A stretch of 64,000 nucleotides of DNA, taken from Octopus sinensis. Its lineage: Eukaryota. The DNA is taken from the NCBI RefSeq assembly GCF_006345805.1, contig NC_042997.1, positions 203,608,001 to 203,672,000 of the forward strand, in the 5' to 3' direction. Below are positions 1 to 64,000 of the stretch, piece by piece. Positions within the stretch are counted from its first letter, which is position 1. The number at the start of each line of letters is the position of its first letter. A model generated the notes under the pieces. It did not search any database, had not been told where the DNA came from, and saw only the letters and a program-made list of their open reading frames with translations. The translations under genes and the position numbers were made by a program.

Positions 1-300
1 AGCTTCCGGGACAGCAACTGAAACTGTGCTCCAGGATTCCTATCTTTGGGCACAAGGAACAAGCTGGTGATTCCAAATTTTCCTAGCAGAACAAGTTGAA
101 TGGGTTTAGAAAGACATTGTAAACTGCCTGAATTAGGAATTTTATCCGATGGGACTCCCCCCCTCCAGTGTCACCGCTTGATCTCCATCTTAACCAGTCT
201 CCCTGGCGCATCATCCCTACACAGTTGCTGGCTCGTTACTCCGCAGTCGAAGCTCGCACCTCATTCTGGGTAGATAGCCTCCTGTCCTTTCCTAGTCACA
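1..300 (-). mobile_element. Hero-like (restriction-endonuclease-type) non-LTR retrotransposon fragment, post-RT zinc-knuckle region, runs off the window edge
   Basis: Manual minus-strand translation gives NEVRAS..RASNCVGMMRQGDW..HRIKFLIQAVYNV..NLFC*ENLESPACSLCPKIGILEHSFSCCPEA. This matches my recollection of the 'RIKFLIQAVYD..P.C.LC...GTLEH.LS.C' region of Hero/NeSL-type elements. Stops and frameshifts present. Confidence 0.6.
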
Positions 301-756
301 TATTGTAGTGCTACAGGAATTCAACATAACCAACGACTATATCAATTTTGCCAGTCTGTAATGAACAGCAAGAGCCATGGGCAATGGTCCACTTACTGAA
401 CCTAAACATAAAATGTGAGAAGCAATTTTATTGAATAATAAACAAATGCACTGGCTCTGTTTTAATATTTTCGATGTTGTTATTAGCCTGCTAGTTAAAC
501 ATTTCCACAATCAACTAATCAATTGTTAGATTAATCGTTCGGTCAATAAATCACTCAGCTTCGTTCGATAAAGTCGTTTCGTCGCTCTTCACGACCTCAT
601 CTCTCTGCTCAAGGTCTGTATCCTAGTTTTGAGAGTTTATATTTATAGGGACAGAAGAATGCTAAAGAGAGAGAGAGTCACAGGGAGAGACGTGTATGTA
701 TGCGCAGGCGTACGTGTGCCTATTTGTGTAGCATGATGTGGATTCTGTGAACGTGT

Positions 757-946
757 CTTATTTCTTTACTGCCCTAACAGGGCTACACACAGAGGAGACA
801 AACAAGGACAGACAGACGGATTAAGTCTATTATATCGACCCCAGTGCTCAACTGATACTTATTTAATCGACCCCGAAAGGATGAAAGGCAAAGTCAACCT
901 CGGCGGAATTTGAACCCAGAACGTAACGGCAGACGAAATACCGCCT
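757..946 (-). mobile_element. SINE family A (tRNA-like head, GCCTTTCATCCTTTCGGGGTCGAT core), tail type 1
   Basis: Reverse complement has the B-box-like GTTCAAATTCC and the core. Other copies at about 2584-2780(-), 24281-24500(+), 27528-27748(+), 31198-31426(-), 34740-34930(-), 41051-41455(+). The core resembles the Meta-SINE domain (from memory). Confidence 0.8.
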
Positions 947-2080
947 TGAAGTTACCAAAATATTGCAAAACTTTTGGCTCAATACAATAATTATATTTCG
1001 CTTTTGGATTTGGTTTGCAAGATTCTTTATGTGAATTCGTATGTTGAAGCGTATTCTGTTGTGTCTGGGGAGAGTCATTCTCTTTTGGTGCCTCATAATT
1101 TAACACACTCACCGGCAAACTTTCCATTTATTTCTAGTTTTGAGTCAAAACTTTTGAAAAGGTTGCAAGACGCAACGAAAATTTTAGAAAAATTAAAAGA
1201 AATAAGTGGAAATTTTACTGGTGTCTTAAATTATGAGGCACCAAAAGAGAATGACTCTCCCCAGACACAACAGAATAATTATAATTTAACTGTTATTAAT
1301 TTACCTTTTTTATGTTATTTTTCTTTTTCTTTTCCCTGCAAATCTCCAACAACGCTTTTCCAAATTAGTTTCTTATATTTGTAGTTTCATTAATTAAAAA
1401 AACATTTCACACAAACATTCAATAATATGGTCCAAATCATTGTAAATATGCTGTGCTTGTTTAGAGATGGTATATTAAATACTTATTTTTTTCTTTTCTT
1501 TTTTATTGTGAACAAAACAGTATTTGCTTAAAATTGAAAACGAAATAAAAATTTTAAAAGAAGTATAAAATATTTACCAGTGTTATTTTTCTGCAACTTT
1601 TCTTCTCAGAGAATTCAAAGACGTTCAAAGAATTTCACAGGTTACAACGATGTCGTCTGCTCTTGAAATCACGTGACACCCCCTCCTCCCACTGTCGACG
1701 GCTACTTAACTGTTACACAGCCGTCTCATAGAATTGACATTCTGATATTCCGGAATGTCTACCAAAACTTTAAACTATAGCGCTTTATTGTTTAAAAAGT
1801 ATATTATCTAATGAGTAATCACATCAGTTTAATAATTCTTAATGATCACAGTTTTTTATTTACACTGCATGCGTAGAATCTCCAAATATTTACAAAAATC
1901 CATATTTTTGTAAATTGTCTATTCTTTTACTTGTTTCAGTCATTTGGCTGCTGCCATGTTGGAGCACTGCCTTTAGTCGAACAAATCGATCCCAAGACTT
2001 ATTCTTTGTAAGCCTAGTGATTATTCTATCGGTCAGTTTTGCCGAACTGCTAAGTAACGTAGATGTAAATACAGCAACAT
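836..2080. repeat. Copy 1 of a ~1.24-kb local duplication (copy 2 at 2644-3901)
   Basis: Near-identical sequence at an offset of about 1810-1830, e.g. gttaccaaaatattgcaaaac at ~951 and ~2782, caggttacaacgatgtcgtctgc at ~1639 and ~3471. Confidence 0.95.
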
Positions 2081-2270
2081 CATGTTTATTAAAACAAAAA
2101 ATATTTGCTAATAAAAACAAAAAAAGTAAAATTCTTCACGGAACTTTTCAAAAACATCTTTTGGTTGTTTTAAAATCAATTTTAATTCGGTATGTTTTTA
2201 AAGCTACATAATTACGTTATTTCACTCTTTTTTTTTCTTTTTTTTTTTTAATATCCATTCTAAAAATATC

Positions 2271-2820
2271 GTCAGAAAGTAACTGGGGTTCACGGTCAGA
2301 AAGTAACTGTGTGGTCAGACAGTAACTGTGTTTCATGGTTTATCAGTTCTTTCCTTGATCCATGGCTCACTTCCTACGTTCGCGATGCTTCGTCAATCCA
2401 GAGGAGGTGGAAGCTTCAGTAGAGGAGTTCTTTGCCTCGAAGGACAAAAACTGGTATCACCGAGAGATCAAAGAACACTGCAGAAAGATGGCTTCAGACG
2501 GTACCTCATGATGGCCTCTATTTTGAAGGCTGATATGCGTTTGTTATAACATGCCACAAAAGGAAATAAGTTACCAAAATATTCTTTTCTACTCTAGGCA
2601 CGGGGCCCGAAATTTTTAGTGGTGAGGAGCCAGTCGATTAGCTCGACCCCAGTGTGTAACTGCTACTTATTTAATCGACCCCGAAAGGATGAAAGGCAAA
2701 GTCGATTTCGGCGGAATTTGAACCCAGAACATAATGACAGACGAAATACTGCTAATGTTTCTGGCAGCTCGCTTCCTTGGAGTTACCAAAATATTGCAAA
2801 ACTTTTGGCTCAATACAATA
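2271..2820 (+). mobile_element. Mariner transposon remnant (transposase C-terminus plus right TIR), interrupted by a SINE A insertion
   Basis: 2362-2533 translates with one frameshift as MAHFLRSRCFVNPEEVEASVEEFFASKDKNWYHREIKEH/AERWLQTVPHDGLYFEG*, typical of a mariner C-terminus. SINE at 2584-2780 is flanked by the 15-bp direct repeat agttaccaaaatatt. TIR-like end ..gcaaaacttttggctcaatacaata. Three copies of gtcagaMagtaactg at 2271-2328. Confidence 0.75.
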
Positions 2821-3901
2821 ATTATATTTCGCTTTTGGATTTGGTTTGCAACATTCTTTATGTGAGTTCGTGTGTTGAAGCGTATTCTGTTGTGTCTGGG
2901 GAGAGTCATTCTCTTTTGGTGCCTTATAATTTAACAAACTCACCGGCAAACTTTCCACTTATCTCTAGTTTTGAGTCAAAACTTTTGAAAAGGTTGCAAG
3001 ACGCAACGAAAATTTTAGAAAAATTAAAAGAAATAAGTGGAAATTTTACTGGTGTCTTAAATTATGAGGCACCAAAAGAGAATGACTCTCCCCAGACACA
3101 ACAGAATAATTATAATTTAACTGTTATTAATTTACCTTTTTTATGTTATTTTTCTTTTTTCTTTTCCCTGCAAATCTCCAACAACGCTTTTCCAAATTAG
3201 TTTCTTATATATTGTAGTTTCATTAATTAAAAAAACATTTCACACAAACATTCAATAATATGGTCCAAATCATTGTAATTATGATGTGCTTGTTTAGAGA
3301 TGGTATATTAAATACTTATTTTTTTCTTTTCTTTTTTATTGTGAACAAAACAGTATTTGCTTAAAATTGAAAACGAAATAAAAATTTTAAAAGAAGTATA
3401 AAATATTTACCAGTGTTATTTTTCTGCAACTTTTCTTCTCAGAGAATTCAAAGACGTTCAAAGAATTTCACAGGTTACAACGATGTCGTCTGCTCCTGAA
3501 ATCACGTGACACCCCCTCCTCCCACTGTCGTCGACTACTTAACTGTTACACAGCGGTCTCATAGAATTGACATTCTGATATTCCGGAATGTCTACCAAAA
3601 CTTTAAACTATAGCGCTTTATTGTTTAAAAAGTATATTATCTAATGAGTAATCACATCAGTTTAATTAATTTTAATGATCCCAGTTTTTATTTACACTGC
3701 ATGCGTAGAATCCCCGAATATTTACAAAAATCCATATTTTTGTAAATTGTCTTTTATTCTTTTACATTTTTCGGCCATGTTGGAGCACTGCCTTCAGTCG
3801 AACAAATCGACTCCAGGACTTATTCTTTGTAAGCCTAGAGCTTATTCTATCGGTGAGTTTTGCCGAACCGCTAAGTAACGGGAAGTAAACATACCAACAT
3901 C
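2644..3901. repeat. Copy 2 of the ~1.24-kb local duplication
   Basis: Aligns to 836-2080 with scattered substitutions. Confidence 0.95.
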
Positions 3902-4112
3902 GATTGTCAAGCGATGGTGGGAGAACAAGCACTCACACACACACACACATATACATACGATTGACTTCTTTCAGTTTTCGTCTACCAAATCCAATCCCAA
4001 TGCTTTGGTCAGCCTGAGGCTGTAGTAGAAGACACTTGCCCATGGTGCCACGCAGTGGGACTGAACCTGGAAACATGTGATTGAGAAGCAATCCTCTTAC
4101 CACGCCTGCGTC
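3745..4112 (-). mobile_element. SINE family B (GGTTCAGTCCCAC B-box-like head, GGCACCTTGGGCAAGTGTC core, internal CA/TA microsatellite)
   Basis: Other copies at about 19535-19865(-), 23905-24062(-), 27175-27335(-), 30320-30485(-), 33795-34135(-), 35110-35420(-), 59455-59790(+), 62300-63030(-). Confidence 0.8.
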
Positions 4113-5825
4113 TATATATTATAATTCTTTAAAAACTACTAAAATTTTTCTTCGCCTACATTTATTAAGAAAAACGTCTCAAAGTAATAAGTCTTTCTTA
4201 TTTTCTAGAATGTTTTAATCATTTATCAGTATAATATATAAGGTGATGCGCTGGAGAATCTTTAGCACACCAGACTAAGTGCTTGGCAGCATTTCATCTG
4301 TCTTTATTTTCTGAGTTCTTTAGGATCAATGAAATAAGTACCATTTGACCAGTTGTGCTGATGTAATCAACTAGCCGCCATCCCACAAAATTTTGGGCCT
4401 TGTGCTCATAGTAAAAAGGATCATTTATCAATATAATAAGATGGCAGGCTGGCAGAATCGCTAAAGCTTCAGAAAAATGCTTTGTGTTATTTGTTCCAAT
4501 TCTTTACATTCCGAGTTCAAACCTTGTTGAAGTCAACTTCACCCTTTTTCTGTAGTCGATAAAATAAAGTACCAATTAAGTACTGGGATTGGTGTAATTG
4601 ATTAGCCTCATCACCCAAATTTAAAAACAATTATCAATATATTTTATACATCATATACTGGATTATGGTTGATTATCATCCCCTTGTAATTGCTGCTGAG
4701 CCGCATTTGGTTACCTAACCAATATATTTATATATATATCTATTGATTACATACCCAATATATATATATATATATATGGTGGTTGTGTACTCCTTATGCA
4801 GTTTGACCACCTCCTGTACCCACACCTCAGATATTAATTAACATCATGATTTAAAGTCTTCCCTTACCCAGCCTTTTTTTTATAGACAGTTACTTATATC
4901 CAACTGACTGCTCCTAATGTCTTCTTTCCTCTCTGAAGAAAAGGGGTACATATGATAACATTTATGACCATACTTAGCCCTTAGCTGTCAACTCACTCTT
5001 GTCCTTTATTCAAAATAGACACAGTCTTCTAGTCTTACATATAGTAGTTGATAAAGAGATAAATGAATTAGAAATATATTACAATCCCTTATAACACTAT
5101 GACCCCAATAAGCTTCATGCGATTCTTGAAAGTCTCTCTCTTTTCAATATTTATTTTTTGCTTGCAATAGCCAGTTCTTTTGGTCACACAATTCTATCTC
5201 CAGCTGCTTCAGATGCCAAGATATCAAAAATTGTCAAAATGTAGTACAATGGTTTTGCTATGGAATGGTGAAACTATTTTTTTTCAGTTTCTGAAAAAGC
5301 AATGTTTTGGACTTGCGACACTTTAGCATAATAGCAACAATATAACCCCTTTCTATCCTCATTTCTGATCACTCCCTCTCCCTCCTCTTGTTCTTACCTC
5401 TGGCTAGGTAGCCTTTACAGCAGCACACCTCTTTCCTGTTAACTTTCTGTCTCTAGGTAGCCATGTACCTCCTCTACAGCAAAACATGTTTCTGTCTCTC
5501 TGTTGCACTCTAACCTTTTATCATCGAACATATGATCACCTCCTCCAATGCCCCCTCACCTCTCAAAGATTTCTTGCCTTGCAAAGTTACTTGGTAACCC
5601 TGCCAGTGCAGAAGCAACTTAAAAAGCATCCAGTCTACACTGTAAAGTGGTTGGCATTTGAAAGGACATCCAGCTGCAAAAACCATACCAAAACTGACCT
5701 CGCCTGTGTTGGTGCCACATAAAAAGCACTCAGCCCACTCTGGCAAATCCTTACCTGCTGATCAATTTCTTTTATCTCTTCTCAGTTTCCCAGCCATGCT
5801 TATGCCTATATATAGATATAGATAG

Positions 5826-8800
5826 ATATCTTTTTATTATGGCCACACAGGGCTAAACACAGAGTGTAGACGAAATACAATGTAGAGTTTTTCTTTTCGC
5901 GGTGGGATGGGTGGAACACACAAAGAAAAAGTTCGATCAATAGGGATAGTTGGGCTGTGTGGTGTACAAAAAAAAGAAATATATAAAGTTCCCCCCTCCC
6001 AAAAAAAGGGGAATCGATATTGTTCACAGTTTAGGTATAGCCTTGGAGAGAAAAACCTACAAATTAGACCAAGGTCACCTCAGGCAGTTCAAAATGTACA
6101 TAAGAGTAGGTACCTTTTCTCTCGTTTTCTCTTTTTGTTATAGATTTATGCTTAAAATGGTGTCGTCTTTCATACTTGCCACAGTTACCCATTTTTTATT
6201 GAAACTTTCATTCGATAACATTTCCTCTCTATTCTCATCCTCCTTTTCAAGTGGTACTTGAAAAAGTTGACAAGAGACTAACCAGAGAGGAAAATGTTTG
6301 TTTGTAAGCCTTTCAAACATATCCACCATACGCATTCTTTCGCCATAGCTATCAATGTTACAAAAACTGTTTTTCCTTCTTGTTTAAAGGAAGGTGGCGG
6401 AACAATATTCACAATAGACTCGGCTGATAAGTGGGCCCATCCCACACACGACAACAGTCCACAGCTTTGAAATATCTGGACACTGCACGAGTGCATGCAG
6501 AACGGTTTCATCGCTCTGACCACATCTCGAGCAGGTCGGTCCAGTGGTTTTCAAACCATGTCTGTAGATCTTCTCTCAAACTGGTAGTGCATCCCGATAG
6601 CATTGCCAAGCCAGGGATCTCTGGAAGTTATCCGTACACCCCGGCCCAAACGTCGTCCTGAAAAGACGGGTTAGGAATTTCTCGTCGACACCCAGGTTTG
6701 CCCCAAGAGTGTTGTCGGACCTCCCCTCCACTAATCCTCTATAGAACGCATTGGATGTTTGGAAGTTGCACAAGTTTGATCCTGGACAGCAGAGCTGCTG
6801 TAGAGCTTGGCGACACTTGTGGTGCCAATCGCCCAGTTTCGGTCTCTTTTTAATCCATGTTCGCATTCAGTGAGTGAGACAAGCTGAGGGAAGGCGTGCC
6901 TCACCTGTTCAGTCATCAATGAAGTTCCAGAGATGCCGCAGTCTCAGCGCATGTCTGCGCATCATTAACCACGGCATCCCCAGTTCTTACATTTAAGGGA
7001 TGTTGACAGCAAATGGATCACCTCCCCATCGGAACACTACCCTTCCACAGAAAGTGAAAAAGTATGTGTTCAAGTTTCGTGATGGTGGCATCAGAACAAG
7101 GCACAACGGTCAGGTGGTAATCGATGTCTGATGCGATATACGCATTATCCACCTCTGCCCGACCTTTTAGAGATAGCTTTCTCTCAGTCCATGTTTGGCT
7201 GAGAGTGACCACTCTACTCTTGATCTCATCCCAGTTCTTATCCATTTGGAGGTCCGGACTGAACCAGACCTCAAGCAGTTTAACCGGTCTGTCCGTACAA
7301 CGTCCCACTACGGAGTCACTGTTGGACGGTATGGGCTTGCTTCTCCAGGTGCCAAGTAACAAACCCACCGACTTTTCCAGGTTAAATTTTGCTCCCGTCA
7401 CCGTTTCATATTCTTTTAGTGTCTCACCTAGCATCTCGATGTGCTTTTGGCTCGACACTATGACGGTGACATCGTCCGCATATGCCAACACACTTGTCCC
7501 GCAACCCAGTTCCCGTGGAATACCCCTCAGTGTCACCACCTTCCGGAGGCACAAAGCACAAACACGCGCCGTACCAAGCAGAACCATCCATGACAACCTC
7601 CATCTGATGCGCTACATTGTGAACAGGATAGTTAAGGATCCTGACATGGGTGGGGCACTGATCAATTTGGATTAATCTAAAGCCTTTGATAGGGTCGACC
7701 ATCAGTACCTGGCGGCCGTCCTCAGGGTGGCTGGCTTTGGTCCCATCTTCCACGGTTGGCTTGCTACCTTGTATAGCAGCATCGGATCGGTAATTTGGGT
7801 GAACGGTCACCTATCAAAACCGTTTGACATCACGTTCGGTCCATCAGGGATGTCCCCTGTTGGCGCTTCTGTATGTATTGACTCTCAAATTTGTGATCTG
7901 TGTAGCTGACTATTTTAAATTGTGGACATCCTACACTATCTCTATCCTCTGTCCTACATAGAACTCTATCTAGATACGATCTCAACGATCCGACGCAGTT
8001 TGTCCAAGTCCACATTGGCACATTCGGATAGTCAAGTCGGAACTTGTCAGACAAATGGAAACGTCTGAGCAGGTCTTTGAGGCACTTACATCCTCTTCTA
8101 TTCCTATCCATACCCACATAGTCTAGATGCGTGTCCAAGTTAGCGTTCCAGTCCCCTACTAACAGTAAAGGTCGAGACGTTCCCAGGAAAACCTCTAGAC
8201 ATCTGAAGAAATCCGCGCAACCCGTTAAGGACGGTGCATACACTGCCATCAGACGGAAAGCACACTCATTACTGCCATCCACGTCCAAGACAACCAGCCT
8301 ACCCTCCGGGTCTAGAAATATTGGTCTTACTTTTACGTTTAGACTCTTCCGAAAAAGCACTGCGGTACCACCACCACCCATGTTTGGCAGGCAGAGAGAA
8401 AAATAAATGTCAAATTGTCCGCCAAACATGGACGCGAGGACCTGCGGGTTATTGAGTCTGGTTTCACTGATAGCTACTATATCAATGTTCAGTGACTTGA
8501 TATCATTTAGAAGATAACCTTACTTCCAAGCTGATGCCAACCTAATTTAAGCATAATTCATGGTCGAAAATTTGTGTTTCACACACAACAGTTAAAGAGA
8601 GGTTACTTACTCGTTTCGAAAGTTTTAGTAGTTTCCTCCTCTTTTAAAATATCTTGGAGGAGGTTTTTAAAAAGTTTTTTTGACAAATATTTTTGGAACC
8701 CACCGAACACATTTGGAAAGAGGGTTTTGAGTGTGTGGTGCTGCGTTTGTGTGACATGTACTATTTTTATGTGTGTCGGTGGTGTAGTGTGTGGATGGTT

Positions 8801-8960
8801 GTTTAGTTTAAAATCATCTTCACAAATGTTTGTGTGAGATGCGATGTAGCTCATTAGTTTTGTATTTTCTGTGTCTATTGCTGTTAGCAGTGTATGTTTT
8901 TGTGGCGTCGTTGCTGGTTTGATTGTGTAAGGGGCTTTCAGGAGTTACATATCTCCCTGC
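5826..8960 (-). mobile_element. Tx1/L1-like LINE, internally deleted, with an internal inverted RT segment
   Basis: APE endonuclease in ORF 7830-8429 (GTAVLF, VYAP, GDWNA, SYLDRV, TDHK). RT C-half in ORF 7018-7596 (AYADDVTV). RT N-half on the opposite strand at ~7552-7886 (LINLD*SKAFDRVDH). ORF2 C-terminus at ~6160-6430 and 3'UTR to ~5826. Confidence 0.9.
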
Positions 8961-9169
8961 TTTACTTGCATTTGCTTATTTGGTTTTTTTGGATCTTTTC
9001 CTTTTACCCCCTGTGGAAATGAATGACAGTGACAACCATTTACAATTATCATGAGATAAACACACACAAATACATTAAAAACAACTGAATACAGAAACAA
9101 TAATATATTAAAATGAATGCAATTGATATTTCTTTCAAATAATATTTTTAAAAAAAGTAACCTGGATAA

Positions 9170-9175
9170 TTTATT
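9170..9175 (-). terminator. Probable polyadenylation signal (AATAAA) of POLR2G
   Basis: First AATAAA I found on the minus strand, ~150 nt after the stop codon. Confidence 0.45.
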
Positions 9176-9324
9176 TAATGTATTTTTGAATTATAAAATA
9201 TGATTTGAGATTTCATAACAAAGTGTTTGAAATCAAAATAATGCAGTCAAGATGTAGTAAAAACACATGAAGAAATGGCATAGTTTTGTAGTGTCTGATT
9301 CTTAAATAGTCTTGGTTGTTACAT

Positions 9325-9599
9325 TTAACTAACTAAACCAAGGAAATCGTCCATAAGTGTTCCAATAGCAAAAATATCTTTTGCATCTACTCTTGTACCA
9401 ACAATTTTGATACGTATTTCATCTTCCTGTTGGATAACAACATCTTCGTCTTTGGTTTTATAGCAGTGCGGATTTGAATTAGGATCGAATTCCATATCAG
9501 CAGGAATAGAATGTCGGGAGATAAAACATGACAAAGGTCCAATATCAGTAAATAAGCCAACTTTATTTACTTGGGTTACAACTGCATCAAACACCTCTC
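9325..9599 (-). CDS. POLR2G: RNA polymerase II subunit RPB7, coding exon 2 (275 nt, phase 1, to TAA)
   Basis: Acceptor ..cacatttAG|GA GAG GTG, then [37 protein letters not shown]. Exons of 244+275 = 519 nt give 172 aa, the length of human RPB7. Confidence 0.98.
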
Positions 9600-11244
9600 C
9601 TAAATGTGATGGGAGAGAAAAAACAAGAAAAAAAAAGAGTTATTAAATTTAAAATTTTTCTCATTATGGTTTGAAAAAATTACAATATATTTTAAAAATA
9701 TAAAATATTCTGAATAAATTTACAATAATGTATAACCTAGGTGTTTACTTTAGTAATGGAATTCTGACACCTATGACAGACGATTCTCATCTGCTACAAC
9801 CTATGTGTGCTTTTATGAGGATGCTCAAGTAACAGATATTGGTAGCAACAAAGGTAACAAAATCAGGATGGATGAGAAAAAGAACAATCGGATTCTTCAA
9901 CCCACTAAAATTTTCTTCTAAATTTTATCAACATGATTGTAATCTAAACCCATGAAAATGTATTCCTGCAAAATTTCATGTAAGAAAAACACACATTTTT
10001 CTGAAAATTATAAGAAAACAGTCGAGGGGCACCAGTCTGTTGTTATAGTCAAATCTATTCATAAAACAACTGTGGAAAAACGCTAAACAATCTTTTAAAC
10101 TAATGTATAAACATTTTGGTTAAGTTGTTGAATCTGTAAGTACAAAATCTCTAGTACAAAACAAACAGGATCACATAGAAACAGGTTGGACTCCCCAAAT
10201 GTTTTCATACATTCTTAAGTATGGTGCTTCATCGTTTATAAAATATATTTATAATTTGGTAATTAAGTCAGTTGAATAATTTTAAGTAATCACGGGTTAG
10301 TTTTCATTTGGCTCATAAGGTCTTATGTACACTTACTAAACTTAGGAGAATCTCTGAAGATCTACAAAATTCTAAGGGATGCAGCTGTTTTGTGTCTTTA
10401 AAAATATACAATAAAACAGTATGAGTATTCACATATGCAAAACTGTTAATTCATTAGTTAAGTGAATGAATGGAGCATTTTGTTTCTATGTTTATGTATT
10501 TTATCTGTTAATGTTTCTTAGCTAAACTCCATTGACGAGAAATTTCTCAACTTTGTCCGATTATAATAATTACCTTCTCTTGATTATTCTAGGGACTCAA
10601 AGGTACTAGAAATAGCAGCCAAATTTCTCTCATCTTATCTCTACTTTAATAAAGGGCACCTTGTGATACTGGATATAATGTTTGTAAAGTCAAACAGATG
10701 AGATAATTAGAACAGAAATGCTTTTGAAAATAAGTCTACTGGATCAGAAGCCGGTTTGCAGTTAAAGAAAATAATAGTATTTTTGTTTTAGGAAAGAAAG
10801 CAGGAATGTAATGTGCTCATGGCTTTCCAAGAATTGGAGGCTAATGCAGAATTGCACCTCTCCTGGGAAAATGCATTTTTTTAAAACGATTTTTTCAGAT
10901 TCCTACATTTTAGATGTCGAATATACAAAAAAAAACACCTTTTCAAATTTCATCCTGCCCCTTCCCCCACCCCACCAATTTAAATTGAACTTTTTTTCAA
11001 AATTTTGTTTAAAATCACCTTTTCCAAATTTAAAATGCCCACCTCAACCTCCCCTCCCCGCAAATTTTAAATTTTTCAAATTTCACCCCGTTTCTTCGGT
11101 GGACCTGACACGCACACACACAAAACAGACATTTCTGATTTCTTTTTTCAGCAGGTTCCTATGTTTTCAATGACAGAAATTCCAAATATACAAGAAACCA
11201 CATTTTCAAAATTTTCAATAAAATAGGCAGGCAGGTAGGCAGAT

Positions 11245-13370
11245 ATTTTTCTTTATTAGCCACGCAGAGCCAAACATAGAGGGGATAATACAATGTAGAA
11301 CTTTTCTTCTCGAAAGAAAGGAAGAAAAAATGCAATCAAAAGCATTTGGAATGTATAAACAGCAAAATAAGGCAGGGTAAAAATGTAAAACAGATTAGGT
11401 TTATTTGGGGGGGGGGGGAAAGCCTATGAAAAAGACCATGGTAACCTCAGGCAGGGAAAAAACACAAGAGCAAAGCGCTCTCTCTCTCTCTCTCTCTCTT
11501 TTGGATTTACAGGATCATGCTTGAAATGGTTTCATCATTCACGCGTACCATCTTTGCTACATCACCCCACCTTTTATTGAAATTTTCACAAATCAAAACT
11601 TCCCTCTCTATTCTCACCTTCCTTTTCAAGTGGTACTTGAAAAGGTTGATGAGCGATTGGCCAGAGAGGAAAGTGTTTGTCTCTAAACCTTTCACATGAG
11701 TCCACCATACACATTCTTTCACATGAGTCCACCATACACATTCTTTCACCATAGCCACCAGTACAATGAAAACTGCCTTGCCTTCCTGGTTAAAGGAAGG
11801 TGGCGGGGCAATATTCACGATAGACTCAGCTGTTCTGCTGCCAGTTGTAGTAGAGTACTGCCAAGACACCTCCAAACAAGTCAGGCAAATGACAATAAAG
11901 CTCATAGAGGAGACCGTCTAAGCCTGGCAACTTGTCTCCTGTGCAGCCTGCCATCGCATCCTGTACATCCACAGCTGTGATAGGTCTTTCACGAAACTTC
12001 ACCTCTCTTGCCAAGAGTTGTGGCAGGCCATGCAGATAGGCACTAAGGACCACCTTGCATTCTGACCCACCAGTTGTCCTGAACAGTCGGGCAGCTCCAA
12101 TTCCTTCATTTCTCAGAGCATGCATCCTAGCTCTGACATCACATCCTTTATATTAGGCGTTGAAGTATTGGTCAAGGGCCAACCTCGCCACCAGCACGTT
12201 GGACATGATGCCACTTCTAATTTCTCCTCTAATTTCTTAACTAGGTCTCCGTCTATTCTATTTCGATCTATTGCTAAAGGCTTACTATACCTAACCGATT
12301 CTGCTTTTATTGCTTTTTTTAGGGTATACCACTATCTATTGTTGACGATGGTGCCCATCAATGCCCTCTTAACTAATGTGCTAATCCGGTCTCTGTAAAC
12401 CTGGTGTGCTGTGAACAATGCATTCAGTTTCCAGTAAACCAGGACCCTGATTCTTATCTAAGTCAAGCGTACAAGTCACATATTTGTGATCTGTGTAGCT
12501 GACTATATGAAATTGTGGACAATCTACACTATCCCTATCCACTATGCTACAGAATACTCTAAATATGATCTGGACAATCCGATGCGGTTGCTCCATGTCC
12601 ACACAGCACATTTGGAAATGTCTGAGCAGATCTTTGAGTCATTTAATTCCTCTCCTATCTCTACCCATGTAGTCTAGATGCATGTCCAAGGTAGCGTTCC
12701 AATCCCCCACTAAAAGTAAAGGTCAAGACATTCTCAGAAAAACCTCTAAACATCAAAAGAAATTCGGCTGACCTGTTAAGGATGGTGCATAAACTGTTAT
12801 CAGTTGAAAAGCACACCCATTACTGCCATTGACATCCAAGATGACCAGCCTACCCTCTGGATCTAGGGATATTGCTTTTTGAGGTCCATAATCTTCTGAA
12901 AAAGCACTGCAGTACCACCTCCACCCATTCTCAGCAGACACGGAGAAAAATAAATGTCAAATTGTCCGCCGAACATGTGCGGAGAGCCCGTGGTTTGTGA
13001 TGTCTGGTCTTACTGATGGCTATGATATGCACATTCTGTGACTTGATTTCATTTAACAGGTAGCCTTGCACTTTTATACAACCTATTCTAAGCATGTTCC
13101 TATCGAAAGTTGTGCTTTAGACACAAAAGGAAAAAGAAAAGAATGAGAGAGAGAGAGTCACTGTTCGAAAGTTGGTTGTTCTTCTCTCAGAAGGTTTTTG
13201 TATATTTCTTTTTTCTTTTTGATAAGTAATTTTGAAATCTCCCTACTGCATTTGGGTAGAGAGATTTCAGTGTGTTGTGTATGTTTTGTGTCATGTGTAG
13301 GATTTTTATGTGTTATGGTGGTGGTGTTGTGTGTGGGTGATTGCTTGTTTTGACATAGTCTCCTGTTATG
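11245..13370 (-). mobile_element. Second, more degraded copy of the Tx1/L1-like LINE, in the POLR2G intron
   Basis: Endonuclease remnant at 12440-13060 (ISLDPEGRLVILDV..VYAP), RT start at ~11900-12140 (PGLDGLLYELY). C-terminus and 3'UTR at 11245-11830 are homologous to 5826-6430. Confidence 0.85.
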
Positions 13371-14289
13371 TTGGTCTTTGACCCAATGTATTATATTAGG
13401 ACTGAATTGTTTGTGCTTATTGCTGTCAACATTGTGAGGCCATTTGGTGCTTGTATGTTTGTATTGTTGGTGGTAATGTGTGCGTTTTCAGGAGCAATGA
13501 CTCTCCTTGATTTGATTGATTGCCTGTCTTTTCTTCTTTCCCCTTTTTCTTCTCCCCACCCCATGTAGTCATTTGCCATTCTTCTGTATCGCCTTCATCC
13601 AACGACATGTTGGAGGGATCAGAAGAAGCGAGGGGAAGGGTATTGGGATCAATTTGTGTGTTGTTGTTGATGTTGCTTCTGTTGGTGGTTGTTGGGATGT
13701 GATGTATGGGTTGATGGGGATGGGGTTAGTTTTTTCCCTTTTTTTCTTCTGGGTTAGATGCTTGTGTTGGTGATGGTGATGGTGTCTCTGTACTTGGTGG
13801 CACTAATGTTGTGTGGTTGGTCTGGCTTTTTGGTTGGTGGAGCTAATATGAAAATTGGCCCTTAAAGGGCAAATTTTCAAGCAAGATTCGCTCTAGGTCA
13901 AACAGATATTATTAGGAACCTTTCTGACAAAAATATATACAGGTATACATGAGCAAACACGACAAAATATATGAACTTACGCGAGACGACGCGAACAACA
14001 GCCAATCAAAGAGAGAGACATTGAATAGAATAATTCCCCGTTTGAACTTGTGTAATTACATATGTGTGTGTGTGTGTGTGAGTGAGTGAGAGAGAGAGAA
14101 AGGACTAGAAATCTACGGATGCTTAAACGGAGAAAAAGAAACTAATATGGACGACTTGTTCCGAAACACCCCCGAGTGGGGAACGGTCCTCAAAAGTCCA
14201 TTTGAGTCCTCAAAATATCCATTTTTCTGAAAGTTATGATCATCCAAATTGGGGAGGGGCGGGAATCTGTAGTTATGCCAAAAATACCT

Positions 14290-14420
14290 TAGGAATGAGA
14301 ACCCAGGGTTGGGGTCAAAATTCTACCAGGACACCTGATTGATAGCTGGAAAGTAAATCAGCTGAAACGTTGTGGTAACAAGATGAGGACACAAATCCGT
14401 CTAATGTAAATAAATGAAAA
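14290..14420 (+). mobile_element. Penelope-like pseudo-LTR fragment with a minimal hammerhead-like motif (14332-14374)
   Basis: cac-CTGATTGA-t-agctg(gaaagtaaat)cagct-GAAAC-GTT-gtg: perfect 5-bp stem II, palindromic AACGTT helix III, cac/gtg stem I, one extra base in the CUGANGA box. Confidence 0.55.
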
Positions 14421-14911
14421 GTTCAAAATTCAAAATTGGGGGAGGGGATGAAATTTGAGCCCCTTATTAAACTTTATAACATTAATTATTAAACACATAG
14501 TTTGTTTCTCAAAAAATGGTGTATATTTAATTTACATTTAATTATTATTTACGATTATTTAAGGCAAACACAAGTAAAACGCAAATTCTTTTCACTAATG
14601 TTTTCGTCTGTATTTAATTTCGATTTGCATTTGTTTGTCAATTCACTACAATCTCTTTAAAATAAACAAAATCAAAATTTTAAATTGGTGGTGGGGGTGA
14701 AATTAAAAAGAACTTCTTGCATATTCGTAATCTCTGACATCTAAAAAGGATAGTAATCCCCCCCCCCAAATTTTTTCAAGGAAATGTGCGATTTGTATAT
14801 CTAGGATTATTGTCCAGTGTGATTTGAGTGAATGTGGCTATTGTTTTTCGTAGGCCGAGCAGCTGTGCAGATGGGTTCTAGCTATTTCACGTTCTTTTAA
14901 GCAGTTTTTTT

Positions 14912-16084
14912 GGTTAATATAGGGCGTAACAAATATCAGAAAATCAAAAAAAAAATGTGTGTAATAGGTGTAAAACAACTTCCTATGAACGAATATGAAA
15001 AAAAAAATTCGCGCACGCGAAAGGGGGGTGGGGGAGAGGCCTCGGAAAATCACATCGGGAAGTTCCGAAAGCGTCTGAGGAGCTGACCCGGGCACCAAAA
15101 CAAAAACAAAATAGTGTAATATGTGTAAAACAACTTGCTCTAAACGAATATGACAAAAAAAAATGCGCTCTCGCGAAAGAGGGGTGGGGAGAGGCCTCGG
15201 AATATTTATATCGGGAATTTCCGAAAGCGTCTGAACCGGGCACAAAAACAAAAACAAAAACAGCGTAATAGGTGTAAAACAACTTGCTCTAAACGACTAT
15301 CATGAAAAAAGTGCGCGCTCGCGAAAGGGGGGTGGGGGAGAGGCTTCGGAAATTTCACATCTTCAGTCCACGGCCTTTAAACTAAGAAAAAATAGTGTAA
15401 TTGGTGTAAAACTACTTGTCTAAACGAGTATCAAGAACACACACTCACACATGAATCATAAACTCCGTATTTCGCAAAAAAAAAATTTCCAGAATTTCTT
15501 CTCTTTATTTTTTTTTTTTGCGAAATACGGAGTTTATGATTCATGTGTGAGTGTGTGTTCTTGATACTCGTTTAGAACAAGTAGTTTTACACCAATTACA
15601 CTATTTTTTCTTAGTTTAAAGGCCGTGGACTGAAGATGTGAAATTTCCGAAGCCTCTCCCCCACCCCCCTTTCACGAGCGCGCATTTTTTTCATGATAGT
15701 CGTTTAGAGCAAGTTGTTTTACACCTATTACGCTGTTTTTGTTTTTGTTTTTGTGCCCGGTTCAGACGCTTTCGGAAATTCCCGATATAAATATTCCGAG
15801 GCCTCTCCCCACCCCTCTTTCGCGAGAGCGCATTTTTTTTTGTCATATTCGTTTAGAGCAAGTTGTTTTACACATATTACACTATTTTGTTTTTGTTTTG
15901 GTGCCCGGGTCAGCTCCTCAGACGCTTTCGGAACTTCCCGATGTGAATTTTCCGAGGCCTCTCCCCCACCCCCCTTTCGCGTGCGCGAATTTTTTTTTTC
16001 ATATTCGTTCATAGGAAGTTGTTTTACACCTATTACACACATTTTTTTTTGATTTTCTGATATTTGTTACGCCCTATATTAACC
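14912..16084. mobile_element. Foldback-type non-autonomous DNA transposon: two ~575-bp inverted arms, ~24-bp spacer, 8-bp TSD GTTTTTTT
   Basis: Left end GGTTAATATAGGGCG at 14912, right end CGCCCTATATTAACC at 16084. Centre at ~15486-15509. TSD at 14904-14911 and 16085-16092. Internal subrepeats start at 14961, 15116, 15265 and 15397. Confidence 0.9.
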
Positions 16085-16273
16085 GTTTTTTTAAGCAGTA
16101 AGTGTGAACTGAATTGATAATAAATACTCATAATATTTATAATTGATACCACATGGAAGCTTTCAGTGTTAATTCATATAAACCTGTTTAAACATATAAT
16201 TAAATGCATTTCTATTTAAACAAACAATATTATCAAACTTCCATTAGAAATTATACTGAATATACCAAACTAC

Positions 16274-16517
16274 CTTTGAATGGTCTGAAGACGATCGCTT
16301 TGTATTTAACAGGATAAACAACAAAACCTCTGCTCGGTTGAATCAGTCCGGCACCAATGTTATCGATCGATGTGACAGCAATAACAAATCCATATTTCCC
16401 CGTACAGGTTCCTTCCACTTCTGTAAATAATTTCTTTCGTACAATGTTTAGTAGATTGGGGCCAAAATATCGAGGATGAAGTAGAATTTCATGTTCTAAT
16501 GACACATGGTAAAACAT
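16274..16517 (-). CDS. POLR2G: RNA polymerase II subunit RPB7, coding exon 1 (244 nt)
   Basis: [33 protein letters not shown], close to the human RPB7 N-terminus. Donor AAAG|GTAGTT. Intron 9600-16273 (6674 bp). Confidence 0.98.
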
Positions 16518-17024
16518 ACTGCCAGGTAAGTTAATAACTCAAATGGAGAAAAACCCGCTATTGTATAAATATGCTATCTACGTCACTAAAACGTGCGTAC
16601 TGACTCTGAATAGCTTTGAGCTAAACGTTTCATTCTTTGTGCTTCCGTCTCTAACCCGGTCTGGAATCCTTGACCTGATCTTGATTCTCATGCTTGCCAT
16701 TTCTTTATATAAAATAAAGCATAACCACAACTCTCCTGTTCTCCCTGTTCCTTCATATGTAATCTCTCTTTGGCTCAACTTTTGTTGATGTCTTAGTATA
16801 TTTTGGCATGAAACATTTGCAGTATTTGTGCAAACTCTTTACGTTCCGAGTTAAATCATACCGAAATTAAATTTGCCTAATTGACCTACCTTCGTCATCA
16901 ATTCTTTAATAATTATAATCCATGACATTACTGTTCGTCTTCTTCTTCGATCTGTTTCCTCCATTATTCCTCTACCAACACTTAACTCTTTTCACTATCA
17001 TCTTAGCGTGGTCGATGCCAGTGC

Positions 17025-17195
17025 CGTGTCACGTAAAAAGCACCCACTACACACTCAGATTGGTTGGGGTTAGGAAGGGCATCCAGCTGTAGAAACCTGT
17101 CCTGATCAGATTGGAGCTTGGTGCAGCCTCCTGGCTTGCCAGTCTTCAGTCCAACCCATGCCAGCATGAAAAACAGACGTTAAACGATGATGATT
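17025..17195 (+). repeat. Dispersed RTE-3'-end-derived repeat (GGAAGGGCATCCAGCTGTAGAAAC..CCATGCCAGCATGGAAA..(GAT)n)
   Basis: The same motif forms the 3' end of the RTE LINE at 44620-45968. Many other copies, e.g. ~5565-5750, 21750-22030, 23060-23405, 23700-23895, 61100-61260(-), 62080-62250, 63280-63530. Confidence 0.75.
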
Positions 17196-18006
17196 TCTTC
17201 TATCATGCTTTTAAATCTACTTTTGCACGCCCTGCAATCTGCAAAACGACCTAACTCCTGCCTGTGTCACGAAAAAAAAAAAAAAACATTAAGCACGCTC
17301 TGTAAAATAGAAACCATACCAAATTTGAAACATTGGTGCACGGTGTGTCTTTACAACCTCTTGAACCGCCCAACCTATGCCAGCATGGAAAACGGGCGTA
17401 AAAAATAATAATAATAGTCCTTTCTACAAAAGGCACAAGGCCAGAATTTCTTGTGGGAGGGAATTAGTCGATTACATAGACCTCAGTATTTCCCTGGTAA
17501 TTAACTTATCGACACCTCGAAAGGAGGAAAGGCAAGACGACGATAACGAACTATGAGACCCTACAAATATCATGGTGAAAGATCGTTTCCTTTCTTGGTG
17601 AACTCGTCTCCAACAATTTATCTGTGTGTGTGTGTGTTTGGTTGTAGATAAATTGTATCCGTAAATAAATTGCTGTAGATGAATTGTTGTCAATGAATTG
17701 TAGAAAAATTCGTCGGGTACCGTTCATCCAATGCTTGTCATTTCTGTATTCTGAGTTAAGTTGTAAATTTGACATACCATTATTATATCCGAATTATAAT
17801 AGAATATCTAATTATTAGACATAGATCATATAGAGATTTTAAAGGCACACACTCACACATATATATATACATACATCTCATATATATATGAAATGGATAT
17901 ATATATATGCATACATAGTATGACTAATGATTACGAACAGAATATTTCATTTTCAAATAAATATAACAAATAAAATAACCAAAGCAAAAAAGAACAAAAA
18001 GAGCTG

Positions 18007-18079
18007 CGACCACGACGAGACTCGAACTCGCAATCTTCTGATTCGAAGTCAGACGCCTTATCCATTAGGCCACGCGGCC
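18007..18079 (-). tRNA. tRNA-Arg, anticodon UCG (73 nt, no intron)
   Basis: GGCCGCGTGGCCTAATGGATAAGGCGTCTGACTTCGAATCAGAAGATTGCGAGTTCGAGTCTCGTCGTGGTCG folds as a cloverleaf; anticodon at plus 18044-18046. T5 Pol III terminator 6 nt downstream (17996-18000). Confidence 0.97.
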
Positions 18080-20089
18080 ACCCTGTCAAAGACTTCGGAA
18101 ATTATTACTAATATATTGTAGAAAATGAATTTTTTTGCCCTTATTTTTAATTGTTTCGTAAATTTTTTATTGTTTCCTGCGAGTCATATAATATGCTGTC
18201 ATTTTGCACAAAGTCATCTTATTTATGCCGAATACTGACCTATATTACTTTATATTTTGTTCATATAAGATTTTTCCGTAACGATTTATCAGGTGTTGTT
18301 CAGCATTTTTAAAACGCATTGGAAATAAAAATGAAGTTGTAACTTTTATTAATTAGAGTATATTTACGATTATTAATTTATTTCTCTTCTGTTTTGAAAT
18401 AATTCTACATAAAATTCCGATCGTTCGGTAGCTTTCCGAGATTCCCGCGAGATTTCATTATAGAACGCAAATACGAACATGGGAGGAACTTCCCTCAGTA
18501 ATTTGCTCTATTTGTTAAACCTTAAAAATTGCTATTATTTCTTCTTGCACAGCATTTATATGTGTGTTGATTTGTAATTTATATATAATTTGACATTAAA
18601 CAGAATTTAATATAAATAAAGACTGTCTTGTTCTCTGAGAAAGTTGAGAATTTGTATAAGATACTTTATATAGACTATTATTTAGTAAAAAATGCAGAAT
18701 TTACATGAGAGCAAAACCATAGGCTTGTGGTGACATAAGGCCAGAAGCTAAAGATACAATAGGGGAAAGGCAGAAGCTGATCGCAATGATTTCACCCACA
18801 AACATTGCAAAGCTGACTTTTAATTTTTAAATATAGATCGATCGACTCGGTTAAATCGAAGATCGATTTTATCCGTAACATTGGTGAAACGTGGGGTGTA
18901 CCGACCGCACAGGGCAGCCACTTATACGTTTCCGCTGTAATCGAAGAAATATGTAAGGGAGTAGGTGGTCAAAATCCAACAACGCCACTGACCCATAGAC
19001 ATATCTTTTAATTGTTTCAGTCACTGGACTGCGACACCAGTTCTTGTGTTTTTTAAAAGTCTGGTACTTATTTTATCGCTCTCTTTTTCTGAACTGCTAG
19101 AATACGGTGACGTAAAGCCAACACCGGTTATCAAGCGAGGACGAGACAACAGGACACACACACACGACGTGGTTCCAGTTTTCTTTTACCAAATTCACTT
19201 ACAAGACATTGGTTAGTCTGGAACCTTAGTCGAAGAATGTTGTCTAAGGTGCCAACTGTGGGGACTGAAACCAAAGCTAAATGGTTGCAAAGCAAGCTTA
19301 ACCATAGAGTCTTGCCTCTGCTTGTAATACCGAGGGGGGGTTTGTGTGTGTGTGTGTGTAATTTGTTCTTTTATTTCCTTTATGTCAACTTTGTTTTCGT
19401 TTTGTAACTATGCTTAAAGAGGGTTTCAAAACAACTTTGCAGAATATCTATAACAATGCCAGAAAATTTTGCGACCTTGGACTAAGGCATAACACTGGTG
19501 AGGTCAAGCCATGGTTCAATGGTGTCTGCAATAAGGGCAGACTTTATTCTTTGTAAGCCTAGTATTATTCTATCGGTGTCATTCACCAAACCGCCAAGTT
19601 ACGGGGACGTAAACACACCAGCATCGGTTGTCAAGCGACGTTGCGGGGACAAACACAGACACACAAACATATACACACACACACATATATATATATATAC
19701 ATATATACGACGGGCTTCTTTCAGTTTCTGTCTACCAAATCCACTCAAGGCTTTGGTCAGTTCGAGGCTATAGCAGACACTTGCCCAAAGTGCCACACAG
19801 TGGGACTGAACACGGAACCATGTGCTTCGTAAGCAAGCTACTTACCACACAGCCACTCCTACATGTAGGTGAGGCAAGATTTTGGCATCAATTAATAATT
19901 ATTCTGTAAGGTATTGTATTTTAGTGATAACAGTTATCATGTGGAGGGTATCCCATTTAATGGTGTCAGGTTACAAATGAGTTCGTGTAACCAACCTGAG
20001 TAGGCTATAATCTCTATGGGCAACAGGTATTGTATTTTCAGCCATTGTGTAGGGCACAGCTAGGCCTGGGGTGGTATATTTAGGTTAGC

Positions 20090-20990
20090 TGAAAGCCTGA
20101 AGTTCATTAACAGAGCATATTTCTGGTGGCAACTATTGGTGGATACTACATGCTGGAAGAGTTTGTGTAGTTTCTCGTGAAGTCAGAGTAGGCAATCACA
20201 AACTCCAGGTATGCAAAGAGAGACTTTATCAAGGATGCTCCATGTGATGTTGGGGAAGTTGTTTAGATGGTCCCAGATTCTCCAGATGAAGTGGAACAGG
20301 GAGGTGGAGGTTTCCTGGTTCCTACACTTGAAAGAGTGCATGTGTTTGTGTATATATTCCATTCAAAATCATTGGCTGTCATGCCTGTAAATGTCTTGAG
20401 ATGTCATCAAATGATGTGAGAGTGTTCTTCAGACTAAAGCAAATAAAAGCCCCAAGTGGGCACTTAGTAGGATCTCAACACTTATGGATTGAAGTGTAGG
20501 ATGGAGACCATGTGGCTGTTTGTGTCTTGAAACCTTCAATGTTGGAAGCAATATTATCAAAGCATGAGTTACTAACCTTGAGTTAAATTAAATAGCTCAT
20601 ATCTATGGGTGCTTGGGAAATACTTTTTAACTAGCATCAGGAAGCTTCTAGCAACACAAATTGAAACCTCTTGATTGAATGGAGTGTTGAGTCAAATTAC
20701 TTTCCTCTTTCTCTCATCAGATATGGAATGGAAGGGATCCTTCATTATACACTTAATTTATTGATAAAGCCACTACTGGCTTGAACCTTGCTCATGGGCT
20801 GCCCTGTTGGTCATTCTGTTCCTTGATAGAATCATCTTTTGATGCCTGTTACTAAGTTTCTAATTACAGCAGATGTTCAAGTGAGGAGTCTATCAATATA
20901 AAGAGTTACCTCATTGAGCTTTCTATAAGGATATGTTGTAGTGAAAATAGTTCTCCCTCCCCACATGACAAAGTGGTATGACACAGTCAC
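20090..20990 (-). mobile_element. Penelope-like element ORF remnant (RT thumb plus GIY-YIG-type endonuclease region)
   Basis: Manual translation with frameshifts gives PYRKLNEVTLYI, RKRKVI*LNTPFNQ..FLMLVKKYFP, FTGMTANDF, HSFK..TSTSLFHFIWE, NITWSILDK, all resembling Penelope ORF motifs. Confidence 0.65.
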
Positions 20991-21342
20991 TACAAAGTCA
21001 GACAATCAGTTGTTGTAGGAGGTCAATAGTAGTAGAATCATTGTGTTAGTCCTCAATTGGTCAGTGTTAGTTACGTGATATATATATATGAGTTTGAGTT
21101 ACCATCAAGGTAGACGTTTCAAAGTCATTGTCTTGTGGAGCTATAAGTGATAGCATGATAGACGAGTCTAGGATAATAAGACACGGAATACCACCACAAC
21201 ATAATAATGGTGACAAGAATATTACAGTGTTGACAACAACATACAAGTGGACGAGGATATACACAATTCACGTGGACAACATTGGAAAAAAAAAAATTTC
21301 ATGAGAAGTAAACAATTCACACAGATGATGTAGAAAAATTTT

Positions 21343-24068
21343 CATGTGGAGAAATAAATATATATATATATACATACACACACACACATACATGTATATA
21401 TACATATGTGTATTGTGCAGATGTTTGCATTTGTTTATGCTTACACTCTATAAAATATATAGCTACAAATGGTGAAGTTGTCATTCCTCAACAACAAATC
21501 ATCAACTGGGTACAGTTTTTGTTACATTTTTTTTATACACTTACCTAGCAGTATCCTTGTCTTGCGATTGTGTGATAGTTGTAAACAAATGTTTAGTTGC
21601 ATACAGGTGAGGGTTGGTGACAAGGAGATCTAATTGTAGAGAAACTACTTCAACAGACTCCATCTTTATCCACCCCATGCACATTTCCATATACTCTTAC
21701 CTAGCAGTATTTAAGTTGATTATCTTTTGTCTTGCAATACTTGGTGACCCTGACAGAGCAGGTGCCACTTAAAAGCACCCAATCCACACTGTAAAGTGGT
21801 TGGTGTTTGGAAGGGCATCCAGCTGTAAAAACCTTGCCTGTGCTTGTGCCACATAAAAAGCACTAAATCCACTCTGCTGAGTGGTTGGTGTTAGGAAGGA
21901 CATCCAGCTATAAAAATCCTGCCAAAACAGTTGCAGAAGTCTGGTGCAGGCTTCGGATGGCTGGTTCTTTTGGTACCGTCCCTCTCATGCTAGCATGGAA
22001 GACGAACGTTAAACAATGATGATAATGATACACTGACCTGAGTGCTCAACTGGTACTTATTTTATCAACCTCAAAAGGATGAAAGGTGATATTGGACTCA
22101 GTAGAATTTGAACTCAAAATGTAAGGATTGACGAAATACCTCTGCGCATTTTGGCTGGCATGCTAACAATTCTGCCAGCTTCCCACCTTTAACAACTCAT
22201 CCTGCGTTAAAATTAAATTTTTCCAAAAATCTATTGTTGAACGTCGCATGGTATTTCAAGGTATTTCAGTCTGTCAGGTACTCTTGTCAAGAGAAAGGTG
22301 ATTTAATTAGTCAAATATCATTATCATACAAGCAGTGCCATTTGTTTGCAATCTTCCATGGAAACATATCTGACCCACACAAGCATGGAAAAGTGGACAT
22401 TAAAATGATGGCAGCAACTGATGAATCCCACCTGATTTCTGGATAGGCAGGATATATGATTGTTTTTCAAAAGAGTTGTTTCTTTTAAAAAAACAAAAAA
22501 TCCATATTACTGTGGTTAACATCTAGACTAGTGAGTCTCAACCAGGGTCTTTATGGCCCGGAGTGGTGGGGAGGGCATATAGATCTTGCTATTAAAATTC
22601 ATTGGTTATATTTCTACATACACCAAATATTCTAATTTCTTTATACAATTCTCAATAATATTTAATTATAAAAGTACAATTGGATTTTTTAAACATTCAA
22701 TGGCTTGGGGGTCCACACAAATAAAACAGAAACTGGGGGGTGGGGCCCATAGGTTAAAAAATAGTTGAGAACCACTGATCTAGACAAAAGTACGGATCTG
22801 TAGATAGTTCATAGTCATTCATGTGGAGAAATAAATATATATATATATATACATACACACACACACACATACATGTAGATATATATATATGTGTATTGTG
22901 CAGGTGTTTGCATTTGTTTATGTTAACAAACCATCCACTGGTTTTTGCCTTCAAATGTGTGAAATAAAAATTCCTTTACTTGAAAAGCAGGTTCAGGTTA
23001 ACAAAAGGAAAGGTATCTGGTTATAAAACAAGCAGCTGACATAAAAAGCACCATTCACGCGTGATCGTTACCAGCATCGCCTTACTGGTACTTTTGCTGG
23101 TAGCACATAAAAAAATATTTGAGCAAGGTCATTACCAGTGCCACTGGACTGGCTCGTGTGCAGGTGGCACATAGAAAACACCATTTGAGCAAGGCCATTG
23201 CCAGTATTGCCTGACTGGCCCTCGTGCCGGTGGCACGTAAAATCACACACTACACTCCCAGAGTGGTTGGCATGGCATCCAGCTGTAGAAACTCTGCCAG
23301 ATTGGATTGGAGCAAGGTGCAGCCTTCTGGTTTGCCAGTCCTCAGTCAAATCATCCAACCCATGCAAGCATGGAAAGTGCACATTAAACGATGATGATGA
23401 TGAATTCATGGACACATTTGTCTAACACATGCTAGCATGGAAAAACATGTAAAAACAAATGAAAGAAAACCTTGTCATTTTTAATGATGCTCTGTCTTGT
23501 ATCCATAATATTGATTTCTTTCATTAAGGCACAAGTTGTATTTATAAGAAATGAAAATGTCTTCAGTTTTGAAGGCCTCTTGAAAGGCCACATTTAACAT
23601 TAGCTTCAGGTGTACACTGGAAGAGAAATATAGAGCTCTTGTGACAGAATGCCTGTCTATCGTAGACAGCATTCATATATATATATATATACTGCTTGAC
23701 TGGTCCTCGTGCTGGTGGCACGTAAAAAGCACCCAGAACACTTTCAGAGTGGTTGGTGTTAGGAAGGGCATCCAGCTGTAGAAACTTTGCCAGATCGGAT
23801 TGGAGCCAGGTGCAGCCTTCTCACTTTCCAGCCCTCAATCAAAGCATCCAACCCATGCCAGCATGGAAAGTGGATGTTAAACAACAACGATGATATATGA
23901 TATGCTTCTTTCAGTTTCCATCTACCAAATCCACTCACAAGGCTTTGGTTGGCCCAAGGCTATAGTAGAAGACACTTGCCCAAGGTGCCATACAATGGGA
24001 CTGAACCCAGAACCATGTGGTTGGTAAGCCAGCTACTTACCACAGCTACTCTTGCACCTATGTGTATA

Positions 24069-24127
<59 letters not shown>

Positions 24128-26934
24128 TATATAATCAACATCCTCATCATTTTAACATCCACTTTTCCATGTTTGCATAGGGTGGATAGAGATAGAGTTT
24201 GTTGTGGTAGTTTCTCTATGGTTAGATCTCCTTGTCACCAACTTTCACCTGTATGTAAGTAGTTAATATTGCCCCAAGGCAGCGTGCTGGCAGAATCGTT
24301 AGCATAATGGGTGAAATGCTTAGCAGTATTTCATCCACCATTACGTTTTGAGTTCAAATTCTGCCGAGGTCGACTTTGCCTTTTATCCTTTCAGGGTCGA
24401 TTAAATAAGTACCAGTTATGCACTGGGGTCGATGTCATCAATTTAATCCCTTTGTTTGTCCCCTCTATGTTCAGCCCCCTGTGGGCAATAAAGAAATAAA
24501 TATTTTCCCAAGGTGAAGATTGAAAACAAAAGGACACTGCTTGTGAGATGGTGACATTTGTTTACAACTATCACACAATGGCAAGACAAGGAGATAGTAA
24601 CATACCTATCCATATATATGCATGCACACTTCCATATACATGATCTGGTACATATTTCCAACTGCAAGTGGTACTGAAAAATGTATAATGGGTGCAAGCA
24701 TGGCTTTGTGGTAAGTTTGTGTCACAACTACGGAGTTTCAAGTTCAACTCCACAGCATGGCATCTAGCCCAAGTGTCTTCTACCATAACCTTAGATTATT
24801 AAAGCTTTTGAGAGAAATTGTGTGGAGCATGGCTGAGTGATCATTTTTATCCATGAGTGGTGGACAATATGTTCCCTAGTTCATCCTAACACTTTACAAA
24901 AATTAGCAATCAGATTTCCTGCAACTTTTATGCATTGAATAGGATTAGATTGCCTATGTTCAGTCCACTGCAGGACAAAGGCCTCAACATGTTCTCTACA
25001 CCAATCAGTCTAATGTGAAGGCCATGAATTTGAGCTTGAGATCATACTAGTGTGATGAGCCTTTTCTGCCTCAACAGTGGGGTACAGTTTTTGTTACATT
25101 TTTTTTATACTCTTACCTAGCAGTATCCTTGTCTTGTGATTGTGTGATAGTCGTAAACAAATGTCACCATCTCACAAGCAGTGTCTTTTGTCTTCAATCT
25201 TCTGTGAAGATATGCTTCACCTTGGGGAAATATTACCTTAGTTGCATACAGGTGAGGGTTGGTGACCCTGTCAGTGCAGGTGCCACTTAAAAGCACCCAA
25301 TCCACACTGTAAAGTGGTTGGTGTTTGGAAGGATATCCAGCTGTAAAAACCTTGCCAAAACTGACCTCGCCTGTGCTTGTGCCACGTAAAAAGCACTAAA
25401 TCCACTCTGCTGAGTGCTTGGTGTTAGGCAGGGCATCCAGCTATAAAAATCCAGCCAAAACAGTTGCAGAAGTCTGGTGCAGGCTTCAGCCTGGCCAGTT
25501 CTTTTGGTACCATCCCTCCCATGCTAGCATGGAAGACGAACGTTAAACAATGATGATAATGATACACTGACCTGAGTGCTCAACTGGTACTTATTTTATC
25601 AACCTCAAAAGGATGAAAGGTGATATTGGACTCAGTAGAATTTGAACTCAGAATGTAAGGATTGACAAAATACCACTGCGCATTTTGGTTGGTATGCTAA
25701 CAATTCTGCCAGCTTCCCACCTTTAACAACTCATCCTGCGTTAAAATTAAATTTTTCCAAAAATCTATTGTTGAACGTCACATGGTATTTCAAGGTATTT
25801 CAGTCTGTCAGGTACTCTTGTCAAGAGAAAGGTGATTTAATTAGTCAAATATCATTATCATACAAGCAGTGCCATTTGTTTGCAATCTTCCATGGAAACA
25901 TATCTGACCCACACAAGCATGGAAAAGTGGACATTAAAATGATGGCAGCAACTGATGAATCCCACCTGATTTCTGGATAGGCAGGGATATATGATTGGTT
26001 TTCAAAAGAGTTGTTTCTTTTAAAAAAACAAAAAATCCATATTACTGTGGTTAACATCTAGACTAGTGAGTCTCAACCAGGGTCTTTATGGCCCGGAGTG
26101 GTGGGGAGGGCATATAAGATCTTGCTATTAAAATTCATTGGTTATATTTCTACAATACACCAAATATTCTAATTTCTTTATACAATTCTCAATAATATTT
26201 AATTATAAAAGTACAATTGGATTTTTTAAACATTCAATGGCTTGGGGGTCCACACAAATAAAACAGAAACCGGGGGGGTCTAGACAAAAGTACGGATCTG
26301 TAGATAGTTCATAGTCATTCATGTGGAGAAATAAATATATATATATATATATACATACACACACACACACACATACATGTACATATATATATGTGTATTG
26401 TGCAGGTGTTTGCATTTATTTATGTTAACAAACCATCCACTGGTTTTTGCCTTCAAATGTGTGAAATAAAAATTCCTTTACTTGAAAACAGGTACATGTT
26501 AACAAAAGGAAAGGTATCTGGTTATAAAACAAGCAGCTGTAGAAACTATGCCAGATTGGATTGGAGCCAGGTGCAGCCTTCTGGTTTGCCAGTCCTCAGT
26601 CAAATCATCCAACCCATGCAAGCATGGAAAGTGCACATTAAACGATGATGATGATGATGATGATGAATTCATGGACACATTTGTCTAACACATGCTAGCA
26701 TGGAAAAACATGTAAAAACAAATGAAAGAAAACCTTGTCATTTTTAATGATGCTCTGTCTTGTATCCATAATATTGATTTCTTTCATTAAGGCACAAGTT
26801 GTATTTATAAGAAATGAAAATGTCTTCAGTTTTGAAGGCCTCTTGAAAGGCCACATTTAACATTAGCTTCAGGTGTACACTGGAAGAGAAATATAGAGCT
26901 CTTGTGACAGAATGCCTGTCTATCATAGACAGCA

Positions 26935-26966
<32 letters not shown>

Positions 26967-27337
26967 CTGATTGACTGGTCCTCGTGCTGGTGGCACGTAA
27001 AAAGCACCCAGAACACTTTCAGAGTGGTTGGTGCTAGGAAGGGCATCCAGCTGTAGAAACTTTGCCAGATCGGATTGGAGCCAGGTGCAGCCTTCCCGCT
27101 TGCCAGTCCTCAATCAAAGCATCCAACCCATGCCAGCATGGAATGTGGATGTTAAACAACAACGATGATATATGATATGCTTCTTTCAGTTTCCATCTAC
27201 CAAATCAACTCACAAGGCTTTGGTTGGCCCGAGGCAATAGTAGAAGACACTTGCCCAAGGTGCCATGCAGTGGGACTGAACCCAGAACCATGTGGTTGGC
27301 AAGCCAGCTACTTACCACAGCTATTCTTGCACCTATG

Positions 27338-27373
<36 letters not shown>

Positions 27374-29590
27374 TATATAATCAACATCCTCATCATTTTA
27401 ACATCCACTTTTCCATGTTTGCATAGGGTGGATAGAGATGGAGTTTGTTGTGGTAGTTTCTCTATGGTTAGATCTCCTTGTCACCAACCCTCACCTGTAT
27501 GTAAGTTAGTTAATATTTCCCCAAGGCAGCAAGCTGGCAGAATCGTTAGCATAATGGGTGAAATGCTTAGCAGTATTTCGTCCACCATTACGTTTTTGAG
27601 TTCAAATTCCACCGAGGTCGACTTTGCCTTTTATCCTTTCAGGGTCGATTAAATAAGTACCAGTTACGCACTGGGGTCGATGTCATCAATTTAATCCCTT
27701 TGTTTGTCCCCTCTATGTTCAGCCCCCTGTGGGCAATAAAGAAATAAATATTTTCCCAAGGTGAAGATTGAAAACAAAAAGACACTGCTTGTGAGATGGT
27801 GACATTTGTTTACAACTATCACACAATGGCAAGACAAGGAGATAGTAACATACCTATCCATATATATGCATGCACACTTCCATATACATGATCTGGTACA
27901 TATTTCCAACTGCAAGTGGTACTGAAAAAATGTATAATGGGTGCAAGCATGGCTTTGTGGTAAGTTTGTGTCACAACTACGGAGTTTCAAGTTCAAATCC
28001 ACAGCATGGCATCTAGCCCAAGTGTCTTCTACCATAACCTTAGATTATTAAAGCTTTTGAGAGAAATTGTGTGGAGCATGGCTGAGTGATCATTTTTATC
28101 CATGAGTGGTGGACAATATGTTCCCTAGTTCATCCTAACACTTTACAAAAATTAGCAATCAGATTTCCTGCAACTTTTATGCATTGAATAGGATTAGATT
28201 GCCTATGTTCAGTCCACTGCAGGACAAAGGCCTCAACATGTTCTCTACACCAATCAGTCTAATGTGAAGGCCATGAATTTGAGCTTGAGATCATACTAGT
28301 GTGATGAGCCTTTTCTGCCTCAACAGTGGGGTACAGTTTTTGTTACATTTTTTTTATACTCTTACCTAGCAGTATCCTTGTCTTGTGATTGTGTGATAGT
28401 CGTAAACAAATGTCACCATCTCACAAGCAGTGTCTTTTGTCTTCAATCTTCTGTGAAGATATGCTTCACCTTGGGGAAATATTACCTTAGTTGCATACAG
28501 GTGAGGGTTGGTGACCCTGTCAGTGCAGGTGCCACTTAAAAGCACCCAATCCACACTGTAAAGTGGTTGGTGTTTGGAAGGATATCCAGCTGTAAAAACC
28601 TTGCCAAAACTGACCTCGCCTGTGCTTGTGCCACGTAAAAAGCACTAAATCCACTCTGCTGAGTGGTTGGTGTTAGGAAGGACATCCAGCTATAAAAATC
28701 CAGCCAAAACAGTCGCAGAAGTCTGGTGCAGGCTTCAGCCTGGCCAGTTCTTTTGGTACCGTCCCTCCCATGCTAGCATGGAAGACGAAAGTTAAACAAT
28801 GATGATAATGATACACTGACCTGAGTGCTCAACTGGTACTTATTTTATCAACCTCAAAAGGATGAAAGGTGATATTGGACTCAGTAGAATTTGAACTCAG
28901 AATGTAAGGATTGACAAAATATCACTGCGCATTTTGGTTGGTATGCTAACAATTCTGCCAGCTTCCCACCTTTAACAACTCATCCTGCGTTAAAATTAAA
29001 TTTTTCCAAAAATCTATTGTTGAACGTCGCATGGTATTTCAGTCTGTCAGGTACTCTTGTCAAGAGAAAGGTGATTTAATTAGTCAAATATCATTATCAT
29101 ACAAGCAGTGCCGTTTGTTTGCAATCTTCCATGGAAACATATCTGACCCACACAAGCATGGAAAAGTGGACATTAAAATGATGGCAGCAACTGATGAATC
29201 CCACCTGATTTCTGGATAGCCAGGGATATATGATTGGCTTTCAAAAGAGTTGTTTCTTTTAAAAAAACAAAAAATCCATATTACTGTGGTTAACATCTAG
29301 ACTAGTGAGTCTCAACCAGGGTCTTTATGGCCCGGAGGGGGGGGGGGTATAAGATTTTGCTATTAAAATTCATTGGTTATATTTCTACAATACACCAAAT
29401 ATTCTAATTTCTTTATACAATTCTCAATAATATTTAATTATAAAAGTACTATAGGATTCTTTAAACATTCAATGGCTTGGGGGTCCACACAAATAAAACA
29501 GGAACCAGGGGGGTGGGGCATAGGTTAAAAAATAGTTGAGAACCACTGATCTAGACAAAAGTATGGATGTGTAGATTGTTCATAGTCATT
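21343..29590. repeat. Tandem segmental duplication: partial B, then A1(21509-22817) B1(22818-25079) A2(25080-26307) B2(26308-28328) A3(28329-29590)
   Basis: The anchor ggggtacagtttttgttacattttttttata recurs (first copy with small differences) at ~21509, 25080 and 28329. Repeated ORF-track entries confirm it (22234/25768/29031, 23481/26744, 25117/28366). Confidence 0.95.
22529..22777. mobile_element. hAT (Charlie-like) MITE with perfect 8-bp TSD ATCTAGAC
   Basis: Right end TTGAGAACCACTG, degenerate left end TAGTGAGTCTCAACC. TSD at 22521-22528 and 22778-22785. Duplicated at 29303-29548 (intact) and ~26065-26280 (right end deleted). Confidence 0.85.
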
Positions 29591-29650
29591 CAACATAATC
29601 TCAGCAGATCTTGTCTTCCACAACAACAATTAAAGAAATAAATACATAAT

Positions 29651-29656
29651 TTTATT
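29651..29656 (-). terminator. Possible polyadenylation signal (AATAAA) of BOLA3
   Basis: AATAAA on the minus strand ~450 nt after the stop, just before the duplicated array. Confidence 0.4.
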
Positions 29657-30107
29657 AAAAATTTCTTAAAATAATTTCTAGATATTTTTTAATATTAAAT
29701 ATCACTTATAAACATTGCAAATCAATTTTATACAGAAGAAATTGTAATTTTGTGACATTCATACTTTTCCCAAGGCAATTTGTGCCAAAAACAGATTCCT
29801 ACAAGGAATCAAACCTGGAGTGTAGATTCAGTTGTATGTGAACTTAATACTGCAGACTCTGTTGCATATGGACTTAATACTGCACCAACATATCAAAAAA
29901 TTTGCCGCACATATTAATCATCACCATTATCTATTTACATCTAAACAATGGAGAAACCTTCAGCAATTCTTTGTATTTGTCTTTTGTCCATTTCAGTGTG
30001 CTAATTCTTTTAGCACCATTTCTCTTCTCATTACTAGCAGACTGGATATAATTTTCGATAAAACAAATGTTTTGTTTTTAAATATTTAATGCTTTTTGCT
30101 AGGTATA

Positions 30108-30182
30108 TTACGATTCTGAGATATCAGGAACTTGTGTGCTGATACGTAAACCATGCATGTCTTTTATTTCATCTGCCAAAGC
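30108..30182 (-). CDS. BOLA3: BolA-like protein 3, coding exon 4 (75 nt)
   Basis: Long polypyrimidine tract then tttAG|GCT; ALADEIKDMHGLRISTQVPDISES*, matching the BOLA3 C-terminal 'ALKEEIKEMHGLRI' motif. Confidence 0.93.
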   Translation of the reverse strand, partial: ALADEIKDMHGLRISTQVPDISES

Positions 30183-31498
30183 CTAAAAAAAGAAAAAAGA
30201 AAAAAGAAATAAAAAGTAGAAAACAGTCATTACTCTGTATGGAAACTCTAAGAACTTTCTCTCAATTCCTAATTTACTAACTTTCTATGAAGAACACACA
30301 CATACATACAGACACACATAATAGGCTTTTTCCAATTTCCATCTACCAAATCCATTCACAAGGCTTTGGTCAACCTGGGACTATACTAAGACACATGACC
30401 AAGGTGCTGTGCAATAGAACTGAACCTAAGAGTGCATAGTTGGGAAGCAAGCTTCTCAACCACACTGCCATGATTGCACCTGTACAGCAAATAATATACA
30501 CTCATTCTTCTTGTCCTTATGTTAGTAATAATTTTCAATTGTAATTAAGAGTTATTGTGAATATATTAGTGAATGTAAAAACCTGCTCTCTCTCTCTCTC
30601 TCTCTTCAGGAATAGCTGGAAAATGCAGTGATGGAAATACAAAGTAGTGAGGAACAAAAGAGACAAAAAACTTAGTAAATTATCATCTTTGAATCTTCGA
30701 CAACAGGATCCAAGGAGCTGGAGGACTATACTGAGCTTTATTGTCAGTTTTGGTATGGTTTCTACAGCTGGTTGCCCTTCATATTGCCATATATGTATCC
30801 ATGCAATACATCCACACACACACACACTGTCAAATCAATCACTAATTAGCATAAGATTATTGACAATGTTGATGCTCTTCATTGTCTCTTTCAGATGGTC
30901 TTGCAGCATTGCACGGGGCAGCCACATGATGTCTTGCCACTGCTGAGTTTGATGTACAAGGTTTGGGTTGACATGACATGCCCTTCTAAGGCAATGTACA
31001 GTGATGGCCGCAATGCTGTTGGTTTTAACCTCTTCAAGGACTACTTTAACCAAGATCTCTACCAACTGTCAGATGTGACCTCTGTGGGTAAATTGTTCCA
31101 TGCAAAAAAGTAACCTTGTCAGCCATCGACATAAACAAAGTACTACAAACAAAAAGAGAAATACTCGGAAAGAAGGATGATGATTATTGTCAATAATCTA
31201 ATTTCTTTATTGCCCACAAAGGGTTAAACACAGACAGGACAAACAAGAACAGACAAACGGATTAAGTCGATTATATTGACCCCAGTGCGTAACTGGTACT
31301 TATTTAATCAACCCCGAAATGATGAAAGGCAAAGTCGACCCCGGCGGAATTTTAACTCAGAACATAACGGCAAACGAAATACAGCTACGCATTTCACCCA
31401 GTGTTCTAACGTTTCTGCCAGCTCGCTAGTGTGTCAATAATCTTGTAAAATTCCTTTATAGTATGTATATAAAAGAAAATATTTCCAATGTCTTTTAC

Positions 31499-31587
31499 CT
31501 TATTTACCATACGGTGTTGTGTAAGCATATTTTTCCCTTGGAAGTCTTCACTTTCAACAAAAATTTCATACATTGCACCACAACCAC
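31499..31587 (-). CDS. BOLA3: BolA-like protein 3, coding exon 3 (89 nt)
   Basis: ttttttcAG|GT GGT TGT: (G)GCGAMYEIFVESEDFQGKNMLTQHRMVNK|GTAAAA. Contains the SGGCGAM signature with the conserved Cys and the QH motif. Confidence 0.95.
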
Positions 31588-31807
31588 CTGAAAAAAAAAT
31601 CATTTAGTTATGACAACTTTCTGGAAATTTAAACACACACAAGTAACAACATCTCACTTATTTTTTTAGCTTTCTATGGTTTAGTCAGAGAAGGAAAAGC
31701 CACACTCACAACGATATTTCAAGTCCTCTGTGACTTATAGAAGGGAAGACATTATCTGCAGGCTTGAGATGTGATCCCAATGCTTGCAACAAAGTGAATT
31801 CTATTAA

Positions 31808-32028
31808 CTCTTTCGTTACCATATTTATTTTGAAATGCTTTGTGTTTCTTTCAATCATTTAAAAATATAACAAAAATTTAGTAAAACAACTCAGTTATCA
31901 TTAAGCTAGTGTAAAAAACATAAATTGCGACTAAGGTTTGGTGGAAGATTTTAATTCAAAACTTATGAAAACAAGACATTTGTACTACAGAGCCAGAGCC
32001 AGTTTCAGCCGAATTGGTTTCGAAAGGG
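31808..32028. mobile_element. piggyBac-like MITE with TTAA TSD
   Basis: TTAA|ctctttcgttacc ... ggtttcgaaaggg|TTAA. Confidence 0.75.
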
Positions 32029-32374
32029 TTAAAGACATCCAAGAACCACAGAACTTCAAGCTAAACATTAATCATATCAATTTTACCTGTTTGGGAGAAC
32101 TGCAAATGTCTTCAGAATTTGTTTCTTCATTCTACATTTATTTTCCACGGTAGCTAGCACAGGTAAATGAACTTTTAACTGAGGCATTGCTTTACAGGTG
32201 AATGCCATTCTAGTCACTGGTGCTTTTAAATAAGATATCTCTTATTCTACATGGCTTCAAAAGCACAAAATGAGTGGGTGATTTATTGACTAAAAATGAC
32301 AAAAGCCACATTGTTGTTTCCAATTTTCATAAAGGGCAAATGTAAATATACAGACATATATTTACACATACACA

Positions 32375-32539
32375 TTTGTATATAAACATAATACACACAC
32401 ACATATATATACATAATACACGCACACACATATATATAAACATAATACACACACACACACACATATATAAACATAATACACACACACACACACATATATA
32501 AACATAATACACACACACACACACATATATAAACATAAT

Positions 32540-32591
<52 letters not shown>

Positions 32592-32623
32592 TCATTTAGC
32601 GTCCGTTTTCCATGCTAGCATGG

Positions 32624-32667
<44 letters not shown>

Positions 32668-32670
32668 GTG
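32375..32670. repeat. Compound minisatellite/microsatellite: (CA)n-TATATAAACATAATA units, then (TA)n and (GA)n
   Basis: Directly visible tandem units. Confidence 0.9.
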
Positions 32671-33201
32671 CCGTTATACCTGTGTCATTAAAAAGCTTGT
32701 TTTCCAACCACAGGATTTTTTATTTAGTCTCATGGTATGGTACCTAGAGGAAGTGTCTTCAATAGCATCAGGCCGACTAAAACCTTGTGAGTAGGTTTGA
32801 TAGATGGAAATAGAAATAAAGAAATTTGTGTGGTGTATATTTATGTGCGTGTGTGTGTGTGTGTACATAAGTGTTTGTAAGTTGTGTCTCCATGTGATAG
32901 CTGTAAATGAGTATCACCATCACAGTGTCATTTGTTTTAAATCTTAAATAAAAACAAGTCCAGCCATGGGGAAATATTATTTTGATTGGAAACAAGGTGA
33001 GAGTTGGTACCAGAAAGAGCAGCCAGCCTTAGAAAATCTGCCTCAAGAAATATCACCGGACTCATGCAAGCAGCAATTTCTATATGCCAAAGTCTCCACA
33101 ATTTAATTCATTTTATACAAACCTAATTTCATAATTCAAATATAACTGAACTAAATATTATCAAGTTTAACGAAATGGGGGTTGATTAGTAGAATCATTA
33201 G

Positions 33202-33395
33202 CCCTTTAGCATTCAGATTATTCTGCCAAATGTTTTAAATTAATCAGGCATCATCTTGTAACTTTGAGATTTCTATGTGACTCGTTATTTTTGAATGACA
33301 CTGTAGGGTAGGTGTAAGAAGCCAGATCTGGTTAGTTTGAACATAAAGCAGGTAGAATATTTCAGCTGGATATGGCTGGATTAAATGCTAAAGGG
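33202..33395. mobile_element. piggyBac-like MITE with TTAG TSD
   Basis: TTAG|ccctttagcatt ... aatgctaaaggg|TTAG; 12-bp perfect TIR starting CCC. Confidence 0.75.
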
Positions 33396-35956
33396 TTAGA
33401 GAATCAGATGAAATGCTTTGTGGTACTGGTCTTCAGTTCAAATCCATCTAAATTCAACTTTACTTTTCATCCTTCAAGAGTTGATAAATAAAAATAGCAG
33501 TCAAGTTCTGAGGTAGATTCAGTCAAATAATCTCTACTCCAAAGTTTTTGACCATTCTGCCTATATTGAAAATTATGGTCATTATGTCCCTCAAAGAAAA
33601 ACCTACAGGATATGGCATTTGTGTTGTTGTTTGACCCCAGGTCAGACCTAACAACTGAGTCCAGATTTATGATCAAAAGCATACAAATCATGAGTACCCC
33701 TATTTTTTCAGCAGAGATAGCACACTCCACACTATATTACTGCATCTGAAAACTTGTTGTGTACATATACAGTATATATATATATATATTCTTTTATTTG
33801 TTTGTTATCTGACTGTGGCCATGTTGGAGCAATGCCTTTAGTCAAGCAAATCAACCCTAGGACTTATTCTTTGTAAACTAGTACTTTTTCTATCCGTCTC
33901 TTTTGCCAAACCACTAAGTAATGGGGATGTAAACACACCACCATTGGTTGTCAAGCGATGGTGGGGGGAACAAACACACACACACACACGCGCGCATATA
34001 TAAATATATATTACAAGCTTCTTTTAGTTTCCGTCTCCCAAATCCACTCACAAAGCTTTGGTTGGCCTGAGGCTATAGTAGAAGACACTTGCTCAAGGTG
34101 CCACGCAGTGGGACTGAACCTACAACCATGTGTTTGGTAACATCATCATTGGACAGTTTGATAGGAACTGGCAAGACTGGGAGCCATACCAGGTTCCATT
34201 GTTTTGACATGGCTTCTACAGCTGAACGCCCTTCCTAACACCTAACACCAACTACTTTACAGAGTATCTGGGTGTTTTTTATGTGGCACCTTTCCAACAG
34301 GGACACAAAGTACTTTGCAAGGTGTGTGTGTGTGTGTGTGTCTTAGTCCTCACCATTTAACAAATGGTGCTGGTTTATGTCCTTGTAACCTAATGGATCA
34401 GCAAAAAAGAATAATACCAGAGTTAAAAACATATGCTGTGGTTAATTCGTTTGATGAAACCCATCAAGGCAGTGTCCCAGCATGGCTACTGTCCAATGAC
34501 TGAAACAAGTAAAAGATAAAAGATACCAATGTGATTTTAGGAATATCTGGCTACTATTTCTAGCAGGTGGAGTGACCACACAGAAGCTCTGTCATTGTCC
34601 ACCTTATGTTCAAACAACAAACATTAATGACATGAGTAGATGAGAAGGAGATAATCTCATAATACAGCAGAAGAACAAAGTTACGTAATAAAAAGTTACA
34701 GTGACAGACCACATGTGACATCATTTCACTTTCTGAATAATCCTTTTTACTATAGGTACAAGATCTGAAATTTAAGGGGATCGGGGAGCTAGTCAATTAC
34801 ATCAGTCCCATTGTTCAACTGATATTTATTTTATCAACCCCAGCAACATTTGAACTCTGAACATAAAGACAGATGAAATACTGCTATGTATTTTGTCCGG
34901 CATGGTAGCATTTTGACCAGCTTGACACCTTCCGAATAATGTTGGAGTTAAAAGCAAGGAAACTGATAAACTGGTGCTTTCAAACCGAAATATCTTATAG
35001 GCATATGTTCAGCCCATGTTACACAGACACTCCCTTACTTATGCCTTTGTAAATGCTATAAAACCTTTAACCAATGATATTATTATTCTTTTTTAATGAT
35101 TTGCTTATTTCAATTACTGGACTGTGGCCATGCTTGGCCAACATGTTGAAAAGTTTTTTAGTTGATCAAATTTACCAGAATACTTATCTTAAGCCTGGCA
35201 CTTATTGTATTGATCTTTTTTTGCCAAACTACTAAGTTACAGACACACAAAGAAAACCATGTAGCTTACCAAGTAGAGAGAGACAAATACACAGACACAC
35301 ACACACATCTAATAAGCTTCACACAGTTTCCATCAACCAATTCTACTCAAAGTATTTGTTGACCCAGAACTATAGTAGAAGACACTTGCCTAAATGTACC
35401 ACACAGTGGAACTGAACTCAAAGTCATCATTTAGAAAGTATGAGGGCTAGGAAATCACAGGACAGTCATTTGTTTCTTCTTATGGGGTCTCAGTAACTTA
35501 CAGTTGCGACAGTTGTCCCTATTTGTATGGTTGTTTATTTCAGTGGTACTTAAAACAGAGCATTGCAGTGGCATCTAGGTGCACTGCAGATTTTTAAGAA
35601 CTAAAACTTTATTATTCCTGCTTGAGCATCTTAAATAAGTTAATTTCCATCATCATTATTTAACATCCACTTTTCCATGTTTGCATGGATCAAATGGAAT
35701 TTGTTGAGGCAGATTTTTAATGGATGGATATCCTTTCTGTTACCAACCCTCACTAATTTCCAAAGGTAAGTAATTACAGAGGATCAAGACAAAAATAGAA
35801 TTCGTGATCATCATCATCTTTGTATCTTTCCTTTTGTTTAAAAGCTATTAAGGTTTCATCTGGGAAGAATGCGCTAGAAAAGAAGTATGATTATTAGGTA
35901 TGAGGTTGTCTTTAATATCTACAGACTTTAAGTTATCATAAAAGAAAGAAACACAC

Positions 35957-36086
35957 CTGATATGTCAGCAACTTCAATCTGTGAAGCAAGTGGAAACTTC
36001 TGTTTGAGAATATTAATTATGATTTTCTCACCATCTGTGTAAGTTTTGGTACAGAAATATCTTATGGAATGGGGAGTTCTTAAAAT
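35957..36086 (-). CDS. BOLA3: BolA-like protein 3, coding exon 2 (130 nt)
   Basis: ttttgtAG|ATT: ILRTPHSIRYFCTKTYTDGEKIIINILKQKFPLASQIEVADIS-G|GTGTGT; resembles 'TEGE..ILKEKFP..I.V.DISG'. Phases are compatible with both neighbouring exons. Confidence 0.93.
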
Positions 36087-38145
36087 CTACAAAAGAATGT
36101 TTAGCAAAGAATTTATCAAAATACTGCCTAGAGTTTTACTAAGCGTTTCACAACCATTGACATTAAACAACATATCGTTGTTTTTATGAGTATTACCAAC
36201 ATGTAAAATAAATGTTATACCTTGTTACCATTAATGTGTTATTTTATGGTGAACATTCCTCCTATGGTCTATATTAACCCTGAAATAGCTGATTTCTAAG
36301 GGGTCAGGAAGTATTTCAGCCTTAAATGAGATCAACTCTGCTTTTCATCCTTTTGGCGGGCAACAATAAAGTACCAATTCAGGGCAGTTGATGTTGGTAT
36401 TTGTTGCAGCTCTTTGTAATGAGTTCAAATTCCACCAAGATCTGCTTGGATTGTGGAGTGAATTTACCATTATTAATTGGTCATGGTATGCCTTTAGAAG
36501 AATCCACTTTGCTGCCAGCATTTGGACCCAGTACATGATGTGTAAATACCATCCTCCTTCCCACCAGTCCCAGAAGCCCTGTAGTGAGCTATGAATCATG
36601 AACACTGCCTTCAGTTCTGACTGAAAGATAAGAGAAAAAGTAGAAATAAGCTCTCTCTCTCTCTTTCCCTTCCCTTCTACACACCTGTGAAAATGTGCAC
36701 CTCTCATATTTAAATTACCACCAACATCATGATCTGCCAGATAGTGAAGATCAAACACCAACATTCTCCAATTACTGACATATTACCAAACTCAGACTAA
36801 TTGGCTTACGCAAGTGATAGCAGTTGTTGTTTAGTTCCAAGTATTCATGATGAACCTGAGCTATAACAAAAGGTGTTCAGGCTATCTCGCCTATTTTTAG
36901 AGGCATCTAGAACTAGGTTGTCTAATGTGTTTTAAGAATGCAGGGTAAGAGTTGAAGATTTGGCTGCTATTTCTAGTTGGTCGAACCCACAGTTTCCTTT
37001 TGAAGGTAAAATGTTGACTTGATAAAAAATGAGATGTAGATGTTATATAATGGACAAGGTCAGAATAACACAAAAGAAACTGAAGTACTTCTTTCTGACT
37101 CGTAATTCCCGTTGTATGAAACACAAGAATACTTAAAAAATGAGGGTGCAAACATGATTCTATACCCATTTCTTTCCCCCATGAGGATGGAATACCTCCA
37201 CATAAAAGTACTACAGCTGATTTAATATTTTTAATTAAAAAAAAAAGTATTGTAGATCCTCAATCTAATAATGCTTAAAACATAAAAATTTGGACCCAGA
37301 TATTTTTTTTTTAAAAAGCCACAATAGAAATGTCGGAAAGGGTTTTTAAAAATTCACATTTAAACGAAATTAATGAAATGAAATACAAAAACATTAATAC
37401 AAACTAAGAGAAATTCCCTAAGATAATCTTCCCCAAAAATATCACCTTCAAATGTACAAGTCAAAATATTTCGACCTTCTTCCACTTGTTTCACTTTGGC
37501 TAGGTTCCAGATATCAAAGTAGGGGAAGGGTACAACACAATGTGATAAGAAAAACATTAACCTGTTTATTTATTTATCAAACTTCGTTTTTGCATTTGGT
37601 TTGTAAGATTTTTTATGTGAATTCGTATATTGAAGCATATTTTATTGTGTTTGAGGAGAGTCATTTTGATTTAATGCCTTATTAATTAAAACACACACGG
37701 GATCGACTTCCACTTATTTATTTTTCCTAAAATTTTCGTTGCTTCTTGCAACCTCTTCAACGAGTATTGAAAACAGAATAACTCTCCCCTGACGCAATAA
37801 AATATTTATCAAATGTTATAAATATATAAGATAAGGGGGCATTTATAGTTTCGAAATATTGAAATATGTCTCCCAATCAATGTTCCTTGTTCTGACATGA
37901 ATTCATAAATGAAATGCTAAATATATTTAATGAGATACCAATTCCATTCATTGCTAAACTGAAAATAAACTACTGAAATGATCACATTTTTTCCTCGCAA
38001 AAAAAAAAGCTTTTGTCAAGCAATTATATAACTGAAAAGTCAGTTTTTCGGTGACTAAAAATATCAATTAATCCTTTAAAATTAATTTTTAGCTATTTCT
38101 TTTGCAATTAACCATATACATATATAAATAAACAGTATTTCTAAC

Positions 38146-38226
38146 CTGAGTGGGTGAGAAAAACAATCGAGAAATTTGAGAAATTCTGGGAAACATGTTG
38201 CAAGAATGAAACTGACGAAATAACAT
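38146..38226 (-). CDS. BOLA3: BolA-like protein 3, probable coding exon 1 (81 nt, mitochondrial presequence-like)
   Basis: MLFRQFHSCNMFPRISQISRLFFSPTQ is Arg/Ser-rich with no acidic residues and ends CAG|GTTAGA in phase 0. Total CDS 81+130+89+75 = 375 nt (124 aa). Confidence 0.7.
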
Positions 38227-39609
38227 CAACGGTAAATCGGTGTTCACCAAAAACCTGTTAACCCAAGAAAAAATATCTCAAGAGGTTGCTAATCTGTTAG
38301 ACATAGCAGCCAAATTTCTCTAAAATTACTATTTATAGTCGTAAATAAAGAATTGAAAAATGTGGTTTCTGATATTCAATAAGACAAATGGTCACGCCTG
38401 GAACACCTTTGATCATAAATATGTTCGATCAGAGCTAAATTAGGGATAAGTAGCAACAGAAAACTAAGATGTCACATTATAGAAACATGACATAATCGGT
38501 GCAGACTCGGATAAAATAATTTCGTGGTATTTACTTCTGTTTGAGTTCAAATCATTCAAGTAGCGATAAAATCAGTATCAGTCAAGTAATCCGCTGAAGC
38601 CTCTCGCCAAAATATATGTGGCCTTGTGCTTCCATTAGAAATCGTTATCTGCACATATCTTCTTGATTTGTGGTATCGACTCTTTCGTCGACTCACGTCT
38701 CTGTGTTTAAAACGTCACCGATATTTCATTTCATCTATTTAGAGACGACAAAATAAGTACCAGTAATGTACTATGATTAATTTAATTGATTCTATACTTC
38801 ACAGTATATTGCTCACTACGGGTACCGTTTGAAGAAATCATGGCAGTATTCAGTTATATCCCTTTACTGTCTTGAAGGTGGAAAAGACATTCATCATTCG
38901 TGTAGTTCGGGCTATACAACTCTAGAAGAACGACAGGATTGTCATAATTGGCATTCTTTTGCGGTTGGGTTTTTCACAACTGAAGCTGATCTTTACGATT
39001 CTGGATTCCTTCTTTGGGAGACTTAATCCATCGCCCTGTTGAATACCACCGCTTGGCTGTTGGTGTACTCTGTTGTAAGCTTTATATCAGATCTCTAATA
39101 GTAAGAGGATAACTTCATCCAGCCCAACAGTCGAGGAGGCTCTATTATGAGTTGTAGGTGCTCTCCTTCCTCTTCTCAGTAAGCCTCTTAAAAAATGTAA
39201 AAAAAAAAAAAGAAGAAAGAAAGAAGTCATTGTTTATGAAAGGATAAACAAAGTTAGGCTAGATGCTCTATGATATCTACTTCAGAATTCTATGTTGAAT
39301 CTTTGCAGGCTTCTTTAATCGTTGCAGTATTAATGAAACATTTCGTAATATACAGAATTGTATCACTGCTGCACTTCACTGCACCTAGTAAAATGAATTC
39401 AGTTCTATACATATTAACACAAAGATAGTAAGCCAACCTGCCATCATTCTGCTCACTAAATGTAATAACTTCATTTGTTATTTGTTAGTTTAATAAGAAG
39501 TTGTGCATAGTCATTTTGGACCATCCTTTATCAGAGATTTAAAAATTACTCAAAACTGTTAAGATGTAATTAATGTTGGAGAAATATAACCTAGAAAAAT
39601 ATTCTAATT

Positions 39610-39941
39610 CAGTGGTTCTCAAGCGGTTTTTTCTTTTTTTCTACCTATGGATCCCTTTGATAACAATTTTATTCTGGTGGACCCTCAAAGTCATTTGAAG
39701 TTTTATAGATAGTTCTTTCAGAATTCCTATTTTGATTTTCATGCATTCACTTGTATAGATTTACCACAGCACTCTCTCAGAGAACACGTATCAGCGGCCA
39801 GAAACCTAGTTGTTTTTTGCAATAAATATCTAAAGCAAAAGTTTTCAAGGGCCCTTAAAATATCAATGTGGATCCCCAATTTACAATTTTGCTTGCATCG
39901 ATCCCAAAAAATCTTATATGGACCCTGGTTGAGAACCATTG
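39610..39941. mobile_element. hAT (Charlie-like) MITE
   Basis: CAGTGGTTCTCAA ... TTGAGAACCATTG termini; TSD degenerate. Confidence 0.7.
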
Positions 39942-40249
39942 TTCAATGGATGCAGTGATGAAAAGACATTGGGCAAAGATTTTAGTTTTAGGTTTGAAGT
40001 AAGGCATGATATGAGTGTTTAGAAGAAAGGTAGATCTTATATGAAGTAGGTTTAGCTATTTTGATACCAACCCACCTGAAACTGCTCTTGTTCTTGTGAT
40101 ACAAATACCATGATTTAAAGTGAGCTAAATCTAAACCTTCCATCAAAATTCTGTGTTAATTTATATGGTGTGCACATTTTTTTTGGACATACATACATAC
40201 ATAAATAAAAGTTGGATCTTTGAAATGGCATGATAATAGAAGGTGAAAA

Positions 40250-40480
40250 ATATGTTGCCTTGATGATATTTTGAAAGAAGGAAGGTTGGGATCAATAATG
40301 GTGGAGTTTGATGTAAACAGAAGAAGCCCTGGAAACTGAGTAGTATGTTAATGCGGAGCTTGAGGGAAGGTGTACGCCACATGTGGGGTGGATGGTGTAC
40401 AACGATTTATAGGAGTAAGAAATTGGTGAAGACATGTGGAGCAGCAGAGGAGTCTGGATAGAATGGGAATGGTTATCATT
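40250..40480 (-). mobile_element. Possible highly degraded Penelope-type RT fragment
   Basis: YKSLYTIHP and LRINILLSFQGFFCLHQT weakly resemble Penelope RT 'SLYT.IP' and 'L.LN.FSF.G..Y.Q' motifs. Confidence 0.3.
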
Positions 40481-41814
40481 CAATGGATGAGTAGAATATC
40501 ACTGAGAGAAAGAAAGACAAACGATGAATCACAGAGATTCATGGTACCAATAGAGAAAGTGATGGATGTTGGGAAGAGAAATGGGATAACATGGTTGGGT
40601 TATTTGCTAAGGAAGAATTAAAATGACTGGATAAAAGGAATGATGAAAATGAATGTAGGAGTAAGCAGAGGAAGGTAAAAACATAATTAAAGACAATATA
40701 GGAAGGAATGAGATCACAAAGGTTAGGAAGGTGCGAGATGTATAAATTAGAATAACTTAGAAAATGCCATTTTCTCTGCTTGAACAGGGAAATGGCATTA
40801 AAACATTTGTGTTGTAGATTAGTTATCGGTAGCATGACAGTAAAAGTAGTACCTGCATATATGCATCAAAATCAGTACTAATAGATGTACAAAAGGAGTG
40901 TTTCTATAAGTTTTTTTTTTTGCAAACCACATCAATATCAAAGGAAAGAAATCTCATTATACACAATGGCATCTTCCATGTACATGTTGGACAATACTAT
41001 AACATCTGCTCCTGTGTGGATAGAAGCTATAGGTATGGTACAAGAAATGAGGGGCGAGCTGCCAGAAATGTTAGCATGCCGGGCGAAATGCTTAGCAGTA
41101 TTTCGTCTGCCACTATGTTCTGAGTTCAAATTCCACCGAGGTCGACTTTGCCTTTCATCCTTTCGGGGTCGATAAATTAAGTACCAGTTACGCACTGGGG
41201 TCGATGTAATCAACTTAATCCATTTGTCTGTCCTTGTTTGTCCTCTCTGTGTTTAGCCCCTTGTGGGTAGTAAAGAAATAGGTATTTCGTCTGCTGCTAT
41301 GTTCTGAGTTCAAATTCCGCCGAGGTCAACTTTGCCTTTCATCCTTTCAGGATCGATTAAATAAGTACACTGGGCTCGATATAATTGACCTAATCCTTTT
41401 GTCTGTCCTTGTTTGTCCCCTCTGTGTGTAGCCCCTTGTGAGAAGTAAAGAAATGAGGGGAACTCAAAACTTTTGGAGTTCTGTGATACAAACGGCTTAA
41501 CCAATTGCAGCATTAACCAGTCAGTCACCTGACCACTTATCAATTAGATGTATACACAAGTCAGAAAAGACTTGGTGCTCATCAGGAAATGAGATAAATT
41601 GCTGGTTGTGACTATTAAGTCTTTTTATAGTGAAGAAAACACTTCTCAATTGTTTAGTGATTAGTGTTGTCAGAGTAAGAACTAGACAAATGAAAAGGTG
41701 TAAGACTATGGTAATTGAAAGCTCCATCTACTACATATTGGTTCAGAAGTGTCAGGAGGTATATTAAAGAAGAGGAGATAAAGATCCATAACATAGAGCA
41801 CAACTGGAATTTGA

Positions 41815-42410
41815 CACAATTCAATTCAATTTTTATTGGCTCAAAAAGCAAAAGCAAGGCCATGTAGGGGAACACGGAGTTATGTACAGGAAGGGTGGTC
41901 ATACAAAGAGTTCAGGCCATTTCTGGTCAAGAGAGACTTTGAACCATGTGGTCGTCGGCATCTTCACTATCTTGTCCAGCAGCTTATTCCACGGATCCGC
42001 AACCTGGACGGAGAAAGCCCCTCTCCTTCGATTGAGATGAAATCGTCATAGATAGAGCTTTTCGGAGCTTTTCGCAACCCACGCTCTGGAGCAGGAGTGA
42101 AGAACAGCTCTTTCGAGAGGTTACACTTTCCACTTATGATGTTGTGAGCAAGAATGAGATCACCATGGCGTTGTTGTTTTTCGAGAGAATAAAGGTCAAG
42201 CATCTTCAGCCTTTCTTCATAAGACAAATGCTTGAGACCAAGAACCATGCAGGTAGCCAGCTTCTGGACTCTTTCGGGATGATGTATGTCTTTGATGAGA
42301 TAAAGAGAAGAGGCTTGAATCCCTGTTGTATATCAGAAACCAAATTTGGGAGTGGAATCAGGATTCTTGCTGGCCAGATAGAAATAAATATTCTCCCAAA
42401 CACTCTTTGT
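41815..42410 (-). mobile_element. CR1-clade LINE 3' fragment
   Basis: ORF 41967-42248 GLKHLSYEERLKMLDLYSLEK..GDLILAHNII is the CR1 ORF2 C-terminal motif; ends in AATAAA plus (TTGAA)n. Confidence 0.85.
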
Positions 42411-43364
42411 AATGTAGGTCAAAGTAATTGGTCAAAAGATCAATGTACATTGTAACAAATTTATTGACAATAAACAAAGGAAGGATTATAAGATGTTAAC
42501 AAATTTTGTGTATAGAGATAGGTTACAAAAACTTACCCACATGGTATACATTTATAATCTTATTAAAAGCCTTTACAATGAGAACAGAAATTGTCCAAAT
42601 GAACAGATACTGTTCTTGAGAAGACCAATACTTGAGAGAAAGCTTACACTGCCATGCCATCCATTTAGCTTAGGTAAGTCAAATATAGAACACACTGGCT
42701 GAATCTGTTCCACAACAAAATTTGTCTGGCTCCTGAGCTCAATTTCATAAAACAAATAAGATTTTATTCTTATTTTTCAATTTAAAAATATTCGATGAAA
42801 TATATATTGCTCTCATGGATTCAGTCTAACGATATGGATGATATTCAAAAGTCTTGCAGCTGAAAAAAACACAAGGCTGGTCTTTAGTCTCATCAGAGTT
42901 ATATAATTTAGATTGGTCCTTTTTGTCATTGTTCTGTGTGTCAGCATTTGGGTGCCAACAGATACTCCACTTTTTCATATATGTGATTGTGGAATTGGAG
43001 GGGACTTGGGTAAGGTTGGGTGTCTTGGATTTAGTTTTTTTTTTCAACATCACTGAAATTCATAAACCAGATGTATTTTCAAACCTCCAGCATAAAAGAG
43101 CCCAAGCTTCTACTCAGTCATATCTAATGATTGTTAAACTAACTTTCCACTCTTGGAATGCTTTTTTACATGAAACCATTTGGCAACATGGATTGGCTGT
43201 TATAAAGCTAAATTTACAATTTTGTATAAACAATATACCATCTCTATTACCTAATATATGAGTGCCTGTCTTTTCTGATTTATGAATACTTTGGACACGA
43301 TGATGATGATGATGCTGATGCTAAACTACTACTGTCGGTTATGATGATGAGTGTTCTAATTGTT

Positions 43365-43652
43365 CCGATCAACAGAACAGCCTGCTCATGAAATAAATGT
43401 GCAAGTGGCTGAGCACTCCATAGACACATGTACCCTTAATGTAGTTCTCAGGGAGATTCGGCATGACACAGAGTGTGACAAGGGTGGTCCTTTTGAAATA
43501 CAGGTACTTACTCATTTTTGCCAGCTGAGTGGCCTGGAGCAACATGAAATAAGGTGTCTTGTACAAAGGCACAATGCACCACCAGGAACTGAACACATGC
43601 CATTACAGTTGTGAGCTGAATACCCTAACTACAAAGCCACGTGCCTTCACAG
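43365..43652 (-). mobile_element. tRNA-derived SINE (third family)
   Basis: Reverse complement starts gtgaaggcacgtggctttgtagttagggt (A-box-like), then gttcagttcc (B-box-like) and a caagacacc..tttcatgttgctcc core. Confidence 0.6.
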
Positions 43653-44299
43653 TAGTAGTAGTAGTATGCGTGTGTATGTATCTATATGTATGTATTGCTT
43701 GGAAACAGGTGAAAGTTGGTGACAGGAAGGGCCCTCCAATAGTAGAAAATCTGCCTCATGTAGGCATGGAAATGTAGACATTAATACAATGATGATGATG
43801 ATGATATATATATATATATAATTTCCATGCTTATATGAGGCAGATTTTCCCCACTTGGATTGTCTTTCCTGTCACCAACCTCACTTGTTTCCAAGCAAGA
43901 TAATATTTTGCCATGGCTGGACATGTTTTCATTGAAGATTGGAAAGAAAGACACCACTAGTATGATGATGACAACTGTCATGCAATGTCAATGCAAGGAG
44001 ATATAAATACATTCACATGCACATATACACACACACACGTATGTGTATGTATATATATATATATATTTTTAATGATGGTTTTGTTGATTCTATTAATTTG
44101 GATTATAAAGTGACCATGTTATTAAGTTATGATACACAAGTGTAGTTTGCCACTACTTTCCATAGGTAAATCAATATTCCCTGTACTATTGCAAATATAA
44201 TAACATGTTTTTTCATTTCCAGTAGTTTCAGTCTCATATGCAAATGGTCTGCTACAACAAAGTTAGAATACTGTCCATTTTTTATTAACATTTTTTTCA

Positions 44300-44480
44300 A
44301 AATGTAACCACATGTGAATCATTGGTGATTTTTTATTCCTCTGTTTCTGAAGAAGAGCTTTGCTCGAAACATAAAACTACCTTTGTTTCCTTCCCTGAGC
44401 GTCTGCTAATACTTTACATGTACCACATCCTCACGTTGTTTTTTTTGTGTTTGTTCTTAACTTTTTAAAATTTACTATAT
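44300..44480 (+). mobile_element. Penelope-like pseudo-LTR fragment with a minimal hammerhead-like motif (44343-44377)
   Basis: gttt-CTGAAGA-A-gagc(ttt)gctc-GAAAC-ATA-aaac: intact CUGANGA and GAAA boxes, 4-bp stems I and II. Confidence 0.6.
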
Positions 44481-44619
44481 ATATATTCTTATCTTATATG
44501 TATTGAATTTTAATGTACATATGTATGTTATTATGGTTCTCATTTTGTTAAATAAATAAGTTAACATTCTAATATCCTAAAGCTGATTAACCAACTAAAT
44601 TGTTTCTCCATTTTCTTCA

Positions 44620-45968
44620 TCATCATCATCATCATCATCATTTAGCGTCCGTTTTCCATGCTAGCATGGGTTGGACGGTTTAACTGGGGTCTGTGAAGCC
44701 GGAAGGCTTCATCAGGCCCAGTCAGATTTGGCAGTGTTTCTACGGCTGGATGCCCTTCCTAATGCCAACCACTCCGTGAGTGTAGTGGGTGCTTTTTATG
44801 TGCCACCTGCACAGGTGCCAGGCGAGGCTGGCAACGGCCATGGTCGGATTGGTGTATTTTACGTGCCACCGGCACAGAAGCCAGTCGAGGGGGCACTGGC
44901 ATCGGCCACGAGTCGGATAGTGCTTTTTACGTACCACCAGACCAGGGGTCCTGGCTGGTTCAATTCGATTTCGATTTCGTTTGCCCCGACATGTCTTCGC
45001 AACATGTAATAAAAAGTTACAGTGACATGCCACATGTGACATCATTCCACTTTCTGAATAATCCTGGGTGCCTGTCGTCGGATGAGGTTCTATATTGACT
45101 TCGCTTGCCTCAACAGGTCTTTGTGTCCAAGGGAGGAAAGGCATGCATAAGTGGGCTGAGCTCCCTTGTCCTACCTGGTCTTCTCACGTACAGCATATTT
45201 CCAAAGGTCTCGGTCGCTGGTCATTTCCTCAGTGAGGCCTAAAGTTCAAAGGTCGTGCTTCACCACCTCGTCCCAGGTTTTCCTGGGTCTACCTCTTCCA
45301 TGGGTTCCCTCAACTGCTGGGGATTGGCACTTTCTCACACACCTATCTTCATCCATTCTCGCCACATGACCATACCAGTGCAATCGTCTCTCTTGCACAC
45401 CACAACTGATGCTATTTAGGTACAACATTTCTCTCAAGGTACTAACGCTCTGTCGAGTATGTACACTGACATTACACATCCAACGGAGCATACTGGCTTC
45501 ATTCCTCACGAGCTTACGCATGTCCTCAGCAGTCACGGCCCCTGTCTCACTGCCATGTAGCATGGCTGTTCGTACACATGCATCATACAGTCTGCCTTTT
45601 ACTCTGAGCGAGAGGCCTTTAGTCACCAGCAGAGGTAAGAGCTTCCTAAACTTTGCCCAGGCTATTCTTATTCTAGCAGTTACACTTTCAGCGCACCCAC
45701 CCCCACTACTGACTTGGTCACCTAGATAACGGAAGCTATTAACTACTTCTAGTTTTTCCCCCTGGAAAGTGACAGAAGTTGTTTTCTGCAGATTTTCGGA
45801 GGTTAATGCTCCCGAGCATCTGCCACATACAAAAACTATCTTCCCAGTTAGCCTACCTTTGACATTGCTGCACCTCTTATGTGTCCATAGCTTACACTGG
45901 GTACATCTTATAGAGTTTCTACCTACACCTTTTCTACAGATTGAGCAGGGCCATCTTCCTGAAGACAT
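44620..45968 (-). mobile_element. 5'-truncated RTE-clade LINE with a PHD-type finger in ORF2 and a (GAT)n tail
   Basis: ORF 45246-45968 contains LEVVNSFRYLG, RIRIAWAKFR, RRLHWYGHVARM and GRGRPRKTW; 3'UTR runs to the (cat)n tract at ~44620. Confidence 0.92.
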
Positions 45969-46350
45969 TTGTGGATTGTCTACCTTCCTACTTATTAGTA
46001 CTTTGGTTATTATATGTTATTTGCAACAATACAGGGAATATTGATTTACCTATGGAAAATAGTGGCGAACTACACTTGTGTATCATAACTTAATAACATG
46101 GACACTTTATAATCCAAATTAATGGAAACAACAAAATCATCATTAAGTTCAAGCTTGTATTTTCAAAATTTAATCCTTCTTAAGCCTTGGTCCTGATTTT
46201 TTTGGTTTTGGCTCAGCTAGAAATGGTGTTGCCCAGGCAACTAGGATAACATCCCTGCATCCACCACTGGGTTGGCCGTGTCAGTTCTCAGCTGTTATGT
46301 CTAGTGTATAGTCATGTAGTGCATGCTCAAAGGATTTTAGTTTTCTCCAA

Positions 46351-47147
46351 ATGCTTCGAGCAGAGATACTGCATCAAGTTTTGCCAAAAGCTCGGTGATA
46401 CTTAAGCTCAAGCAATCCAGAAGATTAAGCAGGCCTTTGGCAAAGATGCCATGGACAAAACTCAGATCAAAGAGTTGTACAACCACATCAAACATGACCA
46501 CACTTCAGTTTAAAGTGAGGCATGTTCAGGCAGGTCGTCCACAAGACAAAATGAGGAGCTAATTGACAAGATTTAGAAAATTGTCCTGGAAGACCATCAT
46601 GTAACAGTCCAGGAAATTGCTCACACAATAGGAATAAACACAGGATCAGTGTATTCCATTTTAATAGAGGATTTGTGCATGTAGAGAGTGTCAGTGAAAT
46701 TCATCTTCAAGGTGCTGGCAGAACAGCAGAAGTAAGTGGAGGCGCAATGGCCCAATGGTTAGGGCAGTGGACTTGCGGTTTCGATTCCCAGACTGAGCGT
46801 TGTGTGTGTTTATTGAGTGAAAACATCTAAACCTCCAGCATGGGGTGGTGGCAACCCGTTGTACTCTTTCACTCTTTCTTCTTGCTTCTTGTCCCCGACT
46901 TCCTACGCAACCGCTGAGCCTGGATGTGCATTCATCCATCCGTTGATGCTCTCGGTGTGGGGGGTTGACCTGCTTTCTCTTCTGTGGGTCTTACAAATAG
47001 CAAAAGACCACGTTTCGGACTTCTCCCACTGGTCGAAGACTGCTACGCTCAACAGCAACTCTGCATGGAAATCAGTCAGGACATGCTGGACTGCACAAAG
47101 CATGACCCAGAGCTCATCATCACTGGTGATGAGACATGGGTTTGTGG
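46351..47147 (+). pseudogene. Mariner transposase N-terminal pseudogene, interrupted by a SINE (~46735-47050)
   Basis: Translation with stops gives EQRYCIKFCQKLGDT..IKQAFGKDAM..VTVQEIAHTIGINTGSVYSIL..AEQQK | QLCMEISQDMLD..IITGDETW, i.e. the HTH region and first catalytic Asp motif. Confidence 0.85.
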
Positions 47148-49839
47148 TCTCTGATGTATCCAGAATGAAAATCTGATAAATGTACACCACGTCAGTACTC
47201 TAGGTGTAACAGTCAGGAACTGTCATGGCCTACCAGTGCAAAACTTTTTATACATGCATAGAAATGGTGGCTTTACCTCTCACTCTAAGGATTTTGCCCA
47301 TGCGGCATTACGACACTTACCAAAGGTTCTATGCAGTGGGACTGAACCCGAAACCCTGTGGTTGGGGAGCAAATTTCTTAACCACAATATCTACCTGTGG
47401 AAGAATTTTTCTTTCAAACAAATGTACTGAAAACATGACTGGGTTTTAGCTATATCTTTTTTGTAACCAAGTGTCTTTTCTCTCCTATTTTTCATATGCT
47501 ATATGCTTAATACTGTAAAATTCCAAATCTATAACCTTCACCTTCAGAGTGAACTGATGTTGATAAGTCGAGATATTAATGTCAGAATTTGAATTTTGAC
47601 CGTTAGAAATGACGAGTCATCACTTATGTTTACCTATGTTAGTGACTTGAACATGCGTGTCTGTTTATTTTGGCATTATACTGTTTTACCAGCATATCAG
47701 TATTGCTTCCATTATTAGTACCTATTTCAGAGGATAAGGTACTAGAGTATGACTATGTTGCTCACTTAGATTAATAACGACAACAAACCATATACATAAA
47801 CGTAATTACAATTTTTAATATTTTTAGTCATCGTTGAGGTCATATTAAATTTGATACCGTAAAATGTTTTTCATATCCTTATTTCTTAGGAAATGAATAG
47901 AGGACGTGGGCGAAGAAAGTCTAAGGAAAAAAAGAAAAAAGGAAATAGAAATTTTTGTAATTTTTTTTTCAGGATCGTAATTTCCGTCTCCTGAAACAAG
48001 TGGATACTAAAAAACGAGGGAAAACTAGTCTTTCCCATAAGGTATGGGAATATGGGACATCACCAAGTCCTTATTACAAAATTTTACCGAATCTGTATAA
48101 CAATTATTTTAACGTATCTGGTCAATCCTAATATAATAAATAAATACCGACTAAATTACAGATGTTGCACTTCAAAAATACATGGTTATAACAAAAAAAG
48201 GTGGGCTCCTCATGGCACCACACTTTGCTGAATTATCGTAGTAATCTAGGTGGGAATATTAATTACTAAGAATTTAATTTTGGGACATGGTAAAAATATA
48301 CTGTTCGCGCGTAGGCTCTCTGATCAAGGGTTTTCGGCAGAGTTTTTGAATAGCTGTCCCTCGAAGTCCTATACACCATGGGAAAGGGTTAAAAAACTTA
48401 TTCATTTCCCTTAATTTTTCTTTTGTCCAGCATTCCCCTGTGTTTTATACAACAGTAATTACGATTCTGAAAGCTATTTTCACGAAAATTTCAGTTCATT
48501 TTAACACTCTTCCTTTCGGTGTCCTTTTCCTTCTAAGTATGGTAGAGGTGGTTATTCCAAAACTCCGCTGAATTTTCCGCATGATTTAAAAAATATATTG
48601 TTATTCCGTTAGTAATGTAATAATTAAACAAGAAACTATATTCTAATGTACCCGAACGTTATATATTGTAATGTTTATTGCATATACAAACTTATTTTGG
48701 ATATTAAATGTAGCACTTATGTTTGGAAGAACTCACATACGTTTTAGTCAACTCGACTAATTGGTTTTGTATTGTTAATGCTTGTTTAAGACCAGCTCTA
48801 CATCAAAATACGTAAAATAATTGTTGGAATGTATAATGAAAGATATGCTTTATATATATATAGAACGTATCTGTTTTAACATTCAGCTGTAAATTAAAAT
48901 AAAAATGCTTATTGGCATTTTAGTTTGTTAATATTTTCGAATTATATCGATTTATATCAACGAATTTATGTAATTTCGGCCTACTTTATTAAATCGCTGT
49001 TTAATATATTTAATGTTACTCGTGGTTAAATATAATAATTATATTTTAAATTCAAAGCTTCTTCCACGATTATTTAGAAATATACACGTGAAAAGAATGC
49101 GAATTCAAACCCTGAAAAAAATCATATAACTTTTGCAGCTTGCATTAAATTGTGTGAATCTCATTTATTAAAATTTTTATTTAATTTGTAACGAAATATA
49201 TTTTCCTATAATTTAAAACATGATATTCTTGTTTAAATGCAGGAACAATACAAGATGTCTGTCACCCGACGCCCGCGCACCAACGTATAACTGGGTTTTT
49301 TTTTATATATAAAAAAATCCCCAGTTAATTTAATTCCTTTTAATATAATTTAGGGAAAATATCAGAATTCAAAGAAACTAGTCCTTTCTGGATAGATAAT
49401 ATTAAGGTAAAGCTTACTGTTTTATTAAAGCTTACATGTTTTATCACATGTCAAGATAACGAGCTAAAGGTTAACATGTGATAGGAGGGAAAAAACATTG
49501 CTGTTCATAAGAGCATCAATATGAACACGCATGCATATAGAATATTTAGAGGAAATTATATATATATATATATATAGGAGTTCAAGTGCCTATTTTTTAT
49601 AAGTAATATTTGAAATTTATAAAACAGCAATTTTGTGTCTATTGTTCAGCATTTGAGAAAATTTCACATTAATATTTGGTTTTTAAAAATATAATTTATT
49701 TGGTGAATACTATGTCCTGATATAGCAGGGAAAAAATATTCACTAGTAAAATAGAGATACACACACACATAGATATATATATAAATATATATAAAAAAAA
49801 CTTAATATACATGTGTGTGTGTTGGGTTATATAAAGAAA

Positions 49840-50040
49840 CATTAATCCGCCATTTCCCTGTATTGTTAAGTGGCAAGGTACGAAAATGAGGCAAAACTAT
49901 GAATATTAATTACGCACGTGATCTCAATAATTATCCATGTGATCTAAAGCGCAAGATTCTATTGGCTGTTTACTATTAGCGCGCAAGATATTTTACGGTT
50001 TTATGTCGAAAGTGAGGCTGACCGGAAAGAAAGCCACAGT
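49840..50040 (+). promoter_or_regulatory. Probable SRSF2 proximal promoter
   Basis: CCGCCATTT (YY1-like, 49847-49855), reverse CCAAT (ATTGG ~49961) between two GCGCAAGAT repeats (49949, 49981), CCGGAA (ETS-like, ~50022); CpG content rises here. Confidence 0.5.
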
Positions 50041-50168
50041 TTTTGGAAAGCGAAGCGAGCGAAGGTGACGAGCATTTTTCTCATTTCTGGGACCGAGAAA
50101 ATAAAATATTGCCGGCTTTTTTCTTCAAAGAGAAAGGTACTGCAATTCAAGTGGTGGATTGGACGAAG

Positions 50169-51059
50169 ATGAGCTACGTACGACGCGGGCCTTCTGAATT
50201 AGACTTAGAAGGCATGGTTTCACTAAAAGTGGACAATCTTACTTACAGAACAACACCAGAGGATTTGCGTCGCGCTTTTGAAAAATATGGCGACGTAGGA
50301 GATGTGTACATACCACGAGACCGCTTTACCAGGGAAAGCCGAGGATTCGCTTTTGTACGCTATCATGATAAACGAGATGCTGACGATGCAATGGATGCTA
50401 TGGACGGTGCTATGATGGATGGACGCGAACTACGTGTCCAAATGGCTAGATATGGTAGACCGGCTGACCCATATCGGAGAGGTCCCCCACCTCGCCGTTT
50501 TGGCGGTGGTGGTTATAGCTCATATCGATCGAGAAGACGATCATATACGAGATCACGATCGAGGTCGCGGTCTCGTTCATCACGCCGGCGAAGAAGATCG
50601 TATTCAAGATCACGAAGTCGCAGTAGAAGTCGTTCCTATAAAAGTAGATCAAGATCTCGATCGGCGTCATATTCCAGATCGAGCCGCAGCAAACATTACA
50701 GTCGTAGTCCATCTCCATCAAGTAAAGGAAAGAAGCGGAGCAGTGCAAGTAGTCGAAGAAGCACGAGGAGTCGGAGCGCCAGCCGGGAGAGGAAGAGCCA
50801 TTCTCGCAGCCGCAGCCCCGTCAGTCCAAGACGAAGTCCTGATCGATGCAGTGAAGGTCGCGACGGAAGCGAAAGTGGTGCTGGTGCCAATGCTGGTGGC
50901 GGCGGCGGAGGCAGTTCTGGCAGTGTACCACGAGAAAATTCCAAATCCAGAAGCAGAAGTCGAACCCCTCACAGCCGGAGCTGTTCTCCAGAAGCATTGT
51001 CAGACCGCGGCAGTAACGACCATAACGATCTCGAGCAGCAGGTGGAGGAGGAAGACTGA
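50169..51059 (+). CDS. SRSF2: Serine/arginine-rich splicing factor 2 (SC35) orthologue, 296 aa, intronless CDS
   Basis: ATG at 50169. [52 protein letters not shown] is close to human SRSF2 (including the P95-equivalent Pro), followed by an RS domain and a Gly-rich/acidic tail. Confidence 0.97.
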
Positions 51060-54000
51060 AATGTTTGTAATTTGGAGACAAAAATCACAAGAAAAAAAAA
51101 AAAAACACAGAAAAGAAAGAAAATACAACCACAGCAGAAGAACACTGATATCTTGGCAGCAGGTGAGATGAATGGGTTAAAATTTATTGTAGTGGTTGAC
51201 TGAAAATGATTTTAAAAAAGAAAAAAAAAGAAAAGAAAAGGCTTAAACAATTTTTTCATTCATCACAAGACACAAGCTGAACAGATATATATAAAAAATG
51301 ATGGTTTTTTTTTTTTTTTGAAAAGAATGAAAAAAAAAAAAAAGAAATCTCCAGCGAATGTTAAAACATTTGAAACTGATGGAGGTTTTTAAAGATGTTG
51401 GCGATGATGCTGAGTGTGAATGGCACCTTTTAAAAACCACTGTATACATTGGTGAGAGTTGCTGCTGTTGATGCTGTCTGCATGGTGTAGCTGTTCAAAT
51501 GTAAGACTACTTTCTGATAATGTATTGACTTTTTTTTTTTAAAACATTTCCTTTATTTTTTTTTTCACTTTCTTAATTTCCATGGCCATAGCTTTTTACC
51601 TATAAAAATGTGTTCGTCTGGAAGTATTTCCTCATTTTCTGCCCCCCTCCCATTCTTCATTATTATTACTATTACTACTACTACAGTTGGTTTAAAAACC
51701 AGTTTAAGATGAAACAAAAAATCAACTGATTTCTTTTATAAAATGTCATCATGCCTGGCGATAAATTGTATTTTCGTTCTGATAAAAATTATGTGGTTTA
51801 GATATTGTCGTCATGCTAGCTTTTTGGCTGGTTTACAAACTTAACTGTTTTTGTATCTTTTCATTTTAAAACTCAAGTTAAAAGTGACTTGAATGCATTA
51901 AAAAAATATTTTTTTTGCTTAGTTTCTAAATGTTCACCTCATGCAATAAAAACACTTAAAATAACTCTATAAAAACAATTCCCCTTGTAGTCTTGACTTC
52001 TGAAATATATATATATATATATAAAGAAAAAGAAAAATTATTTCGATCATAATCATTCTAGAAGTTGGTTTCTCTAAATGTATTAAATTTTTTAATAGTT
52101 GGGTTGGTTAACTGTAAATTTGTTGTGTTGGGAAACCATATTGAACATTATTGATTTTTAGTTTCAGCCAGTGTCTGTTGTAGTTAAGATATTTGATGAT
52201 GATGGTGGTTTCTATATCTTTTTTTTTTTTTCCTTGCTGTCATTATTCCACAAGGAGTAGTGTCGACTACAACATGAACTGTGAGCAAAACCGACATCAT
52301 CCTTCTACCGCCTCCTTACTAAATTTTAAACCCCTCTTCTGTCTAGATTTACTTGAGATGACAATATTTCTGTCTTGTGTTTTAGGGCGGAGTCAACTCA
52401 GACCCGGGGCATGTTCCAGGTTCCTGTTGATTGCTGCCGTTTTGTTGCTGCTTTTTTTGATGCCTCATTGCATCTGCAGTTGGAAGTGTAACCTCATTTG
52501 GTGGTATCAATTTAATATAAGTCTTAAGTTTTTGATTACTAAAAAACCGATTACAGTTTAGCATCGACTAGACAAACTTTGACGAGGGTACCCCCTGTCT
52601 CTTATTGTCAGACCATCCTTTCTGTTCTCAAGCAGTTTTACTGTAAAGGGACTTTCCATATTTTGGGCTATTTTCAAGAATCCAACGACATAATTGACAA
52701 CCCTGCCTCATGCTTCCATCCCCCTCTCCCTCCCCATCTTGCTTCAAATTAGTTCTTGACTTTAGTATACAGTTCTGAGAATGATAATGATTATAATAAA
52801 TCTGCCAATATACCCTGCTGCCGGTGTGGCCGTCCCTAATTCACCTACCCAGCCTACTTATATCACTGTTATTGTTTTTGCTTATCCTGTTTCCTAATTT
52901 AAATTCCTAAATGTTTTTAAAACATATTTTTAAATCTAAATTTTAAATTAAATGTTGTAATTTGTAAATGACCTCCGAGTCATAAATCTGTTTAACCCTG
53001 TGACTAGGGTCAATTTAATATTGTTTCTTTACCAAATTTGTATGCAACTGTGAAGACCGTTAAAATTATTATCATGGGTGGTGTGGTCTATGCTGCAGGG
53101 GTATTTGCTGGTTGGCTGCGGTGCTGTTGTTGGTTGCCGTGTAGCTGGTCTGTAGCTGGTCACTGGCAGTGCTGATGCTGCTGGTCTTGTAGCAGGTCGG
53201 TGAGGAGGAGGAGAGGAGGAGGAGGTGTCTGCTGTTCCTTACACAGCAGCAACTACACAATCTGGCTGCTGTCACTTGCACCAGTCTCCTGTGTGGCTGC
53301 AGAGCTCCCAATTATTGTAATGCTGTTGGGCTGAGATAGCTGTGCTGCTGCTGCTGCTGTGCCGCCGTACCCCGCTCTCAGAATGATTTTAAACCCGTGT
53401 TGCTGCTGTTGCTTGGGTCAAAACAACCCGTTGCTGTGCTTCAGTCATTTTGATCCTTATTTCATAGGTATGTATTGCAGAATTTCTTTTTCCCTTCAAT
53501 GCAGGTCTTTAAAAAAAAAAGGTCACTGGACTGACCTCTCTTACTGAGTGTCAGACCTCTCATTAGCATGCTTTATTTTCTCATGTTGTTAACAACCATT
53601 CCTCATGCACTGCAATTTATCTGCGGGTGCTGCTAAACCACGGCATAGGGTTTGTCTCTTATGAGATGAATTCTGGACAGGTTTGTGTGCTTAACCTGTT
53701 GTTGCTGTTCTGGTTGATCTTGTCAAAAGTGTAAAACTAATTTTTGCTGAAATCATCACAAATTACTGCCATCTTGTGGTTTTCTAGTCAAATAAAATTG
53801 TGACAATTTTTGCAACTACAAAATCTGAAATGTAATCTGTAGAAGGCAGATGACTTAAAGACAGTTATTTTAACTGTTTGAATATATATTACTCTCAAGA
53901 TGTGATGTAGCTGGAAAATGACTGTCTAACAGGTAAGTCTTGTCCTACCTGATCCTGATGAAGAGAAACAACTGTAGAGTCTGGTTTACCATCAACTGTA

Positions 54001-57000
54001 ATTTCTTCATAAAATACATTTTAACATACTGGTGTTTAGTTTTATTTATGCCATTCTAACACTTAAACACCATTAAGGTCATTTTTATTAACGGCTTTTC
54101 ATTTTTAACTTTTGTTTATTGCAGTTTAGGGGATTGGTGTTAAAATGAAACGTTTGGGTGTTCTGGAAATTACCTCGAAATTTTGCTGGAGCTTTAATGT
54201 GTAAAAACCTTTGCTGCTGGGGCTGTCACTGCTTTTGAAGTTCAATAATCACTGAGGCAGAATGAAAATGAGTTTCTTGCTTCGATTTTAGGGATTCCAG
54301 AACCAATTCTAGTTTTTTTTTTTTTAAACATCTTTTTTTTTTTTTTTTTTTTTTTTTCTTCCAACTAGGTAGTTTTAATTTTTAGGTTTTATTCCTGGGA
54401 ACCTCTAAATAGCATGACTTGTTTATAGAATCTCAGAAATACAAGAAGTTTTTTTCACTGAAATATGGTTTTATTAGCAAGATTTTTACATAAAACATTT
54501 GGTTAAATATTTATTAACGTTCTAAATCATTGCATTTGAATTTTAGGTATAATGTAGTGGGAAACGTTATTTCAGCTAAGCAATTATTACGGTCAGATAC
54601 ATAGAATAGGGCATGGGTTGATGGAAAATATTGCGTTTGGAGCTATTTTAGACTGGAAAAATGTTTAAAAAAAAAAAATATCGAAGGTAAAAAGTTAATG
54701 ATGACAACACTAACAGATTTGAAGCTTGAATACGTTTGTGTGATGCAGAATAACTTGCAATACAATTTCCGTTTACACAAATTGAATTTGTGAATGTTCA
54801 TATTTTTGTCAGTTAAATCCTGCATGCATCCACAAGCGCCTATATTTTAAGTGCAAATGAAATGCTGTTACAGATATAACAGCTGAGGTTTAAACTGCTT
54901 CAAATGAGAAGGCTTTATATTGTGGATTGCATTTGATGGCATGGCTGGTAGTGTTACGTGCAATCACTGCAGCAATTATGCCAGGGTTGTAAAAAAGTAG
55001 CCATGTCAGTGTGACAATGGTAGTATGAAAACTGGTTTATTGTTTGTGGTTGGTTCTATTTTTTTCTTTTCTTACTGTTGTTACTACCATTCCCTTTGTA
55101 TCTTACATTGATACTTTTTACAATCTGAAATAAACTTTATGGTAACCTGACAAAACATTGAAAAATTAGTTTTCGTGAAGGATGCACTGTTATAAGAATA
55201 ATTCTTGAGAAATTATTGTGAAGGTAAAGTATGATTCAAGGTTCCACGTAAGTCTGAAAGGAGAGGATGCTGTGCAGGCTGCAACAGTTGAAGTTGACTT
55301 TTGTATCTTAGAGGTCTACAACAAAAACAGCATTCAATAGCCTTGAAATAGAAATCAGCTATCCGAAATGCAGAAGTGTTTTTAGTTTTCCTTTTCTGAA
55401 ACTGTTACAGAAAGGATAATGTAAACAATATGTTAAATCATTTAACTATAGATGAAGAGCACAGGTTTTCGCAAATCAGACATATTGAACATGGTGTATT
55501 AAGTATGGTTTCTGGGGAAGAAGAATTTGATGTATGGATGAGTACATTAGTTGGTTGTTTTTTTTTTTTTTTTTATAAATATAACCAGTGAAGCTGTGAT
55601 TTATGGTGAAGGTAATGTAACAGCTTCTTCCAGTTTAACCAGCTGTGGACTACTGTAAACCTTGCTGATATGGAGGTGAGCAACCTTTTAATCAAATCTT
55701 CCTTGGTTTCTGTAATTATATTTTCACTTTATCCAGTCATTTAATTCCACTTGCACCACTACCATAATCACTTTTGGATTACGTCTTGGGTTTGGCTGGT
55801 TTACATCAACTTTGATTTAACTAAGTGATTGCTGCACCGACGAAAATGCTATTGTCCAGTAATGCCTAATGCTGAAAGCTTTTTGCAACCACACAGTCTG
55901 TCTTTTACACCTTCTGCAGATAATGAGAATGATCTTTTGAGAACTTGGAATCAAAGTTACAGCTCTGGTTAGAGTGGATAGCTGTATAATTTTGAAGTAA
56001 AATCTGTTTCAGACAGATTGTATCAAAATAGTATAAGAGCTGTGTTACGAATGGAGTTTCAAGTTAACCAATAGGAGTATATTGGCAGATTTTGTTTTTG
56101 AAGCTCTGACTTCACTATATATGACGACCATACAGTGCCACACGTGAGGGTATACTGTGCCAGAAGAAAAGCCACATAGATACTGCTGCAAGGAATGATT
56201 GCCAATTCTGGTTTACTTCAAGGTAAATACCCTTTTGTGTGGTTCATCAAGAGAAGGGAAGTTAATTTTTGAGTCCTTAATAAATTGGTATTTTACAAAC
56301 TGGTGTTGCTTTATTTATTTCTGTCCGTTATTGCAATTAAAAAAAATTTTTTTTTTTGGGATTTTGTGGTATGATCTAGTAGAAAATGCACTTCTTTTTT
56401 TGCTTTCTTTGCTTTTAAGGTTTGGAATGGTAGTGCATGTTTAACATGGATTTATATAGAATTAGGTGTCTAGTCTATATGGTGCCTGGAGACAGTGAGA
56501 TAAACTATTCCTGGATTGTTGAGGCAACAACTGCAGATAAATGACAAATGGAGTTAAATTAAGTTGGTGCTGATGTCCTTGTGTGAAGTGAGGATTTGTC
56601 ACCTGGTTGATCCAATTCCGCAAGTGTTGTGAATTGTCCAGCTGCTTTTAGTTTTGTTTTGGTATTTAATAGAGATTGTGTCATGTTGTGCTCAAATACA
56701 ATCTAAATATTTGCAATGCAAGGTTCATGGGCATAGGAGAGCAGCAGACTACATTCAACTACAGTAATCATAGACTCAATCTGAATTTGTCATATTGTAC
56801 TTTGTGTTTTCCCATACTTGGATGGGTTTTGAAAATTGACAAAAGGTGGAAAGGAAGTAATTTTGAGATTTTGTTGCAGGACAAGGTTTTAACATGAAAA
56901 ACAAAAATTGTAGACTCATAAATGGCTGTGTGGTGGAGATTTTCTTTTTGAGTGAATTTGCTTGATGGAAACCAAAAGGTGTTATATCCACACCATGTCT

Positions 57001-58899
57001 TGGATGTGCTGTAGCTGTAAGCAAATGGTGATCGGTATAAAGTTCATCCCTAATCTTCTGGAAAAGTATGCTCAACCATGGGAAACTGTTGAATACAACC
57101 TGGTATCGTGACCAAGCAAGTCTACTTATACAAAGCAAAATTGGTTTCTGCTGTTCAGAAGGAAGAAACAAGAAAGGTTTGAAAATAGTTTTTAAAAGAT
57201 TTCCATGCTTGACAGTTAAAAGTTGAAGACAGGACTTGTAATGCTCAGTTACTGAGACACTGAACTGGACAATAGAATCTATCCAGAGAATCCCTTTCAT
57301 CTTCATACAGACGTATCCTAAAGGGAGCTCTGATGTAATGAGGTCATGGTCAGTTGTTTGCATTGTAACTCGCAAATCTCTGGCCAAGGTGTTTTTAATG
57401 TCATCACTTCTGCTTAGGTGACAATTGATTGTAAGGTAAATTATGCATTAAGTTTTCCACCAAATCTTGAAATTCTCACCTGCTTCTGCTATTATGTTAA
57501 AAGTTTGCATATTTGTTAGTCTGGCATATTCTAAAAAAGGTGTGTACCTGTCAACATGTTACAAGTAACTAGGACTCAAGCCATGTCTTAAGAAATAGTT
57601 TCAAAAGTGTTACCCTCTTTGTCTGCAATATATCTAGAAAGTTAAACTGAAATTACAGCTAAATTCCAAACCTTGCTTTACTAGGACTGAAAGAAAATAT
57701 AAAAATCTAACGATTTTGCATGTTACTATATAACAAGGATTGACTACAGTACAGCAGGCTCATCAAATGTTTTATAATTTGTGAAAGATGTAGGGAGTAG
57801 TAAAGTACAGAATCAAATCTTTGTTAGGCAGTGCATTGGAGCCGTGACTGCTGTTAAAATTTTGCATGGTGTCCGATCCGATTAATTTTAAAATTGTTCA
57901 CTTAATAGCCATAACAATTTGCAAATTTTCATCACAGTTCCTGTGTTCTTTCATAAACTACAGAAAATTTAGATGTGGTTGACCAATGTGCACATCTTAA
58001 AAACGGGTATGCAAAATGCCTTTTATTAAGCCTGGTAAATTGGGAGTTATTTGATATATAACAGGTGCTTATGAGAGGCCATCTTTGTTCAGAATTTAGT
58101 TCAAGATGAACTGGTTCGTGTTATTTAATATTTTCTAATGTGCAAAAACAATCTTATTTACTGACAACAATCCATATAGTTTTCTGGTCATTTGTATTCA
58201 CTTAAGGTGGTGTTTATAGGGGGATAGCTGTAACAATTGAAAAATTGTCCATACTTAGGGCTTGCAGCTTGATTGAACATGAAGTGTGAAAGCAAAACCA
58301 TTTGGTGGATCAAGGGGGTTAAGTTTGGAAAAGTCGACCACATAGTTCAATCTCCTGACTAATGTGAAATGTTTTATTCATTGGGAGTTTGTATCTCATG
58401 TAAAGTTGACAAATAATTACGAAACAAGTTGACACTGCACTATATTACAATTTTGATGCTTTATTGAGAAGGTCGCAAGATGCAATGAAGATTTTAGGAA
58501 ATTTTTTACCAGTGAGTTAAATTATAAGGCACAAAAAGAAAATGACTCACCAGATAACAGAAATATAAAAGATCTGTGATTTTGCATGTTATTGTATAAC
58601 AAGCAGGCTCATCAGGTAGTAGTACAGTTCAAAATCAGAAATCTTTGTTGGGCAATATTGAGAAATGTGTTGGAGCCATGACTAAACTACAGCCTTTTAG
58701 TTGGTGTTTCTAGGTGCAACTAAAAATACTTTGGGTCAGTTATAAATTAATGGTTGCATGGTGAAAGACATGAACAGCTTGAAGCCGCAAAAAAATATTA
58801 GACAGGAAGGACATTTCATGATCCTATGGTTAGAAACTGACAAGTGACTTCATGCCAACATAAGTTATGCCCTTGTTTAGGGATGGGGGGTAGCATATA

Positions 58900-59314
58900 C
58901 CAGGTGGGCCAAAAGTAGGCATACACTTAAAAAATTTTCAAATTCATTACAATTACATTTATTGAACAGTTTAATTTTGTTAATGCTCGATTCCTCAAAT
59001 CTTTCCAGAACACTTTAAGTTAAAATCTGCATCAATTTCAATAAAAGCTGAGATGAATTCCTTTTACTGTGTGGTATTTGGTATGGATATGGTGTGTGGT
59101 CTTCACAAATGTTACAGTGACTTATCTCATTTTCTTCACTCCTTGACATCCAAATTTCAGTGCATTAATCATTGAATCTGTTTTTTCAAATTTATCTTGG
59201 TAGTGGTGAAGTGCCAAATGCTTCTCTTCATGCTGTACACACCTTGGCATTTTCAGTCTTCCACTGTATTTGCCATTATTCACAGTATCTGTAACCTACT
59301 TTTGGCTCACCCTG
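58900..59314. mobile_element. Tc1/mariner MITE with TA TSD
   Basis: TA|ccaggtgggccaaaagtagg ... cctacttttggctcaccctg|TA. Confidence 0.8.
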
Positions 59315-59999
59315 TATATAAACCAAATCATGGGCAGATTTTATTAGGATTAGTAGCACTTATTTCCAAGGTATTAGTGATGTAAATAAGTAAATTATTT
59401 GAAGTTTCGTTTGGGATTCTGTACAAATGAAACTATGCTGTAATATATAAGATATAGCGTAGGAGTGACTGGTAAGTAGCTTGCTTACTGACCACATGGT
59501 TCCAGGTTCAGTCCCACTGCATGGCACCTTGGGCAAGTGTCTTCTACTATAGCCTTGTGAGTGGATTTGGTAGACAGAAACTGAAAGAAGTCTGTCGTAT
59601 ATATGTATGTCTGTGTTTGTCCTCCCAACATTGCTTGACAACCGATGCTGGTGTGTTTACGTCCTCGTAACTTAGCGGTTCAGCAAAAGACATACTAGGC
59701 TTACAAAGAATAAGTCCTGGGGTCGATTTGCTTAACTAAAGGCGGTACTCCAGCATGGCCACAGTCAAATGACTGAAATAAATAAAAGAGTAACAAACTA
59801 TGTGTTTTGACTTTTATAAAACTGCTTAAAAATATGCGATAGTCTTATAAATCAGGAATAGTTTCTTAAATTTTATTATTTGCCATATTAACTAATGGTA
59901 TCCTTAAGTCAGAACAATTTTAATTAGTGATTCTATAGAATTATCTTAAATGGAAGCAGCTTTACTCATGACCTTTGCTGGTACTCCTAAGATATAGTT

Positions 60000-60410
60000 G
60001 CATTCTTGAGCAGTTACAAAGCAGGAATGTTTGGATAAAGTTGCTAGTACCAGGTTTGGGGTGGTAAATAGAAGGGCCTGGGAGGGGTGGCATGATATCA
60101 ACCAACTCCATGCAGCAGTTAGCTACTGTAGAAATAATAGGTGTCTAAGCCAGAGGATGGGGAACAACTTGCATGGAAATCAAGAAGTGTTCCATTTTGT
60201 TTGTATTTATTTAAAAATAAAATTCCATTGTGGGTTTTGAGCTTTGTATAAAGTTGGTAACTGACAAAGGCTGAAGTATTCTTTTATCAAGAAGAAGGCT
60301 AGTGTTTGGGATGAAGACTTTTGCTTTGTTGTTGAGGACATGGTATCACCAGTGATTCTGAGGCCTAGCATTTGTAGTGAAGTTGAGGAATTTAGATATG
60401 TGCTAGTCAT
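60000..60410 (-). mobile_element. Degraded LINE fragment (CR1/L2-group RT C-terminal region)
   Basis: ORF 60207-60410 LQMLGLRIT..KEYFSLCQLPTLYKAQ resembles the 'L.ILG..F...YF...QL..LYKAQ' region. Confidence 0.45.
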
Positions 60411-61664
60411 AACTGGAGGAGGGGAGTTGCATTGTTGGAGACTAAAAGAAGAGAACTCAGGACAGCTGTCTTTACTTTGAAGAACCTAGATATGCTTTCA
60501 CTATGAGAGTACTGCTTGTGGAGCCGTTGTGGTTGATAAATGGAGGATAGGAGGACACTGCAAAGTTGGTAGAGATCATAGTAAAAAAACAGAAGGATTA
60601 GCTGCAGTTTGGGAGTATGTGATGGATGAAGGCAGCTTCAATTTAAATAAGGGTCATACAGGAGTTGCATTGGAGAGTAGAAATTGTTCAAGAAGCTTTC
60701 ACTTTATGGTGCTGGTGGCATGTAAAAGTACCCAGTACACTCTAAAGTTGTTGACATTAAGGACACCCAGCTGAAGTGAAGAAACAATGGAGCCTGGTAT
60801 GACTCCTGTCAAACTGTCTAACCCATGTCAGCACGGAAAATGGATGCTAAATGAATAGGATGAGATTTTTACCAAACATTCATGGTTTATGTCCAGTTTG
60901 CAGCAGGTGAATCACCCAGATGTAATAGTGTGTGTTTTGTTTGTATATGAGATGCCTAAGATGGGTGGAAGACATTTTGGCATAGATGGTTCAATGCTGA
61001 CTTATTTGACATCAGATGTTTTAATGTTTCTCTTGTTCTTTTCCCCCACTCTCTGTTCATACAATCACATTTTTCTATGTGTCTTAAGAGAGGGAAATCA
61101 TCAATATTTAACACCCATTTTCCTTGCTGGCATGAGTTGGCAAGCCAGAGAGCTGCACCAGGCTCTAATTGTCTGTTTTGGCATGGTTTCTATGGCTGGA
61201 TGTCTTTCCTAATGACAACCACTTTACAGAGTGTACTGGGTGTTTTCGTGTGACACCAGCATGTGAGCTTTTTACAGGGCACCAGCACCACATCAGTCAT
61301 AAATGTAACATCTCACTTGCTCCCAATCAGTATATATACTTGCATGTGCACGTGTTGCTGTCACTAAAACAGGTTGAATGGGCAGTCAGCCAAGCCAAAA
61401 TAGCAGTGCCAGTTGTCTCATTCTATAACAACTTCAAATACCATTTTCTATCATTTATCTACCTGTGTTTGTGTATACTCGTGTCTAGACATCACATGGT
61501 GGTTGTAGATGAGCATCATCGTCATACAAGGAAGACTCTTTGTTTCCAGTCATTTTCAGTTATGGGGAAATATTACCCTGCTTGGAAACAGGAAGAGCAT
61601 CCCGTGGTAGAGAATCAATTCAGGATGTATGAAAAATAGACTTCCTCAAATGTCAGCAGGGTGG

Positions 61665-62250
61665 TACTTAGAAGTAGCAGACAGTTTCCGTTACCTAGGT
61701 GACCAAGTTTGCAGTGGTAGCAGTTGATCTAAAAGTACAGCTGCTACAATAAAAATAGGCTGAGCAAAGTTCAGAGAGCTTCTTCTGTTAGTAACAAAAG
61801 GCCTCTCCTCCAGAGTGAAAGGTAGATTGTATGATGCCTGTGTATGGACTGTTATGCTACATGGGTTGTGACTGCTGAGGACATGTGAAGGTTTGAAAGA
61901 AATGAAGCCACTATGCTTCGCTGGATGGGTAATGTCAGTGTGGATATACAACAAAGTCTAAGTGATTTGAGAGAAAAACTGGGTATACAAGGCATCAGAT
62001 GTAGTATGCAAGAGAGTAGACTGATGTGTATGAATGAAGATGTAATCATCCTAGCATATAGGCATGTCTCTTGCAGGCTTGTGGGTGCTGGTCCTACATA
62101 TAAAGCACTCAGTATACTCTGTAAGGTGGTTACCATGAGGAAGGGCATCCAGCCATAGAAACCATGCCAAAACCGACATGGAGCCCAGCAGCTCCTGTTG
62201 AACTGCCCAACCCATGCCAGCATGGAAAACAGCTGTTAATGATGATGTAT
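61665..62250 (+). mobile_element. Degraded RTE LINE 3' fragment, same family as 44620-45968
   Basis: ttagaagtagcagacagtttccgttacctaggtgaccaag.. aligns to the LEVV.SFRYLGDQ region; ends in the RTE tail with (gat)n. Confidence 0.8.
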
Positions 62251-62445
62251 CAGACCAAAGATTAAGATGCATAAAAGATTTTAAAGTAGGAATAATCTTT
62301 CATCTTTTACCTGTTTCAGTCATTAGACTGTGGCCATGCTGGGGCATGCCTTGAAGAATTTTAGTTAAACAAGGATTTCTTTTTCTAAAGTCTGGTACTT
62401 ATTCTATTGGTCTCTTTTACCAAACTGCTAACCTATGGGGGATAA

Positions 62446-62491
<46 letters not shown>

Positions 62492-62508
62492 ATATATACA
62501 TATACATA

Positions 62509-62867
62509 TCTCTCTATATAAACGGCAGTTTGTCTGTGCGTGTTTCTGTGTGTCTGTTTGCTTGTACCCTCACCCTGACCACGGCTTTCAACCGATTCTG
62601 ATGAAACTTGACACACACATAGCCCAATGTCATAATTCAAAACTAACGCAGCGAGAATTTTGAAAAGTTCCCCCAGTTCTGAAAAAATCGATAAATTCGA
62701 CATGGGGTCGAGAATCAGAAACACGAACCACAAACGCAACTCCACCTTTTTTAAATCTCAAAAAAAAATTTACCATCATTTTTTTCCATTTTTTTGCTAT
62801 AACTCTCTAAAAATGCTTTATAGTTATTTCCCTTACAAACCTGAGCAACGCCGGGCGATACTGCTAG
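62509..62867 (+). mobile_element. Non-autonomous Helitron (359 bp) inserted in the (TA)n tract of a SINE B
   Basis: A|TC 5' end, CTAG|T 3' end, subterminal hairpin CCTGAGCAACGCCGGG (62840-62855) 8 nt before CTAG, no TSD. Confidence 0.8.
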
Positions 62868-63039
62868 TATATATATATACACACAATAGGCTTCTTTCAT
62901 CTACCAACTCCACTTGTAAGACAGCCCAAGACTATAGTAGATGACACTTACCTAAGGTGCTATGCAGAGGGACTGAACTTGGAACCACGTGCTTCTGAAG
63001 CAAACTTCTAAATGCACAACCATGCCTGCACCAATCTAA

Positions 63040-63790
63040 AATCTTTTACTTTATTAATATCTGATTTGGATGGGCAAATTAGTCTAACTGTAGGTTTTTC
63101 TTTGTGGACTTTTAAATTTATACATGTTACCTTGGGTTTGTAAGGTTTCAACATGATCGTTTTGTGGTCCTTTATAATTTTAAATCTAGCTGAGTTGATA
63201 ATATTTAATGTAGACAAGCAAGTTTGAAGTTGCTATATAGTTTCTTTTTAATTAATTATATTTTAGGCCAAGTGAAATCGTAGTTATGGACAATGCTGGT
63301 GACATGTAAAAGTCACATGTGAAGGTGATATGTAAACAGCACCAGTGATGGTGACAGATAAAAGGCACCCACTATACTCTTGTAGTAGTTGGCAGTAGGA
63401 AGGGCACCCAGCTGTAGAAACCAAGCCAAAATCAGACGGGAGCCTGATACAGCTCTCTGGCTTACCAATTACAGCCAAAGTGTGTAACTTGTGCCAGCAT
63501 GGAAAACGGATGCTAAATGATGATGATGAATACTAATGTTATGTTTCCTGTCTTACCAGAGAGGACTAAAATTCCAGAAGCTTGTTTAATTAAGTTATTT
63601 AATTGTTTTAAATGTTCATTATAACAAAGTGGATGGCATTTGAATTTAGATTTTCCTGATGATATTAAATCTTTAAATGCAATTAGGTGTTGGTTTTGTG
63701 GAGAGTTCTTATGGGATTTAAAACTATATTTGAAGTAATTTGTAGATTCTGTATTAGCATCCATTCTGTATTTTGAAAAAAGAAATGCTT
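63040..63790 (-). mobile_element. Penelope-like element N-terminal/RT remnant, interrupted by an RTE-tail repeat
   Basis: ORF 63513-63800 (YSFKSHK..LIAFKDL..GILVLSGKTGNI) and ORF 63008-63217 (LKVHKEKPTVRLICPSKSDI) resemble Penelope 'FGFK....ADKT.N' and 'KDHK...P..RLINP.KS.I' motifs. Confidence 0.5.
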
Positions 63791-64000
63791 TCCAACACAT
63801 GCATTATAAAGAAACTCATCCTGTGTAGTTATATATTCAGTTTTTACCATTCATGAGGTAGGTGCTTAGGAGTGAAATATATAATCTAGCAGAATAGTGC
63901 ATAGAAAGAGTTATAATCCAAGCTTTGACCTCATGAAACACATCTGCATTACAGCCCCTTCTATAGGTAAGCCATGTGGCTTAGTAGTTACAGTGTTCAG

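Follow-up and report, generated by a model that had tools for sequence, protein, structure and literature searches.

Candidate self-limiting 3′UTR splicing in the SRSF2 gene of Octopus sinensis

Does a mollusc limit the expression of its own SRSF2 by splicing the 3′UTR? Mammalian SRSF2 (SC35) autoregulates by unproductive 3′UTR splicing (Sureau et al., 2001, cited through PMC7764535 and PMC7726792). In human SC35, the conserved exon downstream of the terminal 3′UTR intron contains multiple low-affinity SC35 sites, with the core GUUGCAGU, that activate splicing of this intron (Dreumont et al., 2010, PMC2831310), and SC35-dependent enhancers follow the consensus UGCNGYY (PMC3152345). A preliminary description of the Octopus sinensis locus had proposed an equivalent circuit, based on splice sites and poly(A) signals downstream of a presumed SRSF2 stop codon. 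We analyzed the locus, in assembly GCA_006345805.1, within a window of 64,000 nt, the whole stretch of DNA under study.

The proposed gene identity was borne out. The translation consists of an RRM, a C-terminal RS domain and an acidic tail. Its single N-terminal RRM is recognized by Pfam RRM_1 (E = 1.4e-22) and is 78% identical to that of mammalian SRSF2, with RNP-2 (LKVDNL) and RNP-1 (RGFAFVR) both identical. The best 120 matches of the octopus protein are SRSF2/SC35 from molluscs, insects and vertebrates. Judged by its sequence, the CDS is an SRSF2 orthologue. The SRSF2 gene context typically, though not by strict definition, includes an intron that follows the RRM and UNC-93/MFSD11 as head-to-head neighbour. 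The intron is present in other species; the octopus CDS is one ORF without a break. UNC-93 lies upstream of SRSF2 in Pecten, Aplysia, Patella, Gigantopelta and hamster, and was not detected in the 50 kb upstream of octopus SRSF2.

Splice sites were scored with position weight matrices at all GT and AG dinucleotides on both strands (128 kb), using vertebrate-type consensus frequencies rather than octopus-trained ones. All nine motifs of the preliminary description are present, each exactly in place (Table 1). They are real, yet as a set not beyond chance. Among the listed sites, the donors at 51162/3 and 53932/3 alone stand out in strength. The density of good donors and good acceptors in 51060–55134 equals the window background; donors of at least 11.7 bits number two in 4 kb versus 0.48 expected (Poisson p ~0.08); and AATAAA occurs four times versus 4.9 expected, so that the sites proposed to compete for polyadenylation exist at a frequency no higher than chance. 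Neither the acceptor at 52166–67, which is weak, nor the ordinary donor at 53467/8 has comparative support. The AG of that donor doubles as an acceptor (9.6 bits). Since 53468–53504 spans 37 nt, the donor at 53467/8 and the acceptor at 53503–04 cannot bound one intron. The acceptor at 53503–04 and the donor at 53932/3 fared better in score: they flank a candidate exon as one of three such strong pairs in 128 kb (p ~0.09, borderline), with comparative support absent. The signal for a functional region comes from features that the preliminary description did not list.

Table 1. Coordinates of features in and downstream of octopus SRSF2 (numbered along the window; a slash in a motif marks the exon boundary; equally good sites are counted over both strands, 128 kb)
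Feature	Position	Strand	Score (bits)	Equally good sites	Remarks
SRSF2 CDS	50169–51059	+			296 aa, one exon; stop TGA 51057–59
Candidate 5′ splice site CAG/GTGAGA	51160–51168	+	11.7	15	exon end 51162, stop +103
Small UGCUG cluster (TGCTGCTGTTGATGCTGTC)	51455–51480	+			~400 nt past stop
AATAAA, proximal	51945–51950	+			possible intronic/escape poly(A) signal; chance frequency
Acceptor AG	52166–67	+		517	ordinary/weak
Small UGCNGYY cluster	52425–52480	+			
AATAAA	52795	+			chance frequency
Segment aligned to Aplysia branch-point box, pyrimidine tract and 3′ splice site (CAATTTAAT..TTGTTTCTTTACCAAATTTGTA)	53010–53057	+			nhmmer
Large UGCUG/GCUG enhancer-like cluster and GGAGGAG patch	53058–53450	+			contains TGCTGGTTGGCTG at 53106
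Alternative candidate acceptor TGCTGCAG/GGGTATTTGCTGG	53097–53098	+	7.45		putative
Donor ATAG/GTATGT	53465–53473 (53467/8)	+	7.5	160	ordinary
Acceptor AG	53503–04	+	9.9	42	best acceptor of the region
Candidate cassette exon, 428 nt	53505–53932	+			between best acceptor 53503–04 and best donor 53932/3
AATAAA	53791	+			missed by the preliminary description; chance frequency
Donor CAG/GTAAGT	53932/3	+	12.7	7	best donor of the region
Acceptor TTATTGCAG/	54082–54124 (AG 54123–24)	+		208	preceded by TCATTTTTATTAAC; ordinary
Small GCUG cluster	54190–54240	+			just 3′ of acceptor 54124
AATAAA, distal	55129–55134	+			possible end of long 3′UTR; chance frequency

The donor at 51162/3, described as lying 103 nt past the stop, held up in both strength and position. 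It ranks in the top 0.2% of GTs and is the only GT of at least 2 bits within +1 to +260 of the octopus stop. We compared it with seven other SRSF2 loci: Pecten, Aplysia, Patella, Gigantopelta, Babylonia, Pinctada and a lophotrochozoan Logan contig. Exactly one AG/GT was found at +81 to +124 after the stop in 7/7 loci. The chance of this is 0.12–0.17 per locus and 8e-7 jointly over the seven test loci, for an interval chosen post hoc. At the level of motifs, a junction at a donor >55 nt past the stop is possible in all eight loci. Splice-site conservation in other molluscs, which had been suggested as a check, extends to this donor and weakly to the acceptor at 54124, and not to 52167, 53467/8, 53504 or 53932/3.

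The seven loci also have a conserved 3′ splice site 0.4–1.4 kb past the stop, followed by a GCUG/GCAGU-rich exon, a type of motif similar to the ESE core GUUGCAGU of the human terminal exon. With a hypothesis formed on octopus, both strands of each whole locus were searched for GCTG-rich windows (target fraction 2–9% per locus): the top sense-strand window falls at 0.4–1.3 kb past the stop in 5/7 loci, and in Pecten this place ranks second. The clusters begin directly after a conserved branch box, pyrimidine tract and YAG/G, and their most enriched 5-mer is GCAGT (GCAGU in RNA). A four-species model found the corresponding acceptor site as the top match in independent loci (Gigantopelta, E = 2.8e-5; Babylonia, E = 0.0056). 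The exons of Aplysia and Gigantopelta contain GTTGCAGT, and a TGCTGGTTNGCTG pattern is common to hamster, Aplysia and the octopus cluster. The ESE region in the terminal exon of hamster and the exon of Aplysia are each other's best local match.

Octopus has its own cluster at 53.06–53.45 kb, the only dense sense-strand UGCUG cluster of the window: 24 GCTG occur in 400 nt, and at most 7 in any other such interval on either strand. The corresponding 1-kb bin holds 28 GCTG and 14 TGCNGYY; other bins hold at most 9 and 2, except for 6 TGCNGYY in the adjacent 52-kb bin. Over the octopus region, GCTG occurs 46 times in sense versus 10 in antisense (tile mean 12, maximum 26), TGCNGYY 26 times versus a mean of 2.4, and TGCTG is enriched with z = 13. 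Dinucleotide shuffling gives z = 9–10 for the large cluster, which is no tandem repeat or microsatellite; the only tandem arrays in it are short, at 17–24 nt. A search of the octopus region for enrichment of GCAG/GUUGCAGU found none, and UGCUG alone is enriched. TGCT is also frequent (46 versus a mean of 18.6; z = 5.2), and TGCC, CGCT and CGCC are not enriched. Since UGCUG(Y) also fits the MBNL-type motif YGCU(K)Y, the binding protein is ambiguous.

An nhmmer search with the Aplysia acceptor and exon (−50 to +260) against 128 kb gave a collinear top match at 53021–53292 (E = 7.5e-4, with high composition bias), and its reversed-sequence control gave no match. The reciprocal octopus-to-Aplysia search reached only E = 0.089, and profiles built from several species for the conserved acceptor and exon had no significant match in octopus. 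Searches of the whole octopus 3′ region against three mollusc classes (blastn, nhmmer) found no nucleotide conservation, nor was a fold signal found. The segment aligned to the conserved acceptor (53.02–53.06 kb) does not appear in the preliminary description. Here the ancestral acceptor AG is lost and reads TG, and the next AG is at 53054–55 (AAG/A). The alternative candidate at 53097–98 resembles GCTGTAG/G of Pecten and Gigantopelta. The acceptor at 54124, one of those originally proposed, has an ordinary score and no match in the profile search for the conserved mollusc acceptor and exon; what it shares is the short branch-point box, with TCATTTTTATTAAC resembling the (Y)ATTAAC box that precedes the conserved acceptor. 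Nowhere else in 128 kb does an acceptor scoring 7 bits or more come 20–40 nt after TATTAAC.

Self-limiting ‘poison’ splicing of the octopus SRSF2 3′UTR is plausible. The sequences show the motifs, their enrichment, and their positional and sequence conservation in other molluscs; splicing itself, SRSF2 as the binding protein and NMD as the outcome are inferred. We give slightly less than an even chance to the fuller reading that the ~4 kb past the stop are a regulatory 3′UTR of SRSF2, the cephalopod version of a mollusc-wide 3′UTR splicing module for NMD autoregulation. The 5′ splice site at 51162/3 would be joined to a downstream 3′ splice site, with candidates at 53054–55 or 53097–98 at the head of the cluster, then 53503–04, then 54123–24. 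SRSF2 bound to the UGCUG(Y) array would promote use of the 3′ splice site, and splicing would leave an exon junction >55 nt past the normal stop. Provided that exon junctions stimulate NMD in octopus, this junction would mark the mRNA for decay, and excess SRSF2 would lower its own mRNA. The productive form would be the unspliced mRNA, possibly ended at the proximal poly(A) site. To our knowledge, the 50–55-nt rule and EJC-dependent NMD are established for vertebrates, not for molluscs.

The proposal resembles the mammalian system in several respects. The gene family is the same, the octopus candidate intron or introns lie wholly in the 3′UTR, and the predicted junction is >50 nt past the normal stop. 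Downstream, a conserved array of putative SRSF2-type enhancer motifs (GUUGCAGU, UGCNGYY-like) follows. In contrast, octopus lacks the CDS intron, and its enhancer-like cluster measures ~350 nt versus a 60-nt ESE in human. The first 3′UTR donor of hamster is 8 nt past the stop, which makes the first junction NMD-silent, whereas any use of the octopus or other mollusc donor, 81–124 nt past the stop, would already be NMD-competent. In mammalian SRSF2, NMD requires cassette exon 3, whose inclusion brings in a second exon junction complex; for Drosophila SC35, no poison isoform was detected (PMC7726792). SRSF1 and TDP-43 share the proposed 3′UTR-intron logic: according to PMC3950720 and PMC7764535, sites for the own protein in the 3′UTR activate a normally retained 3′UTR intron, in competition with poly(A) choice. 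Unlike octopus SRSF2, these systems use other proteins and motifs (UG repeats for TDP-43), and there is no sequence relationship.

Several observations would also suit a long 3′UTR that is left unspliced. Acceptor motifs here are no better than ordinary, the aligned segment has lost the ancestral AG, and the octopus enrichment concerns UGCUG/UGCU, not GCAG, so it is compatible with YGCU(K)Y and UGCNGYY alike. The UGCUG/CUG-like cluster could then serve as a docking platform for a different RNA-binding protein, for instance a muscleblind-type reader of YGCY, and control stability, localisation or translation without 3′UTR splicing. We consider this unlikely, since the strong donor has a counterpart at the corresponding position in 7/7 other loci, the cluster of other molluscs begins exactly at the conserved branch box, pyrimidine tract and AG, and GCAGU, their top 5-mer, does not fit YGCY. 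A conserved donor and acceptor are silent on the fate of the product, which opens a different reading: a 3′UTR intron spliced constitutively or alternatively, with an effect other than exon-junction NMD. Splicing might switch 3′UTR content or the poly(A) site. It might also stabilise the mRNA, as a long-3′UTR model of NMD would allow, since loss of 1.9–3.0 kb would greatly shorten an NMD-prone 3′UTR; in Drosophila and C. elegans, NMD is described by an EJC-independent model (PMC10761751). Such an effect seems quite unlikely to us, as the homologous mammalian gene uses such junctions for NMD (PMC7764535, PMC7726792 and PMC2831310), and, were EJC-type NMD at work, selection would disfavour the candidate >55-nt junction of all eight loci in a constitutive mRNA.

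Background site density, AATAAA at its expected frequency, and the lack of both whole-region nucleotide conservation and a fold signal would be expected if nothing here were functional, with chance splice-like motifs in AT-rich DNA, a decayed low-complexity cluster and a transcript ending at 51945. That is improbable given a cluster that is unique in 128 kb, strand-specific and nearly free of tandem arrays, a like cluster at the same place in 5–6/7 independent loci, and the collinear Aplysia match. G and T skew is positive from 52 to ~61 kb, and plus-strand transcription may pass 55 kb, as would be the case if 52–55 kb were part not of SRSF2 but of its own plus-strand transcript, either a lncRNA or the 5′ portion of a gene lying downstream. 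ORF, Pfam and Rfam signals are all absent downstream, and the homologous exon of other molluscs lies within 0.4–1.4 kb of the SRSF2 stop, which makes a separate transcript highly improbable.

Most human SR-gene unproductive events arose independently, in a study that did not treat SRSF2; the poison splicing of SRSF5 is an SR-gene event conserved over very long distances (Lareau and Brenner, 2015, PMC4379411). Unlike the octopus SRSF2 candidate, it is located inside coding sequence, that of another SR paralogue. Tentatively, and on balance doubtfully, the SRSF2 3′UTR unit, a retained 3′UTR intron with an SRSF2-responsive enhancer array after its 3′ splice site, may be a noncoding element that dates back to the bilaterian ancestor and was passed on to both molluscs and mammals. 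If so, octopus kept the 3′UTR unit despite losing the coding-region intron, a pattern expected if the productive germ-line mRNA retains the 3′UTR intron. SRSF2 would then join SRSF5 as the second SR gene in which unproductive splicing is conserved across phyla.

The octopus gene (Octopus sinensis, chromosome CM016859.1, assembly GCA_006345805.1) encodes a protein with an N-terminal RRM (Pfam RRM_1, E 1.4e-22) and an RS domain. Homology searches return SRSF2/SC35 proteins of molluscs, insects and vertebrates as its closest matches, and its RRM is 78% identical to that of mammalian SRSF2, with identical RNP motifs. Judged by this homology, the SRSF2 identification is sound. Searches with the full-length protein, its C-terminal tail and its RRM returned no cephalopod sequence. 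An exact-protein look-up found the genome contig alone, with the protein absent from the clustered collection, and a look-up of an ORF from the 3'UTR found no match. The Logan contigs nearest in protein sequence (L006–L008) reach only 73–76% RRM identity and are unspliced. Residues ~215–296 (50800–51056) form a long C-terminal extension past the RS domain, with a Gly-rich stretch and an acidic tail; a database search with this tail found no homologue.

Features of the window, in window coordinates
Feature	Position	Strand	Remark
SRSF2 coding sequence	50169–51059	+	one long ORF, 296 aa
A-rich low-complexity tracts and long T runs	51080–51142, 51214–51240, 51305–51319, 54333–54357		A-rich tracts begin 21 nt past the stop
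Next AGs after the aligned octopus acceptor	53054–55; 53097–98		AAG|A; CAG|G, 7.45 bits
Retroelement-like ORF(s)	7018–8429	-	Exo_endo_phos endonuclease, E 6e-9; adjoins weak RVT_1 match
Separate retroelement-like ORF	45246–45968	-	weak PHD-finger match
Two similar ORFs	974–1384, 2619–3200		without Pfam match

The preliminary description read a set of splice-site and AATAAA motifs after the SRSF2 stop as an autoregulatory NMD module. All of them lie where it placed them, including the donor CAG|GTGAGA at 51162/3, 103 nt downstream of a stop that ends at 51059. We scored every GT and AG on both strands with a consensus weight matrix whose frequencies come from vertebrate compilations and are not octopus-trained. 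By this vertebrate-type matrix, the donors at 51162 (11.7 bits, top 0.2%) and 53932 (12.7 bits, top 0.1%) are strong but that at 53467 is ordinary (160 sites equal it); similarly, the acceptor at 53504 is in the top 0.6%, but those at 54124 and 52167 are ordinary (208 and 517 equal sites). On motifs alone, 53505–53932 would be a well-defined exon, and an acceptor/donor pair bounding it in this exon-like way has p ~0.09. Two donors of such strength fall within 4 kb with p ~0.08, and the density of good sites in 51060–55134 equals the window background. If 53468–53504 were one intron, it would be 37 nt, which is too short. The listed AATAAA copies (51945, 52795 and 55129) are present, but the total of four, including an unlisted copy at 53791, compares with 4.9 expected. 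As evidence alone, the listed motif set is within chance.

The acceptor at 54123–24 is preceded by TCATTTTTATTAAC. It follows the sole TATTAAC with a good acceptor 20–40 nt downstream in 128 kb (p ~0.03–0.09), but has no profile support. A plus-strand skew of G over C and T over A is sustained from ~52 kb to ~61 kb (52000–62000); its persistence past the last AATAAA (55129) might reflect plus-strand transcription reaching further.

A clearer signal comes from motif enrichment, which the preliminary description did not mention. The region after the stop has 46 sense and 10 antisense GCTG, against a mean of 12 and a maximum of 26 in same-size tiles elsewhere, while TGCNGYY occurs 26 times (tile mean 2.4, maximum 7). 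Dinucleotide shuffling gives z = 9–10, and TGCTG has z = 13. The 1-kb bin 53001–54000 holds 28 GCTG and 14 TGCNGYY; the other bins in the 64 kb have at most 9 GCTG and at most 2 TGCNGYY, except for 6 TGCNGYY in the adjacent 52-kb bin. A microsatellite origin was rejected, as Tandem Repeats Finder gives only short arrays of 17–24 nt, such as (GCT)7 and (GAG)8. So was a transposon origin, as the 49–57 kb sequence is not repeated elsewhere in the window. Rfam had no match at gathering level, and a stable stem-loop like that of human SRSF2 gave no signal in octopus (z-scores +1.1 and -0.1).

We compared the SRSF2 loci of Pecten, Aplysia, Patella, Babylonia, Pinctada and Gigantopelta, one lophotrochozoan Logan contig and hamster. 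All seven non-octopus lophotrochozoan loci have exactly one AG|GT at +81 to +124 past the stop, where octopus has +103, and the context is alike in several (GAAAG|GTTACT, AACAG|GTTACT, GAAAG|GTTAAT). The chance of AGGT in such a 50-nt window is 0.12–0.17 per locus and jointly 8e-7 for seven loci, for a window chosen after the data were seen; a three-fold wider window gives ~1e-3. The GCTG cluster, a prediction derived from octopus, also held elsewhere. The top sense 400-nt window, over the whole locus and both strands, lies 0.4–1.3 kb past the stop in Aplysia, Patella, Pinctada, Gigantopelta and the Logan contig, and the Pecten window at the predicted place ranks second (target fraction 2–9% per locus). 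These clusters begin right after a conserved 3' splice site, which consists of a branch-like box ((Y)ATTAAC or CTAAT, ~27–36 nt upstream of the acceptor), a pyrimidine tract and YAG|G(A/G)GC(A/T)GTAA. With a four-species model, the corresponding site is the top match in independent whole loci of Gigantopelta (E 2.8e-5) and Babylonia (E 0.0056). GCUGU, GCAGU and GUUGC abound in the downstream exon. In Pinctada, the conserved acceptor and exon start occur twice in tandem, as GATCAGGTGTAAAATGCTG and GTCAGGTGTAATAAACTGCAG (L010, its SRSF2 locus, 12262 and 12679). From the donor position, the GCTG cluster and the conserved 3' splice site together, we predict a conserved 3'UTR intron in mollusc SRSF2 genes, with its donor >55 nt past the stop. 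Counted from the stop, the predicted intron spans +124 to +482 in Pecten maximus, +81 to +493 in Aplysia californica, +94 to +421 in Patella vulgata and +88 to +987 in Gigantopelta aegis. Splice-site conservation in other molluscs, proposed earlier as a check, is supported for the donor position; but acceptors 52166–67 and 53503–04 and donors 53467/8 and 53932/3 find no comparative support.

Octopus fits this pattern in part. The Aplysia acceptor and exon (-50 to +260), searched against the 128 kb, have their top match at 53021–53292, collinear and with E 7.5e-4; the reversed-sequence control was clean. The reciprocal search leads back to the Aplysia exon as top match, though at no better than E 0.089. 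In the octopus alignment, the branch box and the pyrimidine tract can be made out (CAATTTAAT..TTGTTTCTTTACCAAATTTGTA), but the acceptor AG reads TG. Multi-species profiles gave no significant match in octopus, and the whole octopus 3' region matched none of Pecten, Aplysia and Patella by blastn or nhmmer. A k-mer model trained on the other species has 53051–53450 as its top octopus window; we do not count this as independent because the training segments were picked by GCTG density, which is partly circular.

The mammalian precedent cited in the preliminary description is well documented: SRSF2 curbs its own level by 3'UTR splicing that triggers NMD (PMC7764535; PMC7726792). Dreumont et al. 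showed that removal of the terminal 3'UTR intron is activated by multiple low-affinity SC35 sites; these lie in the downstream exon, within a stretch that is highly conserved, and their essential core is GUUGCAGU (PMC2831310). The hamster locus has the terminal-intron 3' splice site at 12563 and GTTGCAGT at 12614; the Aplysia exon contains GTTGCAGT as well, and the Gigantopelta exon has two copies. This terminal-exon enhancer region is ultraconserved in mammals. In whole-locus scans, the hamster -60 to +110 segment and the Aplysia exon each find the other as best local alignment (score 35, z ~6), with ~43 of 51 positions matching between hamster 12568–12618 (L005) and Aplysia 22527–22585 (L003), including TGCTGGTT.GCTGTTA. 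A 12-of-13 pattern, TGCTGGTTNGCTG, is common to hamster, Aplysia and octopus (53106), where it is the sole match in the window even with one mismatch. Deep conservation of a noncoding regulatory exon between hamster and Aplysia is therefore possible. Since the hamster–mollusc link is not significant by nhmmer, we treat common descent as a lead, not a result; with the hamster query, the expected octopus region was not top-ranked. The architectures also differ. The hamster 3'UTR donor lies 8 nt past the stop, whereas mollusc donors are already >55 nt past it, and NMD of mammalian SRSF2 requires cassette exon inclusion.

From the observed motifs, their enrichment and their conservation in position and sequence, we infer splicing itself, the identity of the binding protein and the NMD outcome. 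In the best supported reading, SRSF2 on the UGCUG array would promote splicing from donor 51162/3 to a 3' splice site that lies at 53.05 kb or further downstream. Splicing would leave a junction 103 nt past the stop, which would destabilise the mRNA through exon-junction-stimulated NMD; the unspliced mRNA would be the productive form. UGCUG enrichment also fits muscleblind-type sites. In octopus, the enrichment is of UGCUG only and GCAG is not enriched. For splicing enhancers that depend on SC35, the published consensus is UGCNGYY (PMC3152345). The outcome could also differ: in flies and worms, NMD follows an EJC-independent model (PMC10761751), and if molluscs resemble them, the effect of splicing might rather be a shorter, stabilised UTR.

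For the SRSF2-driven circuit proposed in octopus, the donor and the enhancer-like array now have independent comparative support, but the listed motifs are not significant as a set. We put the full autoregulatory-NMD reading slightly below an even chance, and regard the more limited claim, of a used 3'UTR intron that begins at 51163, as moderately probable. The octopus module would probably be a further case of a known kind, and a bilaterian age for it is a possibility.

Among the species examined, octopus alone has an intronless SRSF2 coding sequence. Other lophotrochozoan loci and hamster have one directly after the RRM/linker (e.g. SSYR|GTAGGC, Logan contig L006 149–508; hamster L005 10001–10947). 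The difference suggests that the octopus lineage lost this intron or that the gene was retro-processed there, with the 3'UTR intron-like region retained. The A-rich tract after the stop was ruled out as a retrocopy tail, being too near the stop and preceded by no poly(A) signal. In Pecten (L002 1–9539), Aplysia (L003 1–9848), Patella (L004 1–9343), Gigantopelta (L011 1–6239) and hamster (L005 1–8852), the neighbour of SRSF2 in head-to-head orientation is an UNC-93/MFS (MFSD11-like) gene, so this microsynteny reaches from molluscs to one mammal; Pinctada has a P450 gene in place of UNC-93. In octopus, the 50 kb that precede SRSF2 (1–50000) yielded no UNC-93/MFSD11 exons, which is uninformative as a retrogene test because cephalopod genomes are rearranged.

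Downstream of Patella SRSF2, at a distance of ~8.6 kb, another RRM gene (196 aa, L004 19795–20947) lies on the same strand and is apparently a tandem SRSF2 duplicate. Many Logan/ENA SRSF2 products (P0129, P0131, P0076, P0126) stop soon after exon 1 with short non-homologous tails, such as RSRYRLEFDLCFIDF followed by a stop; P0129 alone represents 64 sequences, from 25 contigs. Such products could be abundant isoforms that retain the coding intron of other species or include a poison exon within it, or could be gene calls on genomic DNA. Elsewhere in the window, 21958–29329 is a direct repeat of ~2.3 copies (unit 3.25–3.5 kb, 97–100% identity).

In vertebrates, poison splicing is a textbook mechanism of SR-protein homeostasis, but how old and how flexible in evolution it is are matters of debate. 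Lareau and Brenner found most human SR events to be of independent origin (PMC4379411). The module would combine a donor in the 3'UTR with a conserved acceptor and an enhancer-like array similar to that through which human SRSF2 acts on its own transcript. If true, a mollusc-wide occurrence would mean that the SRSF2 circuit is far older than the vertebrate ultraconserved element, or arose repeatedly with the same grammar. In genome annotation, it draws attention to conserved exons in 3'UTRs that models restricted to coding sequence overlook. Flies and worms do not rely on exon-junction NMD; such a module would also offer a direct test of exon-junction-dependent NMD in lophotrochozoans.
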